From Chlorokybus atmophyticus (taxonomy: Eukaryota; Plantae; Mesostigma and Chlorokybus algae), in the NCBI GenBank assembly GCA_009103225.1, contig RHPI01000797.1:936059-1000058 (forward strand): a DNA stretch of 64,000 nucleotides. Reading direction: 5' to 3'. Numbering within the stretch: position 1 is the first letter of the stretch; every line of letters begins with the position of its first letter. The notes below the pieces were generated by a model. The model worked only from the letters and a program-made list of their open reading frames with translations, had not been told where the DNA came from and made no database searches. Shown one piece after another: positions 1-64,000 of this stretch. The translations under genes were made by a program, and so were the position numbers.

Positions 1-1718
1 GAGGCTACCTCACCCCACAAGGGAACACCACACAAAGAGGAAGAGCTGGCATGGTAGGAGAGCAACAACTCCGTACCGTCCTCATACAATAAACCATCAT
101 GCTACACAAATCCGAGGGCATTGGATTACAATAGATGATGGGGATGCAAGAGGGCAGCGCAATCGAACCCGGGTCTCAAGCTCCGAGACCAATGTCACTG
201 CCAACTCGACCATAAAAGACTTGGTGCTCTTATAGTCGATGTGTGGTAATACTAGGGTGGAGATTAACTCCACATGTCCGCACCACTCAACCTCAGCGGA
301 TATGCTGCCAAAGAGCACTTGTTGTTACACAAGCTGGGTTATCTTTCGCTTTTGCTAAGCGCTATAAGACATGCTACAGCATGTTGCAGTAGCGTGTCCA
401 GCAAGCATGTCTTTCCCTTCAACTATCCGAGACAGCATGACCCTCGACTCTCCTCGGCCCGACAATTTCAACATTTTCGTTAACAACATTGTGTTCAAGT
501 GAATACGCGTCAACAAAATACAATGTCATGATTACTTATGTAATTATGAAATACTGAACACGGATCACGTTGTTCCCATCTTCGCCTTGCCTTGCCTATT
601 GCAACCAACCATTGCACTGCATTGCACGCAGGCATATAATAAATGGGTTTGGAGGTGGGTAAAGTTGAAGCTATATTCCTAAACCTTATTTCTTGTTTAA
701 ACAATTCGTATGATGGGCGATATTCGAGCTCGAAAGCGATCACTTGCCTTGCATGATATCGCCCATCATATCAAGTGCGGATTTCATGCTGTGTGGCCAT
801 GGTGCAAAAAGAATTTGGTCCGTTTGCATGTACCATCATACTGTACGTATTAAGCATGTGGTAAAGCTATGGTAGCTATTGCAAGAGCAGGTAACCGTAT
901 GCATTTATATACTAATATCATATAAAGTTGTTACTATAGCTAGGTATTTAAGAGGCCATCTTACAGCAGTATTTAGCGAAACGTGTTAATGTATATGAAA
1001 CGATTACTGAACGTACATACGACGTAATCATCTTGCATTGACGTTATGTATACATCATCGACACAAACCTTTACTAAGTAAGCAAATGCGTTTATGTGAG
1101 ATGAGGTTTGTAAATGCAAACATTTTCAAGCATACAACTAACTGCTTTTTGAGTGTCATACTTATGTATTTATTTTGATGTTGTGTTTTACTTAATTATA
1201 AACATTAACAGAAAGTGTTAACACTGAGGATGTAAATGTACACTTAAGTGTACATGTAAAGTGAGCCGCTTGCCCCCGCATTATTGACTCAAGATATCTA
1301 TTCAACGATGGATATACATGCATCGTTGGGTAGGGTAAATCGCCTCAACTTCGTAGTCGCCCCCAATTTTGTAAAAGGTGGTTAACAAGTGTTGTAAGGC
1401 GCATTTCAACCCCGATTGGCTTGAGACCAATATGATAACTACTAGGCATGTGTAGGCTTGTAATGATCCGAGAATTGTTATAAACGGACAAGTATGGCAG
1501 TTATTTATATATAAGTGTATAAGGTCCAATAGCCTGATGGCAATAAGCACATTTTTCGTGTCGGTGATGATGTGACTTTGTTTTATCATAACGTTGACAG
1601 CTGTTGGTTAAATACAATAAATGCAAACGACTCCTCTCGTAATGCTTTATCTGTTTGTATATTGATCTGTTTATATGTTTTCATTACGTTTGACGTAGTG
1701 ATGTAAATGTTACATGGA

Positions 1719-2269
<551 letters not shown>

Positions 2270-2929
2270 GGGATTCCGCATAACAATTTGAGTGAAGTGT
2301 GAAAGTAGCAAATGTTGGCTGTTGGGTTTGAGATTTGGCTTGGCGCCTCATTCTAACGTGCTAGGCTGTTTGAAATGCGCTAAGGTAGTGGTCAATGCAC
2401 TGCAAGTCGATTGTAATGGCCTGATAAACCTCATGGTGAGGGCTAGGGGTTGTTGAAGTCCGCATTTCAAGCAAAGGTGTATGCAAGTTAATGCATGCAA
2501 GTGTGAGTATTGTGAATAGCAAAGAGGCAGCCAGTTTAGTGCAAAGTTTGCTTAAGGGTACGAGTCCTAGCTACCTCTACCTCTACCTCTACACCACCCA
2601 AGACTGCCATTATTTATTACAGCCAGCAGAAGAGCACGGGTGGGTGATGTATGCATCTGCACAGCATCATCAACATTGTGGCCCCGTCCCACGCAGACCA
2701 CCCATGTCTTACATGTTACTGCTCGTGTGTACAGGGCAGCAAGCGCGTGAGATCCAAGACCCCACGCAGCAAAGGTCCCTGAGGCAGCTACTTAAAGCAC
2801 TCAGACAACCTGAAAGACATAGCAAGGGTTCAACCCTTGCTATGTCTTACTCACAGTTGACAGCACTTACAAGTTGTAAGTGCTGTCAACCGTGATTGCA
2901 TGTCGGTGGGCATTGCCACTGCAGAGTTG

Positions 2930-4420
2930 AACATGCCACAACTTTGCGTGACTACCGCATGCGCTCAAGAAACTGCCAAGTTCAGTACACAGAGCAAGGG
3001 CCGCTGCACGTGTAAGCAATATTATGAATGCATATGAGTTAGGATGGCATATGCAAGCAGCTGATCTGATGCCTTGTGCAACTGCGCACAGGGGTTCAAG
3101 TGCTCAACTTCTGCTGATGCACAGGAGGAGGACCTGGCTGAGTACGCGCAAGCAAGTAAGCAAGTAGGACGTGCTATGACATGGACAGAGATCTGCTTTG
3201 CAGGAGGCAAACGTCTTGCCAAGGACAGAAGAAGCTTGCAGTTGAAACATGGTGTACCTGGACAGAACTGGTGTGATGCATATGAAGCTAAAAGGAACCT
3301 TTCATCCCGCAAGGCTAAAGCTTTGGATCGCTTATGCAGGGTGGGCCTCAGCAGGCTCGTGGTGGAGCACTGCTTCAACCTGCTAAAAGAGGTTGTGTAA
3401 AGGACTTGGGTGTGGGACATGACAGAGTCATCTCCGCGAACGAGATAAGGATTAAACCTGACACAGCAATGCAAATTAGAGAATCATAGTGGCAAGGTAT
3501 GTGTATCCATGCGTGTGCAATGCATGAGCACAACAACTGTGTGCACAATGTGTGACATACATGTGATGGAACGCAGTGGTTCCAAGTGCGCACAAGCTGC
3601 GACGACAGGCTCAAGAGAACAAGTTACTATCATGGCAGCGGTCTCAGGAGCTGGCTATGCATTTCCCCCTTGGTGATACTTAAAGGACAGAGATTGAGCA
3701 AGGATAGTAGTGGCTTTGCAAAGGAAGTGTCGCTTGCCCGCTTCAAGGCACAGGACATTGCTTGCAATGGGATGACCACCGAGATGTTTGTGGTGTGGTT
3801 GGAGATGATACACCACACTCCAAGAGGCGTCTCTGTTACCAAGCCTGCCCTGCTTGTAATTGATGGACATGTTAGCCGTCACAACGCTGCCATGGTCACC
3901 TTTGCCAGAGAGCATAGCCTGCACGTCCTCATCCTTCCACCCCACACTACCTACAGACTGCAACTTGATTGAGTATGGGACGTGAGATGCTTTCATCTAT
4001 TTAAGGAAGAGTACCGCAAGCAATATGCAGCAAGGCAAAGACAACGTTACAACTTCCACCGGAGTCGAGAGGAGTTTTAGCGCATGCTCGTGCAAGCTAT
4101 CTATGCAGCCATGGCACCTCAAACCATAAACGGCTTTTGTGCATGCGGATTGTGGCCTTTGAACAAGCACTGTGTGGACAAGTACCTTCCACGTGTGCTG
4201 CCGGAAGGACTCCTGGGTGCTTTGCTGAAAGCCATCAATGCTGAGGACGCTGCAAAGCCTAGTGCCCCCAACCTAGAGGTGGATGACTGCACCACCGGCA
4301 TAGAAGCTCCAACGAAGACGAGGAGAGGGCTGAAGGCTGCCCACCTCCTCATCAGTGTGCAGATGCATGCAATGTTGAAAGAGCAGGACAATGAGAAGGA
4401 ACAATGCGAAGGAACAAAGT
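2930..4420 (+). mobile_element. Degenerate pogo/Tc5 (Fot1-like) DDE_1 transposase relic
   Basis: CENP-B-type HTH-like segment at 3074-3400 (EEDLAEYAQ...HGVPGQNWCDAY..K.NLSSRKAKALDR). DDE_1 motifs LLVIDGHVSRH and ILPPHTTYRLQLD at 3586-3972, and INGFCACGLWPLN at about 4120-4160. The reading is broken by stops and frameshifts. No TIRs identified. Confidence 0.8.
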
Positions 4421-5703
4421 AGGCAAGCCAAGCTGAGAAGGCAAGAAGAAAAGGCTGACAAGGCTGAGGCTGCAAAGCACGCAGCTGCTTAGAAGGCAGC
4501 CGTACAAGCAGCCAAAAAGGCTGCCAGTGAAGCCAAGAAATTCCTGGAGGCAATGGAGAAAGAGGAGAGGAGAGCGGCTAGGCACGACAAGCAGCTCTAA
4601 AGAAGGAGGCTGAGGAGATAGCCTGCAAGGAGCAGTAGCAGAGTGAGAAGATAAAGGCGGAGGCGATGGCGATCCCATGCGGATACGAGTGGGACAGTGT
4701 CCTGTACGGCTACCAGCAAGGAGACCCTTTTGCAGATGTGGCTGAGGACTACGCAGACAACCGCTTCATCCCTCACTCAGATTATAGGGAAGCCAGAGCC
4801 CGCTGAAGAGCGAAGAGGAAAGCTGCTGCAAACAAGCCACAGTATAGCATGGTCCTTGCATGACTATGCGCCCATGTACATAGGCCTAGACTTAGACTTA
4901 GACATACTGGAAGACATTGCAACATATATGAACCCTTACTTTCACGTTTGCTCGTGCATGCATGACCACACACATTTACACGCACATGCTTGCATAAGCA
5001 CTGCATGCACGCACAGGCTTACACACAGCAACCAAACCCTTACAAACAGGCTTCCACAAGCACAGCAATCAAAACCCTTGCTGAATATAAACACAACCAA
5101 CCTACTACATACCTTGAACACGCACGCTTAGCCCAACCCACCCACGCCCACGCCTACACCACGTGTGCCAGCGCCGCCACCATGCATACAATTATGCAAC
5201 AACTAACCATGCTTGGCGCCAAGGTTGCACGCAATCTTGGCGCTATGAAACGGCTGCAGGCAATATAAGCCCATTAAGAGCCTTGAAAATGCAGCCAACA
5301 CAGCCTGCACCGCCCTGCCTGCCGCTAACAGGCATTTCAACACCCCTCAGCACGCCACACGAAGAGCTGCGGTACGCCAGCGCTTTGCCGAGCGTGTGCG
5401 GCAGTACCCCATAGACTGCACAAAGTCGGACCTGGCTAACCGGAACGCAAAGTAGGCGGCCATGAAAGCCGTAGCGGTAGCGGTCTGCAATCGCCGAAGC
5501 CAGGGCGTTGCCAAGCAAGTCAGTGCACGCACACTGCATTCTATACCACGTCCACACCAATAAACGCAGGAACAAGCACACGCACATGCTTGTGTGCACA
5601 CAAGCGTACACACTACTATTTTGTATACACACTCGTACTCACCTATGCCCGTGCAACGCACGGGCACACGCAAATGAACACGCAGATGGTCTGACACACG
5701 CAT

Positions 5704-6070
5704 CACACGGCTTGACGTTCAAGGACCAGATATGGTCCTTCCACGGACCTCGCGCACCATACATGGTCCGTCCGCCGCGGGCCAGGACTGCCTGGTCCGC
5801 GGGGGACAGACCGTTCCTGGTCCGTTCGGGGCCCCGAATCCTGGTGCGTGGTCGCGCACCGGACATGGTGCGGCCGGATCAGATATACCACCGGTTCGAT
5901 CGGCCGCGAAAGTCTGGACCATGCATGGTGCGCAGTCGGACCACTGGTCCGGGACCAGGCATGTTTCCGGTTCGATTATCACTGGGTATACGGACCATGC
6001 GTGGTCTGCGACTGTCAATGAATGGAACTTTAATGCGACAGTCCATGGTTGTACGAACCATGCATGGTGC
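5704..6070. repeat. Left subterminal array of GGACCA-N4-TGGTCC-type palindromes
   Basis: Examples: GGACCAGATATGGTCC at 5723-5738 and GCACCATACATGGTCC at 5754-5769, plus many half-sites, irregularly spaced. Confidence 0.8.
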
Positions 6071-6599
6071 GTACTAGGGTTTGTACCTACGCCTCGCTGA
6101 CTTGGCAGATCAGCACATGCAAGCTGTACACGTCAGCAGAGTTAGCCCGAAGACTGTACGAGCTTGACAGCAGGACTGTCGTTGCTGGGACTGGAGCGGT
6201 GGAGGCGGCGGCTGCGGCAAACGGTAGGTGGTCTTGATAGCTTGGCATGTGAGTTTGCTGCCTTTGCTCAGTCCAACAACAGCAGCATTCGTGCACAATT
6301 GAAGCAGCAGTTTGTTCGTTGCAGAATACGCGAGCACAACCAGTAGTGCAGCTGCAGCAGCCATGGTCACATGGTACACAGTACGCGTTTAGTACGTGAG
6401 CGGTGGTGTACGCGTACATACATGTACCCATTTATGCCAGTACGTGGCAGTACGCTACAGTGGCAGTTTTGTCGTGTTGCTTCACGAGCATCAAGCATGC
6501 TACTTGCGTACATGTGCACAACAGTAAACAATGAGCAGAGAACACTATGTTACAGCGAAGCATGTGTGCAGACATAGCCCATCACATGTGTCTGCCTAG

Positions 6600-9118
6600 T
6601 TACACCGAGTAATCATCAGACTCGCCCCCCTCATCATCATTACTAGACAACACGTCCACATCAGAGTCTGCCTCCCACTCAACAAACTCCTGCACATAAT
6701 GTGGGTTGTGGATCTTCTTCAGCTGCCTCAAGTTGGTGAAGACAAACACCAACTTCTCTGCCCTGCGTGCTTGCAGCCGATTCCTTCTCTTTGAGTGGAT
6801 GAAGTCGTACGTGCTCCAGGATCTCTCACAGCTACAAGCTGATGATGGTTGAGCCAACACGCGCATCGCTAGCTGCTGCAACTCGGGTACACTACCACCA
6901 TACATGTGCCACCAAGCATGCGCGGGCATTGTGAGAGCCGCTCGTTGCACTGCCTCTTTGCCGAACAGCCCCATCTTACTTCGGTACATGTGTAGCTGTT
7001 GCAACGCCAAGTCAACCTTGTCATGGGACTGCAGGACCCTCTCCACCATCGTTGCAAAGCCTTCCATAACTTCCTCATTGGTGTGCTGCTCATGACCCCA
7101 ATATTCGGGATCCAGCACATAGCCTGCTGCATGCATGTCACTATGCAGCATGATCCACCTGTCCCTCCAACAGGCGCGCACATCAAGTCGTTGTTGTTCA
7201 GTCATGCCCTTCAGATGCTTGAGCTGGTCGCCAACACGAAACATCTTGGCGTACACTTTGCCTATGGTGGGCAAGTTCCCATCAACCAAACGCAGCAGAT
7301 CCACGATGGGGGCCGACACCGCATTCACTAATGCCACTTGTGACCAGAAATCTGGTGCCAAGATCAACGCTCTGACTGCAGCAGCTTCTTGCTTATGCAC
7401 ACCCTTGTCGGCCCAAGCCTTCCAGTCCCTGCTCACCACCACCTCGTCGAGAGCGTCTTTGACCTCGACTAGCCTTGCAAGAGTTATGAATGACGTTGCG
7501 AAGCGAGTATCTCCTGCACAACAAGTAGCTATGAGCAAACAAGCACGCGCATGACATGAGCATGCATGCATGCGCGGGCAATCAGCTGCAATTTCACATG
7601 GTTGCTGTCTACCATTAATCTTGCGCTTGTACTAAGTTGATCTCTAACTACACACATGCACGCATGCTATTTCACCTGGCTTGAGCAGCTCTAGCTTGGC
7701 TTTGGAGCGGAAGATGGCCAAGGAACGATGGTGGTTGGTAATGAACTTCACTATGCGTTTGCCATCAGCCACCACGCTTTTAACCCACTCCAACTTGCCT
7801 ATATCCTCAAGCAATAAGTCCAAGCAATGCGCGGTGCACGGCGTCCATGTGATGTGCGGGTATTCGCTAGTGATCAGACGTGCAGCAGCTACGCACACGC
7901 TTGCATTGTCCATGACAACTTGTATCACATTCGCGGACCCCACCTGCAAGTTACACACATAAGTACTTGTGTTGTGTGCGTGTATGAGCATGCGTGTGTG
8001 ATGCATGTGCTCACAAAGTGCTGCCAGTCAGTGCGTGCATGTGTCACACGCATAAGTACTTGTGTTGTGTGCGAGCATGAGCATGCGCGTGTAATGCATG
8101 TGCTCACAAAGTGCTGCCAGTCAGTGCATGCATGTGTCACACGCATGCGTACTTGTGTCGGGTGCGAGCATGAGCATGCGCGTGTGATGCATGTGCTCAT
8201 AAAGTGCTGCCAGTCAGTGCTTGCATGTGTTACTTAGCATGGTTGTGTACACAATCTATAATGGCAATGAACGAGTGCACCACTTACTTCATCAATGGTG
8301 GAGATCAGCTGCTCGGATACATACTCCGCCGTCTTCTCCTTCCCTTCCGTGTTGATTGCTTGAAGAAAAACTTCTCCTTTAGGACTCACCATGAGCACAT
8401 TCAACAATGGACGGTTGGACGTGTCCGACCATCCATCGCTAGCAATTGTGCATGAGGTTTCTCGTGTTGAGTCCTTGATGACTGCAAGTTCGCCATTCAC
8501 CCTAGCATACTCCTTTTCCAACAAGGTTGTGCGAAGCGCCTCGGATGAGGGAGGGGTATATGAAGCGCCAAACTTGCCAACCGCTTTCATTGCTGCGATA
8601 AAGTAAGGGGACCTTGCCACGTTGAAGGGGATGCCATTGCTGAAGAAAAACCGAGCAATGGCTTCATCCACATGCGCTTTATCCCCACGCTTGAAAGTTG
8701 CATCAAGAGTTTGTTGTTGACTAGAAGGAACGGTGGCGCTTGAATCTATAGCACAATGTGATTGATTTGATGCGTGATGAGCAGCACCACTGCTTGCCAA
8801 GCTTCAATGCATGCACGCATGCATTCAAGTACCTGCACCAGCATCCCCAATGGCGGATGTGAGTTGATCTAGCAAGTCCAACCTCCTCCTCTTCTCACCC
8901 TCTTTCTCCTTGTCTTTCTTGGCTTGTGTAAGTTGCAAGACGATCTCCTCGGGAGGGGTTGTGCACTTGGTGACTCCACGTTCACCACTCAGATGGGCAC
9001 CAATACGTGAAACACTTCCTGTCCACTCGTGCTCGCAATAAACACACCTCACACGAAAGTTGCCATGAGGCTTTCTCTCTATTATGTCGACGTGCTTCCA
9101 CAGCGCACTTTGCGTCAT
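6600..9118 (-). CDS. hAT transposase (BED zinc finger, DUF659-like region, hAT C-terminal dimerisation domain), ~641 aa, 4 exons
   Basis: Proposed exons 9118-8833, 8745-8288, 7943-7676 and 7513-6600 sum to 1926 nt in frame. Motifs: WKHV..CVYC..H (BED), SDGWSD, VMDNA, CTAHCLDLLLED, PGDTRF, SSACSCERSWS. Confidence 0.9.
7953..8232. repeat. Three-copy 93-bp minisatellite in hAT intron 2
   Basis: The CAT(AA/GC)GTACTTGTG unit recurs at 7958, 8051 and 8144. Confidence 0.9.
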
Positions 9119-12100
9119 TCTAACATAAACAAACACTATTATGAACACATGCAAATCACATATAGCACGTTGATGGTATGACTTGCAGGCTGCATGATGT
9201 ATGATGGGCGCATAGCCAAGCATGCAGGCAACCAGTGCATACCCACGCACACACCTTGTAGCTAATGGCTATCAGGCGCAGCTACAGTAGCTTGAGAGAT
9301 GAAGCTTGCAGCTAAAGGAGCGCCGTTCCCACCTGCCTGCCGCCGCTAACGCCGCCGCTGCCGCCAACTATGTTGCCTGCACCGCCGCCTAGTTACACTA
9401 GACTGACCAGTTACGGTTGAGATACAGTGCTAAGCTGTATCTCAGCGTAACTGGAGCGTAACCCAGTTACACTGGCGTACAGACTGCGTACAGACTGCGT
9501 ATTAGGTACGCGGGGTCTCTGTACGCGTCCAAACGCGTACTATTGGTCTAAAAGTCGCGTACCTTGTGACCATGGCAGCAGCATTGCAGTCAGGTGTATG
9601 CTTGGTACCAACAACAGCACCGTGCACAATTGTAGCAGTTGTTGTGTTTGTTTGAATATACGCACAAGCACAAGCAGCACTGCTGCCGCAGCAGCGCTTG
9701 CTGCCGTTGTCTTCATTTTACTTGTTACTTGTCATTGTTGTCATTGTTGTCAATATTATGATTCGTCCTGCTTTTGTCGACACGTTTTCGGCTGCTGCTG
9801 CTAGCAGCTATCGTTGTAACTGTTTGTCCATGTCCATGTTATTAGCGTCTTGCTATTGGGTTTACATAACGGTAAGGTTCATGCACGGGAAAGTGAGTAT
9901 TGACTGGCAAGAGGATTGGTTGACAGTAGCGCAAGCATAATCAAAGAGATCAAGCAAGATTATCATGGTCCGTTGCATGAGCAGTTGACTATATATAACA
10001 TACTATAGCACCGGCAGTTGTTGATGGTATGCATTATGAGCAGCTAGTATGAAGAGATGACAGAGCTGAAGAAACTTATGAGGAGAGCACACAAGGGAGG
10101 AATCGCTGGAGATCCTCGCCCTTTCCAGGAACAACTTACAGGTCAGCGTGTACTGGAGGAAGACATTGCTAGCAACTTTATACTCTGCACGCGCGCACAT
10201 GCACTCCCACATCCGCACACGCAGGCGTACTCTCACTATCCCATTCCCCCTTCCCTTCCTCCGCCCTCACCCAACAGGCCCTCCCCCCAACCACCAACAA
10301 TGCAGCCTAAATTGTTGGGTTTGGTGGAGAGACATCCCTTTACGAAGCCCATTCCTTTAAGACCATCTCCCTGAACAGCTGCAGCCTTTGACTAATAGTG
10401 GGAACTGTTGATCTTCACCCACCCCCTCCCTTGATAGTCTCGGACTGTCATGCGACACCCACTCAGCGAGGTGCGCACACAATTCTGCTCTGCCCTTTGT
10501 CTAGGCATTAGCTAAGCTTGTGCTTCTGCATGTACACACATTACGCGATTGCACGCTTGATAGTTGCAGCAAATGCAATTGCCAATGGCGCCAAAGACGC
10601 CAGCTGCGCGCTTCACACGAGCGCTGCAACTTTTGGCTATGGCAACAAGCAGAGTTTGCACCAGCTGCTCAGGCGTATAGAGCACAACCAGTCCAATATT
10701 GCAGCCCTAGCAAGTGCCGGTTAACGCAGGCCATGGCTGCACTGGAGACACTCTGCCTTTCATGCCTCGTCATCCACAGCCCGGACCCACACCAGCCACA
10801 ACAATATCAGCAGGTGCGTATGCATGCGTGGTTTACATATGCGTGTCTGCATGTAAGCATGCATGTGCATGAGTGTGTTCCGCAAGCGCCTACCTAGCAT
10901 CATCAGTTTGGTGATGAACGCAGCTGACGAGGGTCATGCATAATTTAGGCCTCCGTCAGGAAGCTTATGTGAGAGAGGCGGCTCAGTAATGCTGCCGGTA
11001 AGTGTCAAAGTGCTCTTGTACAAACACATATGCACGCGCACACACGCAGAGACACGCATGCACACATGTGCATGGGTGTGATTGCATGTGCCTGCGTGGC
11101 ATGCAAGTACATGCACGCGCACACTCGCTGAAGCACAAGTAGTGTGGCACCCGCATGCTTATTTTCTATGTCCCAATCATCTCTCCCTCCCTCGTCCCCC
11201 CTGTCATTCAACTTACCTTCCTCCCTGCCCCTCCAACACAGCCCTTCCCACGACAGCAGCCCTCGACTGTTTGCTGCCGACAGTCGGAGACTGTTAATTA
11301 CCTAGCCCACAGCCCTTCCCTTAACATCCCTCCGCTGTTGTTGACAGTCGTTCCAACATCACCAACAACAACCAACAGTCCACGACTGTTGGTTGTTGCC
11401 AATCGTTGCAAGCATCCAGCGCTTTGAAGGTGCGCGCAAAGGTCTGTACTCTGGCTGGCGTTTGCGCATGCACGCAAGGCAAATGCGCAGGCCAACGAGG
11501 CTTCATTGCACATTGTGGCAGGTGATTACTGTGTGTTATACTCATGCACATATAAGCCTATGCACAGTATCGCGCGTGCATACAAACAGTGACAATCCCA
11601 CTCCCTCGCGCACGCACGCACGCACGCATGCGCATGCACGCTTACTTGCACGTACATACGCTTGCAGGCCCTGCAATATACATCTATCATTGCCACTTCT
11701 GCGCTTTTGAGATAGCATGGCTCTTGGAAAGCACACCGGTAGGGTGTTTTGTCGCTCCCTCGCTCTGCTAAACCTCGGCCACAACATAAATAGGTAATAT
11801 GTGTGCATGCATGCGTGGTGTACATGTGGTTTGCGTGCGCATGTGTAAGTGTGTTGTTGCGTAAGTACCTAGTATATATTGGTTTGCACAATGTGCACAC
11901 AACCCGGTACCTTAGTGAGGCTCATCATCAGCATTTTCAACAACAGCAATTGTTACCAACAACAACCATCATAACAACCCGCGCTCAACCTTGACAGCCG
12001 AGGGCTGTGGGAAGGGTTGTCTTTCCGACAGCCGTCGGCTGTCAATGATAGTTGAGGCCTGTTAGTTGGCCAACAGTCTAGTCGAATAGTTGCTAGGCAC

Positions 12101-12739
12101 GCACGCACATGTTTACGCACGCGCCTGTGCAGGTTGTGCACATGCGTGTACGTGAACAATCAGTTTGATCATTCAACAGCCATGTAGACGGTCAAACACA
12201 TGCCACTGGCTTTTGGCAAAAGCATGCACACACATACACACATACTCACACACGCGCGTGTGCAGTACAGATGCCGACATTTTTCAGCAGGATCACTTGA
12301 GTGATGCGTCATTGTGGCTTGCTCGTCAGCTAGCTGTGGAGAAGCACGAGGCCACAAATCCGACTTGTGAGTCAGCGCCAGCAAGGTGCGAGCGACGCAA
12401 GGTCTACTCTGTCTCTAATGCGGTCTCGCGTGCCCACGCGCATGAATGCATAGCCGCACGCCAATGCACAGCTCTGCAGACACGAAAACCGCCATGTGTG
12501 ATACATGCCAACAGTTCCACAACACATGCACGCCACGCGCGCATGCACGCACATCTGTACAATGACTCACAGGTGCGCAGGCCTTGCAAGTGCTCTGGAA
12601 TTATGGCGCAAGCTAGCAATATGAAGGACGGGGCTGTAGTGTAGTTACCCTCAATAGGCATAGAGTAGTTATTTGCTGTTTGTATATGAAGCGAAAATAT
12701 GCATTTCCGTTTCTCTTCTTGCAAATACAAAACCAATAG

Positions 12740-13106
12740 CTGGTGCGGACAAGACCTGGTCCAAATTGCATGCATATCCACTCACAAGCAGGAACCATCC
12801 GTCCACGTTTGCATATGAATCCGGACCATGCATGGTCCACACATAATCACTCACATGCATGGACCTTGGTCCCCATGAACACGTTCAGTTTGGACCACGC
12901 ATGGTCCTTACAACTTGGTGAAATCGCGCACCATACATGGTGCGACCCCAAAAAAACATGGGACCGTTCACGTGAACTTCAGGCCATGTATGGTCGGACT
13001 GTCAACGACAGTCCGATCATGCATGGTCCACGGATTTCATTTGGCAGGGGAAAATCCCGGTTCGAAGGTATGGACCACTCATGGTCCTTTGACGTCAGGC
13101 GGTGTG
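12740..13106. repeat. Right subterminal array of GGACCA-N4-TGGTCC palindromes
   Basis: GGACCATGCATGGTCC at 12823-12838, GGACCACGCATGGTCC at 12892-12907 and GGACCACTCATGGTCC at 13072-13087. Confidence 0.82.
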
Positions 13107-14339
13107 CATATGTGCACGTAAACGAATGCACACCTCAGCGCGCACATAATAACTGACACACATGCATGCACGCACACCACGAGAGACACAACAACACACA
13201 CGCACACACTGCATTGCAACTCTGGCCTGAACTGACGCACATAATTGCATAAATTGCATTGCACAAGCGTGTGCACACTCGCACTTACTCACAGCCACAT
13301 CCACACCCGCGCATTGCACTGCACGCGGGCGAGAAGCACATTGTGCATTTGTTCTGTTTGCATAACCTTCAATATATCACAGCCCTAACAAGTAATATAG
13401 TAATATACATCTGTATCACAGATTTGGAATGGCGTCAAAGCTGAAGATCATGTACATTGTATGTGATCAGATGCAATGCATATGACAACTTGACATAAAT
13501 ATTATTTGAAGTTGGCATATCTCTTAGAATCAATAATTGCAATGACATTTGTTCAAATGAGATAAGTTGAAGTGTATGCAAAAGTTGTCCTCTCGATTAT
13601 GTATGCAACAGCAACGTAGTGACATATGCTGCACATCCAATTTTGACTCAACCACGAATAGATAAATGAAGTTGTTAAGCCACCTAAGTTACTTTTCTCG
13701 TATCGCTCTTAGCGGCCACGCTGGAGCGGCTGCTCAACATCACATATTAAGATCTATAACAGTTATGACTAAATATCTTTATGGCTCTCATGCAATGTCA
13801 TGGGAGCCACTATCACGGGGGGGAGGTCGTGTCGCCAAGTTTCACAGAGTAGCCGGTACATATCGGCCGTGTGAGCGAGCGTTTATAGCGGTCGCGCAAT
13901 AATTCAAAGCCGGTTGATTGGCAGTCGACCTCCGGAAACGTCTGGATCTCACGGCGGCTAATCGACGAGCTGCTCGATTAGCACGATGAAATTGTAATTG
14001 GCATGTAGGTATACACATGAGCTTCACAAAAGCAAATACACTCACCCAACACCTCAAACCCAACGTCCCAACTTAACCCGCATGTGTTATGCTCTCATCA
14101 ACGAGCGGTGCGGCTGATTGGGCGTGTGATTGGGCCGGCCGGCATTAGGCACAAGACACACACCATCAGGCCATCAGTGACATACGGCACCCGCGACTGC
14201 CGGGCTGCGCGGTATGCGCGGCCCGCCTGCCTCTCATTGGCTAGGCGACAATTATTAGCTATCCGCCGTTCAATCTGTCAACACAAATCTCGACCGTCCA
14301 AAGCTCATCCCCTTGTCATGCAACTGCTCAAAATATATG

Positions 14340-14720
14340 CGAACTATATATACTTTATTTATGATGTTCCTGATAAGTATATGCAATTATGACTACATAT
14401 AATATTATGCATTGTAATCTATAGCAATAAGATATATATATGTATCATAAGTGCAAAATTTGTATGATATATACGCACTTATATCTGAGTAATCTTATAT
14501 CATACATACATTACATTATATATAAATAAAAGATATACATATATATTATAAAATGATACATAGCATTGTACACATTATATGCATATAATAATACACTATG
14601 TTATATCTATATATAATTTTATGTGCATAATATATATGTTACATGTGATCTTTTATACATAATATATATATATATGTATATTATATAATATATATACATA
14701 AAATATATATTGCAAAAAAT
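14340..14720. repeat. Degenerate (TA)n / AT-rich low-complexity tract
   Basis: Dense TA dinucleotide runs, e.g. aatatatatatatatgtatattatataatatatatac. Confidence 0.75.
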
Positions 14721-16262
14721 GAGGAGAATATAGTGCACATTTGGCGGCATATGGTTTCACATGGCTTATATAATCTAAACATGTCCCACATGTATTAAGA
14801 TAATGCATTAAGTTCCAGGGTCAAGTGCCATAACTTGGGGATGTTTATGAGTTTTGAGTTTGGAGTCCAGCAATGCGGGCGTGCAAATCCACATGCACAA
14901 TATCTCTGATGTAGCAAAATGTTGCGAGATGATAACATATGCGACGATATGGTGCAACATGGTGCAATATTAGCAAATGCTGTTAAGTGTTTCAAAACTT
15001 AATAATCAACGTAACGTTCACGCCACGGTACGTGCTGCGATACTCAGTACATAATGCTGAGGTTACGACCATCAAAATAATGCTAACCTGAATTACCTTA
15101 ACGTTAAGATTCAACTAAACGAAAAATTGCATCGTTAGGCCACCATTTGGTCACGCATGAGATTGATCAAATGGGATCGCAACGGTGACAACAGCCAGTT
15201 GCTCAAAAAGGCAGCGAAATAACCAATCATTGCAAAGATGCGTAAAAGATGCTGAAAAATATCTCAGCGGCAACCGCCTACCAACGGCGACCAAAGCTGC
15301 CAGGGATTTGGTGCAATTGCGGCACAATTAGTGGTTAAAACGGCCGCGTTTTTGGCGGTACGAGGTCGGGGCAAGTCCTATACCCCAAAGACATGCCGCC
15401 ACTACTCACCCTCGTTCTAACTAATCCACTGTACCCTTTAATGCTAATTGATTACACGCTATAGTTACTGCGTCATCAAACATGGTCAACAGCCGAACCA
15501 CTTGAATGACTGTACACCTAAGTGTACAGCTAAACTGGCAAAATCCTTACTCTATCAACTGTGTCTTATGCACAACTGATCCAAATGAGGTCAAACTACT
15601 TTTAATATATTGTTTTTCGATAAAAAAAAAGGATAATGTATCTAAACGCTCAATTTTTCTGGTCTATGCATAGGGGCGTGCCCACAAGGTCACTGAAGCG
15701 TATATTAAGCTAAATTCCTAATGTAAAGCTATAAGACATTTGTTAAGTGATTAATTTATTTCTGCACTTGCGCAACCGAATATGCACGGCTACGATACAC
15801 ATGTAATCCATGCAGATTGACACAGCCAGCTATTAATAAAATAAACATTGAAAGATGCTTGAATTGTATACATCACAATTTAACTATATCTTTTATTTTA
15901 ATTACAAAACTGACTTTTTACGTTAAAAAGTCATTGCTATTGAACATGTTTAAATATCAGCCCCTCCACAATGGCTCAACCACGTTCGTGCTGAAGGGGG
16001 CCTTTTCATCAGGGCGGGTTTCAAAACAGTTTGTGCTTCAATACTTATAGGGCATACGCTACCAAACTACTACCAGGCAACCTCTCATGCATGCCTGGAG
16101 TCTCTTAGCCAGGCTGTGTGCTTATGTAGAGGTCTATAAGTTGTAGGTCTCTAGGCCACGTTGTGCACGGCTTCCACAGCGCGAACTCTCACGCCGGAAC
16201 ACACATTGTACCCGCCGCTGCCTTGATACAAATGACAATCATCACTGTTCGCGCCAAATGAC

Positions 16263-16303
16263 GAGCTGGTGCGATACAGGTGTCGCCTGTATCGCACCAG
16301 CTC
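16263..16303. repeat. Perfect 18-bp inverted repeat (hairpin, 5-nt loop)
   Basis: GAGCTGGTGCGATACAGG-TGTCG-CCTGTATCGCACCAGCTC. Confidence 0.9.
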
Positions 16304-18315
16304 TGCAAAGCACGTTGCTGTTAACTCGGTGTAACGATTCTTATCAAGCGGCGCAGATCTTCTGCGTCGACCGATTGAAAGGCAGCAGGAGTGTCACTTG
16401 TACCTAATAAGGATTGTTAGCGTATTCGACAATTACCGTGTTATTTAAACATGCGTGTACCAAGGGAGGGACTAGCAATGCATGCTTGAGACCCATTTGG
16501 TACGGCGCTATTTAGGCCGAGATGACAACTTTCATGTACGGCGAAGTGCAGATCTATGAATTAACGTTACTGGCTTTGTAAGTTAATTCGTCATGCATGA
16601 TGCTGGCGCGGATGAGGTGCAATTGCGCTAGGGCCCTGGTGATTGCCCCTTCCAGCGAAAACCAGTGCATCACGACTCATAACCAACGCTACATACCGTA
16701 TTGTTTACTGTATTGGGTAATACCAGGTATGACACTGATGTGATGATAGTGAGCGTTTGATTCATGCAGCGCCCCAAGTGACTCAAATGATGTGCAAGTA
16801 TTCATGAAGTCAATAGGCTTCAATACGTGTGGCCTAGCGTGAATCTTCAGTGAGGCGTGGTCAATCCAGTCCGCCTTGCGAAGCACGCGCGCACGTGAAA
16901 GCGCTGAGTCCGAGTCGCACCCGCCGGAATGCATTGGCGCGGTCGAACTGGACTTGCGATTATTTTATTGGGTGGGAACGTCTCACTCGTATACGACACT
17001 CCACCCGCGTTACAGGTCACCAGTCTTGACGCTGGTGGGCCTTGCAGTGCGGCGGCGGCGGCGGCGGCGGCGAGGAGACCAGGCTGGGCTGGACGGTTCT
17101 CAGCGGGAGAGTGTGGTGTTAATATGGTAAGTCAGGACGTGGCCTACGAAGGCTTTGCATGCATGGCTAGCGGCGATGGTAGTGTCACTCTCTTTGGGGA
17201 CGTTGCTGCTGCTGGTGGTGTCCGTGTTTGTCGGTGTCGATCGCTGCCTAACCGCATTCCTGGTGGTTTGGAGTCGCATAGTTGCTGTTATGGTCGCAAG
17301 CTGTCACAAACGAGGCAACCGAGCATGACGCTTGTGTCGCAAGCATGTGTCGACGTGACAGCCACGCTTGTTACTGCCAAGCTCTTGTTACTGTCAAGCT
17401 CACCGATAGTGATAGACTGGCACTACATTTTGCTTTGTTGTGCAATAAGCTCGGGTCGTGTCCTAGGGCGTTGAAGCTTTCGTTTCGTACTGTTGTCCGA
17501 TAGCAGTACTTCTGTTGACACTGTATACAAAAACACTACTGTCAAACCGGGTACGAAGCCAGCTTCAAAAGTAGTCCACCATTGACTTTTTAGCCTACTT
17601 TGCTCTCAGTCGAGTTCAGCTATCTGGTGTCATGTCAGCGTCGGAGCTGTCGCAGCAGCGGGGGCCAGTGAGCAGTACTCAAGTAGCTGTCGAGTATGGT
17701 GTTATCGAGCGCATTGTCTGCAGTAGTGTGTATGCGCAGTGGGCAGCAATGCTTGCAGGTCGAGTATACTCGTTCCAGAGATGCCAAAATGCACATGGTT
17801 TTATTGTGATGGGACAGCTGGCACTTGTCACGTCAGTCACGGTGTCAACCACTGGATCCTGCTTCGTCTCAAGCTGTTATTGTGTGATGAGACAGCTGGT
17901 GCTCCTCTTACTGGTCCCTTGGACACTACGCAAGCACGGCAGTACACGATTCTCGCACATAGTGGAGCAGTGTAGAACTAGTTTGCTGCGTTACTGTCAC
18001 GCATGCGGCTTGTGTGAATACTCCGCCTTGTACAAGTGCCGTTGCTTTGGTTGACAGCAACCCAGCGTCTGTGCGTGCGTGCGTGACTGCTTGGAAGCAT
18101 GTGCGTGTGCGCTGCTTTGAGTTGAGCCGACCACCCTGTACAATCCGTAGTAGTAGCCTTTAACGTTGTCAGCTGCGAAATCTGCCTTCATGCTTTCTTA
18201 GCAAGTGTACTCACCTCCTGTGCTGCACCTTTCAGTTCAGTCAAGGCCAGCTAGCTCTCACCTATGCGAACAAGTGAAGTGCGGAGGAGGGACCAGCGGC
18301 GGACACTCTGTCCGG

Positions 18316-21300
18316 ATGTTGGCACCGGCGTGTGCCCTTCTGCTGTGTTGTCTGATTGCCTCCGTCGCTGCACAATGCCCGCCCGTCGCCAACCCTGCTT
18401 CCGGCTGCGCACCTGTCACTGAGCCGTACCCCATTTATCTCCCCAATTGGTACAGCTCACTAGGGGGCAAGGTACGTTTCCATTACAGCACACATATATG
18501 CGCACGCATGCATGCGGTCACAATAGGCTCCATACAAGCGCATCAATGATTCAGCCACATCAAACGCACAGCGCACACATCGTTGGTTTGTCAAGATGAC
18601 GTGTTAGACTAGTTCCCTCGTCCCTGTGTGTCACACAATGGTGTAGTTGTCTTGGCACGAAGCTGCGGCTGCAGTGGTCAAACCAGCTGTGTTGTTGCAC
18701 ATGGTGCTAATCATGTTCATTGACATGGCAGGTGCGTGATGTCAATGGACAAGCACTGGGCTTTACGTATGTGGAGAAGCCCAGCTTAGGGGTGGGCTAC
18801 ATCCGCGAGAACCTGAGAGTGTCCTACGGCAGGCTCATTATCACAACAACTCCCGGCGCTGATGATAGCAACAGGAATGATCAGGTAGGGGTCTAACATG
18901 CACGCTTGGTATCAAGTCTACGGTGCCACGGTGCCAATACTGTGCTGTCTGCAGGACAATAGGCTGGGCTTTGGCTTTCAGAACCCTTCCACCCCATTGA
19001 CCCTCACCACAGTGATAGAGAATCCCCAACTGTTTGGGTCCCAGTATGATCAGGCCGGCTTGTGGCTTGGGACCAATGAAGACAATTTTGTCAAGTTCAT
19101 AGTGATCGCTTGGCCAGACATAGGCTGGCGCTTGCAGGTACCTATTCACTTAACAATCAGGAAGTATCCAAACCGATGGTGCTTGGCAACATCACAGGCT
19201 GCAAGTTGACACACGCACATATGCCGTCACTGACGTTTCGTGGTGCAGCTGCTAGTTGAGATCAGCGGAAATGCTGGAGTAGTTGCTGAGACTGTGGACT
19301 TGACAACCTCGGTGAGCCGAACAACCGTGACGCTATCACTGGTTGTTAATGACGCGACCAACACGGTGCTGGGTCGTTGGTCCACTGCGGATGGTAGATC
19401 TGGCACTGTGGGTCCATTGCGAATAACGGGCCAAACGCCATGGAACCGTGGAGCAAGCGCTTGGGCTTATGGTGAGTGTTGTTTTGAGTGCATGCGCATG
19501 CGATATGTTGTTGTTATCCTCACGCGCATGCTGGTCGGCATCTAGGTGGTATCTTCGCCACACAATCGCGCGACACTGCGAAGGCCGGCACAGTGTCCTA
19601 CAGCTTTAAGAGCTTTTCTGCCACTGTGGCACCCTCGGTGAGTAGAGCGCTGCTGCTCGAAGACGCCTCTGCGAAGGTGATGCGGGCACTTGTCCTTGCA
19701 GCACAGCTTGCATTGATGATGAACCCTCTCCCTCCCTCCCTCCGTCTGTGTTGTCTTGCAGCCTTCTCCCCCTCCCCCTCCCCGGCCCCCTCCCCCTTNN
19801 NNNNNNNNNNNNNNNNNNNNNNNNNNNNNNNNNNNNNNNNNNNNNNNNNNNNNNNNNNNNNNNNNNNCCCCGGCCCCCTCCCCCTTCCCCGCCTCCCCCT
19901 CCCCCTTACAACCCCTGCCCTCCCGTTGCCAACCCAGCACGAGGATGCGATCCAGTCACCAGGGCATACCCGATCGGCATATCCAATTGGTACAATGAAA
20001 TGGGCGGCAAGGTGAGAGCTTTGCGACTTGTATCCATCTGAAGTTCTATCCTTCACAGTAACTTGTTGATGTGTGGTTCGAGTGCCAATACTTACGCTGC
20101 AGTTTGCCTTTCAACGTGTAGGTCTATGACGCGAATGGTTTCTATTTGGGCTTCACGTACGTGGAGGATCCAACAGCCGGTGTTGGTTTCCTGCCAAATA
20201 ACTTGCGAGCAGCATATGGAAGACTGACCATCACAGCCAATGCTGGCTCGGCTGATAGCACCAAAAACAGCCAGGTACGCTTACTCTGTCGGGAAATATT
20301 GTCTTACTAAGCATGTACCTAAGCCAACCTCAGCTTTTGGTCATGTTGTTGAACTTCAATCAAATAAGCTTCTACTGAGTTATCGCTCGCAGCATTCATG
20401 TCCCTCACAACGTACGCGAGCTGCACCTCTCTTATTGATGTGTGCATTCTTGTAGGACAACCGCCTAGGCTTTGGGTTTGCCAACCCTTCCAGGGCAGTA
20501 ACACTTCAGACGGTGGTGGAGGATCCGCGCCTCTTCGGCAGCCAGTATGACCAGGCGGGCTTGTGGCTCGGGACCAACGAGGACAACTTTGTCAAGCTCA
20601 TTGTTGTCGCATGGCCTAAAATTGGCTACCGCATCCAGGTAACAGCAGTGTTTCAACTCCCTCTCTATCACCTTTGCAGTCAATGGAATACTCACGCACT
20701 CGTGGCCGTGCAGCTACTGGTTGAGGTCGGTGCTGTGACAGTTGCACAGGAGGTGGCCACCGTGACCGGCGAGTCTCTAAGCCAGACCACTGTCGCACTG
20801 TCCTTGACAATCGATCCAGTGGCTAGCACCGTCAGAGCCAGGTGGTCCACAGGGGATGGCAGGGCTGGCAGTCTAGGCCCTCTGGAGGTCACTGGCAACA
20901 CGCCCTGGGTCCGCGGTGCCAACCCATGGGCATATGGTGAGTGCTTCACAGCACCTTCGTCCAGCATGCATGCTTGTGCGTGTGCAGCATGCACACGCGT
21001 GCACGTGAGCGCGCGCGTGTGCGAGTGCATGTGCGTGCATGCGGGCGCGTGTGTGCGAATGTGCCTGATTCATCTGGTCGGCATGGCAGGTGGTATCTTC
21101 ACTTCGCAAGCACGTGACACTGCACCCACCGGCAGTGTATCCTATACATTCAGAAACTTTTATGCCAGTGTGGCACCACCGGTGAGCACGCAGCATTCGC
21201 TGCACACATCATGAAATGCAGACGTCGAAGCTTTGCTGGTACTGATATGAGCTTGTGTGGTTGTCGTGCAGCCTCCTCCTCCTCCGCGCCCACCTCCACC

Positions 21301-24300
21301 CCCACCCCGACCTCCACCTCCTCCCCCACCTTCTCCACCTCCTCCCCCTTCTCCACCTCCCCCCAACCCTTGCCCTCCAATTGCCAAGCCGGCGGCCATA
21401 TGTGCACCTGTCACTGCACCGTATCCCATTTTGTCCTCCAGCTGGTACAGCGAGCAGGGAGGCAAGGTGCGCCTTCGCATTCAAGCTCTATGCCCTAAAC
21501 CAGTCCAAACCATATAGCTGGATGTCTATGTGTTACCCGCAAGCCATAACCAATGTTTGTAACTTGTCAACCAGGTCTTTGACGCGAATGGTTGGCTTCT
21601 TGGCTTCACTTATGTCGAGCAGCCTAGCAAAGGCGCTGGATATCTGCCGAGCAACCTCCACGTCTCTTATGGACGCTTGATCGTCACCGTCAATGCTGGC
21701 TCCGCAGATAGCACCAGGAACAGTCAGGTAAGCTCATGCATGCGCAATGCGCTGCCGACTACTGTTTGAGAGACTGTTGCGATGAATGTTGTGTTGAAGT
21801 CCTGCTGCCATTCGTGCATACATGTCAGTATCTGAGCAACTTGTTTGTTTGTTTACAGGACAACCGGCTCGGCTATGGGCTTCTCACTCCCTCCACTCCA
21901 CTCACGATGAACACAGTTGTTGAAAAACCGCTCTTGTTCGGTGGCCAGTATGACCAGGCGGGGCTATGGCTTGGAACCGATGAGGACAACTTTGTCAAAT
22001 TTGTTGTCATCGCATGGCCAAATGGTGGCTACCGCTTGCAGGTGCACATTCGCAAACCAGACCCCATACATAGCATAGCATGGCAAGGCACAAGTTGTTG
22101 CCATCTAACACAAGCGTTGCGTTTGCTCGAGCAGCTGTTAATTGAGATCGCCACAACAACAGTCGAGCAGGCAGTCACGGTTGTGACGGGTGGAACCCTC
22201 AGCGCAACCACCATTTCCCTCTCCCTGACTGTTGACCCCACAGACAGCACAGTGGCAGCCAGCTGGTTCACAGAGGACGGCAGGTCAGGCAATCTTGGGC
22301 CGTTGAGCACTGGTGCTGCTAAGCCATGGAACGATGCAGGAAACGTTTGGTCTTATGGTGAGCAAATGCACCTGGTCTGGAGCTGTCTGTCCGTGGGAAG
22401 AGGTCCTTGAACTTGTTGTTGACCTTTAGCTGCGTGACAAATATGTAGGCGGCATCTTCGCCACACAATCCAGAGACCCCGCACCGGTTGGAACCGTGTC
22501 CTACACGTTCAAAAGCTTCTCTGCCGATGTGGCTCCACCATCGGTGAGCACTGTACTATTCATGTGGCATGTGTGCGTGTGAGCGTCCATCTGTACATGG
22601 AAGTGGGAGTGAGTACATATGCTTATGCGTCCATGAAGTTTTCTACGAGGCTGTTAACTCTGCTTGTTGTGCTCCTCAGCCTCCACCCCCTCCTCCACCC
22701 TCTCCTCCACCCCCTAGCCCTGCCCCTCCTGCCAGTCCATGTGACCCGACCAATCCCAGCCCGCCTGCAAGCTGCGGCTTCCCGGCGATTGTGCCACTGC
22801 CGGCCGCATTGGACTGGTCGCGCAACGAGTTCTTCCTTGGTAGGAACTTGGACACAATGCAACAGTCATGCATGCCATTCGTGTAGGAGATGCTCAATAT
22901 TACTTGCGTTGGGTTGCAGCTAAGGATGTCAATGGAGTTGGCACGGGTTTCAGCCATGTAGCACCTGGTGATTATTGGACTTCGGGGTACAAGCCGAAGC
23001 TGTTGCGCGTGAGCACAGGCGCTTCCAAGCTCACCGTGCAAACCACTGCTGGCACCGCTGTTGGGTAAGTGGATTGTTTGGGGCGTCGCACTTGTGCATC
23101 AAGCAGATCGAGGCCACAACATCACGTTTGCCGTGCAGGTCTGCAAACACAGCTGACAACATGTTGGCTGTTGGCGTCGGCCCTTTCCTTGCTCCCTTGG
23201 TCGTGCGGACTTCCATTGCATCCTTCCCAACCAGCAATAACGGCGAGCAGGTGACTTCCATGGACAAGTCATTGTGCACAAACTTGTTACACACTGAAGC
23301 TAACAACACCCTACTGCAGGTTGGTATCTGGGTTGGAAGCGATCAAGACAATTACGTGATATTGGGCGTTGTGAACACTGCGGGAGGCCAAGTGCTGCAT
23401 CTGCTGGTAACCAGATGTTGAAACAACATGACGCCTCTGTTCTGTGGTAGTTTGCATGCGTATCTCATGGATGGCGCTTTTAGGTTGAATCCAACGGGGT
23501 GACGCCGTCTGGCTCTTTGTTGGAAGTACCTCTCTCCAATGGATTGACCTCAGGTTTTGATCTGGAACTGACATTGGACCCGGTCACCAAGCGTGCATCC
23601 GGCAGGCAAGTTACTAGTATGCATCCGGATAGCACAGCATCAATGTCAAGCCCCAATGCTGTAAATGCCAGCTGAACTTTCTTTGCTTGTATACAGGCTG
23701 TGGACCTCCTCCCAGGCAAATGCTGTCTCGACAGGGTCTTTGCTTGCCAGAGACTCGTCATGGTGGGCAGGTTCAACACCCGGCAACATGGTGACTTATT
23801 CCGGGATCTGCTCAACGAAAGGGTCAGCAGCGGCGTTCACTGTCGACATCACCCTCTTCTCCGTCCGCGAGGTGTGCAAAATTTTGAGCGTGCTGCACTG
23901 TTTGGAAGATAAGACGACACTTGGTGTGTGTGCACATGTGTAACCTGCTATGCTTGCCAGGTGTGTCCGTGCTGCGTGCCAGCTGGTGCAGCTCCTGCCA
24001 GCGGCTGTCCCGTGGCGATATCGACTGATGCAGATGAGAAGGTTCTCGACGACGCCTGGCTAGCTCATTCCCGCCTCGTGGACCTGTTCCAGGCCCGCGA
24101 CGCTCTGCACGACGTGCACAACTCGTCTGCAGTAACTGTCTCGAATCCCAGTGGTGAGTGGTGCTGTATGCAAGTACCATCAATAAAATGCACATGTTGG
24201 TGCGTGTTCTACAACCCACGTATGCATCATCGCAGGCTCCGATGTGTCTCTGCAAGTTGTAGTGAGAGGGCCCTGGCGCCTGCTCACGCCTGGTGTTGTC

Positions 24301-26184
24301 ACGGTACCTGCTGGTGGAGCTGTGACGATCAGGGTTTTGTACGTGGACGGCGTCAAGGATGTTGACTGCGTGCACCTGACCGGCCAATCCAATGGCACTC
24401 TCAGCATCCAGGTGAGTCTGGCTGGGGGCGTATAGCTGACTGCAAGAGTGTAACACAAGGCCACTTCGCCACTTGAGTGTTATTATGTCACTGAGTCGCC
24501 TTTGTGCAGGTCAACTCGGATTCCTACAACACCATCGTGTTGCGTGGCCTTTGGGCTCAGGCGGGAGAGTACTGCGTGAAGCCCAAGTATCCCAGCAGGC
24601 AAGATCACACAAAGCAACACTGATGTTGTGTGCAACGTTATGCTTGAAAGCTGTCTCATATGCAAGCCGCACTACATACTCAACTGTGTGCTGGAGCAGG
24701 TTTTACTACTCCGAGCCAACAGTTGCAGAGATTGGGTGGGTGTTTGGTGTGACCACCAAGTTCATTGATGACGGCGTGCCACTCAACCGGTATGGCGCAC
24801 CCGACAATGGCCAAGGGTGAGCAGGTTGCCAGTGTGCACAAGTGCACAGCTTGCCCCCCCCGCCCCNNNNNNNNNNNNNNNNNNNNNNNNNNNNNNNNNN
24901 NNNNNNNNNNNNNNNNNNNNNNNNNNNNNNNNNNNNNNNNNNNNNNNNNNNNNNNNNNNNNNNNNNNNNNNNNNNNNNNNNNNNNNNNNNNNNNNNNNNN
25001 NNNNNNNNNNNNNNNNNNNNNNNNNNNNNNNNNNNNNNNNNNNNNNNNNNNNNNNNNNNNNNNNNNNNNNNNNNNNNNNNNNNNNNNNNNNNNNNNGCCC
25101 CCCCCCCACACGCGCATGCGCACACGCACATGCGCAAGGCAGCCAGGGTGGCTGCTGTTCTCGGGTTGTAACCCTTTTTGCTGTGCAGTGCCTACCAAGC
25201 GACTGGGGAGGAATTCTTGGTGGATTACTTGCAGAGTCCCATTGGGTCCGTGCGCGTGAAGCAGATCGCTGCTTATCACACGGTACTCACCTTGCCACCC
25301 TCCCCTGCTGCAGCATTACTGCTGATGTTGTGTTGTTCTGATCATCTGGCTATGTGTGCGCTGCAGTGTTGCAACGGATTCGATTCCACACAGTACACGC
25401 CAGCTGGCTACAGGCCTGCACTGGACCCGCCCGTGTTGATCGAGGACTTTCCTGTGAGCTGGCTGCAGAAGCCCGACAAGACGCAGAGTCTGCTGCCAAC
25501 TGGACTAACTAGCAGCGGAGCAGAGTATCCTCTGGACTCCACCATCCAAATGGGCACCAGCTTTGGCTTGCTGGTAGGCAGGAGAGAGTGTGTATCTCTG
25601 CATGCTTAGTGAGTGCGAGCATGCATGTGTGAATCTCCATGCGTGCATCTGTGTGTATGTGTGTGTGCGCGCGCGCGCATGTGTGCGAGACTCCCGTGTA
25701 CGCCACTGTTCGTGCACACTCTTGTGTTTTTACTTACTGGATTCGCCTGCGCAGATAAATAGGGAGACCAGTGAGATGTTCACCAATGCGACACTGATGA
25801 TCGATCAGCTGACTGATAAGAATGGCGTGACTGACTGGGAAGGGTGCACCACCATCCCATACTGCGGAAAGTTTGTTAGATACTTCCCGGTCAGGGATTG
25901 GCAGCGGCAGATTGTGCCGCAGATGGTGTTTGTCTTCATGGACTACGTTCCCTCCGGCAACTTTGACTGGAATGGTAAGCACCAGGGTCGTGGTGTTGTT
26001 CAGTCATTGTGACTCCACAATGGGTTCCTATTGCCATTCGTGGTCATGTGAATGTTAGCCTATGTGCGTGCACACTGAAGCTTCTTGTGCTGCTGGTGCA
26101 GACAATGTCTACGTCATTTGGAACGCTGTACCAGACTACCGATTGAACTCGTTCCCGACGCCTCTGCCATCACTGCGTAAATGA
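18316..26184 (+). CDS. Large secreted multi-module protein (~1500 aa, ~29 exons): signal peptide, 4 ConA-like/DUF1349-like beta modules separated by Pro-rich linkers, and an Ig-like plus bacterial-type C-terminal region
   Basis: Signal peptide MLAPACALLLCCLIASVAA|Q. Three near-identical repeats (GFTYVE.P..G.GY...NL..YGRL.IT...DNRLG.G...QYDQAGLWLGT.EDNFVK) with exon sizes 153/183/223/92-95, then a diverged fourth copy. The C-terminus includes EPTVAEIGWVFG, VKQIAAYHT, QSLLP, FVRYFPVRD and MDY...NFDWNDNVYVIWN, with the stop at 26184. An N gap lies inside a Pro-rich exon. An in-frame upstream ATG may exist at 17124. Confidence 0.88.
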
Positions 26185-27202
26185 CGTGGTGCGTCTGAGA
26201 GGCGGTGTGAATTTCCCGTATGCAATTTTGCAAGTTGATGTGTTGTAGTAGATTGACACTGTCAGGCATTGGTTGCACTGCAGTAGTTGTTGTTATGTCC
26301 AGGTAGTGTGCCAGCTGCAGCACTGGCTTAGAGTTGGGTCTACACCCACAACGTAAATAATGATTTGCAGCCATTGTGTCCATTGAACTCGGCAGTACAG
26401 CGCATGGGACGCATGTCTCCTTCAAATTGTCCCCCACCCGGTATTGTTCTCGTTGGCACATGCTGCACATCAATGCTACTTAGCACCGCGCTTGCCTCCA
26501 TGATCTGCTAGCCTTGCTTTGCATGGCAAGTTTCTTTTCTTCAACTCGTACTTCACTGCGATGTCTGGTGATTGCGCAATGCCAGCATATCAAAAGTTGA
26601 TGAACATTATTGTGTACATGATATCTGACGTGCCATTCCACATAGCAAGTATCAGAGACGGCCCATGTGTACTCTGTGTGACGATGGACATGCAAAAGTT
26701 TGATTATAAGCTTATACTTTGCATAACCCCATAACAACATTGCATAACTCATGTAAAAACAATGTGAAGCGCAATTGTGTTGACTGCCATCCCACCTTGC
26801 GATGCAGTATATCGCATTTGCCGCAATAGGCAATCACCCTGGTTGGATTGCATTGTAGGCACGACCTACCTGCCTGCTAGCAAATCATTATCACCTCTCG
26901 TGATACTCAGTCCAGTGGTGGCGCACAACCAGTGAAGAAGCGAAGTGTCAAAGGCATAGTAAAAACACAGTCGAAGACAAAGACAAATTCATCATCCTGG
27001 CAGCCTAGCTCTTTTCGGCCGAATAGGATTTGAACTGCGTTGAAGTGCAACCGGCAATGCATATGCAACTTGTATTAGTGACAAACACCCAACAAATGTG
27101 AACGGCATAACATAATGCTGCAGTTGGATATGCAATGCGAGACCCAACACCATCTGCATATTTTCTAGTAGCAACCACGATCACAGTCATACTACATCAC
27201 AG

Positions 27203-29642
27203 TCATGTCCTGAACACTGTGTCCAACTCAGTGGGCTTCAAGCGGTTCACGACCTCGTGCTGCTTTCGCCTCTGCTTCGCCTTCACCCTTTTCGTGTACT
27301 TGCTGGCATTCGCTCTCTTCTCCATCGCGCGCGTCTGCGCAACCAGCAGAGTGCGTGCTCTTGGCCAAAGCAATGTGAGGCGTGAGGCATCCTGTTGGTG
27401 TTTTTGACACCAACAGGATGTGCCACTAGCTGCGCTCAAGCCAGCTGCCAAGACACAGACAAGCGCTTACCAGGTTAGGGGAGACGTAATTGGGATTCTC
27501 ATACAGCGTTGGCCCTCCAAAACTCCCAGCAAAAACCTTGATTGGATTCAGACAAAACCGCGGACCAACCTGCCCGAAGGCAACAACTCATTGCATCAGG
27601 GATCGTGCATTACACAAAAAGTCAAAACCCTCCTTCACGCCAACATGTGATAGCCAACAATGCATACAAGGTAAACTGCACACAAACATACCTCGACCAG
27701 AGTCATCTTTTCCAATGCAGACTTGTCAAGCTTGCCTTTATGCTGCGGCTGTGCCACCTGCCAATGCCTTTGCATCAGCACACTGTTTGGCAATCCCGTC
27801 ACGCACACGGAACTAGCTTGATGCAGCGCTTGCTTCAGCAGACATGTTTGCAAATACCTGGTAGTTACGGAACCATATCCGGTTGTCAACCAAAGTAAAC
27901 GTCAAGATATGGTCAAAGAACGGCTTGCTTTTCCGATGGTCGCGAGGCGTATCAAAAACCTACACCACATTCAAGACGGTAACAGAACTCTCAATACTTT
28001 CGGCTGATACCAAAAACGCTTGCAAAATTGTAAACAACAGACTTCTGCCACCCAGTGATCATGTGCACACCTGAATAAGCATCTCCTTCAACACCCGTAA
28101 GTGGGGCTGTGTATCAAACACGGGTTCGAAGCTCAGCACCGGCCGGGAGCCCTTCAGGTGATTACCAGTCAGCTTCAACTCCGCCATGGTGTGGACTGAA
28201 ACAAGCAGTGAACGTGTTGTGATGCATGGAATGCATGTGGCAAACGACTACACTCATGCGCTTGTGGGTGGTAATCAACCTTGACACACACACGCCCACA
28301 TGCAGTAAAATATGCAAAAGCCCTTACTGTTGTTGACCAGGAACTTAACGCACGGCCCATTAGGAGTCTTTGACAGCCACATGTACAGGTCTTTATGTTT
28401 CCTGGCCTGGATAGTAATGACACGGACACATTGATGACCAAAAGCTTGTTTGACAAAGAGTGCATAGCCCCAACCATATGAGCAAAGAGCGTTACTGACT
28501 TCGAAAAAGAGGCAAGAAGAGCATGACTTCAAGTCGGCGATCTCGTTCAACACCTGGCGGTCATCCTTCGTGTCGAGCTTCACATCCTTCTTTGAATGCG
28601 GGAGCAAGGCAAGAATATCCGTCATCAGGTGACGATACCTGCAGAGGTTGATTGCATGAGAGACAACTCGATGCCATAGACAGCAAAAAAAACACACTTT
28701 GCACCTGTTGCAATAGGTGAGAAGAAAAGAGGCATGCACATGACATGACAATAAACTCGAGTACACCTAATTGCATGGAATGATAGCACGGTACAGAGCT
28801 TGCAATGTGCATTTGCTGCAAAGGTTGTTGTACGCTGAACTGTTGATGCAGTTGCGGAGACAGAATTCTTGTGTCACAAACCATTATGGACAAAGACCAT
28901 GGCACGGAGAGCTTGCCAGTAGCTATCACTGCAACAGAGTATCAAGTGACAGATTGCAAGTTAGTCAATTGGTGCATGCACGATGGACTGACTTGCCACT
29001 AGCTACCATTAGAGTAAAGCAGTTTGCGACAGCGACTGCCAGCATGCACAATGGAGTGACTCGGTCACTGCAAGCACTAAGCCACCTGCTGTACACTGAT
29101 CAATACGAAAGTTCACAATACGCACAATCAACTGCGTGGCCTGGTGGTGAACAAACATTACTACATGTATGCTGCCTTCATAGTAGGTGCTCGGTTTTCT
29201 CCCGACCCTCACCATCTTTGGATAATGTAACATAATTGGCTATTGATTGCCAGCTATTGACAACATGCCAAACATCAACTGTTGCAAACTGCATGCAATG
29301 CAAATGCTAGTGCCAGGCATTGGCAGCATGACACACACAGCTGTCGCAAATTATAACTGGCACATTGCCGATGTCTGCATTCAGAGCCAGCATGACTGTA
29401 ATCAGGCTACAGACGCTAACACAAACACAAACAAAACACTTGCATGCAACCAGCTGCTACACAAACAATAAAGCGGCTAACCTGAAGGTGATTCCTCTCG
29501 ACGACAGCACCAGCACCTTCTCCTTGTTGACAAAGTCCTCCTCCTTCTCCTCAGCAGCGCCGCCATTGCTCAGCACAGCCCCCGGCGCCGTGCCCCCGGC
29601 GCCGTCATCGTCATCCGTCGCAGCCTTGCGCTTGCGCCCCAT
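27203..29642 (-). CDS. BRX1: Ribosome biogenesis protein BRX1 (Brix domain)
   Basis: Spliced motifs KEKVLVLSSRGITFR, YRHLM.DILALLPHSKKDVKLDTK, HTMAELKLTGNHLKGSRPVLSF, KSKPFFDH, RIWFRNYQ and VGPRFCLNPIKVFAGSFGGPTLYENP. Confidence 0.95.
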
Positions 29643-30716
29643 CCCTCACCACCAACAAACCCCCACTCCAAGAGCAACAAACACCCTCCTCACACCAAAA
29701 GTCTCCAAGCAGTGTCCAGGCCAGCCAAGCAAGCAAGCTCTTGCTAGCTAGCGGGGTAAGCAGCCAAGCAAGCTAGCACGCAGGCGGCCGAAGCAATCAA
29801 GCACGGCCTCGGCCAGCAGCACGAGGAACACACGCACAACAGACTGACAAGCACCCCCTGTCCTCCACCCGCTACACCCCCTACACACCCACACCGCCTC
29901 CGGCTTTCAGCTGCTCAATGCTTCGGCGGCGCCGCAACAGTCCGATCCTAGGATCGACTTGTCGGCTCGGCCGGGAACGGGTTGAGACTCTCAAGTGAGA
30001 GTGAGAGTGAGATTGGGTCTCACTTGTGCTGCAAGCTGCGGCCGGCGGAGGTGACGTTGGCGGAGGCGGAGGAGGCGGCGGCGGCGGCGGCAGGTTGGTT
30101 CTGGCGCTTTGGTCGCTGTCAAGGTGAGATGTTGCTTACAGAGACAGCGTGTACCTGACGAGTTGAGTTGATGCTGAGCCAGCCGTTGGGCCTCAGCGGC
30201 CTGTTCCTCGCGGCGTAGCGGGCGTAGGCGTAGCGGTTCCAGGCATGCGCATGTGTATTGGTATATGTGAGCATCTCGTGTTCTTTGACGAACTCTCATC
30301 ACTGCTGACTCCGCCTCTCATACAGCTGCGAGACTTATGAGTATTGACTCATGCACTCATACACAGTCCGAGACTCATGCACACTCGTGCTCACTCGTAC
30401 ACACTCATGCACTAGTTCAAGCTTACCTCTATAGCAGCTGCGTGCAAGAGGAACGTGTTTTCTCCCCTCGTGCCAGTCCCTAGCGTGTGTCTGGTCTGTT
30501 ACTGTGCTCAGTGTGCTGCGTTGCTTTGATTGTCTCATCCATCGCTGTCTGCGTCGACACACCAGCCTGAATAGTTATGTTATGACCAATCTTTGAATTA
30601 CTGACTGAACTGTGCTGGCCCCTGCTTCTCCGGCATAGGCTGCAATAGTTCTGGTGATCTCCTCCTAGCACACACTTGCTAGCCAGCACTTAATTACTTC
30701 AAGCAAGAGAGCTGAG

Positions 30717-32706
30717 ATGGTGCCTCCACCAAAACATCCCACCTATGACATTCGCAAGATAATCCAGCTGGCTTTGGAGGAGGACGCGGGCGACATAGGT
30801 ATGCGTGCAGCTCAAGCTCAGGTCACAGTGACTGTTTACCTGGAACTCTATGTAAACGCGTCACCACGTTATGTTGGTCAGGGGACGTGACGTGCCAGGC
30901 GACTGTCCCGGAAAGCACCCGTGCAGAGGCGCAGTTCCTAGCCAAGGCGGACGGGGTGCTTGCGGGTGTGGCCGTCGCGGACATGGTCTTCGAGCAGGTG
31001 GACCCTTCCCTGCAAGTAAGCTTGCATGCGTATGTGCGTGGGCGCGTGCGTGCATGCGTGGTTGTGTGCGCGTCTGGGTGTATGCGTGGTTGGAAGCGAC
31101 AAAGAAGCCATGACGACATTGCCTTCTTGGTCGCTGTTCCTGTTGCGGCAAAAAGTTGCTTAGCGTAAGGCTGGCTCTGTCCTGTGTGCAGACATCGTGG
31201 ATGGCTAGTGATGGGGACGTTATTCGTAAAGGGCAAGTGATTGGCACCGTGCAAGGTACACTGGCGTGCTGAGACGTAGGCTGGGCTACCGATACACACA
31301 CCTGTCGATATGCACACACATACGCATATGTGTGCAAACATACACCTTTGTGCATACTTGGTTGCTTCTATGCGCCTGCATGCTCGTGCGCAAGGGTGTA
31401 CCGGCGCATACATGTGCACACATACATCCATGGTTGCCTTGGCATCATTGAAGGTGTTTGCATTGGCATAATGTATGCTGTATTCGCAGGCCCTGCAAGA
31501 AGCATTTTGCGGGCAGAGCGAATTGCCCTGAATTTTATGCAAAGAATGAGCGGCATCGCCACTGCGACTCGGGTGAGCCGGTCGCTACCTATGTATTGTG
31601 TATGGGTGTTGTTCATCCTGCTTTGAGATACATCACCATCCCACAGTGACTTTGACCTTCAAAACACAGGCGATGGCAGAAGCTGCGCGACCCGCAATGC
31701 TGATTGAAACTCGAAAGACTGCACCTTGTTTACGACTGATTGACAAATGGGCGGTAAGTTGGCGGCTATACTTGAGTATGGGGTTGGTTGTTCGACTGTC
31801 TGTGTTTTTTGGCACGTGGTTGTAACAGCCAATGCTTGCAAGCAGTGACCAAGCTGTTAAGCATTCTTTGTTTTGTGTCTCCCAACTTTCAATACGGTAG
31901 GTTTTGATTGGCGGCGGACACAACCACCGAATGGGCTTGTTTGACATGGTGATGATCAAAGACAACCACATAGAGGCCGCGGGCGGCATCGCCGCTGCCC
32001 TGCATCGATGCAGAGCATATATGACAGAACAAAACCTCTCCATTGGCATTGAGGTACCTGTGCGTGCATGCACCATATCCATGCTGCAGCCGATATTTTT
32101 GCACTCATGCAGTTTAACTCCCTGTTTGACTGTTGGCAGGTGGAGACGCGCACGCTAAATGAGGTACAGCAAGTGCTGGCCGTCATGGATGAAGCCGGCA
32201 AGGGCGGGTCGGGCCGAGTGACGCGGATTATGTTTGACAACATGGTGGTGAGGCGGCCGGACGGCAGCGTGGACACGTCAATGCTGCAGGATGCCGTGGC
32301 GCTCGTTGATGGCCGCGTCGAAACAGAGGTGTGGGGGTCGAAATTGTGGTGATTGTTGTTGTGTGGCCCACATCATGTTGCCCAACACTGTATGTAGCCC
32401 CATTGCACATTATCATGATGTTATATTTACTCTGGCATGGCAGGCGTCTGGCAATGTGACTATGGAGACTGTTGGCGCCATTGGGCAAACCGGCGTGACC
32501 TACATATCATGGTGAGGACATTGTCTTGTTGAGGGATGTATCACAACGCGTATATGTGGACTTGCGCCGGTCAGCCATGTTTACACCGTTCATTGTCGTT
32601 GTCGTGCAGTGGGGCCATCACGCACTCTGTCATGGCGCTGGACATATCCCTCAACATAGATACGCAGCTAGCATTGGAAGTGGGTAAAAGGACACATCGC
32701 GCTTAA
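30717..32706 (+). CDS. QPT: Quinolinate phosphoribosyltransferase (nicotinate-nucleotide pyrophosphorylase, NadC), plant type
   Basis: Spliced motifs [73 protein letters not shown] and [15 protein letters not shown]...[11 protein letters not shown]. Confidence 0.96.
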
Positions 32707-33118
32707 ATGAGTTTAGATATTGTTATGAACCATTATACTGCCATAACTATGCATGTGGGTGTGACGCGCGACACACACACAATGGTGCCTGTGTTGCAAC
32801 AACATTGAGCGCATGGGTATGTACATGGTACTGTTCCACTAGCTTAGAAAAGTCAATGCGTAGGCCTTGCGCACACAAGCAGTCTTATGAAATGCTGACA
32901 GAAGTACTTGTGTCTATGTTCTATCTGGACAGGTATGCTGCTAAGGCAGCAGCACAAAGCGACTCTCACTGCTGCTTTCCCTCTCTCATTCTTTTGCGCT
33001 GTCTCTTACTATATGGTCTACAGGATTCTTTATGAAACACATAAATGATGGATGTTCTTTGGTGAACGACACTTCGGCTTATTATGGCCTCCAAGCACCA
33101 GAGTTCTCTTTTTGCAGA

Positions 33119-34882
33119 TTATGCCTCAGCAGCGCCCGCTTGCTGCTGCTGCCGTCCAGGGAAGCTCCCACGCTCTGCGCGCGCTTCTGCTGCTGCCGCC
33201 TCTGTCCATGCTGCTGTTGTTGTTGATGATGTTGTTGTTGATGTTGCTGGTGTGTTTGTTGTTGGGAGGATGGAGCGGAGGCTGTGTTGCGGGACCGCGC
33301 GTGCCCGGTGCGGTGTGTTGGTTTCGTTGTCATCAGCGGCCTCGGCTGCCCCAAAATCCCCGCTGCCACGACCGTCCCTGGCCTCAGTTTGGTGTCCCCC
33401 GTGTCGGCTGCTGTCATCTCCGCTGGCATTACCAACTGCAAGCATGCGAATGTGAGTGTTTGTTACTCTGAACAGCTGGTCCTCAATTGGGTGTGAGAGC
33501 AATGTGTGTCTTTGTTGCAAGGCTATGTGCAGAATCATATTCTGTGAGCTGAGGCAAATCGCTCGCAAACTTACTCAGCGTAAGCATGCACACGCGCACA
33601 TACACACACAGACTCACGCATGCACGCCCCCCNNNNNNNNNNNNNNNNNNNNNNNNNNNNNNNNNNNNNNNNNNNNNNNNNNNNNNNNNNNNNNNNNNNN
33701 NNNNNNNNNNNNNNNNNNNNNNNNNNNNNNNNNNNNNNNNNNNNNNNNNNNNNNNNNNNNNNNNNNNNNNNNNNNNNNNNNNNNNNNNNNNNNNNNNNNN
33801 NNNNNNNNNNNNNNNNNNNNNNNNNNNNNNNNNNNNNNNNNNNNNNNNNNNNNNNNNNNNNNNNNNNNNNNNNNNNNNNNNNNNNNNNNNNNNNNNNNNN
33901 NNNNNNNNNNNNNNNNNNNNNNNNNNNNNNNNNNNNNNNNNNACCCCTCACACGTGCAAAGGCACCTGCGGGCACACAGGTACTTACATACATGTCCAAG
34001 CGCAGTCACACACACAAAGACACCTTCCCTTGCCAACACAGCTATCAGCTTACTCCAGAAGTTGTACAGAGGATTGCTCCCAACATTGGTACTGAACAGT
34101 GCAAATGCATCCATCACTGCAAACGGATATATACATAGTGACTAACTATGCATCTGGCGCTGTTTGAATTGAACCTCCACTCACCTGGTTGCAGAAGACA
34201 CAGAGGCGCACGGTGCTGTAGATGCGCGCGGGCACCATGCGCTTGAGCTTGTCGGCGGCACCATCCAAACCCCACCTGACCACAAAACCCATGGGAACAT
34301 GTGCATGTGCATGTGTGCATGCATGCGCACGCCTGCACGCACGCGTGTGCACACATCAATGGATGTAGTGTAGGCACGTGAGTGCGATTGTGTGCGTACG
34401 CAACTGTGCATATGCATGTGTTTGTCGGTCATTCATGTATTAGTGAATCATTCCCGTTGAGCGCACACAGCCAAACTAGGAGCCTTTCGTTGCTAGCAGT
34501 GGGACCAAATAAGACGTCCACGTGATAACTCACAACTCCTCTCGCCTCAAATTGTGTCACAAAACTTATTGCTGCATAGATCTGAATGCCGAAAAAACGT
34601 GTAACTGTAAGTCTGCATCCGGATGTTGATTGGGATTGCGTGCCGCAATATGAGCAACCATGTATACAATCATCTCGATTACGACGAGCCACACTAATGT
34701 GTTGATAATGATGGGTTAAGCAACTCTATTCAAGACATACACACTCACTCTGCCTGTTTGGCGAGGACTGTTTTCATCGTCATGACTCCCGGCAGGTTCT
34801 CCGGCGTGAACTCCACCTGGCAGATGGCGCACGCACGTCGGCTGCCCGCCGTGTCCGCACCCACCGCAGCGGCAGGCGCCAT
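33119..34882 (-). CDS. Uncharacterised ~193-aa protein with a CxxC-(~50)-CxFC putative zinc-binding motif and a low-complexity tail
   Basis: Exons 34882-34749, 34275-34185 and 33475-33119 join in frame (582 nt) to give ...CAICQVEFTPENLPGVMTMKTVLAKQAEWGL...IYSTVRLCVFCNQLF. An N gap lies in intron 2. Confidence 0.6.
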
Positions 34883-35927
34883 GGTCACTTCCGCCTTCAA
34901 GAAACCCCTCTTCAAGTCTTGGCCTGGCCTGTCTGGCCTGGCGCCCAGCCTAGCCTGGCGGCCTGAGCGCTCCTGTCCAGGGCTGGCGCCTGCCTGTCGT
35001 CGGTGCCGCCTGCCGGCCCCAACCCTGGCTTTAGACAACTCTAGTAATCAAGCCGTTGAGTGTCACAAGGAAGAAGTCAGCCTGGCCTGGCTTCGGATTG
35101 GCCTGGCCTGGGCTGGGCTGGGCTGGGCTGGCCTGGAGCTGTGGGCTGGGTTAGCGGCGGACCGTCGTGACGTGGCGCACTCTGGTGGAGTGCTTCATTC
35201 GGAAGAGAAAGTCACGTGATGTGTTAGCAGGCGTGGCGAAGTGGAACCTGGTTTACTCCGTGCCGAACGAGGACGCTGCAGAACCGGATGGACGAATCCG
35301 TTTCGAGCGCCATAGACCCGCCGCGTGGCAGTCGCGACCGGATCACGCGGACGCTGTGGCTTTGATGCCCACCTGTGCAGTCAGCAGCGCTTTACAGTGT
35401 GCACCTCGCAGGGAGCTGTTGGCACGTGGCAGTCTCAACGGGCTTTGCATTATGTCGGCGATGCCCGCCTGTGCCACATACTGCGGTGCTGCAGCGCGCG
35501 ATGCTGCCTTATCAAATGCCCAGCCGTGCCATCACCGAGCAAACCGCACTGCGCATCTGCACCAGTTCGAAAAAAGGCGCCAAACGCCTTGGTAGATCTG
35601 ACCTCAGTCATGCACCAACAAAGCAGTTAACTGAGTCATGTATGGATGTCGGGCTACAGCTACGGATATCAATCTTACCTGTCTGCAATTCCAGTTTGAA
35701 AGATCTGGGTGCTGCTAACCACGGTTTGCCTAGTTGTCGAGTACTTACTCCGTGGTGGCAGTAGCGGCGGCATTGTGCTTGTCGTGAAGCGCTTGTGTGT
35801 GGGCAGAGGAGATTGTGTGGCGCTGGACGGCATTGCGTTGCTGCTGCTCGTGTCGGCACTGCTCTTGCTGAAGCAAGCCTGTGTGTGCGTGGTTCAGCGC
35901 AAGCTGTCACGTCTTTCATCGGCAACT

Positions 35928-36813
35928 ATGTTGAGGAAGTGCGTGGAGATGGGCATCATTCTCACCGCCCTGGCCGTCATCAAGCTGACGGAATGCCTGG
36001 ACGCCTTGCTGCCTGTGTCACCCTCAAAGTCCAAGCCAGCAGCCGCCGTCTGCCAGGCGCCAAAGGACCAGACTGCAAGGGAGACGTGCAGCTTCCATAA
36101 CCCTAACCCTGAACTAGAAAGGTGAGCTTTGAACTGTTTGCAATGTGAATGCCTAAGCTTTCTTGCTGCCTTGCGCATTGCTTTCAATTTGTAGTTAAAT
36201 GCTTGCGCTGGCACTCACATCTCTATAGATTTGCCTGATTACGTGCTTGTACATGTCTATCTGGTTGTGTATGTGTGTGAACTGACGTGTTTTTTGCTAC
36301 TGCTGCAGTTTGGGCAAAGCTCAGCAACAACAAGCTTACCAAGAGGAGGAAAGATTGAGCTGCAGCCAAGTAGCGACCTCTGCACACCTTTGCACACAGA
36401 ACCAGATGGAGGAGGAAGACAACAAGAACAGTTTTCACACTGACACGCTCAGCGATGAAGACTCCGCAACACTGGAAGACTCGCTGTATGAAGAGCAGTC
36501 ACTCGAGCAAGAAGACAGCCGTCCTTGCACCCCCACCAGCAGGGATGATGCCTCCAGCAGCAGCAGCAGCAGCAACAGCAGGAGCTCCAGCCCACTCTCT
36601 TCCCCGCGTTCGAGCTTCCGAGCTTGCAGTCCCACCGGCAGAGAGGTGACAAGGTTGTGGGCCCATTTTGAGGAGATGGCGCGTCGCCAGCAATACGAGC
36701 AAAGTGTGGTGCAGCAATGGAAAGCGCGGTGGCGGGTGGCGTGTGCGGATGCACGAAGCGCTTCGAGCTGCTCGGCAATTGGCAGACGTGTACAACATCT
36801 TGTTGTCGCATAG
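35928..36813 (+). CDS. Uncharacterised ~232-aa acidic/Ser-rich protein with a hydrophobic N-terminus
   Basis: Exons 35928-36121 and 36309-36813 join in frame (699 nt) with canonical GT/AG. No recognisable domain. Confidence 0.5.
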
Positions 36814-37752
36814 TGCGCTGTTGTTAGGATTGATTGTGAACATGTGTTGTAGCTGGCGAACTGTATACAACCTTGGTTGTTATATACTATGCAAGTCTAG
36901 TTGAGGCCACATTGGCCTTGCACAATTGTGTACCTGTCAATACTGTATAGAGCATTGAAAAGAGCAAGTAGTTTCTTGCATGGTTGCATGTTCGCACAAT
37001 ATTTCAACCAGATCTGCAGCTGTCTACTGTGCAGGGTGAGCTTCTGAAAGCTGCTTGTAGTGGTATGGCTGATATAGAGTTGAACACTTCTCGCCATGTG
37101 CGTTTAGGTTGTGTTTGTTGTGTCCGGTTGGGCATTACGGTGGCGGTCAGGTATGATGGTATCATCGGTAGCGGGCACTTGTATGTCAAAGACTTTAGAG
37201 GTTGTGCATTTTATCATTGCTCAACGGATGCAGTTCAACTTGTCTCAGTTTCTACATTTACATGGGCAGCATGCATGCATAGGCATAGACAATAGTAAAG
37301 CATGCGTACACTATTGGTATCTGCCAGGTTGGTAAGAATAGCAAGCAACAAACAGACCACAGGTAAAACCGTCTGGCCAGCCGCCCCCCTTCCCCCCCCC
37401 TTCGGGTTTGGATGCTGCTGGTGGCGCTGTGCAATCAGTGATAGTGTACAAGATATGCAATGTGATGCATGTGATCACCGAGCAACAGACACTGTACCAT
37501 ACCCATATGAAATGTAAATAGTAGTAATCATTGTGTCAGCACTACCACGCAACCACCATCCCAGATTCCTGATGCCCAACAGGAATTTGAAAAATGCTAT
37601 GTATACAAGTGATACATGCACAACCAAACGCGCATTGTGTACTGTTGCTAGAGACTAGTACTGGTCAATCTGCGTGCAAAGAGGGGAAGTTGCTCATGTG
37701 TGATGGGAATATGTCAAAACTCAGGTGCGTCGGCACACCTACACGGAGGCGA

Positions 37753-39994
37753 CTACCGCAAGTACGACCCCGTCAACCACAGCAGGACCGCCACCACAAT
37801 ATTCACGATCGCGCTCTGCAACCACAAGGCTCAGCACCTCATCCCGAACAACACAATTAATGGCATTGCAGAAGGTGCACGCTAAGTACATGCCCTGGTG
37901 GTATCACACACAGCTTTTCACCTGATAATCTAGTAGCCACCATGGTAGTGTTCCTCCCGTCGCCATCGCTACCAATGAAGGAACAGCTGTTGCGAGCTGA
38001 GAGCACAGCCAAATGGATTACCAACAGCTACAACAACTACGCGCATGCAGCGGTGCACCTCATACCACTCCACGTACCACAATGCCGGATATAAGCGCGC
38101 TCAACACGAGCGCCATGGACCTCAGCAACCGCTTCCAGTCTGCCATCTTGGCCTCATCCCTATCTGTCTGATGACAAGCAGACAACCCATGACTTGACAA
38201 ACGGACAATGAAAAGAGGGATTGAATAACGATGACTGATGCGTTTTGGTAGGTGGAAGGTAACTGAGGGGTGCAATCGATCAGTTTTGTGAGCTACGGAC
38301 TTACTGGAGAGGGATTGAATACAGCGAGCTTGCTGTTCATGCGGACCAAAAACCCGATGGCGCCAAACACCATCGGCTGGTACTTAGCCAATGGCGAAAA
38401 CAGTGCCCACAAGATCTGCACGACATAACGCATCCAGCGCACGGCTTTTAAGCACATGTGGCCACAGCACAGAATTGTGCGGTGCATGTATCGCGCAAAC
38501 GTTGCCATGCTGCTTGGCGTCACAATGATATGACTGTCCACTTGTTGTAAAAGCCACCTCTTGCATTAGGCACCCACTCACCATGCCGCCGGAGATAGCT
38601 CCATTAACGGCCATGTCATTGCGGTTGCTGACCAAAACCCTGCAGTTTGCAATTGTATCGTCCCTTGTTGCCGCTATTGCACAAACAAGAATGGCACCAG
38701 TTGCCAGTAGCTATGATGTACCTTGGGCGCCAGGGCACCAACGACTTCTTGTCCGCGTACAATATTTGCTTGTCAACCTACAGTGACAAAATAAGAGCAC
38801 ACATTACTGCTTGCGAGGCAACATTGCTATGTAGTCCCCGTCCACATGATATACACACATGCACCAGCAAATATCGATGCATGTGTGTATATTATGGCAG
38901 AACCTTGGCCTGCCCTGATGCTCGCATTGAAAACTGTCGCATCAGTATCCTACTGTAGGCTTCTTCAATCTGTACAACAAGCATGCCCAAGTTACAACAG
39001 AAACAATCTGACGTACAACTAGCCAGTCAATATCATTCACATTCAAAGGTGTCAAACTTGTTCAGTCTTCTTTTCCTTACCTTCTTTGTTTCATCCTCAT
39101 TTCCTCTAGCGCTGTACAGCTTGAAGCGGTAGGCCGACGTCACCTGGTCTGAAGTTGCGCTAGCAAATGTGCCCAAAACCTGTGCAGCACTGCAGTTTGA
39201 AGCGCTTCACTTAACCTTGCAATTGCTACAACAGAGTGTCAACTCAAACTAGACGCTAAATATGACTTCCTTTCTCCTCTGTTGCATGCACTCATGATGA
39301 CTTCAGCAAACACATCAAATTGAAGATTGCTAAAGAAGCATTCAAAGACAGGTCAGGACTTAGGTAGCACATCCTAGTTTATCAACACCTTTCACTTAGG
39401 TAAATGGTAATATCTCTATATATAGCACCAATGAAGATTCTTACTCACGAGAGCAAGAAAATCACATGGAAGCGTGCATACCACAATGTGATCCCACCCA
39501 CTTTAATATCGTAGAGAACTGCGAAATGCCGCTCGCTGTGCCCATATGGTTGCAACTCTCATGCATAACCAGTTGTGACGCACAAGAGTGTTACACTGAA
39601 ACCCTAGCTGCTAGGATTTTGAAAAAGCATCACACAGACGGTATGCCCACAAAACGCTGAGAAACACAACCCTGCCACTCTGCAGCATGCACAACTCAAT
39701 AATGAGTCATGTCACCTTGTAGGGGTCCTCCTCGCCTCCTGCACCCGCGCCTGGTCCGGAGGCAGAGAAGGACGCCGCGCAGAGCGTCCGCTGCCGCCTG
39801 CCCAAGGAGGAGGGCAGTGGCCGCACCCTGCACCGGCTGCTCCGCCATACTGGCTGCTGCGGCGCTACCCTCCTGCCTTGAAGCCACGATCCTGTGGACG
39901 ACGGCGATACGGCAGCAGGCCGACTCCGTGAAGCCGCCGCTCCAACCGCCCCTGTCGTTGCTGCCGCCATGGTCGCCGCCATGGTCGCCGCCAT
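37753..39994 (-). CDS. CPP1-like (DUF3353, J-like) plastid membrane protein with a transit peptide
   Basis: Ala/Ser/Arg-rich transit peptide, then EEDPYK|VLG...ATSDQV..AY..K...IEEAYSRILMRQ...VDKQILYADKK..VPWRPR, hydrophobic helices and a C-terminal LWLTGSYLR*. Confidence 0.8.
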
Positions 39995-42275
39995 GCAGTG
40001 ACGATGGAGGCTCCACCGCGGAGCGGATGATAGAAATGTGAATGACTACGGATTGACAACCCGTGTCTTAGACAAGTTATCTATTTGGTGCAGTGTGATA
40101 GGCATGGCTGACTGTGCGTAGGTTTGTATGACCATGTTGCTGTACTAGTAAACCTAGTATTTGGTCCTTGGCAAGGACAAACATGCTATTGTTTATTTGA
40201 TAAACAAACGCAGTACAATACTTGTGTATGAGTGACTGTTTTATGTACTGTGATGAGATAACACGTGTGCTTTATTGAACAATAAACATTCGTCTTCAAT
40301 TTATCCTTATTATTTAACGCATAACGTAACTTTTTATAGGCGTAAATGTATTATACATTCAAGTATACATGTTAACTGCAGAAGCAAGTACACGTGCATT
40401 GTCATGGGCTCCTCCAATGAACTTGTCTGATACACAACGAAAGTATGTAAGTATGTGTCTTTCACACATAATAACGTTCAAGAGTCAAAGGTTACTTCTT
40501 GTATTATGGCTTACAGTTGATTAATCAATTTACAACACGTTGCTATCTATATTGCAAAAGAAGATCACAACCTACGAGAACATTATGTTGCGTTTGTAAA
40601 AAAATTAAGTTTGAGGGAAAGGTTTGCCTGTTATGACGTGTGGATAGGTGTGGGTTTTATATGCAAATATGTTCATGTGTGTGTCATATTATGGCCTTTC
40701 GGTAAGGTTCTCCATAATAGGCTGGTGATCGTCATTATTGGTCATTGATGTTATGCACCAAAGTTGCGTGCCCATGCCTTGTTCGTTTCTTGCTTTGCTT
40801 ATACAAAAAGTGCATAAGTATGTTTACATGGTGACTTGCAAACCTTGCTGCCTGTCTGCTGCCTGCTCCGTTGCTACGTTGTTGCGTGAGGGTCTACTTA
40901 AGGTCAAGAGTTGTGTATGGTGTAGTACAGCTCTGTTTTTGCCCCTACTTGATTCATTTTGATGTGTTGTGCATTGCTTTGGCTCCTACGATTGAGTTTG
41001 CTCTTGCAACTCTCATGCTTGCCATGTGTGCATGACTATGCATTACATACCTGACTCTACACCATATGCATTGGTTGCTTTAGTGCCCACTTACTCATGT
41101 CCTACGAGAAGGTAACGATCGCATGCTGTGCATCACGCATGCCAAATGTGCGAATACTAGAAATGGCACATGCATGCAGTATTATAAACATGCATTTATA
41201 GCTTACATACCGGGCAAACCTGCATGCATGGTTGGTGCACTTGCTTTGATTGGTTTGGAGCGTGCTTTTAGTAACCCTACCGTTGGTTATGCACCGCATT
41301 GCATACTTTGTACATATCAGATCACCATCACCGCATTGCATTCTTTGTACACTAGTGCATCTTGTATACAGCCACAGCCGTGGTGCAGGTGGTTATAATT
41401 GCATGCATGCCATTGCAGGACTAACAAGGTAGAGGAAATAGAGTGGTTGCGAAGCAGGGTTAAGCGGTGGTGAACTCTAAAATATTTAAAGTGATGATGC
41501 ATAAGGGATAGTACCCCAGATTAGTAGCCTGCAAACTGTCACACACAACGGGGATGGTGAGTAGGTAGTGGCGCAGGTAGAGTAGCCCGGTGGTCTATTA
41601 TGTTAACGAGATTGCTTGTGATGCAACAGATTCTGCTGAGTGACACCCCATGCATTGCGGTGAATGCCTTGTGACATTCGTGCACTATATGTATGATCTT
41701 TGTACATGTGCATGCCATGCATGTGATGTCATGATATTGCCTCGCCGCATGTCCTATGCGTGGGCATTCACATGTTGCAGTCTATGTGCGCTACCTGTCA
41801 ACCATCTGCCCACAAACTTCAGCACTGGCAAAACCAACCAGCAATCTCACAGAAATCTGTGACCCAGCAATGATGTGGTGATGCTGCACATAGGATCACA
41901 ACGTAGTGCACATGATGCCAGCACATATGCCAACGACAGGCAAGCGCACAGCATGAGAACTCAGCAGTCAACTCATCGCAGTACTCAAAAATCAGTGGTT
42001 AGATACCACAATACCAACTCTTCCTCCTAATGCTACACAGCAGGGCATACCAGCTGCAGCGGCTGCTGCTACTCTTCAGGGCTATTAAACGAGCGACACC
42101 TCAGGCAGCATGAAGCTGTACAGCACCATGCATACAGCATGATGGAAGGCCACATGGTGGCTCAGAGCCATAGCATGACCTTGAGCAGGGACTGTGGCAA
42201 CGCAGTGTTATAGTCGCCCGCCACCACCGCAAGTCAGTGGCGGAAAGAGAAATGGCAGGATGGGGTTGGAGAGCT

Positions 42276-44407
42276 TTACTGGTACTGGCCGTAGCCGCTA
42301 CCTCCAGTGCCGCCATAGCTGCCACCATAACCGCCACCACCGCCCCTGTCACCGTATCCACGAGAGCCATAGCTGTCGCCATAGCTGCCACCACCGCCAC
42401 CGCGGCCGTATGATCCTGCGTCAGCTGAGCGAGGGTTGGGACACCTGCCACAAACGACATCTGGTTAGAATGCAGAAGTACTGCCTAGCACGTGCACACG
42501 CGCAGCATCCTATGAAGCCCTGCTGCAACCATTTTCCATGCTGGCATGCATCCCCCGCCTCTCTTCACTTCCACTCTCTTGTCTCATCATAAAGACATAG
42601 CATGTTACCACCACTCTCCAACCCTGCTCCCTTCTCCCTGTCTGCTGCATTGAGACTGCAGTGGCAACCAATACACTTACTCTCGGCTGATGTGTCCGTC
42701 CTCACCACAATTATAACACTGCGCACCAAGACAACATCAGACAGTCAGCATGGCAGGAGCTGCAAGTACGCATGCCATAAGGCAGTCAGATGCGCACAGA
42801 CCTGCTGGCCACCGCCTCTGCGCGGCGCGCCTCCTCCGCCACCATAACCACTGCCATAGCCGCCGCCATAACCACCGGCCTGCTTTTGCGGGCACTCACG
42901 GCTGATATGGCCAGTCTGTGAGCATCAATGTATTACTATGCTGTTGCACAGCAACAAATGACTCAACTTGATAGCACCAAGCATAACCAATGCAGCATAA
43001 ACTGGATACAGGCACAAGTTACAAGCATGCTCGCAAGCGCATGCACGTAACACCAATAGCATGGCATCATCATGACTGCATCAACATGTCTGCACCTCGT
43101 TGCAAGTATAGCAGACTTGGCCTCCGCCTCCTCCGGCACCTCTCTTGCCTCCCCAGGCATCGCCATATCCCTCACGGCCCCCGCCGCCGGCACCGGCGCC
43201 ATAACCGCCGGCGCCATAGCCAGCGCGGTCATCTCCCCCACCGTATCCGCCACGGCCGCCACCGCCGCCCTCCCTTGCCTCTCGCTCTGCACGGCGCTCT
43301 GAAGGACGCGGGGCTGTTGCAGCTTTTTGCAGCGCCATGGCCTGAAAACAATTGAGACGAGTGAGCATGTGGCCAAGTTCACAAAGCAGATACCTTGTGC
43401 TATATATGGCAACTTGAAGTATAAAACCATGGGCAAGTGCACTATGCCCTACCTCAAAGTTTGCAAGAAGTTCACGATACTTGTCCTCCCTCATGGTCAG
43501 CTCTTGCTCCAGAACAGCTTTCTTGGCCGCATCTGGCTCGTTCTCCATCTCATTGCGAGCAAAAGCAATCTCACTTTCAGCAGCTTTCTTCTCTTCATAT
43601 TGAGCTTCGGTCAGAGTAACCTGCAGACGAAGCATGACAGAAGTCAATATAATTGGCCTGCACTGATGTGTACAGGCAACGCCTTATCATACGGACTTCA
43701 AGCAGTAAGTAGCATCACAAGCTCGGTACAGTCATCTGGAAGTTCAGCTCACATGATAAGTGCATGCACACACGCGTACAACATGGAAGTTCCAATGAAA
43801 AAGCATGCACAGCGTACCCTCGGTTGCCATTCCTTGACTGCTTGCTCCTGAAGAATCTCCCGCTCACTCTTGCCCTGCCTCTCTGCCATGATAGCCTCAC
43901 GCGGGCGAGCCGCACCAAAAGGGTTTGGCTGCACAAGCATGCAAACAGTCCGTCATTGGCTATCTGGCGCATGGCTCGCGGCACGCACCAAAAGCACCTG
44001 ATGCTTTGCATCTCAACAGGGGCAAGCAGCGCGCATGCATGGGCGGTGAAAGACATAGCAGCTGAGATATACGAGGCAAATGTGACCACTTAAACATACC
44101 CAAACACAGCCACCGGCAATGCACCGGCCAGGCTTGCAAAACCAGCTGACCGGTAGCAAACAGGCAGGCCAAGGCTGGCCAGCCGCAAATGACGACTACG
44201 GAAGCGCAGAAAGGAACCCACGCAGACGTAAGCATGCCCAGCCGCGCAAGACAAATGGACCCAAAACCCCGGTCGCACCCGACCACACGAGACACCCACC
44301 TTGCCGCTGCTGCCTCCGCGAGCTCCGGCCTCCGCATTGGCGCTGCGGGGCGCAAGGTTGAGCTTCGGCCGGCCCGCCGGCACCTCCTCTTCCTCGTTGT
44401 AGCTCAT
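42276..44407 (-). CDS. eIF4B-like motif protein with a coiled coil, Gly/Tyr-rich repeats and two CCHC zinc knuckles
   Basis: Spliced: MSYNEEEEVPAGRPKLNLAPRS..., PNPFGAARPREAIMAER, CYTCNE|TGHISREC, CYNCGEDGHISRE|C and a GGYGG-rich C-terminus, with the stop at 42276. Confidence 0.8.
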
Positions 44408-44575
44408 CCTGTCCCTCTGCTGTCTCTTCCCCTCCTTGTCCTCCGCAGCCGCCGCCGCACCCCCCCGCCAAATATCTGCTCTCTAGCCCGCCGCCTTCCA
44501 GACCTAAAGCACCCCCTGCCTGCAGCTGCGCGGCTCCCACCAGCAAAGCCGTGCTCCCTGCGTCACCTTCCGGAG

Positions 44576-44584
44576 TTAGGGTTT
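44576..44584 (-). promoter_or_regulatory. Telo-box (AAACCCTAA) upstream of the eIF4B-like gene
   Basis: TTAGGGTTT about 170 nt upstream of the ATG at 44407. Confidence 0.4.
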
Positions 44585-46895
44585 CGGCGCTTTGTGCGCA
44601 AGGGGCACAAGCTGTGCGAGAATGCTGGCCTATGAGATTTGGACAGCTGCGGTGAGAGTGGTAGGTCACCACTGGTGACAATGACGGTGAACAGCGTTAA
44701 TCACAACTTGAGAGCCCCAACTCAGGACTCCGGACCTATGAGTGGATCTGATTCAGGACTCCGGACCCGTCTTGTTTAACAGTCCTGTATCGTGTTGATG
44801 CATAACTTATAGTGCAAGTCTGGTCAATGGCTACTTAAAGGCTGTGCAATGAGAAGATCTAAACCACCTAGGCATGTCGGCCGTCGCTACCGTATCGCCA
44901 TCGCCATCGCGTCACCATCGCTATTGCGGTTCAATGTGAGCGTAACGCTGTGCGCATAAAGGCATGCTCATTAGTGATAATTCTGATAAACACATCTCGT
45001 TAAACACATGTAAAGTCAATTTACCCGAGCGCAATCAAGACCGTTCAGCCTCCATCCTAGTTTACATAAACAACCCCTATATAACCGCGCAACTTTACGT
45101 GACGTTAATGTAAACTTATGTTGAATTGATAAATAAAAGCTCTGTTTTTGATAGCTGACTTAACATTCTTTCATTGTTTCAATTCTGAATATGTGTAAGT
45201 CGTGAAAGTACTATGCTATACGGAATCTTTTTTTAAATGGATTGAAGCACCATTACGCACAATTAAAAATTATACATGATTCTATTTAAGTTGTGATACT
45301 ACATTTTAAGCGCATAACATGCATGTAACGAGCGTTGTATAATAGTAGTAAGACGATCAGCATAATGCACATTAATGTATATAATCATGTGATCATGAAG
45401 GTGTTATTTCAACAACTCAACAAGTAACATGTATATAATATATACAATAGTAGACATTACAACAAAGAAAAGTGATATTTGCAATTTCAGATTGTTCATG
45501 CACGATATCATTTGAAATCTGGCATTATATCTTGGAGGCTTACAAGTTGAAAAACTTGAGACACATAAGGAACGCCGCATACAACATAGCAAACATTAGA
45601 GTTGCGCGGAGCACAACTCTACTACTGTTTGCCACTGGCGATGCAATAACGGACATCCGATGAAGAGACTGCTGGCCACGTTGAAACAGATGATGTTGCG
45701 TGACAACAACTACGTCTATTGCACTCCTGCGCCGCTGTTGTACAAGCTGGTGTTTGTGGCGGTGCGCCAGCAGCGGACGGCCCACGCAGCATTGCAACGA
45801 CTGCACGGGGAGCAGGCGGATTGGTAAACACGCTTGCCCGTGCGACAGACACAAGATTTCAACCCCACCACCCAATCCCACCAGCAGCACCCAACTAGCA
45901 GCAAGGGCCAGTGACCCAGCTCATGACCGAGCGACGCGACAGCACCGCTGCCAAGGGGGCAGGGCAGAGAGAAGGGACAGGGCGGAGGGACGGGGCAGAA
46001 GGGCAGGGCAGAGGGGCCCTGGACGAGGGTTTGAAGCAGCAGCAGCAGCGGTGCCAGGAAGCGGAGGGAGTGAGGGTGTGGGTGAAGGAGAGCGGGAGAG
46101 TGCGAGAGGGGAGTCCGTGTGCTGCTCATGCTGCTGGCGGAGGCAACCGTGTGGAAGACTAACTAGCTTGACATGCGCGCAGGTAAAGACTGTGCATTGC
46201 CATGCATGCACTGCATGATGTCTAACGGGGTAGTGATAGTTAGTGTCGTGCTTATAAAAGTAGATAGGCTAACATGTGTAGCCCGGTGGTGTTATATGTA
46301 AATGCATGCATGCAGTGTGCTTTGCATGCGGTGTGCTTTGCATGCGCGTGTTGCAGCTTGCATCTTTTGTACACTCTGTGGGTAGTTGTGCTTGCAAGCA
46401 ACAGTCCGAGCACAACGGCAAGGCAGTCACTTAGGCGGGGGGCCCAAGCGGAGCTTACAACTTAGACACACACTAGACCAACCCTCAAGCAGTATGCAGT
46501 GGGGCATGCGGGCAAGAGTGGAGTAGGGGACAACCTGCAGTACGCAGGGGAGGGGAGAGGCAGAGGTTAGAGTCAGTCCAGGTGGTCTGGCAGAGTAGGG
46601 GCTACACACCGACAACGCTGACTGCAACAACTGCTTGGTCCAACATGTCAATTTACAACACATGTCATCCATATAAAAGAAATGAACTGCGCGCACTCCA
46701 AGGGAACATTGCAAGCCTTGCGCGGCGCAAATTGCGAGCGCACCCTCCCAACACGCAACCCATCTATACATGATTGCAATCTGCAACTAACATGCACGTA
46801 AGAGGAGTAATTGCATGGTTGATGGCTGCCAATGCAAAGCCAAATTGCGTAGTGCTTACAATGATAAGTCAATGCGGCCCTTTTCACAAAAGTTG

Positions 46896-47654
46896 TCAGC
46901 GCTTGCGGCTGTTAGTGGGACGATTACTTGGTTCTAGCAGCCGCCTCAAGTAGTGCTTGGCGCTCTCCAGCAAATCATCAAGTTCATACCTGCGCAGTGA
47001 GTATGAACACTCGTTGGCAACTTTCAAACTGCTGTCTCACTCGCTTGTACTCTGTGTACAAGGTGACAACGACACATGCACACAGTAGATAAATTTAACA
47101 ACAACTCACACCTGACGTCATCAATGCTAAGCCCACGGGCATCGCCAGCTCGCCACCTGCTGCGCCTTCTCTGGAGTATTTGCCTGTGGGTCCATGCCTT
47201 CCCAACCCCCGCGCCATAGCCAAAGCCGATGCCCACACCGCACACTATCCCCGCACCGAAACCAACATGCAGACCCGGGATACCCGGCCCAATCCCGAGC
47301 CCTGCATACAACATGCTTTATTACCCATACGCACGCACGCCCACACGCACATAAACACGCGTGCACACAGAGTTACACGCAAGCATGTGCACGCAGATGA
47401 CAGTTTGCGTGCACAGGCGATAGTGTGTGTGCACGGATGCACCGTTGTTTCACAGCAAAACAGGGAACAGCAACTTGAACGTAGTACTTACCTCCCACAA
47501 GTCCAGCTCCTATGCCCGCACCGCACCCCGCGCCGACGCCAACTCCCGGCCCGATCAGGCCGAACCGCTGCACGCGCACTGTGGGCAGGGAGTTGCGGGG
47601 AGCATACGCTAGTTGAGCGATGGGTTCTTGACTTGGAGGCCTATTCTCCGCCAT
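46896..47654 (-). CDS. Small glycine-rich membrane protein of the TGD5-like (GxGxGxG) family, 148 aa
   Basis: Exons 47654-47492, 47301-47112 and 46989-46896 join in frame (447 nt): GPGVGVGAGCGAGIGAGLVGG|GLGIGPGIPGLHVGFGAGIVCGVGIGFGYGAGVG. Confidence 0.78.
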
Positions 47655-48630
47655 GCGTATGTAAAAACGCAGCTGCAGTGTGTGCTGTTTTTGTATATCA
47701 TGTTGCGATGTTAAGTGCAATGATGTTTCAAGAGGGCACACTAATCCGCATGCGCTGCTGGAGAGTGTCACACAGTCCAGCAGATAATATATTCCAGTCC
47801 AGCAAAAAAGAAGTGTAGACAAAGGGATTCTGTGCAGACACGCTATGCTTGATACGCTATGCTTAATTCATCAATGTAGTTGAGCATCTAAGTGGTGGAC
47901 TGTGAAAGCTACGTCTTCACCAAGTACGTCTTCAGCAGAGTACGCGCAATATCTGCAACGACCCATGCGACACCCTATGCGTAAGGGTCAACCGTGACAA
48001 GCTTGACAAGCAGGCACAACTGCTGTTAGAAGAAAGCTACCCGCTTTGATTGAGTCACGCATCTGAATTGTACGGGTTCAGCACAAGGAACTAATCAGCG
48101 TCGACCACAGCTGTAAGCGACCACGAGATTTGCCATGCCATCAACACATAACAGCAGCCTTGGAAGCGAGACGCGGTCGCACCACACAAGCCACACGGAA
48201 ACAAAACTTTGCAAACAACACAACACGCCACGCAGCTCACCAGTGACAAACACAGTCGCGGACCCTCTGTCTGTTCGCTGCCTTGCAGCCGTTCCCTTCT
48301 CCCTCGCCACCGTCTCTGTTCTATCCTTCAGAGATGAAGACGGAAACACACAATTCCCAGCGCAGCTACTGCTGCACAATCGTCGGCACTCACCTCCACC
48401 ACCACCACCACCGCCACCGCTGCCTCCACCAAGCCAAGGAGGCATACAAAATTGAGCGGCAAGCAGACGCTCAAATTACGCTGAGGTCAGCGTTACGTGT
48501 TTGCCAATACGCTTGGTATTTGCTCAAGATACCGAAGGTAGATACATGCGAGCGCAGCTGGGGGCGGAGGCGGGGGCGGCGGCGGTACAAAACGAGGAGG
48601 CGGTGGGGGTGGAGGACAAGGGTCTCAGCC

Positions 48631-50079
48631 ATGGCTATGCAGGCGATATACGCGAAAGGTGCAAACCCCAAGACGACGCTGTACGTTGGAGGATTGCAGG
48701 AGACTATCAACGAGTCGGTAAGCTTAGACGGCCCTTGCATGGAATTCCAACGTGTTTTCTTCTTCTTCTTTCATTCATTGCAAGCATGTTTCTTCTTGTC
48801 AAATTTGTAGTAGCAGTTGACAATGCCAATTCAAACTGTCACGAGCGTTGAAGCCACTCAACAGTGCACAAACCCTTGCACGCCACTATGTTTTGTAAAT
48901 TAAAGAGCTAGAGGCCCCGCATGAGCAGAACGCTGTGGTTGGAAATGCAATGCGTTCTTTCTCTTGACATGCTAGGCGCTAAAGCCTTTAGCATCAGCAA
49001 TGCCAAGGCGTTAACACATGTTTGTTGACAACCCTACCGTTGAGGTGCATGATATTTATGTCAATAAGTAAAACACGAAGGTGCAGCGCGTTGTATAATG
49101 TACTTTCGAGGAGATTACTGGTGAAGGTTCTATCATCACAGCCTTGATGCTTCTTGCACAGGTCTTGCACTCAGCTTTCATCCCCTTTGGAGACATCAAG
49201 GATGTCAACATCCCGCTGGACCACGCCACGCAAAAGCACAGGGGCTTTGGCTTTGTGGAGTTTTTAGAGCCGTAAGTGCCACACAGGAACAACCAATGTA
49301 ACGCACAGAGTCTTTGCAAAAAATATGCGCTTGCGTGCACACACTCAGGAACATACATCTGCGAATCTCAAACACACACACAGATTGCTTCCAGTTCAAT
49401 TGGTTCGCCACACGTGCGCACACGTGTGCACTCGCTCGTGCATACCCACTTGCACACACATGCTTGTGTAATTGGTGTGACAGTGTTGCCATACGCAGGG
49501 AGGATGCAGCCGCGGCAATAGACAACATGAACAGCGCTGAGTTGTACAACCGGGTGCTGCGCGTTAACTATGCGCAACCCATCAGGATAAAGGGAGGAGA
49601 GGCAGGCTGGGCATCGCAAGCAGGTACGCACAACACTTGTACCATTCATGATGATGATCAGCGTGCTGTACTGTTGCCTGCATCAATGCGGAGAGGGTTG
49701 CCCTCTCTCCGCCCATAAACCTATTGCATGTAACTTACTACACATTCACTGACCACAACCAACAAGAATGCCTATCAAGAACTCAGATTGCATGGCATTT
49801 CCTCTTTCCTGTACAATCCACGACTGCTTGCACCATCCAAGACTGATTGTGTCCGTTGTGATAGTGTGGGCGGATGCGGACACATGGGTGGAGCGGCAGC
49901 AGCAGGAGGAAGAGCTGGCGAGGCTGAAAGAGGAGCAGGCAAAGACGCTGGCGGATGCAGCCGCCCTTGGGCCCGTGCCCGCAGTAGACCCCAACAAACA
50001 GGTGGAAGAAGTGGAGGACGACGCCATGGCCGCTGCAGAGCGGGAAGCACTGGCAGAGCAGAATGGCAACAGGACTTGA
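48631..50079 (+). CDS. PPIE/Cyp33-type RRM protein lacking the cyclophilin domain (plant At1g13690-like), 178 aa
   Basis: Exons 48631-48717, 49162-49271, 49499-49623 and 49865-50079 are in frame. Motifs [53 protein letters not shown] and [14 protein letters not shown]. Confidence 0.92.
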
Positions 50080-50540
50080 TGGCTTGTTTGTGTAGCTGTT
50101 ACTGTAACTAAGTCTCGCTTCCCCTCACCTCCCTTCCCTCTTCGCCTGCCTCCCCCAGCACCACCTCGCAAGTGTCCAACTCCACATGTGCTTTTTATTA
50201 TCTAGTGCAACGCAGTGTGCACACTGTTTGTAGAACCATTCACCCATTGAGGTAGGCGCACTGATGTGCAATCATAACAAGCCGTGCAATGAGCTTTGTG
50301 CAGTGCACAACAAGACAGGAATGCGCCACAACGGACCACAACACACTAAGCACACAGTAGGCCAACTTTTGGAAACTAGCACCCATCTCGACCAGCTGAA
50401 GCCAAGCATGCAATGCCATAATCCATCACTGATGAAGCTTGCACGCGGCACCTAGCCTGTAGAACAACTTGACGTAACCACTCAGCAATGGTCAGCATAA
50501 CTTTCTCAACAAGTTCAACCAGTCCATATCTCTGTACATA

Positions 50541-52466
50541 TCAATGTGCTTTGTTGGCCCAATTGGCACCAGTAATAACGTGTACAGCATGTTGTACAGC
50601 ATCTGCAGCGTCACACATCCCCGCTTCACTGAAGAGCTGGTTCTCGTGCACCAGCCCTTTGGCCATCGCCTGCTCCATCTGATGGTGGTGGGCCGAGCAG
50701 CCAGGGCTCAACATAATGACCAAACAGCCAGCTTACAATCACCTCCGCCAACACAATCCCTACCACACAACCACAACAGTAAGAGCCCTGTCATCAATGA
50801 CACGACCGACAAAACATAACCAGAAAACAATGGTATGTGAAGACAAGCACCATGGTGAATCGCAGAGCTTACCTAGGGTTGTGCCAAATCCTGGCTTGAG
50901 AAGCGTGCCAACTGAGGCACTGACCGCAGCCACAACAAGCACGCTTAGTGATCTGGCCACATTGTATAAAGTTCGCCTCACAAACAGTGGCAATCTTTCA
51001 TCAAGGATGTGCTCCAGCTGCTCATGTGTACTGTGTTGTCGCCGTTTGTGTCGCTGAACTGCTGATACAATCTCCATGGTCTCCTGCACAATCAGCGCAG
51101 ACAGTACTGCGAGAGCGTGCCCTGCACGCCAACATAATATCAACCAGCGTCCAGCAAACCAGTCCCTGTTCACGCAGCACGCATTACTCATCCACAATGC
51201 TGATGAAACAATGGAACTGACACCACACACATCCCACTGATTGCAGAAGACTTACATGGGACAACATGCGAAACAATAGAAGGCAGTTGAAGTGCAATGC
51301 CGCACAGGAGTACTCACCTCGAAGTACTGTCTTCGGAATTCTTGCTGCTGCATACAGTCTGTCGAAAGCTGACATATGGAACTTGCGCTTTGCTGAGATT
51401 GAGACATCTGCGGTATAGGTCACAAGTAAGCTTGTGTGCATAGAAGAGCGAGTTTACAATAAGATGCACCTTTGAGAAGCTTATGTGCCAGCCTTTTAGA
51501 GAGCGTAGCCTCAGCAACGCGTTCTAATGCTCTACGCACAGTGCTGGTTGTGACCTGTCAGCACCAAGGCCGCTTGTAAGTTGCCCAGGCACAAAAACAA
51601 GTGTAGCAAAAAGCAGCAGCAGGTTGGTATGAGCTTGACAGCCTTTGACAAAAAGCGAGCAGTGCAAACTCACATCACGCAGAGCGCCCCGCCCAGTCCC
51701 TTGTGCGAATTGACTCCAATCAACATCTGGTAACTCTACCTCCAAAACTTCCTCATCGTCATCTTCTCTGCACATGCATAGCATGAGAAGGGCTGAATCG
51801 TCGCCATGAGAGGCAGTATTTACCACATGCCTAAGGTACCCATGCATGGCGTTAAATGGACGTATCATCACCTCCGCACTGGTTGGATCTGTTCCAAGAT
51901 AGGCACCAATTGAAGGGTAACATTGCGCACCAGTATCCAGCAGAACTCCCAGCCCAGTACAGCGCTGAAAATTGGCTTTTGATGTATGGCGTAGTCTTTG
52001 GTCCCGTCGACAAGGTAGTGATTTGGAGACCTACGGCGGAGAGGAATGCAACCACAATCAAAACGACGTAGCGCAGTTGCTCACCAGTGCATGACAATCC
52101 GGCTTTAACAAGAGAGAGGGATGGCAACCGGCATGTTGTAATTGTACTTGGCCATGCATACTGTGTGCGTCCTATTATGGCTGTGTAAACACAATGCATG
52201 CAACATAGCACTGACCGTGTTACGAAGTCCGCCTCCACAAACTTGTCGGTTGTCGAAGCAGGTTTACCGGAGTCTAATTCAATTGGCACGGCAGGCGCCT
52301 GGCATCGCGAATACGACGAGCTGCCGCCCAAGGCAGCGGCGGCCGCCGCTACAGCAGCCGCCGCCCCCGCAGTCCTGCTGGCGCCCAGCAGCACGATGAG
52401 CGAGTCAGCACCACCAGCAGCTGCGGTGGGAACCTGCTGCAGCAGCAACTGCAAACCCTTCGCCAT
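50541..52466 (-). CDS. Conserved plant-type uncharacterised membrane protein (3' exon boundaries uncertain)
   Basis: Spliced segments VRRALERVAEATLSKRLAHKLLK|DVSISAKRK...KTVLRG|HALAVLSALIVQE...SVLVVAAVSASVGTLLKPGFGTTLG recall a plant DUF family (from memory). ATG at 52466; the last exon is ambiguous. Confidence 0.62.
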
Positions 52467-52697
52467 GGCTGCAGCGCACACTGCGTCGCAGACACAGAGC
52501 CTCACATGCACGGCATCATCCCGTCCTCGACAACCACAATGCCAACGACAGCCACGACATGGAGGACGACGGCGGCAACGCCGTCGCCGCCTTTACTGCA
52601 AGCCACAAGCACGTTCATATAGCATTAGCAAGACAAGGGGTCCATTCAGATCTTCCGACCCGGTTCAGTAACAACCTGCGAGCCGGTTCAGCAATCA

Positions 52698-52706
52698 AAA
52701 CCCTAA
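52698..52706 (+). promoter_or_regulatory. Telo-box in the divergent promoter region
   Basis: AAACCCTAA between the 52466 (-) gene and E2F. Confidence 0.3.
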
Positions 52707-53383
52707 ATTGCGCCCGCAGTGACCTGAGGACTCTGTTAACGCAGCTTCGCCGTGCGCTTTTCGCGGATTACTGCCCATTCCGCTTTGGAGAGACGGCGGA
52801 AATTCAAACTGGGGTTCTCCCCCGGTTACCCGCGGAGGGAGATCAGCTGACCCGTCGCCCGCCCGCGCCCATGGTAACCTAAAACGCAGCGCGCGGCGCC
52901 TACGCCGCGCCCGCCCTGCTGAAAAAGGAGGGAAAACTGCGACGAGGCACCAACAGGCTATGGACTAACCGTAGTCAAGTCGACCATGGTTGTTTGTTAA
53001 CACTCGTGCTGTTATAACAAACCGCTATCTTGCTTGACCCACAACAACGAATGTTGATGGGAAAGTTGCTCGCTAACTTGGGCTAATGGCAGCAGCCTTG
53101 TTCGCTATCAGACCAGTTGCGCGTCCTGGAAACGGTTACAGTGACGGTGAAGTTCACAGTTAGCGATGATGTAAACGCTGGGGTGTAAACGCCAACGCTA
53201 GGCAGGTGGAGGAGGCGGCGGCGGCAGCGGCGGCGGGTGTGAGAGCGGCGGTGAAGGTGGACGGTGCAGGGGACGTCTGCAACGTTTTTCATAACGTGGT
53301 GGTCGCATGTGGGGTGGGTTCCTTGCTTTGCGCCACGCTGGGCGGGAGCTGAAGCGGCTGAGCGGGCATGAGCGAGACGTGGC

Positions 53384-55121
53384 ATGGCGGCGGCGGTAGC
53401 AGTGGGTAGGGGTGACGTGCTTGGAGGCCTGCTTCAGGACGCCTCTTTAATAATGGCTCCGGTGCGACAGCGGCAGTTCACAACCACCAGACCTGCATTT
53501 GCCAACCCTGATGACTACCATCGCTTTCAGGTGGGTTTCCACCTTGCGCGTTGGCTGCAGTGTCAGCTTGGACGCTCTTACACCAACCTAACACGTGTTA
53601 TGGTCTGATCTCCACATTGAGCGCTTAATCCCCACAAGATGTGCTGCCACCTGCTGTTTTGCGCCACTTACAGTACGATTGATCGCACCAGTTAGCATAG
53701 CAGCATGTGTGCGTCAATGCTGTTGCTTGATGCAGTGCTTCTATATCGAATGCATTGCATACTGCTGAACTCTTGTCGCTGAAGGATTAGCATGATTGAT
53801 CCATCGCAGTTGCACTAGTGTATAAGATTATGCTTAGTTGCACCATCATGCAGGACACGCCGAGCGTCAGCGCTGCTCATGGGAGCAACGGTGCCATCAG
53901 TGAGGAACTCGTCACACGTTTTCCAACGCAGCAGAGCGCAAGCAAGCGTTCAAAATCAGCAGCGGGGAGGACACCCGCACGCAATGGCTCGCAAACTCCG
54001 GCCGCCATGAGCAGAGACTCTCCCGATGACAGTGCAGATATCACCACGCCCGCGCCAAGTGCATCGCGGCAGGACTCGTCACTGTACCTGCTCACACAGC
54101 GCTTTGTTGCGCTGATAGAAAAAGCCGACAACAGCACATTGGATTTGAAAAAGGCAGCCGAGCAACTCAAAGTGCAGAAGCGCCGCATATACGACATCAC
54201 CAATGTGCTGGAAGGCATCGGGTTGATCGAGAAGAAGAGCAAAAACAACATCCAGTGGACTGGGGTTGGGGTTATGCAGAATGGGGAGCAGCCAGAGGTA
54301 AGATGCGTTGCCAGAAGCATCAATAGGTGACATCAAGTTACTGTGCAGTCGCACGAAATGTGCATTACTCTGCAGGTGCTCACATTGCAGGACGAGGTTG
54401 AGGCCCTGGAGCAAAGTGAAGCCAGTCTGGTCCAGCAGATCGCCGCTGCCAAGAGCAGGTTGACTGCACTTGCAGATGACCCGGAGACCAGAAGTAGTTT
54501 ATATGTGACGAAAGAAGACATAAAGACCATACCAGACTTCTCGCGCGACCTGTTGATTGCTATAAATGGCCCTGCACGCACCACACTGGAGGTTCCGGAT
54601 CCTGATGAAGGAGCACCACCTGGGGAAAGGCGTTACAGGATTCATCTAAGAAGCGACAGCGGGCCAATACAAGTCTCCTTGCTCAGCGGGTACTGACCTT
54701 GCAAACACATGATTCAGTTGCAGTACACACAGTGTGCATGTTTCACAACTGTGAACACAATGCGTACCCACGTTATGCCTGGTCCATGCTTAACAGTGTG
54801 ATATATATGGCAAAGTGCATAATGCTGATGCAATTATTGCAGCAGTTTGACGTCAAACTGGCTTCTTGTCTTTGCAGGGTTCAGGAAAGGGATACCATGG
54901 AGCACAATGAGCACCGAGCGTATGAAAGCAGTCAGCTATCTGCTTCAGATGTTATTCGCCCAGGCACACCCGCCACACCGTCTGCCACATCACCGACTTC
55001 CATCTCCATAGTTGAGTTGAGCGCGGATCCTGATCCCGGCTACAACCTGGGCATCGACGAGGATACGGGTGTCACTGATCTGTTCATTGATGACGCCAAC
55101 CTGGATGGTTATTACGAGTAA
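53384..55121 (+). CDS. E2F: E2F transcription factor (E2FA/B/C type)
   Basis: N-terminal [12 protein letters not shown] motif, DNA-binding domain SSL.LLTQRF...[31 protein letters not shown], marked box LYVTKEDI...[16 protein letters not shown]...YRI.LRS..GPI.V.L, and C-terminal GVTDLF (RB-binding region). Confidence 0.95.
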
Positions 55122-56861
55122 ACTGTGTTGTTGCCACAGCTGTAGTTTGCCCCTTCCCCTAGCTTGTTGGAGTTGTATGGCGAGCCCATGCGTGTTGCCC
55201 TTTGTAAGATATGCAACAGCAAGAAGAGAGTGCTTGTAGAGGTATCTAAAGAAGATGTCAGCAGCAAATTGCTGTCTGACAGGGTTTCTTTCAACGACTG
55301 CGTGTGCACCTTTGCGTATGATGCTGGCGAATGCGCTGCGGACTGTGACATTAATGTGCAGGGCACTTCGCACATTGTACACTTCACGCTGAATTTGATT
55401 TTACTTTACTGGTGGGTGGGGGGGGGNNNNNNNNNNNNNNNNNNNNNNNNNNNNNNNNNNNNNNNNNNNNNNNNNNNNNNNNNNNACAATGTCGCCTTCC
55501 TGAAACGTGAGGTGTGGGGGGGGGGATCACCCCCTGCTTCTATGCTCGCACTGCTGCCTACATATCAGACTGAACATTGTGCTTGTGCGCGCAAACATGC
55601 ACATATCCCTCATTGCATACTTTGTACACTTACACGTAGCACGTGTTCTCTTGACGCTTGGCTTTTTATGTGCGACACTCGACATGAACTAGCCAGAGCA
55701 TCTGCGTATAAGGTACCAATATTTTCAATTACTCACGACATGAGGGACATTAATTGTGATAATGAGTAACAATGTAATGATATAGTATAACAATCAAATA
55801 AGTAATAACCGATGTGCTGGCTAGTCCGTCCAACGCTTTTTTTTACTGCATGTGCTTAATTTCCTAACATGCCGTAATGAAGCCAATGCAATCTCTATTG
55901 GATGAGTTTAAGGTGAGCTGTACGTTTGAAAGGATGCCGCCCGTCGCTGAAGAATCAAATGCGGTATGTAAATACCTCATCACAGAGTGACATGCTGTGA
56001 AGAGCAACATAGGCAGCCCATTACGGCAACTTAGACCAAACTTAGACATGCAATAATCTTGTGCGAAGATACCGGTAAGCAGGCAGCTGCGACACGACCA
56101 TTGCATGATCGTCGCAAGGAGCGATGGTGAGTGCATTATGTCTGACTTTGGCATGTTGTAGGCATGAGCTTGATGCGTGGTGGCAACGGCTGCACAGTGA
56201 TATAAACGATAGTTGCATACAGCCACTTGCAAGGTATGTTGCAATGCAAGGTCAGGCTGTTGCCAGCAAGCATGAGGATCATGTGGGGGTCCCACTCGAT
56301 GCTCATGCAACGTTGCGGACAAATACACATGACACACTTCCTTGAGACAGATAAGTACATGCTACCATGTGTGTATGCATGACTGATAAGAACGCTATAA
56401 ATCGGTGGTTAGATGGGGTAGTAAAACATGAATTGACCCGATGAGCAGAGGGGTATTCACTGTCTCGCAATGTCTTGTGATGTGCGACAAGGTTAGGAGA
56501 ATACACACTTCAGGTAACAGGTTAGCTGGTGGCGAACTCGATGCACCTGCATGCATGTTGCTGCCACTGGCAGACAACGCGAAGCCGTGTTGTACTTGAG
56601 CAGCCGCACGTCATCAAAACATTACACTTTTTGGTTCATGCATAAGAGAAGACGTGCAACCACCAAGTCTGAAAACCAAGAGGTAATAATATATCCTGTT
56701 TTGATTAACAGACTGTTAATACATGACAATTCCACGCTAGGCTTGCAGAGTCAGCTGTTGCGTTGCTGCATGTTCCACTGTACAGGCTGCCCTAAGCCAC
56801 AGCTCAAATCTACATCACAGAAGAGAAAACCACCAATGTCGATTATAACCAAAGTGTGTAT

Positions 56862-57975
56862 CTACCGGGGGGACACAGTGATGTTGGCGTCGTTCTCGAT
56901 GAGGTCGCCGTTCCTGAATTCAGACACGGCAGCAACGGGCCAGATCAGGCCGGTAGACATGATGCCGAGGGCCTTGGGGACATCCAAGATAATCTCCTTC
57001 TCGGTGGGCTTATCGTCCTTGATCTGCAAAGCACAATGGACAATCAGATATGGAGGAACATACCAAGGACTCTCTGGTTGACACTTAGGCTTGCAGTCTA
57101 GAATCAGCAGGAAGTACAACCCCAAACTCGTCTTACCGCACGGATGTAGGCGCGGCCAACCCATCCGATCCAGCCAGCAATGTACAGGAAGCCAAGACCG
57201 GGGACGAGGAACTCGCCAGCATGCGACCACCGGCCGTCAACGATCAGATGGGGGAGACCATCGGCACCGCAGAGGAGGCTGTGGGGCACGCGAACTCAGT
57301 CTCCAAGTGAATGCTTCAAAGGCAATAATATCAACAGTGCAACAGGTCTCACCTAGAGTTGGAGTAGAAGTTGAAGCGCTTCTCGGTTCTGTCAATGGTG
57401 GCCTGAAGGGCAAGGGCAGGGGCGGAGCCAGCCTCGTAACCCTTGAGGCGCTTCTCCAGACCCCTGATCTCGTTCCTCTTGCGCTTGGCAAAGGCAGCGC
57501 TGTCGCTGCACTTGGTGAGGCCAGCAACATCGGCGTACACCTCAGCTGAGAACAAGAGGGAAGCACACTTAGGATTGCTGAATGAGCTAGACTCAGCTAG
57601 ACCGTTACGATGTGGTTTGCCATATAAGCAACGTCTATCGGAACGGCGCAGGCAGCGTATCAGGACCAATGCATGCAATGCAACGTGCGATCGACCTAGC
57701 ATCCAGTCTTGCACGCGGTTTAGTTAAGCTACCCCATCTTCTCAAGCCGTACCTGGGTTGGCAAGGGCCGAGCCGGAGGCAATGGCGGCGCAGGTGAGAG
57801 CGACAGCGACCTGCTTGGCGCGGACGGTCAGGTCAACCTGCTCCTTCTGGGCCGAGCAGACAACGCCGGCGGGGGCGGCGGCCTTGCGGGCCTGCTTCTG
57901 CTGCTTCAGCGACGAGCCGCTGAGCGACGCCTTGGAGGACGCCAGAGAGAGGGTCGACATGGTAGTTGCCGCCAT
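56862..57975 (-). CDS. PSAF: Photosystem I subunit III (PsaF) precursor
   Basis: Bipartite transit peptide, then [45 protein letters not shown] and KEIILDVP...WPVAA...ITVSPR*; 4 exons. Confidence 0.97.
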
Positions 57976-59568
57976 TGCTGCCTGACCTGCTCCTGCTCCT
58001 GTTCCCGCCTAAACCCGCTCCTTGATCTTGAAGGCGACGACAACGACAACCACAGCAACAACTACACCACTAGACTGAGGCCCTGGAATGCCTTATGGTT
58101 CAGCGTTGCGCAGTGCTCAGCTGCGTTAAATGCCACGGAAGGGCGACGTGAAACCCTAATGCGTGCTTCCTAGCGCTTGACTCTGCCTTTTGCCGCCGGC
58201 TGGTGACGCGCGCTGCGGCCGCCCCGAAAGACCGCGGAGGGGCAGCTGCCTGGCCAACCAGAGCCAATGAGAGCCGCACCGCGATGCAGTGCTCGCGCTT
58301 TGGCCCAGACGAGCCAATGGCCGCGAAGCACGCTGGATAAGACCTCAGAAAAAGTGCGTCCATATCCAGCGCAAAAGCGGGTGTTTTGGGCGAAAAAAGC
58401 GCAGCTGATGTCGCGCATCTGGTTTGATCGGATCTGAATTGTCATGAAGTACAGGGTTGACCCTCGAACGAGGATCATACAACGACTTGGGGACCTGGCA
58501 TGATGGACAATCCCGCACATATATCTATGTCATGCTCCACGCACGGACAAGAATGTGTTGAGTAGAGCTTTCGAACATGACTACACAATATGCACCACAT
58601 GTTGGTGCAGGGGGTAATACTTAACAAGTAAAGATGTTATCAATATGCATATTGTGTATGAGAAGTTATTCAGGCAATTTTATTATAGTACGTGATGCTT
58701 CATAACACGTGACATTACATTGTTTGTAAAGTATACGTGCTTGCATCAACCAATTGGATTGTGCGGAGTCGTTTGCTGAGAACTGTGGTACACATATCTT
58801 TAACAAGATGTTGTTTTTTAACTTATACCATAATTCAAACATCGACATTAACAAGACCTTTCACACATGCAGTTTATAATGTAAGCTGCGTTTGTGCATG
58901 CTCTGGGCCGATTGATTTGGTAATTTAAGTTGCTTGTTGATGTAAAACCACTGTGAACTTAAGGTATGAACTATAGATCTACCCTTGGTTGTATAAGCTA
59001 TCGGTTGACTTCTGTACACATGCGTACATATGTACATGTCATGCACGTGCATGTCTAGCGTAATTTAAGCATGTGATACAAATGAACGTTCATAAGCTTA
59101 TAACAATACTTATTGCAATATACGAAGATATCAGGAGAATATGAAATGTGCAACTCCGAATGTGCCGCATGGTTGTGCCGATTATTGCTTAGCGGTATGT
59201 AATCGCTGCACAATATTTGCATCACCTTTTTGGTTTTAATTAAACTGAAGAGGCGTTGTTGGGTAAAAACTTTCGTCAAGCAACAGATGATCATTTTTTC
59301 TCCTTTGTGTCGATGATTGTCGCTCGTTTTGTTAACGTGACACAGCTTAATACCATAACAAAGCAACACATGTATGAACTAATATTCAGCAGTACAATGC
59401 ACATGTCAGGAGAGAGGGTGTGCCCCTCCTCCCTTTAATCCCCTACCCCAACACCACCACCAGCCTCGCCGCCGCCGCCGCCACTGCCGGGGCAGTTGCC
59501 AGAGCAAAAGATGCTCTGGCTATGGCGGCCGCTGCGTTAGCAGCGCCGCTGTGACGGTGCTCGTGCCT

Positions 59569-60219
59569 TGTCACCTGTGAGTTGGTCCAATCCACAACCT
59601 GCTCACCAAGACACGGTATTCACACCGGAACCTTGCCCCCTCTGCCAAGCACACGCGCGCCCCGCCACTCGCGTACGCACGCGCATGCGCTCGAAGCTAC
59701 ACACCGACTTGTGTAGCGCCTTGGATCGTCACACAAGCAAGCACACACCAGTGGCCACACGCTAGCAACCTATGCTAACCACCACCAAGCTTGCACACCA
59801 GAAACTAGGGAGCTAAAGGTTGTATTGCAAGTTGTAGAATGTCACTTTTATACCTACCAGTCTGCACATGCTAATGTCTAGACGATTCTAGCGCTAGACG
59901 GAACTAGAAGCTAAGATATTCTTGCAGAATCTTGTAGTACACTTCTAGAACTTTCCAACGCACCAAAGATCTCCGAATTTGCTGCTCATATGGTCAAGTT
60001 ATACTACTTGGCGCCAGGCCCTTCCAGAAATCTGGTCGAGCCCTTCTCGACTGGCCCTCCGTTTTCTGGCACCTTCCGGACTGGTCTTGGGGCCCCGGTC
60101 GATATCCGCGGCAGACTCATAACTCGCCGATATCCGCCACAAGTCATTGAAAACATGTACCTTACAAATAAGGCCTAAAACGGCCATGAAAATCACAGAA
60201 TTTGGCCTTGACTGTTACA
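59569..60219 (-). repeat. 3' LTR (~651 bp, TGTAAC...GTGACA)
   Basis: On the minus strand it starts TGTAAC directly after the PPT and contains TATAAAA (59846-59852). The distal end GTGACA at 59569 is preferred; an alternative GTCACA lies near 59550. Confidence 0.75.
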
Positions 60220-63200
60220 CTCCTCCCCCCCCAGGTGAGCTTCGTCCTCGAAGCTCGCGAGGTTGTCGTCGAGCAAGATAGGCACGCACAACGTCTTGAG
60301 CATTAGTCAAGTGTGCCTCTGGCTCCCAGGATGCTTCATGCAACGGATAGCCCTTCCATTTCACTAAGAACTTGCGTACGCCATGCACAAACTTCTCACC
60401 AAGGATGTCTTCTACCTCCCACTCGGGTTCACCGTCCGTGCCAACTTCGGGGGGTGGCCTTTCTGGCGGTTGTCCTCGATATGCTTTCAGAAGGGAGACG
60501 TGAAAAACGGGGTGCACACGCATGGTGTCGGGTAGCTCCAACTTGTACGCCACGTCCGAGATAACTTTGCTGACCTTAAATGGTCCCAACCAGCGTTCAT
60601 TCAGCTTGCGAACTCCCGTACGCACCTGGACGTGCTTCGCGGAGAGTAACACAATGTCGCCTTCCTGAAACGTGAGGTGTCGGCGATGCGCGTCCGCGTA
60701 CTGCTTCTGCCGATTTTGTGCCACCAATAACGCATCCCTAGCTGCCTTGTTAATGTCCGCGCACTTTGTAAGGAAGTCATTAGCTGCCTCCACACGCACG
60801 TCATGTCGTCGCGGTGTCCATGCCGTCAACGGTGTCAATGGATGTTGCCCGTAGTTCATAAGGAAGGGAGTGACACCTGTGCTTGCATTGTGGTGGCTGT
60901 TGATCGCAAACTCAACCAACTCAAGCAGCTCCTCCCAATTGTCTTGTCGCGCGTTAACGTAGCAACGCAGCATGTCCTCGATCACACGGTTGGCCCGCTC
61001 CGTTTGCCCATTGGTTTGCGGGTGGAATGCCGTGCTAAACTTCAATGTGGTACCCAGTGCACTATGCAGCGCCTCCCAAAACTTACTTGTAAAGCGCGGG
61101 TCGCGATCACTCACAATGCTTCGTGGTAATCCATGAGAACGAAATACATGCTTCACGAACAAGCGTGCTGCCTCCGGTGCCGTGCAAGACTCACTACACG
61201 GTGCCAAGCGTACCATTTTGCTGGTTTTATCGACGAACACAAGTATAGCGTCGTACCCTTCTTTTGTCTTTGGTAGCCCCGTGATAAAGTCCATGGTAAC
61301 TTGCTCCCACTTGGACAATGGCACAGGGAGAGGTTGCAGCAACCCACCTGGCTTTTGGTTGCTTGCCTTCACCCTTTGGCATGCGTCGCACAACGCCACG
61401 TAGTCGCGCACATCGCGATGCATCTCTCGCCAGTAAAAACGCTGTTTTAAGCTTGCCAAAGTCCTTTCCAACCCTTGGTGACCAGCAATGGGCACGTCAT
61501 GAGCTTCCTTCAGCAACTTCACACGGATATGCGCGACGTTGGGGATGTACAAGCGCCCATGGTGCCACAGCAGCCCGTCGCGCATTGACCAGTGCCCACT
61601 TGTGTCCGTAGCTGTATTTTCCAGCTCTTGCAACACTTTCATACCCTCCGTGTCTTCACGAAGCACTTGCCGAATCTGGTCGGTCCACTCGGGCTGCACT
61701 TGAGCGAGTGCCTCAATTGCATTAAGCCGGCTCAGCGCGTCAGCAACACCATTTGACGTACCGGGCTTGTACTTGATATCGAAGTCAAAAAGTTGAAAGA
61801 ACTCAAGCCATCGAGCTTGTCTGCGACTCAGATGAGGTTGTGTTTGTAAGTACCTCAGTGGAGAGTGATCCGTCTCAAGCACGAACTTTTTGCCTTCCAA
61901 AAAACAACGCCATTGTCGTAGCGCCATGACTTGCGCTAAAAGTTCCTTCTCGTGCACGGGGTAATTCAGCTCCGCACCACTCATCTTCTTGCTGAAGAAT
62001 GCTACTGGTTGAAGGCCGTTGCCATGGTCTTGCTGCAAAACAGCTCCTACGGCTGTGTCGGACGCGTCGCAAGCCAAAATAAATGTCTTTTCCATGTTGG
62101 GGTGAGCCAGGACTGGTGCCTCCGTCAGCGCCTTCTTCAACGCAGCAAATGCATGTTCCTCTGTTGCTGACCAGCTCCAATGCTTTCCCTTCTTGAGTAG
62201 GGTAGTCAAGGGAGCAGCTATGCGCGAAAACCCCATGATAAACTTGCGATAATACCCCGCAAGGCCTAAAAAGGACATCACCTCCTTTACATTGGTCGGG
62301 GCAGCCCACTCGCGCACCACCTGCACTTTGTTGGGGTCCGGCTTGATGCCTTCATGCGACACAATGTGGCCTAGGTACTCCACCTCTCGAAGCAAGAATT
62401 TGCACTTTTGTAGCTGGGCGTACAACTTGTGTTCGCGCAAACGCTGCAACACGCGCCGTAGAAGTGCCACGTGCTCCTCCTTTGTTGTCGCGTACACCAA
62501 AATGTCGTCGAGGTACACGAGGACTCCCTTACCAATCAAGTCAGCAAAAACGCTGTTCATAAGCGTTTGAAATGTTGCCGGTGCGTTCGTAAGTCCGAAG
62601 GACATGACCAACCACTCGTAGTGCCCATAACGTGTGTTAAAAGCTGTTTTCTCCACATCCTCGGGCGCGATGCGAATTTGGTGATAACCTCCAGCAAGAT
62701 CAAGTGTTGTGAAGTACTGCGCACCTTGCAATTGCTCCAGCAACTCGTCAATACGTGGGAGTGGAAAGCAATTCCTCTTCGTGATGTTGTTGAGAGCTCG
62801 GTAGTCGACGCACATGCGCAAGCTCCCGTTCTTCTTTCGTACAAACAAAATAGGTGCACCATAGGGGGACTTACTAGGCCTGATGTAGCCTCTTTTCAGC
62901 AAGTCCGCCACCTGCCTCTCGGCCTCTTCTAGTTCCAAAGGTGACAACTTGTATACGGGTCGATACGGTGGCTTGTGCACGCCCTCAATCAGCTCCACAC
63001 GGTGGTCTACGCTCCGTGGAGGTGGTAGACCAGATGGAAGTCCGTCCACCATGATATCTTGATATTCTTTAACAAGTTTACACACCTCGGGGTCCATAGT
63101 AGCCGTCTGACCATCGTCACTCAGCTCCGGTGCTGACTTTGCAGTGTTTTCGCGCACCACGCACAACCATGCAGCCTTTGCCTTACGTGGAGACAATAAC

Positions 63201-63816
63201 TTCCTCAGTTGCACATAAGAGATCTGGGCAATTGTCGTACCACCTAATTGTGCGTGCCGCGCCTCGATGACGTCCGATGCAGCTTGAATGGACTCTCCAC
63301 CGTTTCGCTCGATGGTGAGCACGCGCTTCCTCCAATTGATGGCTGGATTATGTTGCCATAGCCACGGTAGTCCCAAAATCCCATCAAACCCGTTCCGTAG
63401 GGTGATGCAGCAAAATCGCATGCTCTCCTTCATCTTCCCAATGCGAACGCACAACTCTTTGGTCATAAATGCAGCGCCATCACCTCCAGAGGGTGGCTCT
63501 CCATCAGCGAGCTTCACTTCACCTCCTCGTAATGACAAAAGCCAACCGTAACGCCGCGCAATATCAATACTCATAAAGTTGCTGTTGGCACCGCTATCAA
63601 TCATGAGCTTACACTCTCTCCATCGTCCTTCGTCATCGCAAATGTGTGCTCGAAGCCCGAAGTACTTTGTTGTCTCCTCGTTTGCATAACTCACAACCAT
63701 TGGCGCGTTCAAAGCCATCTCTTCTTGCTTCTTTAATGGAAATGTCACAGCATCCGTCCGTGCATGAGGCTCCTTCCTATCCCCAGCAGTAGCCTCCTCA
63801 CCTACTGGGGGAAGTC
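60215..63816 (-). CDS. Retrotransposon Pol: aspartic protease, RT, RNase H, integrase, chromodomain
   Basis: LMIDSGANSNF (PR), YLDDILVY (RT), LACDASD (RH), H-H-C-C and DFITGLP..SDRD..GQTER (IN), and a chromodomain EWEVEDIL...FLVKWKGY...SWEP. The frame is open up to the frameshift site. Confidence 0.96.
60220..60232 (-). other. Polypurine tract
   Basis: GGGGGGGGAGGAG on the minus strand immediately before the LTR TG. Confidence 0.85.
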
Positions 63817-64000
63817 GTTTTCCTGCTCCACGCCATTTTGCTCCATGGTGTTGACGCGACGATCACGGCGAGGGTTGCCATCCGGTGTTGGCCTTTGCGT
63901 GCTTCGTTTGGGGCATCCGTACGCCAAATGCTCCGTCGACCCACACGCATAACACTTGCGCACACCTTTACCTCTTTCACCACGTCCGCCGTGCTTCGCC
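63802..64000 (-). CDS. C-terminal end of retrotransposon Gag (zinc knuckle), truncated by the window edge
   Basis: ...GKGVRKCYACGSTEHLAYGCPKR...EQENDFPQ* with the stop at 63802-63804. Confidence 0.88.
   Translation of the reverse strand, partial: AKHGGRGERGKGVRKCYACGSTEHLAYGCPKRSTQRPTPDGNPRRDRRVNTMEQNGVEQENDFPQ

Follow-up and report, generated by a model that had tools for sequence, protein, structure and literature searches.

A spliced Chlorokybus gene for a putative lectin-like matrix glycoprotein built from parts of probable bacterial ancestry

A nuclear, spliced and expressed gene of Chlorokybus atmophyticus encodes a large modular protein, and sequence comparison supports well a bacterial ancestry of its repeated module and of its C-terminal domain. 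It occupies positions 18316-26184 of the plus strand of a 64,000-nucleotide stretch of contig RHPI01000797.1, here called the window, from whose first letter all coordinates are counted. The product is probably a secreted, multivalent, lectin-like matrix glycoprotein, and the gene is a good candidate for ancient transfer from a bacterium to the alga.

Gene model, transcripts and assembly gaps

The single gene comprises 29 exons, as the initial annotation had estimated, and 28 introns of 69-372 nt each (26 GT-AG and two GC-AG); its ATG (18316) and stop codon also agree with the limits given there. The encoded protein has about 1,480 residues and consists, in order, of a signal peptide, four modules with linkers between them, a Cys-rich spacer, a PapD/ASH-type Ig domain and a domain of about 250 aa, named domain X in this paper (Table 1). 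Splice sites are of the consensus type, and spliced transcript contigs derived from two studies agree with the model. Contigs X1 (2,988 nt, 0 differences to the genome) and X2 (4,843 nt, 17 differences), both placed on 19700-25600, omit the introns at the modelled positions, both GC-AG introns included, among the joints listed, and the coordinates of the transcript records sum to the modelled lengths of exons 8-27, with exon 8 ending at 20638. By arithmetic, X2 extends about 360 nt past the stop codon. X2 represents a slightly different strain.

Table 1. Features of the gene in window coordinates.
Feature	Position	Strand	Basis
ATG and predicted signal peptide with hydrophobic core (...SVAA/Q)	18316..18372	+	Exon 1 translation; aligns with P0001 N-terminus
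Module 1: Cys-pair prefix and ConA-like sandwich (remainder of exon 1, exons 2-5)	18373..19637	+	
Pro-rich linker 1 (PSPPPPPRPPPP...PRPPPPSPPPPPP), contains gap 1	19762..19906	+	Flanking 19-mer, X2 transcript
Module 2 (end of exon 6, exons 7-10)	19907..21181	+	Transcript contigs cover these exons
Pro-rich linker 2 (P5RP6RP7SP5SP4)	21272..21361	+	Exon 11 translation
Module 3 (end of exon 11, exons 12-15)	21362..22543	+	Transcript joints
Pro-rich linker 3 (P7SP4SPAPPAS)	22680..22736	+	Exon 16 translation
Divergent module 4 (last part of exon 16, exons 17-21)	22737..23871	+	GC-AG joint in transcripts
Cys-rich spacer (VCPCCVP...GC) plus Ig-like domain of the PapD/ASH type (exons 22 and 23, start of 24)	23961..24560	+	Alignment A2
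Domain X (end of exon 24, exons 25-29)	24561..26181	+	Alignment, fold search
Stop codon TGA	26182..26184	+	Exon translation

Two runs of N interrupt the locus. Gap 2 (24867-25096) sits within intron 25 and hides no exon, since the transcripts join 24816 straight to 25189 and exons 25 and 26 align to neighbouring residues (688-724 and 728-757) of P0001, a Chlorokybus paralogue. Gap 1 (19799-19867) lies within exon 6, in the sequence coding for linker 1, and breaks the reading frame if taken as written (69 N). An identical 19-mer closes its left flank and opens its right flank in equal codon phase, the X2 record allows at most 196 nt for the 5'UTR plus exon 6 as against 250 nt as written, and the depth in the gap 1 bin is equivalent to about 48 covered nt, which is expected if the flanks overlap. 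This N run is therefore probably an overestimated assembly artefact, with a continuous frame across it and an approximate length for linker 1.

Modules, linkers and the C-terminal region

The signal peptide proposed in the initial annotation was found in the exon 1 translation, with a predicted length of 19-20 residues, and the four module copies proposed there were recovered as three close copies and a divergent one, each of about 250 aa. Modules 1-3 have 42-81% amino acid identity per exon; they keep identical intron positions though the introns themselves can no longer be aligned, which suggests that the duplication followed intron gain. Module 4 is only 17-35% identical to modules 1-3 (exon pairs compared), its intron positions are unlike theirs and it contains a GC-AG intron (23606-23696); the corresponding copy in P0001 (module B) shares homology with that protein's module A (E 3e-14). 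The linkers are of the SP4-5/RP4-7 type, rich in SPPPP(P) and RPPPP, and the Tyr cross-link motifs seen in classical extensins are absent from them. They had been described as extensin-like linkers ending in a Cys pair. The Pro-rich linkers and the Cys pairs are indeed present, but the pair, which precedes every module, is assigned to the module N-terminus and not to the linker because the bacterial copies also carry it.

The AF2 model of module A of P0001 (pLDDT 85.7), a protein with 38-73% identity per exon to the window protein, on which the folds were modelled in place of the window protein itself, matched the C-terminal ConA-like domains of GH43 enzymes with Z values of 16-19.7 across about 207 residues (VIA-align), as well as two single-domain structures, 3mep at Z 15.9 and 3o12 with a Foldseek E-value of 7.6e-9. 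Pfam searches with 47 module sequences matched only GH43_C2 and DUF1349, the algal scores lying under the gathering cut-offs (19 bits vs 32.4 and 22.7), and exon 3 of module 1 gave a weak DUF1349 match. The ConA-like/DUF1349-type assignment of the initial annotation is thus confirmed, at the level of a modelled fold and weak Pfam matches, the module being a ConA-like sandwich akin to DUF1349 and GH43_C2 domains. The jelly-roll sandwich is common to the module, to DUF1349 (PF07081) and GH43_C2 (PF17851) and to the solved 3o12, 3mep and GH43 beta-xylosidase C-termini (6ms3, 5joz, 3c2u), and the two Pfam models match weakly at the region of the motif Q-A-G-L-(W/x)-x-G-x-(D/N)-(E/Q)-D-N. Unlike them, the algal and bacterial modules begin with an extension of their own that bears the Cys pair, and they carry the motif D.NG.GTGF.

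A distinct C-terminal region was also present as proposed, with about 390 aa. Its Ig part (model residues 6-96) matched MSP/ASH/PapD domains at Z 7.5-8.2, and the corresponding part of the bacterial relatives matches HYDIN_VesB_CFA65-like_Ig and choice-of-anchor D. Domain X, whose introns include a GC-AG intron at 24599-24699, carries the motifs LRGLW, EP..EI..FG, GEEF, VKQIAAYHTCC, QSLLP, FGL, CGKFVRYFPVRD and MDY..GNFDWNDNVY..N..P; the C-terminal motifs quoted in the initial annotation proved to be conserved columns of its alignment. Nine columns of domain X are invariant among the 35 sequences of alignment A2, and all nine are retained in the window exons. No Pfam or NCBIfam model was found to cover the domain, and the models PF07472 and PF13448 did not match.

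Among 48,161 chains, the best non-Ig matches of the AF2 model of domain X (pLDDT 79) were the two-calcium lectin PA-IIL/LecB (1gzt; 107/114 residues superposed on the core, rmsd 3.3), at Z 8.1, a borderline value that for a beta-sandwich may reflect a common arrangement, and thrombocorticin (7f91) at Z 6.5. The core of domain X most resembles a Ca-dependent lectin of the PA-IIL/LecB kind (PF07472; related DUF4114, PF13448), although this likeness is borderline. By the ranges aligned, the conserved loop D309/N314/D316/D319 coincides in position with the calcium loop of PA-IIL, a placement that in part assumes how the calcium ligands of PA-IIL are numbered. In PA-IIL two calciums are held by a long beta-hairpin loop (PMC1903359), and in the model the acidic D..N.D.(N/Q)D loop of domain X, near the C-terminal end, appears to take the place of this calcium/sugar loop (PMC1903359; PMC9109919). 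Domain X has about double the length of LecB and differs from it also by insertions and by an additional sub-domain at the N-terminus; the approximately 60 residues that precede the core gave no structural match. It forms one polypeptide with the Ig domain and thus cannot borrow the C-terminal carboxylate of a neighbouring subunit as the LecB tetramer does.

Relatives in Chlorokybus and in bacteria

The closest known protein is P0001 itself (Chrsp119S01758, 922 aa, EukProt/JGI Chlat1), which is listed without annotation as "hypothetical" and of whose identifier no mention was found in a literature search. Its parts follow the order of the window protein (signal peptide, Cys-pair module A, Pro linker, divergent module B, Cys-rich spacer, Ig, domain X), and every window exon is collinear with it; it has one A-type module as against three, and a single short Pro run. 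Searching exon 28 against 1.84 billion representatives returned only this paralogue and a 141-aa metagenome fragment, and word-index searches with the paralogue gave bacterial, metagenomic or Chlorokybus matches only. Across the 1.84 and 5.8 billion proteins searched, Chlorokybus was the one eukaryotic genus to yield homologues. The nearest relatives beyond the genus are bacterial, as the initial annotation had supposed; best hits were not widespread eukaryotic proteins and the C-terminal region did not lack bacterial homologues, the two outcomes it had named as contrary to its proposal.

Domain X is encoded at no fewer than 324 confirmed bacterial loci (contigs of one genome per species) in more than 10 phyla, including Planctomycetota, Cyanobacteriota and others besides the four named in the initial annotation, Actinomycetota, Deinococcota, Chloroflexota and Bacteroidota. 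The expected union of module and C-terminal domain in the same bacterial proteins was observed as well: the module adjoins domain X in about 40 of the 80 loci retained, in several bacterial phyla. In the Trueperaceae ORF L064 (L064:124-3639), module, Ig and domain X follow the algal order, collinear with P0001 297-908 in one BLASTP alignment of about 610 residues (26% identity, E 1e-31) that includes the spacer and the HTCC motif and reaches both C-termini. Such surface or secreted multidomain proteins (L064, P0007, P0036, P0046 of Deinococcus yavapaiensis) combine choice-of-anchor D/ASH Ig with domain X, with or without the module, and have the motifs AAYHTCC and MDY..NYDY(Q/N)DN in common with the alga. 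Unlike the window gene, they are without introns, Pro-rich rods or a tandem module array; all are uncharacterised. Their additional parts include malectin, NPCBM, CBM96, fn3 and a second degenerate domain X, and malectin, NPCBM, CBM96, DUF1349-like and 3-keto-disaccharide-hydrolase-like modules are interchangeable among bacterial domain X proteins.

In the domain X tree, the algal branch is very long (2.18 substitutions per site) and has no supported bacterial sister; at midpoint rooting the alga falls outside all sampled bacterial groups. In the module tree, both P0001 modules cluster with that of the algal protein P0055 (SH-aLRT 91), and the sister of this group is P0056, a prokaryote-like metagenome protein (98). 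Modules from bacterial module-Ig-X proteins fall elsewhere, and the present architecture could thus have been re-assembled in the alga.

Origin and proposed function

An artefact, in the form of bacterial contamination or mis-assembly across the two N runs, might be suspected from the gaps and from the frame broken by gap 1 as written. It is ruled out for practical purposes, and its residual probability is negligible, by the 28 spliceosomal introns, by single transcript contigs (X1 and X2) that cross both gap regions and all modules, by the collinearity of all exons with P0001 and by neighbouring genes and transposons of eukaryotic type (Brix-domain exon, Ty3/gypsy element, hAT remnant). That nothing was transferred into the alga, the family being either ancient, vertical and lost in nearly all eukaryotes or passed from alga to bacteria, is highly improbable. 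The identity of only 22-31% to any bacterial sequence, the midpoint rooting and the metagenome fragment P0005, nearer the alga than any bacterium (53%) and possibly from another eukaryote, would suit it; vertical descent, however, needs dozens of independent losses, with one eukaryotic genus among all proteins searched, and export to bacteria leaves their far greater diversity and domain combinations unexplained. A more serious, though still doubtful, alternative is that the parts are bacterial but were acquired separately, the module with a P0055/P0056-type gene and domain X apart, and then shuffled inside the alga, which would make the collinearity with the Trueperaceae protein a coincidence. 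The module grouping, the collinearity of P0055 with P0056 across 904 residues and the introns and Pro-rich linkers bounding every module argue for it; against it stand the proneness of long algal branches to long-branch attraction, the single ordered alignment with L064 and the several phyla with module beside domain X.

As to function, it is rather unlikely that domain X is catalytic, as an undescribed family of glycoside hydrolases or polysaccharide lyases with the ConA-like modules as its targeting CBMs, so that the algal protein would be a secreted enzyme remodelling wall or mucilage, or degrading bacterial glycans, and not a lectin. Its constancy in bacterial proteins whose carbohydrate-binding modules vary, the invariant E113 and E155 with a conserved acidic cluster, and the unmatched residues before the core point that way. 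Fold and structure searches, however, found no likeness to solved enzymes, the one fold matched by the core belongs to a Ca-dependent lectin without enzymatic activity, and some bacterial members made only of Ig domains and domain X copies (P0007) look rather like surface or adhesive proteins.

Chimeric HRGPs, such as the Solanaceae extensin-lectin chimeras, LRX proteins and volvocine pherophorins, are secreted proteins in which SP3-5-type rods join globular, often glycan-binding, extracellular-matrix domains. By analogy, the window protein seems to follow this rod-plus-globular-domain plan, with predicted Hyp glycosylation; unlike theirs, its globular domains are of bacterial type, unrelated to hevein, LRR and pherophorin domains, and no Tyr cross-linking motifs were seen. 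For the lectin-like glycoprotein that we favour, we infer secretion, sugar and calcium binding and a matrix function; "adhesin", "wall-type" and "carbohydrate-binding" would be provisional names. The signal peptide would direct the protein into the secretory pathway, and the linkers would be hydroxylated and arabinosylated into stiff rods like those of extensin-type HRGPs, holding apart the four ConA-like modules and the terminal Ig-domain X unit, whose PA-IIL/LecB-like sandwich most likely binds sugar via Ca2+. Several glycan sites per rod could cross-link or anchor wall or mucilage polysaccharides around Chlorokybus cell packets, or bind foreign glycans.

The module-Ig-domain X arrangement exists in bacteria, from which the alga would have taken up these parts long ago; signal peptide, Pro-rich linkers and introns would have been gained afterwards, and the intron-bearing module then triplicated in tandem. 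The direction and number of transfers are presumptive. A module and a domain X otherwise almost confined to bacteria occur here in an early-diverging streptophyte alga, where they may serve in its extracellular matrix.

Gene structure, transcripts and neighbourhood

The hand-built gene model (window 17800-26700 examined) comprises 29 exons on the forward strand, running from an ATG at 18316 to a TGA at 26182-26184, and its start, stop and exon count agree with the extent and the approximately 29 exons proposed in the initial annotation. The 28 introns range from 69 to 372 nt; 26 are of the GT-AG type and two of the GC-AG type, the latter with the donors GCAAGT and GCAAGA. The G+C content is 57% in exons vs 50% in introns. 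The locus was present in four public sequencing runs from two studies, labelled only "RNA?", and the best two contained 0.45 and 0.35 of the sampled words, which is the value expected from spliced RNA. Two transcript contigs were compared with window 19700-25600. X1 (2,988 nt) showed no differences from the window and X2 (4,843 nt) showed 17 single-base differences, so X2 comes from a close strain and not from the sequenced one. The modelled introns are absent from both contigs, and contigs devoid of 20-odd segments bounded by GT and AG can only be cDNA. The lengths of exons 8-27 in the model equal the sums from the X2 record coordinates, by which approximately 360 nt of the contig remain after the stop. 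The gene is nuclear, spliced and transcribed.

Features of the window and their coordinates
Feature	Position	Strand	Remarks
hAT-family C-terminal dimerisation domain	6603-7571	-	323-aa ORF, E 1e-12
Studied gene	18316-26184	+	ATG to TGA
Module 1, part compared with module 4	18732-19637	+	
Gap 1 (N run)	19799-19867		within exon 6, in the run coding Pro-rich linker 1
Module 4, part compared with module 1	22920-23871	+	
GC-AG intron	23606-23696	+	skipped in transcript contigs
GC-AG intron	24599-24699	+	skipped in transcript contigs
Gap 2 (N run)	24867-25096		intronic; transcripts join 24816 to 25189
Brix-domain ORF	28278-28766	-	exon-sized, E 2e-6
Ty3/gypsy chromovirus-type retrotransposon pol	60215-63748	-	uninterrupted 1,177-aa ORF

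An exon hidden in gap 2 was ruled out by the transcript joint and by the collinearity with P0001, a Chlorokybus paralogue of 922 residues, in which the adjacent stretches 688-724 and 728-757 match exons 25 and 26. Gap 1, if taken as 69 N, breaks the reading frame. The 19 bases before it are identical to the 19 bases after it, and both copies begin on a codon boundary of their own frame. The X2 coordinates allow only 196 nt for the 5'UTR and exon 6, which amount to 250 nt as written in the assembly; the first-bin depth, 30 of 123, implies coverage of about 48 bases, as expected if the gap flanks overlap each other. The most economical reading is that gap 1 is spurious, which would give an exon 6 of 162 nt, a CDS of 4,449 nt and a protein of 1,482 residues, lengths to be read with X2 belonging to another strain and Pro-coding repeats varying in length.

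Integration into the nuclear genome is indicated by the 28 spliceosomal introns, the spliced transcripts and the eukaryotic neighbours. The BRX1-like neighbour named in the initial annotation was recovered as a Brix domain, in keeping with a eukaryotic context. The retrotransposon ORF encodes reverse transcriptase, RNase H, integrase zinc-binding and core, SH3-like and chromodomain segments, and looks intact; the hAT-type ORF on the other side suggests a hAT element, perhaps a nested one. The G+C content falls locally to 0.38 at 14001-16000 vs approximately 0.51 window-wide.

Protein architecture and the ConA-like module

The protein begins with a predicted signal peptide of 19-20 residues and carries four ConA-like modules, each with a Cys pair at its start (QCPPVANPASGC, NPCPPVANPARGC, NPCPPIAKPAAIC and SPCDPTNPSPPASC). 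Module 4 is followed by a Cys-rich spacer, an Ig-like domain and a C-terminal domain of approximately 250 residues, here called domain X. The linkers consist of P/S/R runs, with five SP4-6 motifs in three linkers (SPPPPP, SPPPPPP, SPPPPP, SPPPP and SPPPP) in addition to RP4-7 runs. The repeated Ser-Pro3-5 of extensin-type hydroxyproline-rich glycoproteins (HRGPs) is found here together with a predicted signal peptide, and no Tyr cross-linking motif (YXY, VYK) was found in the linkers of the translated exons. Judged from the sequence, "HRGP-like chimera" describes the protein better than "classical extensin".

Exon by exon, modules 1-3 show 42-81% protein identity and 60-74% DNA identity. All intron positions and phases are common to the three while their intron sequences no longer align, which indicates an old tandem duplication of an intron-bearing module. 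The fourth module is divergent. Compared with module 1, a further intron interrupts its conserved Q|(A/V)G(L/I)W motif, and its remaining introns are shifted by a few codons or lie elsewhere relative to modules 1-3, so introns were gained, lost or slid after the split of the A- and B-type modules. In P0001, the counterpart modules A and B share 25% identity (E 3e-14).

The fold of the module was modelled with AF2 on module A of P0001 (47-row alignment, pLDDT 85.7); exon for exon, its identity to window modules 1-3 is 49-63%, with a single exon of module 1 lower, at 34%. The model is a two-sheet jelly-roll of the ConA-like superfamily. Its closest matches are the C-terminal domains of GH43 beta-xylosidases (VIA Z 19.7, 18.1 and 17.2), and the single-domain structures 3mep (VIA Z 15.9) and 3o12 (Foldseek E 7.6e-9) were also matched. 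The only Pfam families matched by any module sequence are GH43_C2 (PF17851) and DUF1349 (PF07081), with best E-values of 1e-6 and 7e-5 among 47 module sequences. All algal scores fell short of the gathering cut-offs, both in window exon 3 (DUF1349, 19.1 bits vs 32.4) and in P0001 (DUF1349, 19.4 vs 32.4; GH43_C2, 19.1 vs 22.7). Searched singly against Pfam, the exons yielded just one weak DUF1349 match and no meaningful match for the C-terminal exons; matches to Gemin7, TPK and DUF7047 (E 0.05-0.2) were rejected as chance. Neither P0001 nor the profiles of domain X and of the module had a significant match in sequence searches of the PDB. The ConA-like/DUF1349-type assignment made in the initial annotation is thus borne out by the fold, with weak Pfam scores below the cut-off.

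Domain X and its bacterial relatives

The window exons were searched singly, and P0001 (Chlorokybus atmophyticus Chrsp119S01758) was used as the natural full-length proxy for the spliced protein. Its architecture is that of the window gene except that only one A-type module is present, and all window exons are collinear with it at 38-73% identity. A phmmer search with the 73 residues of exon 28 against 1.84 billion representatives recovered as true relatives only P0001 (74% identity) and P0005, a 141-aa fragment; the other four of the six matches (P0002, P0003, P0004 and P0006) are repeat proteins by their Pfam content and were rejected as chance. The C-terminal region of P0001 led to the bacterial proteins P0007 and P0008, the former encoded on a 439-kb contig with typical bacterial genes around it, and the search from P0007 brought in 46 more proteins. 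A scan for the domain X pattern, in which each bacterial or archaeal species was represented by a single genome, confirmed 324 loci in more than ten phyla, including Actinomycetota (Nakamurella, Nocardioides, Mumia, Serinicoccus and others), Deinococcota (Deinococcus, Trueperaceae), Chloroflexota, Bacteroidota (Pontibacter), Rhodothermota, Planctomycetota (Tepidisphaeraceae), Cyanobacteriota, Pseudomonadota, Acidobacteriota and Verrucomicrobiota. The eukaryotic proteins found, by an exhaustive search with a 73-aa query and by further searches filtered by words and length, were from Chlorokybus only. The distribution is therefore patchy in eukaryotes and broad in bacteria.

The metagenome fragment P0005 lies on a 929-nt contig (JGI sample 3300059473) and is 53% identical to the algal C-terminus, above any bacterium. 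The first approximately 40 residues of its called ORF lack similarity, which then sets in abruptly in the manner of an intron boundary; the fragment may therefore stem from another eukaryote. A metagenome scan with alga-specific motifs found no closer environmental relatives, and its sole match (L084) was rejected as an unrelated protein with CGKFFRYFP in common by chance.

The Ig-like domain and domain X of P0001 were modelled together (AF2, pLDDT 79). Model residues 6-96 form a seven-strand sandwich of the PapD/ASH/MSP type (Z 8.2 to the VAP-A MSP domain, 8.1 to the Spd-2 ASH domain and 7.7 to CupB2 and CEP192). The algal copy gave no match to sequence models; the HYDIN_VesB_CFA65-like_Ig model was matched by 14 of 35 relatives, and the Ig domain of L064, a Trueperaceae locus, is an NCBIfam "choice-of-anchor D" domain (NF012200, 68 bits). 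No Pfam or NCBIfam model covers the domain X family. Its 35-member alignment has nine invariant residues, all kept in the window exons, and the C-terminal motifs quoted in the initial annotation turned out to be conserved columns of this alignment.

With the two-domain model, Foldseek matched the Ig part alone. Among the top 50 matches to 48,161 representative chains, the only non-Ig ones were PA-IIL/LecB (1gzt_A) and the PA-IIL-like thrombocorticin (7f91, Z 6.5). The former aligned with model residues 156-327 (Z 8.1, rmsd 3.3, 107 of 114 residues), a Z value at the noise border of the tool for sandwiches, the core lying within the two-domain model. D309, N314, D316 and D319 are invariant or nearly so in the 35 sequences and are kept in the window as MDY..GNFDWN|DNVY. 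Judged from the aligned ranges, this cluster probably falls at the long hairpin loop of PA-IIL, and its residues may be equivalent to the LecB calcium ligands. In PA-IIL, the long beta-hairpin loop contains Asp96 and Asp99 and binds two Ca and the sugar (PMC1903359), and DUF4114 domains of the same lectin group were proposed as Ca and sugar binders in PilY1.1 (PMC9109919). At E <= 1, none of the 35 members matched PF07472 or PF13448 (DUF4114). The two-domain model matched unnamed bacterial clusters in the ESM Atlas (TM 0.66), as well as a cluster with an added ConA-like domain of the 3-keto-disaccharide-hydrolase type; a feature search there with exon 27 gave scores of 0.76-0.78, under the useful range.

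The module and domain X also occur together in bacteria. Local tblastn with algal and bacterial modules against 80 loci placed a module directly up- or downstream of domain X in approximately 40. The Trueperaceae ORF L064, of at least 1,171 residues, contains a choice-of-anchor D Ig domain, a degenerate domain X, a Cys-pair module, an Ig domain and domain X; in this locus (L064:124-3639, from a MAG) the degenerate copy upstream of the module reads …HHVRAYPL…EEHVSGFDYQDIVVILRNVTP. An internal domain X duplication of the same kind is seen in P0007. A single BLASTP alignment joins residues 297-908 of P0001 to Trueperaceae residues 568-1169 (26% identity, E 1e-31), takes in "AAYHTCC" and reaches the C-terminus of both proteins.

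Origin and possible function

A bacterial source is favoured by these comparisons, since the range is broad in bacteria vs a single genus in eukaryotes, the module and domain X co-occur, and the algal and bacterial proteins are collinear. The bacterial homology of the C-terminal region supposed in the initial annotation is matched by the 324 bacterial loci, and placement among widespread eukaryotic proteins, which would have spoken against its proposal of a transfer, was not found in these searches. Vertical descent would require massive loss and is unlikely. Contamination, likewise unlikely, was ruled out together with mis-assembly by the introns and the transcripts spanning the locus. The trees leave the donor phylum unnamed, since the algal branches are too long in both. 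The 81-row tree of domain X gives the alga an end branch of 2.18 substitutions per site, with no supported sister and no supported set that contains it. In the module tree, which carries a long-branch warning, the two P0001 modules group with that of P0055, another Chlorokybus protein (SH-aLRT 91), and the metagenome protein P0056 is sister to the algal modules (98), the group lying beside bacterial Cys-pair modules. The HTCC motif common to the alga and Trueperaceae may serve as a lead only.

P0055 (Chrsp2S04695) contains three Big_7-like repeats, the same ConA-like module and a glucose/sorbosone-dehydrogenase-type propeller, and is collinear with P0056 over 904 residues at 37% identity. The P0056 gene (L083:120-3716) overlaps its upstream ORF by 4 nt and is prokaryote-like. 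P0055 is thus a candidate for a further bacterial-type gene, by which the alga would have at least two such genes with the module, which may have spread within the algal genome. Neither Chlorokybus identifier was found in the literature searched, and none of the 12 titles listed, of 81 papers that pair Chlorokybus with horizontal gene transfer, concerned this family.

The protein would be secreted, its SP4-5 linkers may form Hyp-arabinosylated rods, and glycans could bind to the four ConA-like modules and to the PA-IIL-like terminal unit. In the wall or mucilage of this sarcinoid, sub-aerial alga, the protein may then serve as a multivalent cross-linker or as an anchor. We tentatively propose, as a possibility held at less than even confidence, that domain X is an unnamed, widespread bacterial family with a PA-IIL-like core, either Ca2+-dependent glycan-binding or a new carbohydrate-active enzyme family, and that Chlorokybus captured it together with the ConA-like module. 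The gene would then have been intronised and mounted on hydroxyproline-type rods, and the module multiplied and spread to at least three other algal genes, turning a bacterial glycan-recognition toolkit into an algal extracellular matrix component. The main functional rival, that domain X is catalytic, draws on its invariant glutamates E113 and E155 and on its constant presence in bacterial proteins whose CBM-like modules are exchanged; we consider it rather unlikely. The conserved acidic loop and the possibly PA-IIL-like fold yield a testable prediction of Ca-dependent sugar binding.

Chlorokybus lives sub-aerially and represents one of the earliest streptophyte branches; genes transferred from soil bacteria are regarded as a source of functions for land life in early streptophytes. 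Bacterial gene transfer into streptophyte algae and chimeric HRGP-lectins are already known kinds; the most original element here is the unnamed domain X family with its testable PA-IIL-like prediction, a large bacterial family lacking a name in curated libraries. Two bacterial building blocks appear in an intron-rich, expressed and duplicated gene of an early-branching streptophyte, which bears the marks of probable successive steps of domestication: a signal peptide and Pro-rich rods were added, introns were gained, the intron-bearing module was then duplicated in tandem, and the module spread to other genes. If located in the mucilage or wall, the protein would be a new type of chimeric HRGP-lectin and could probe the little-known matrix polysaccharides of Chlorokybus.
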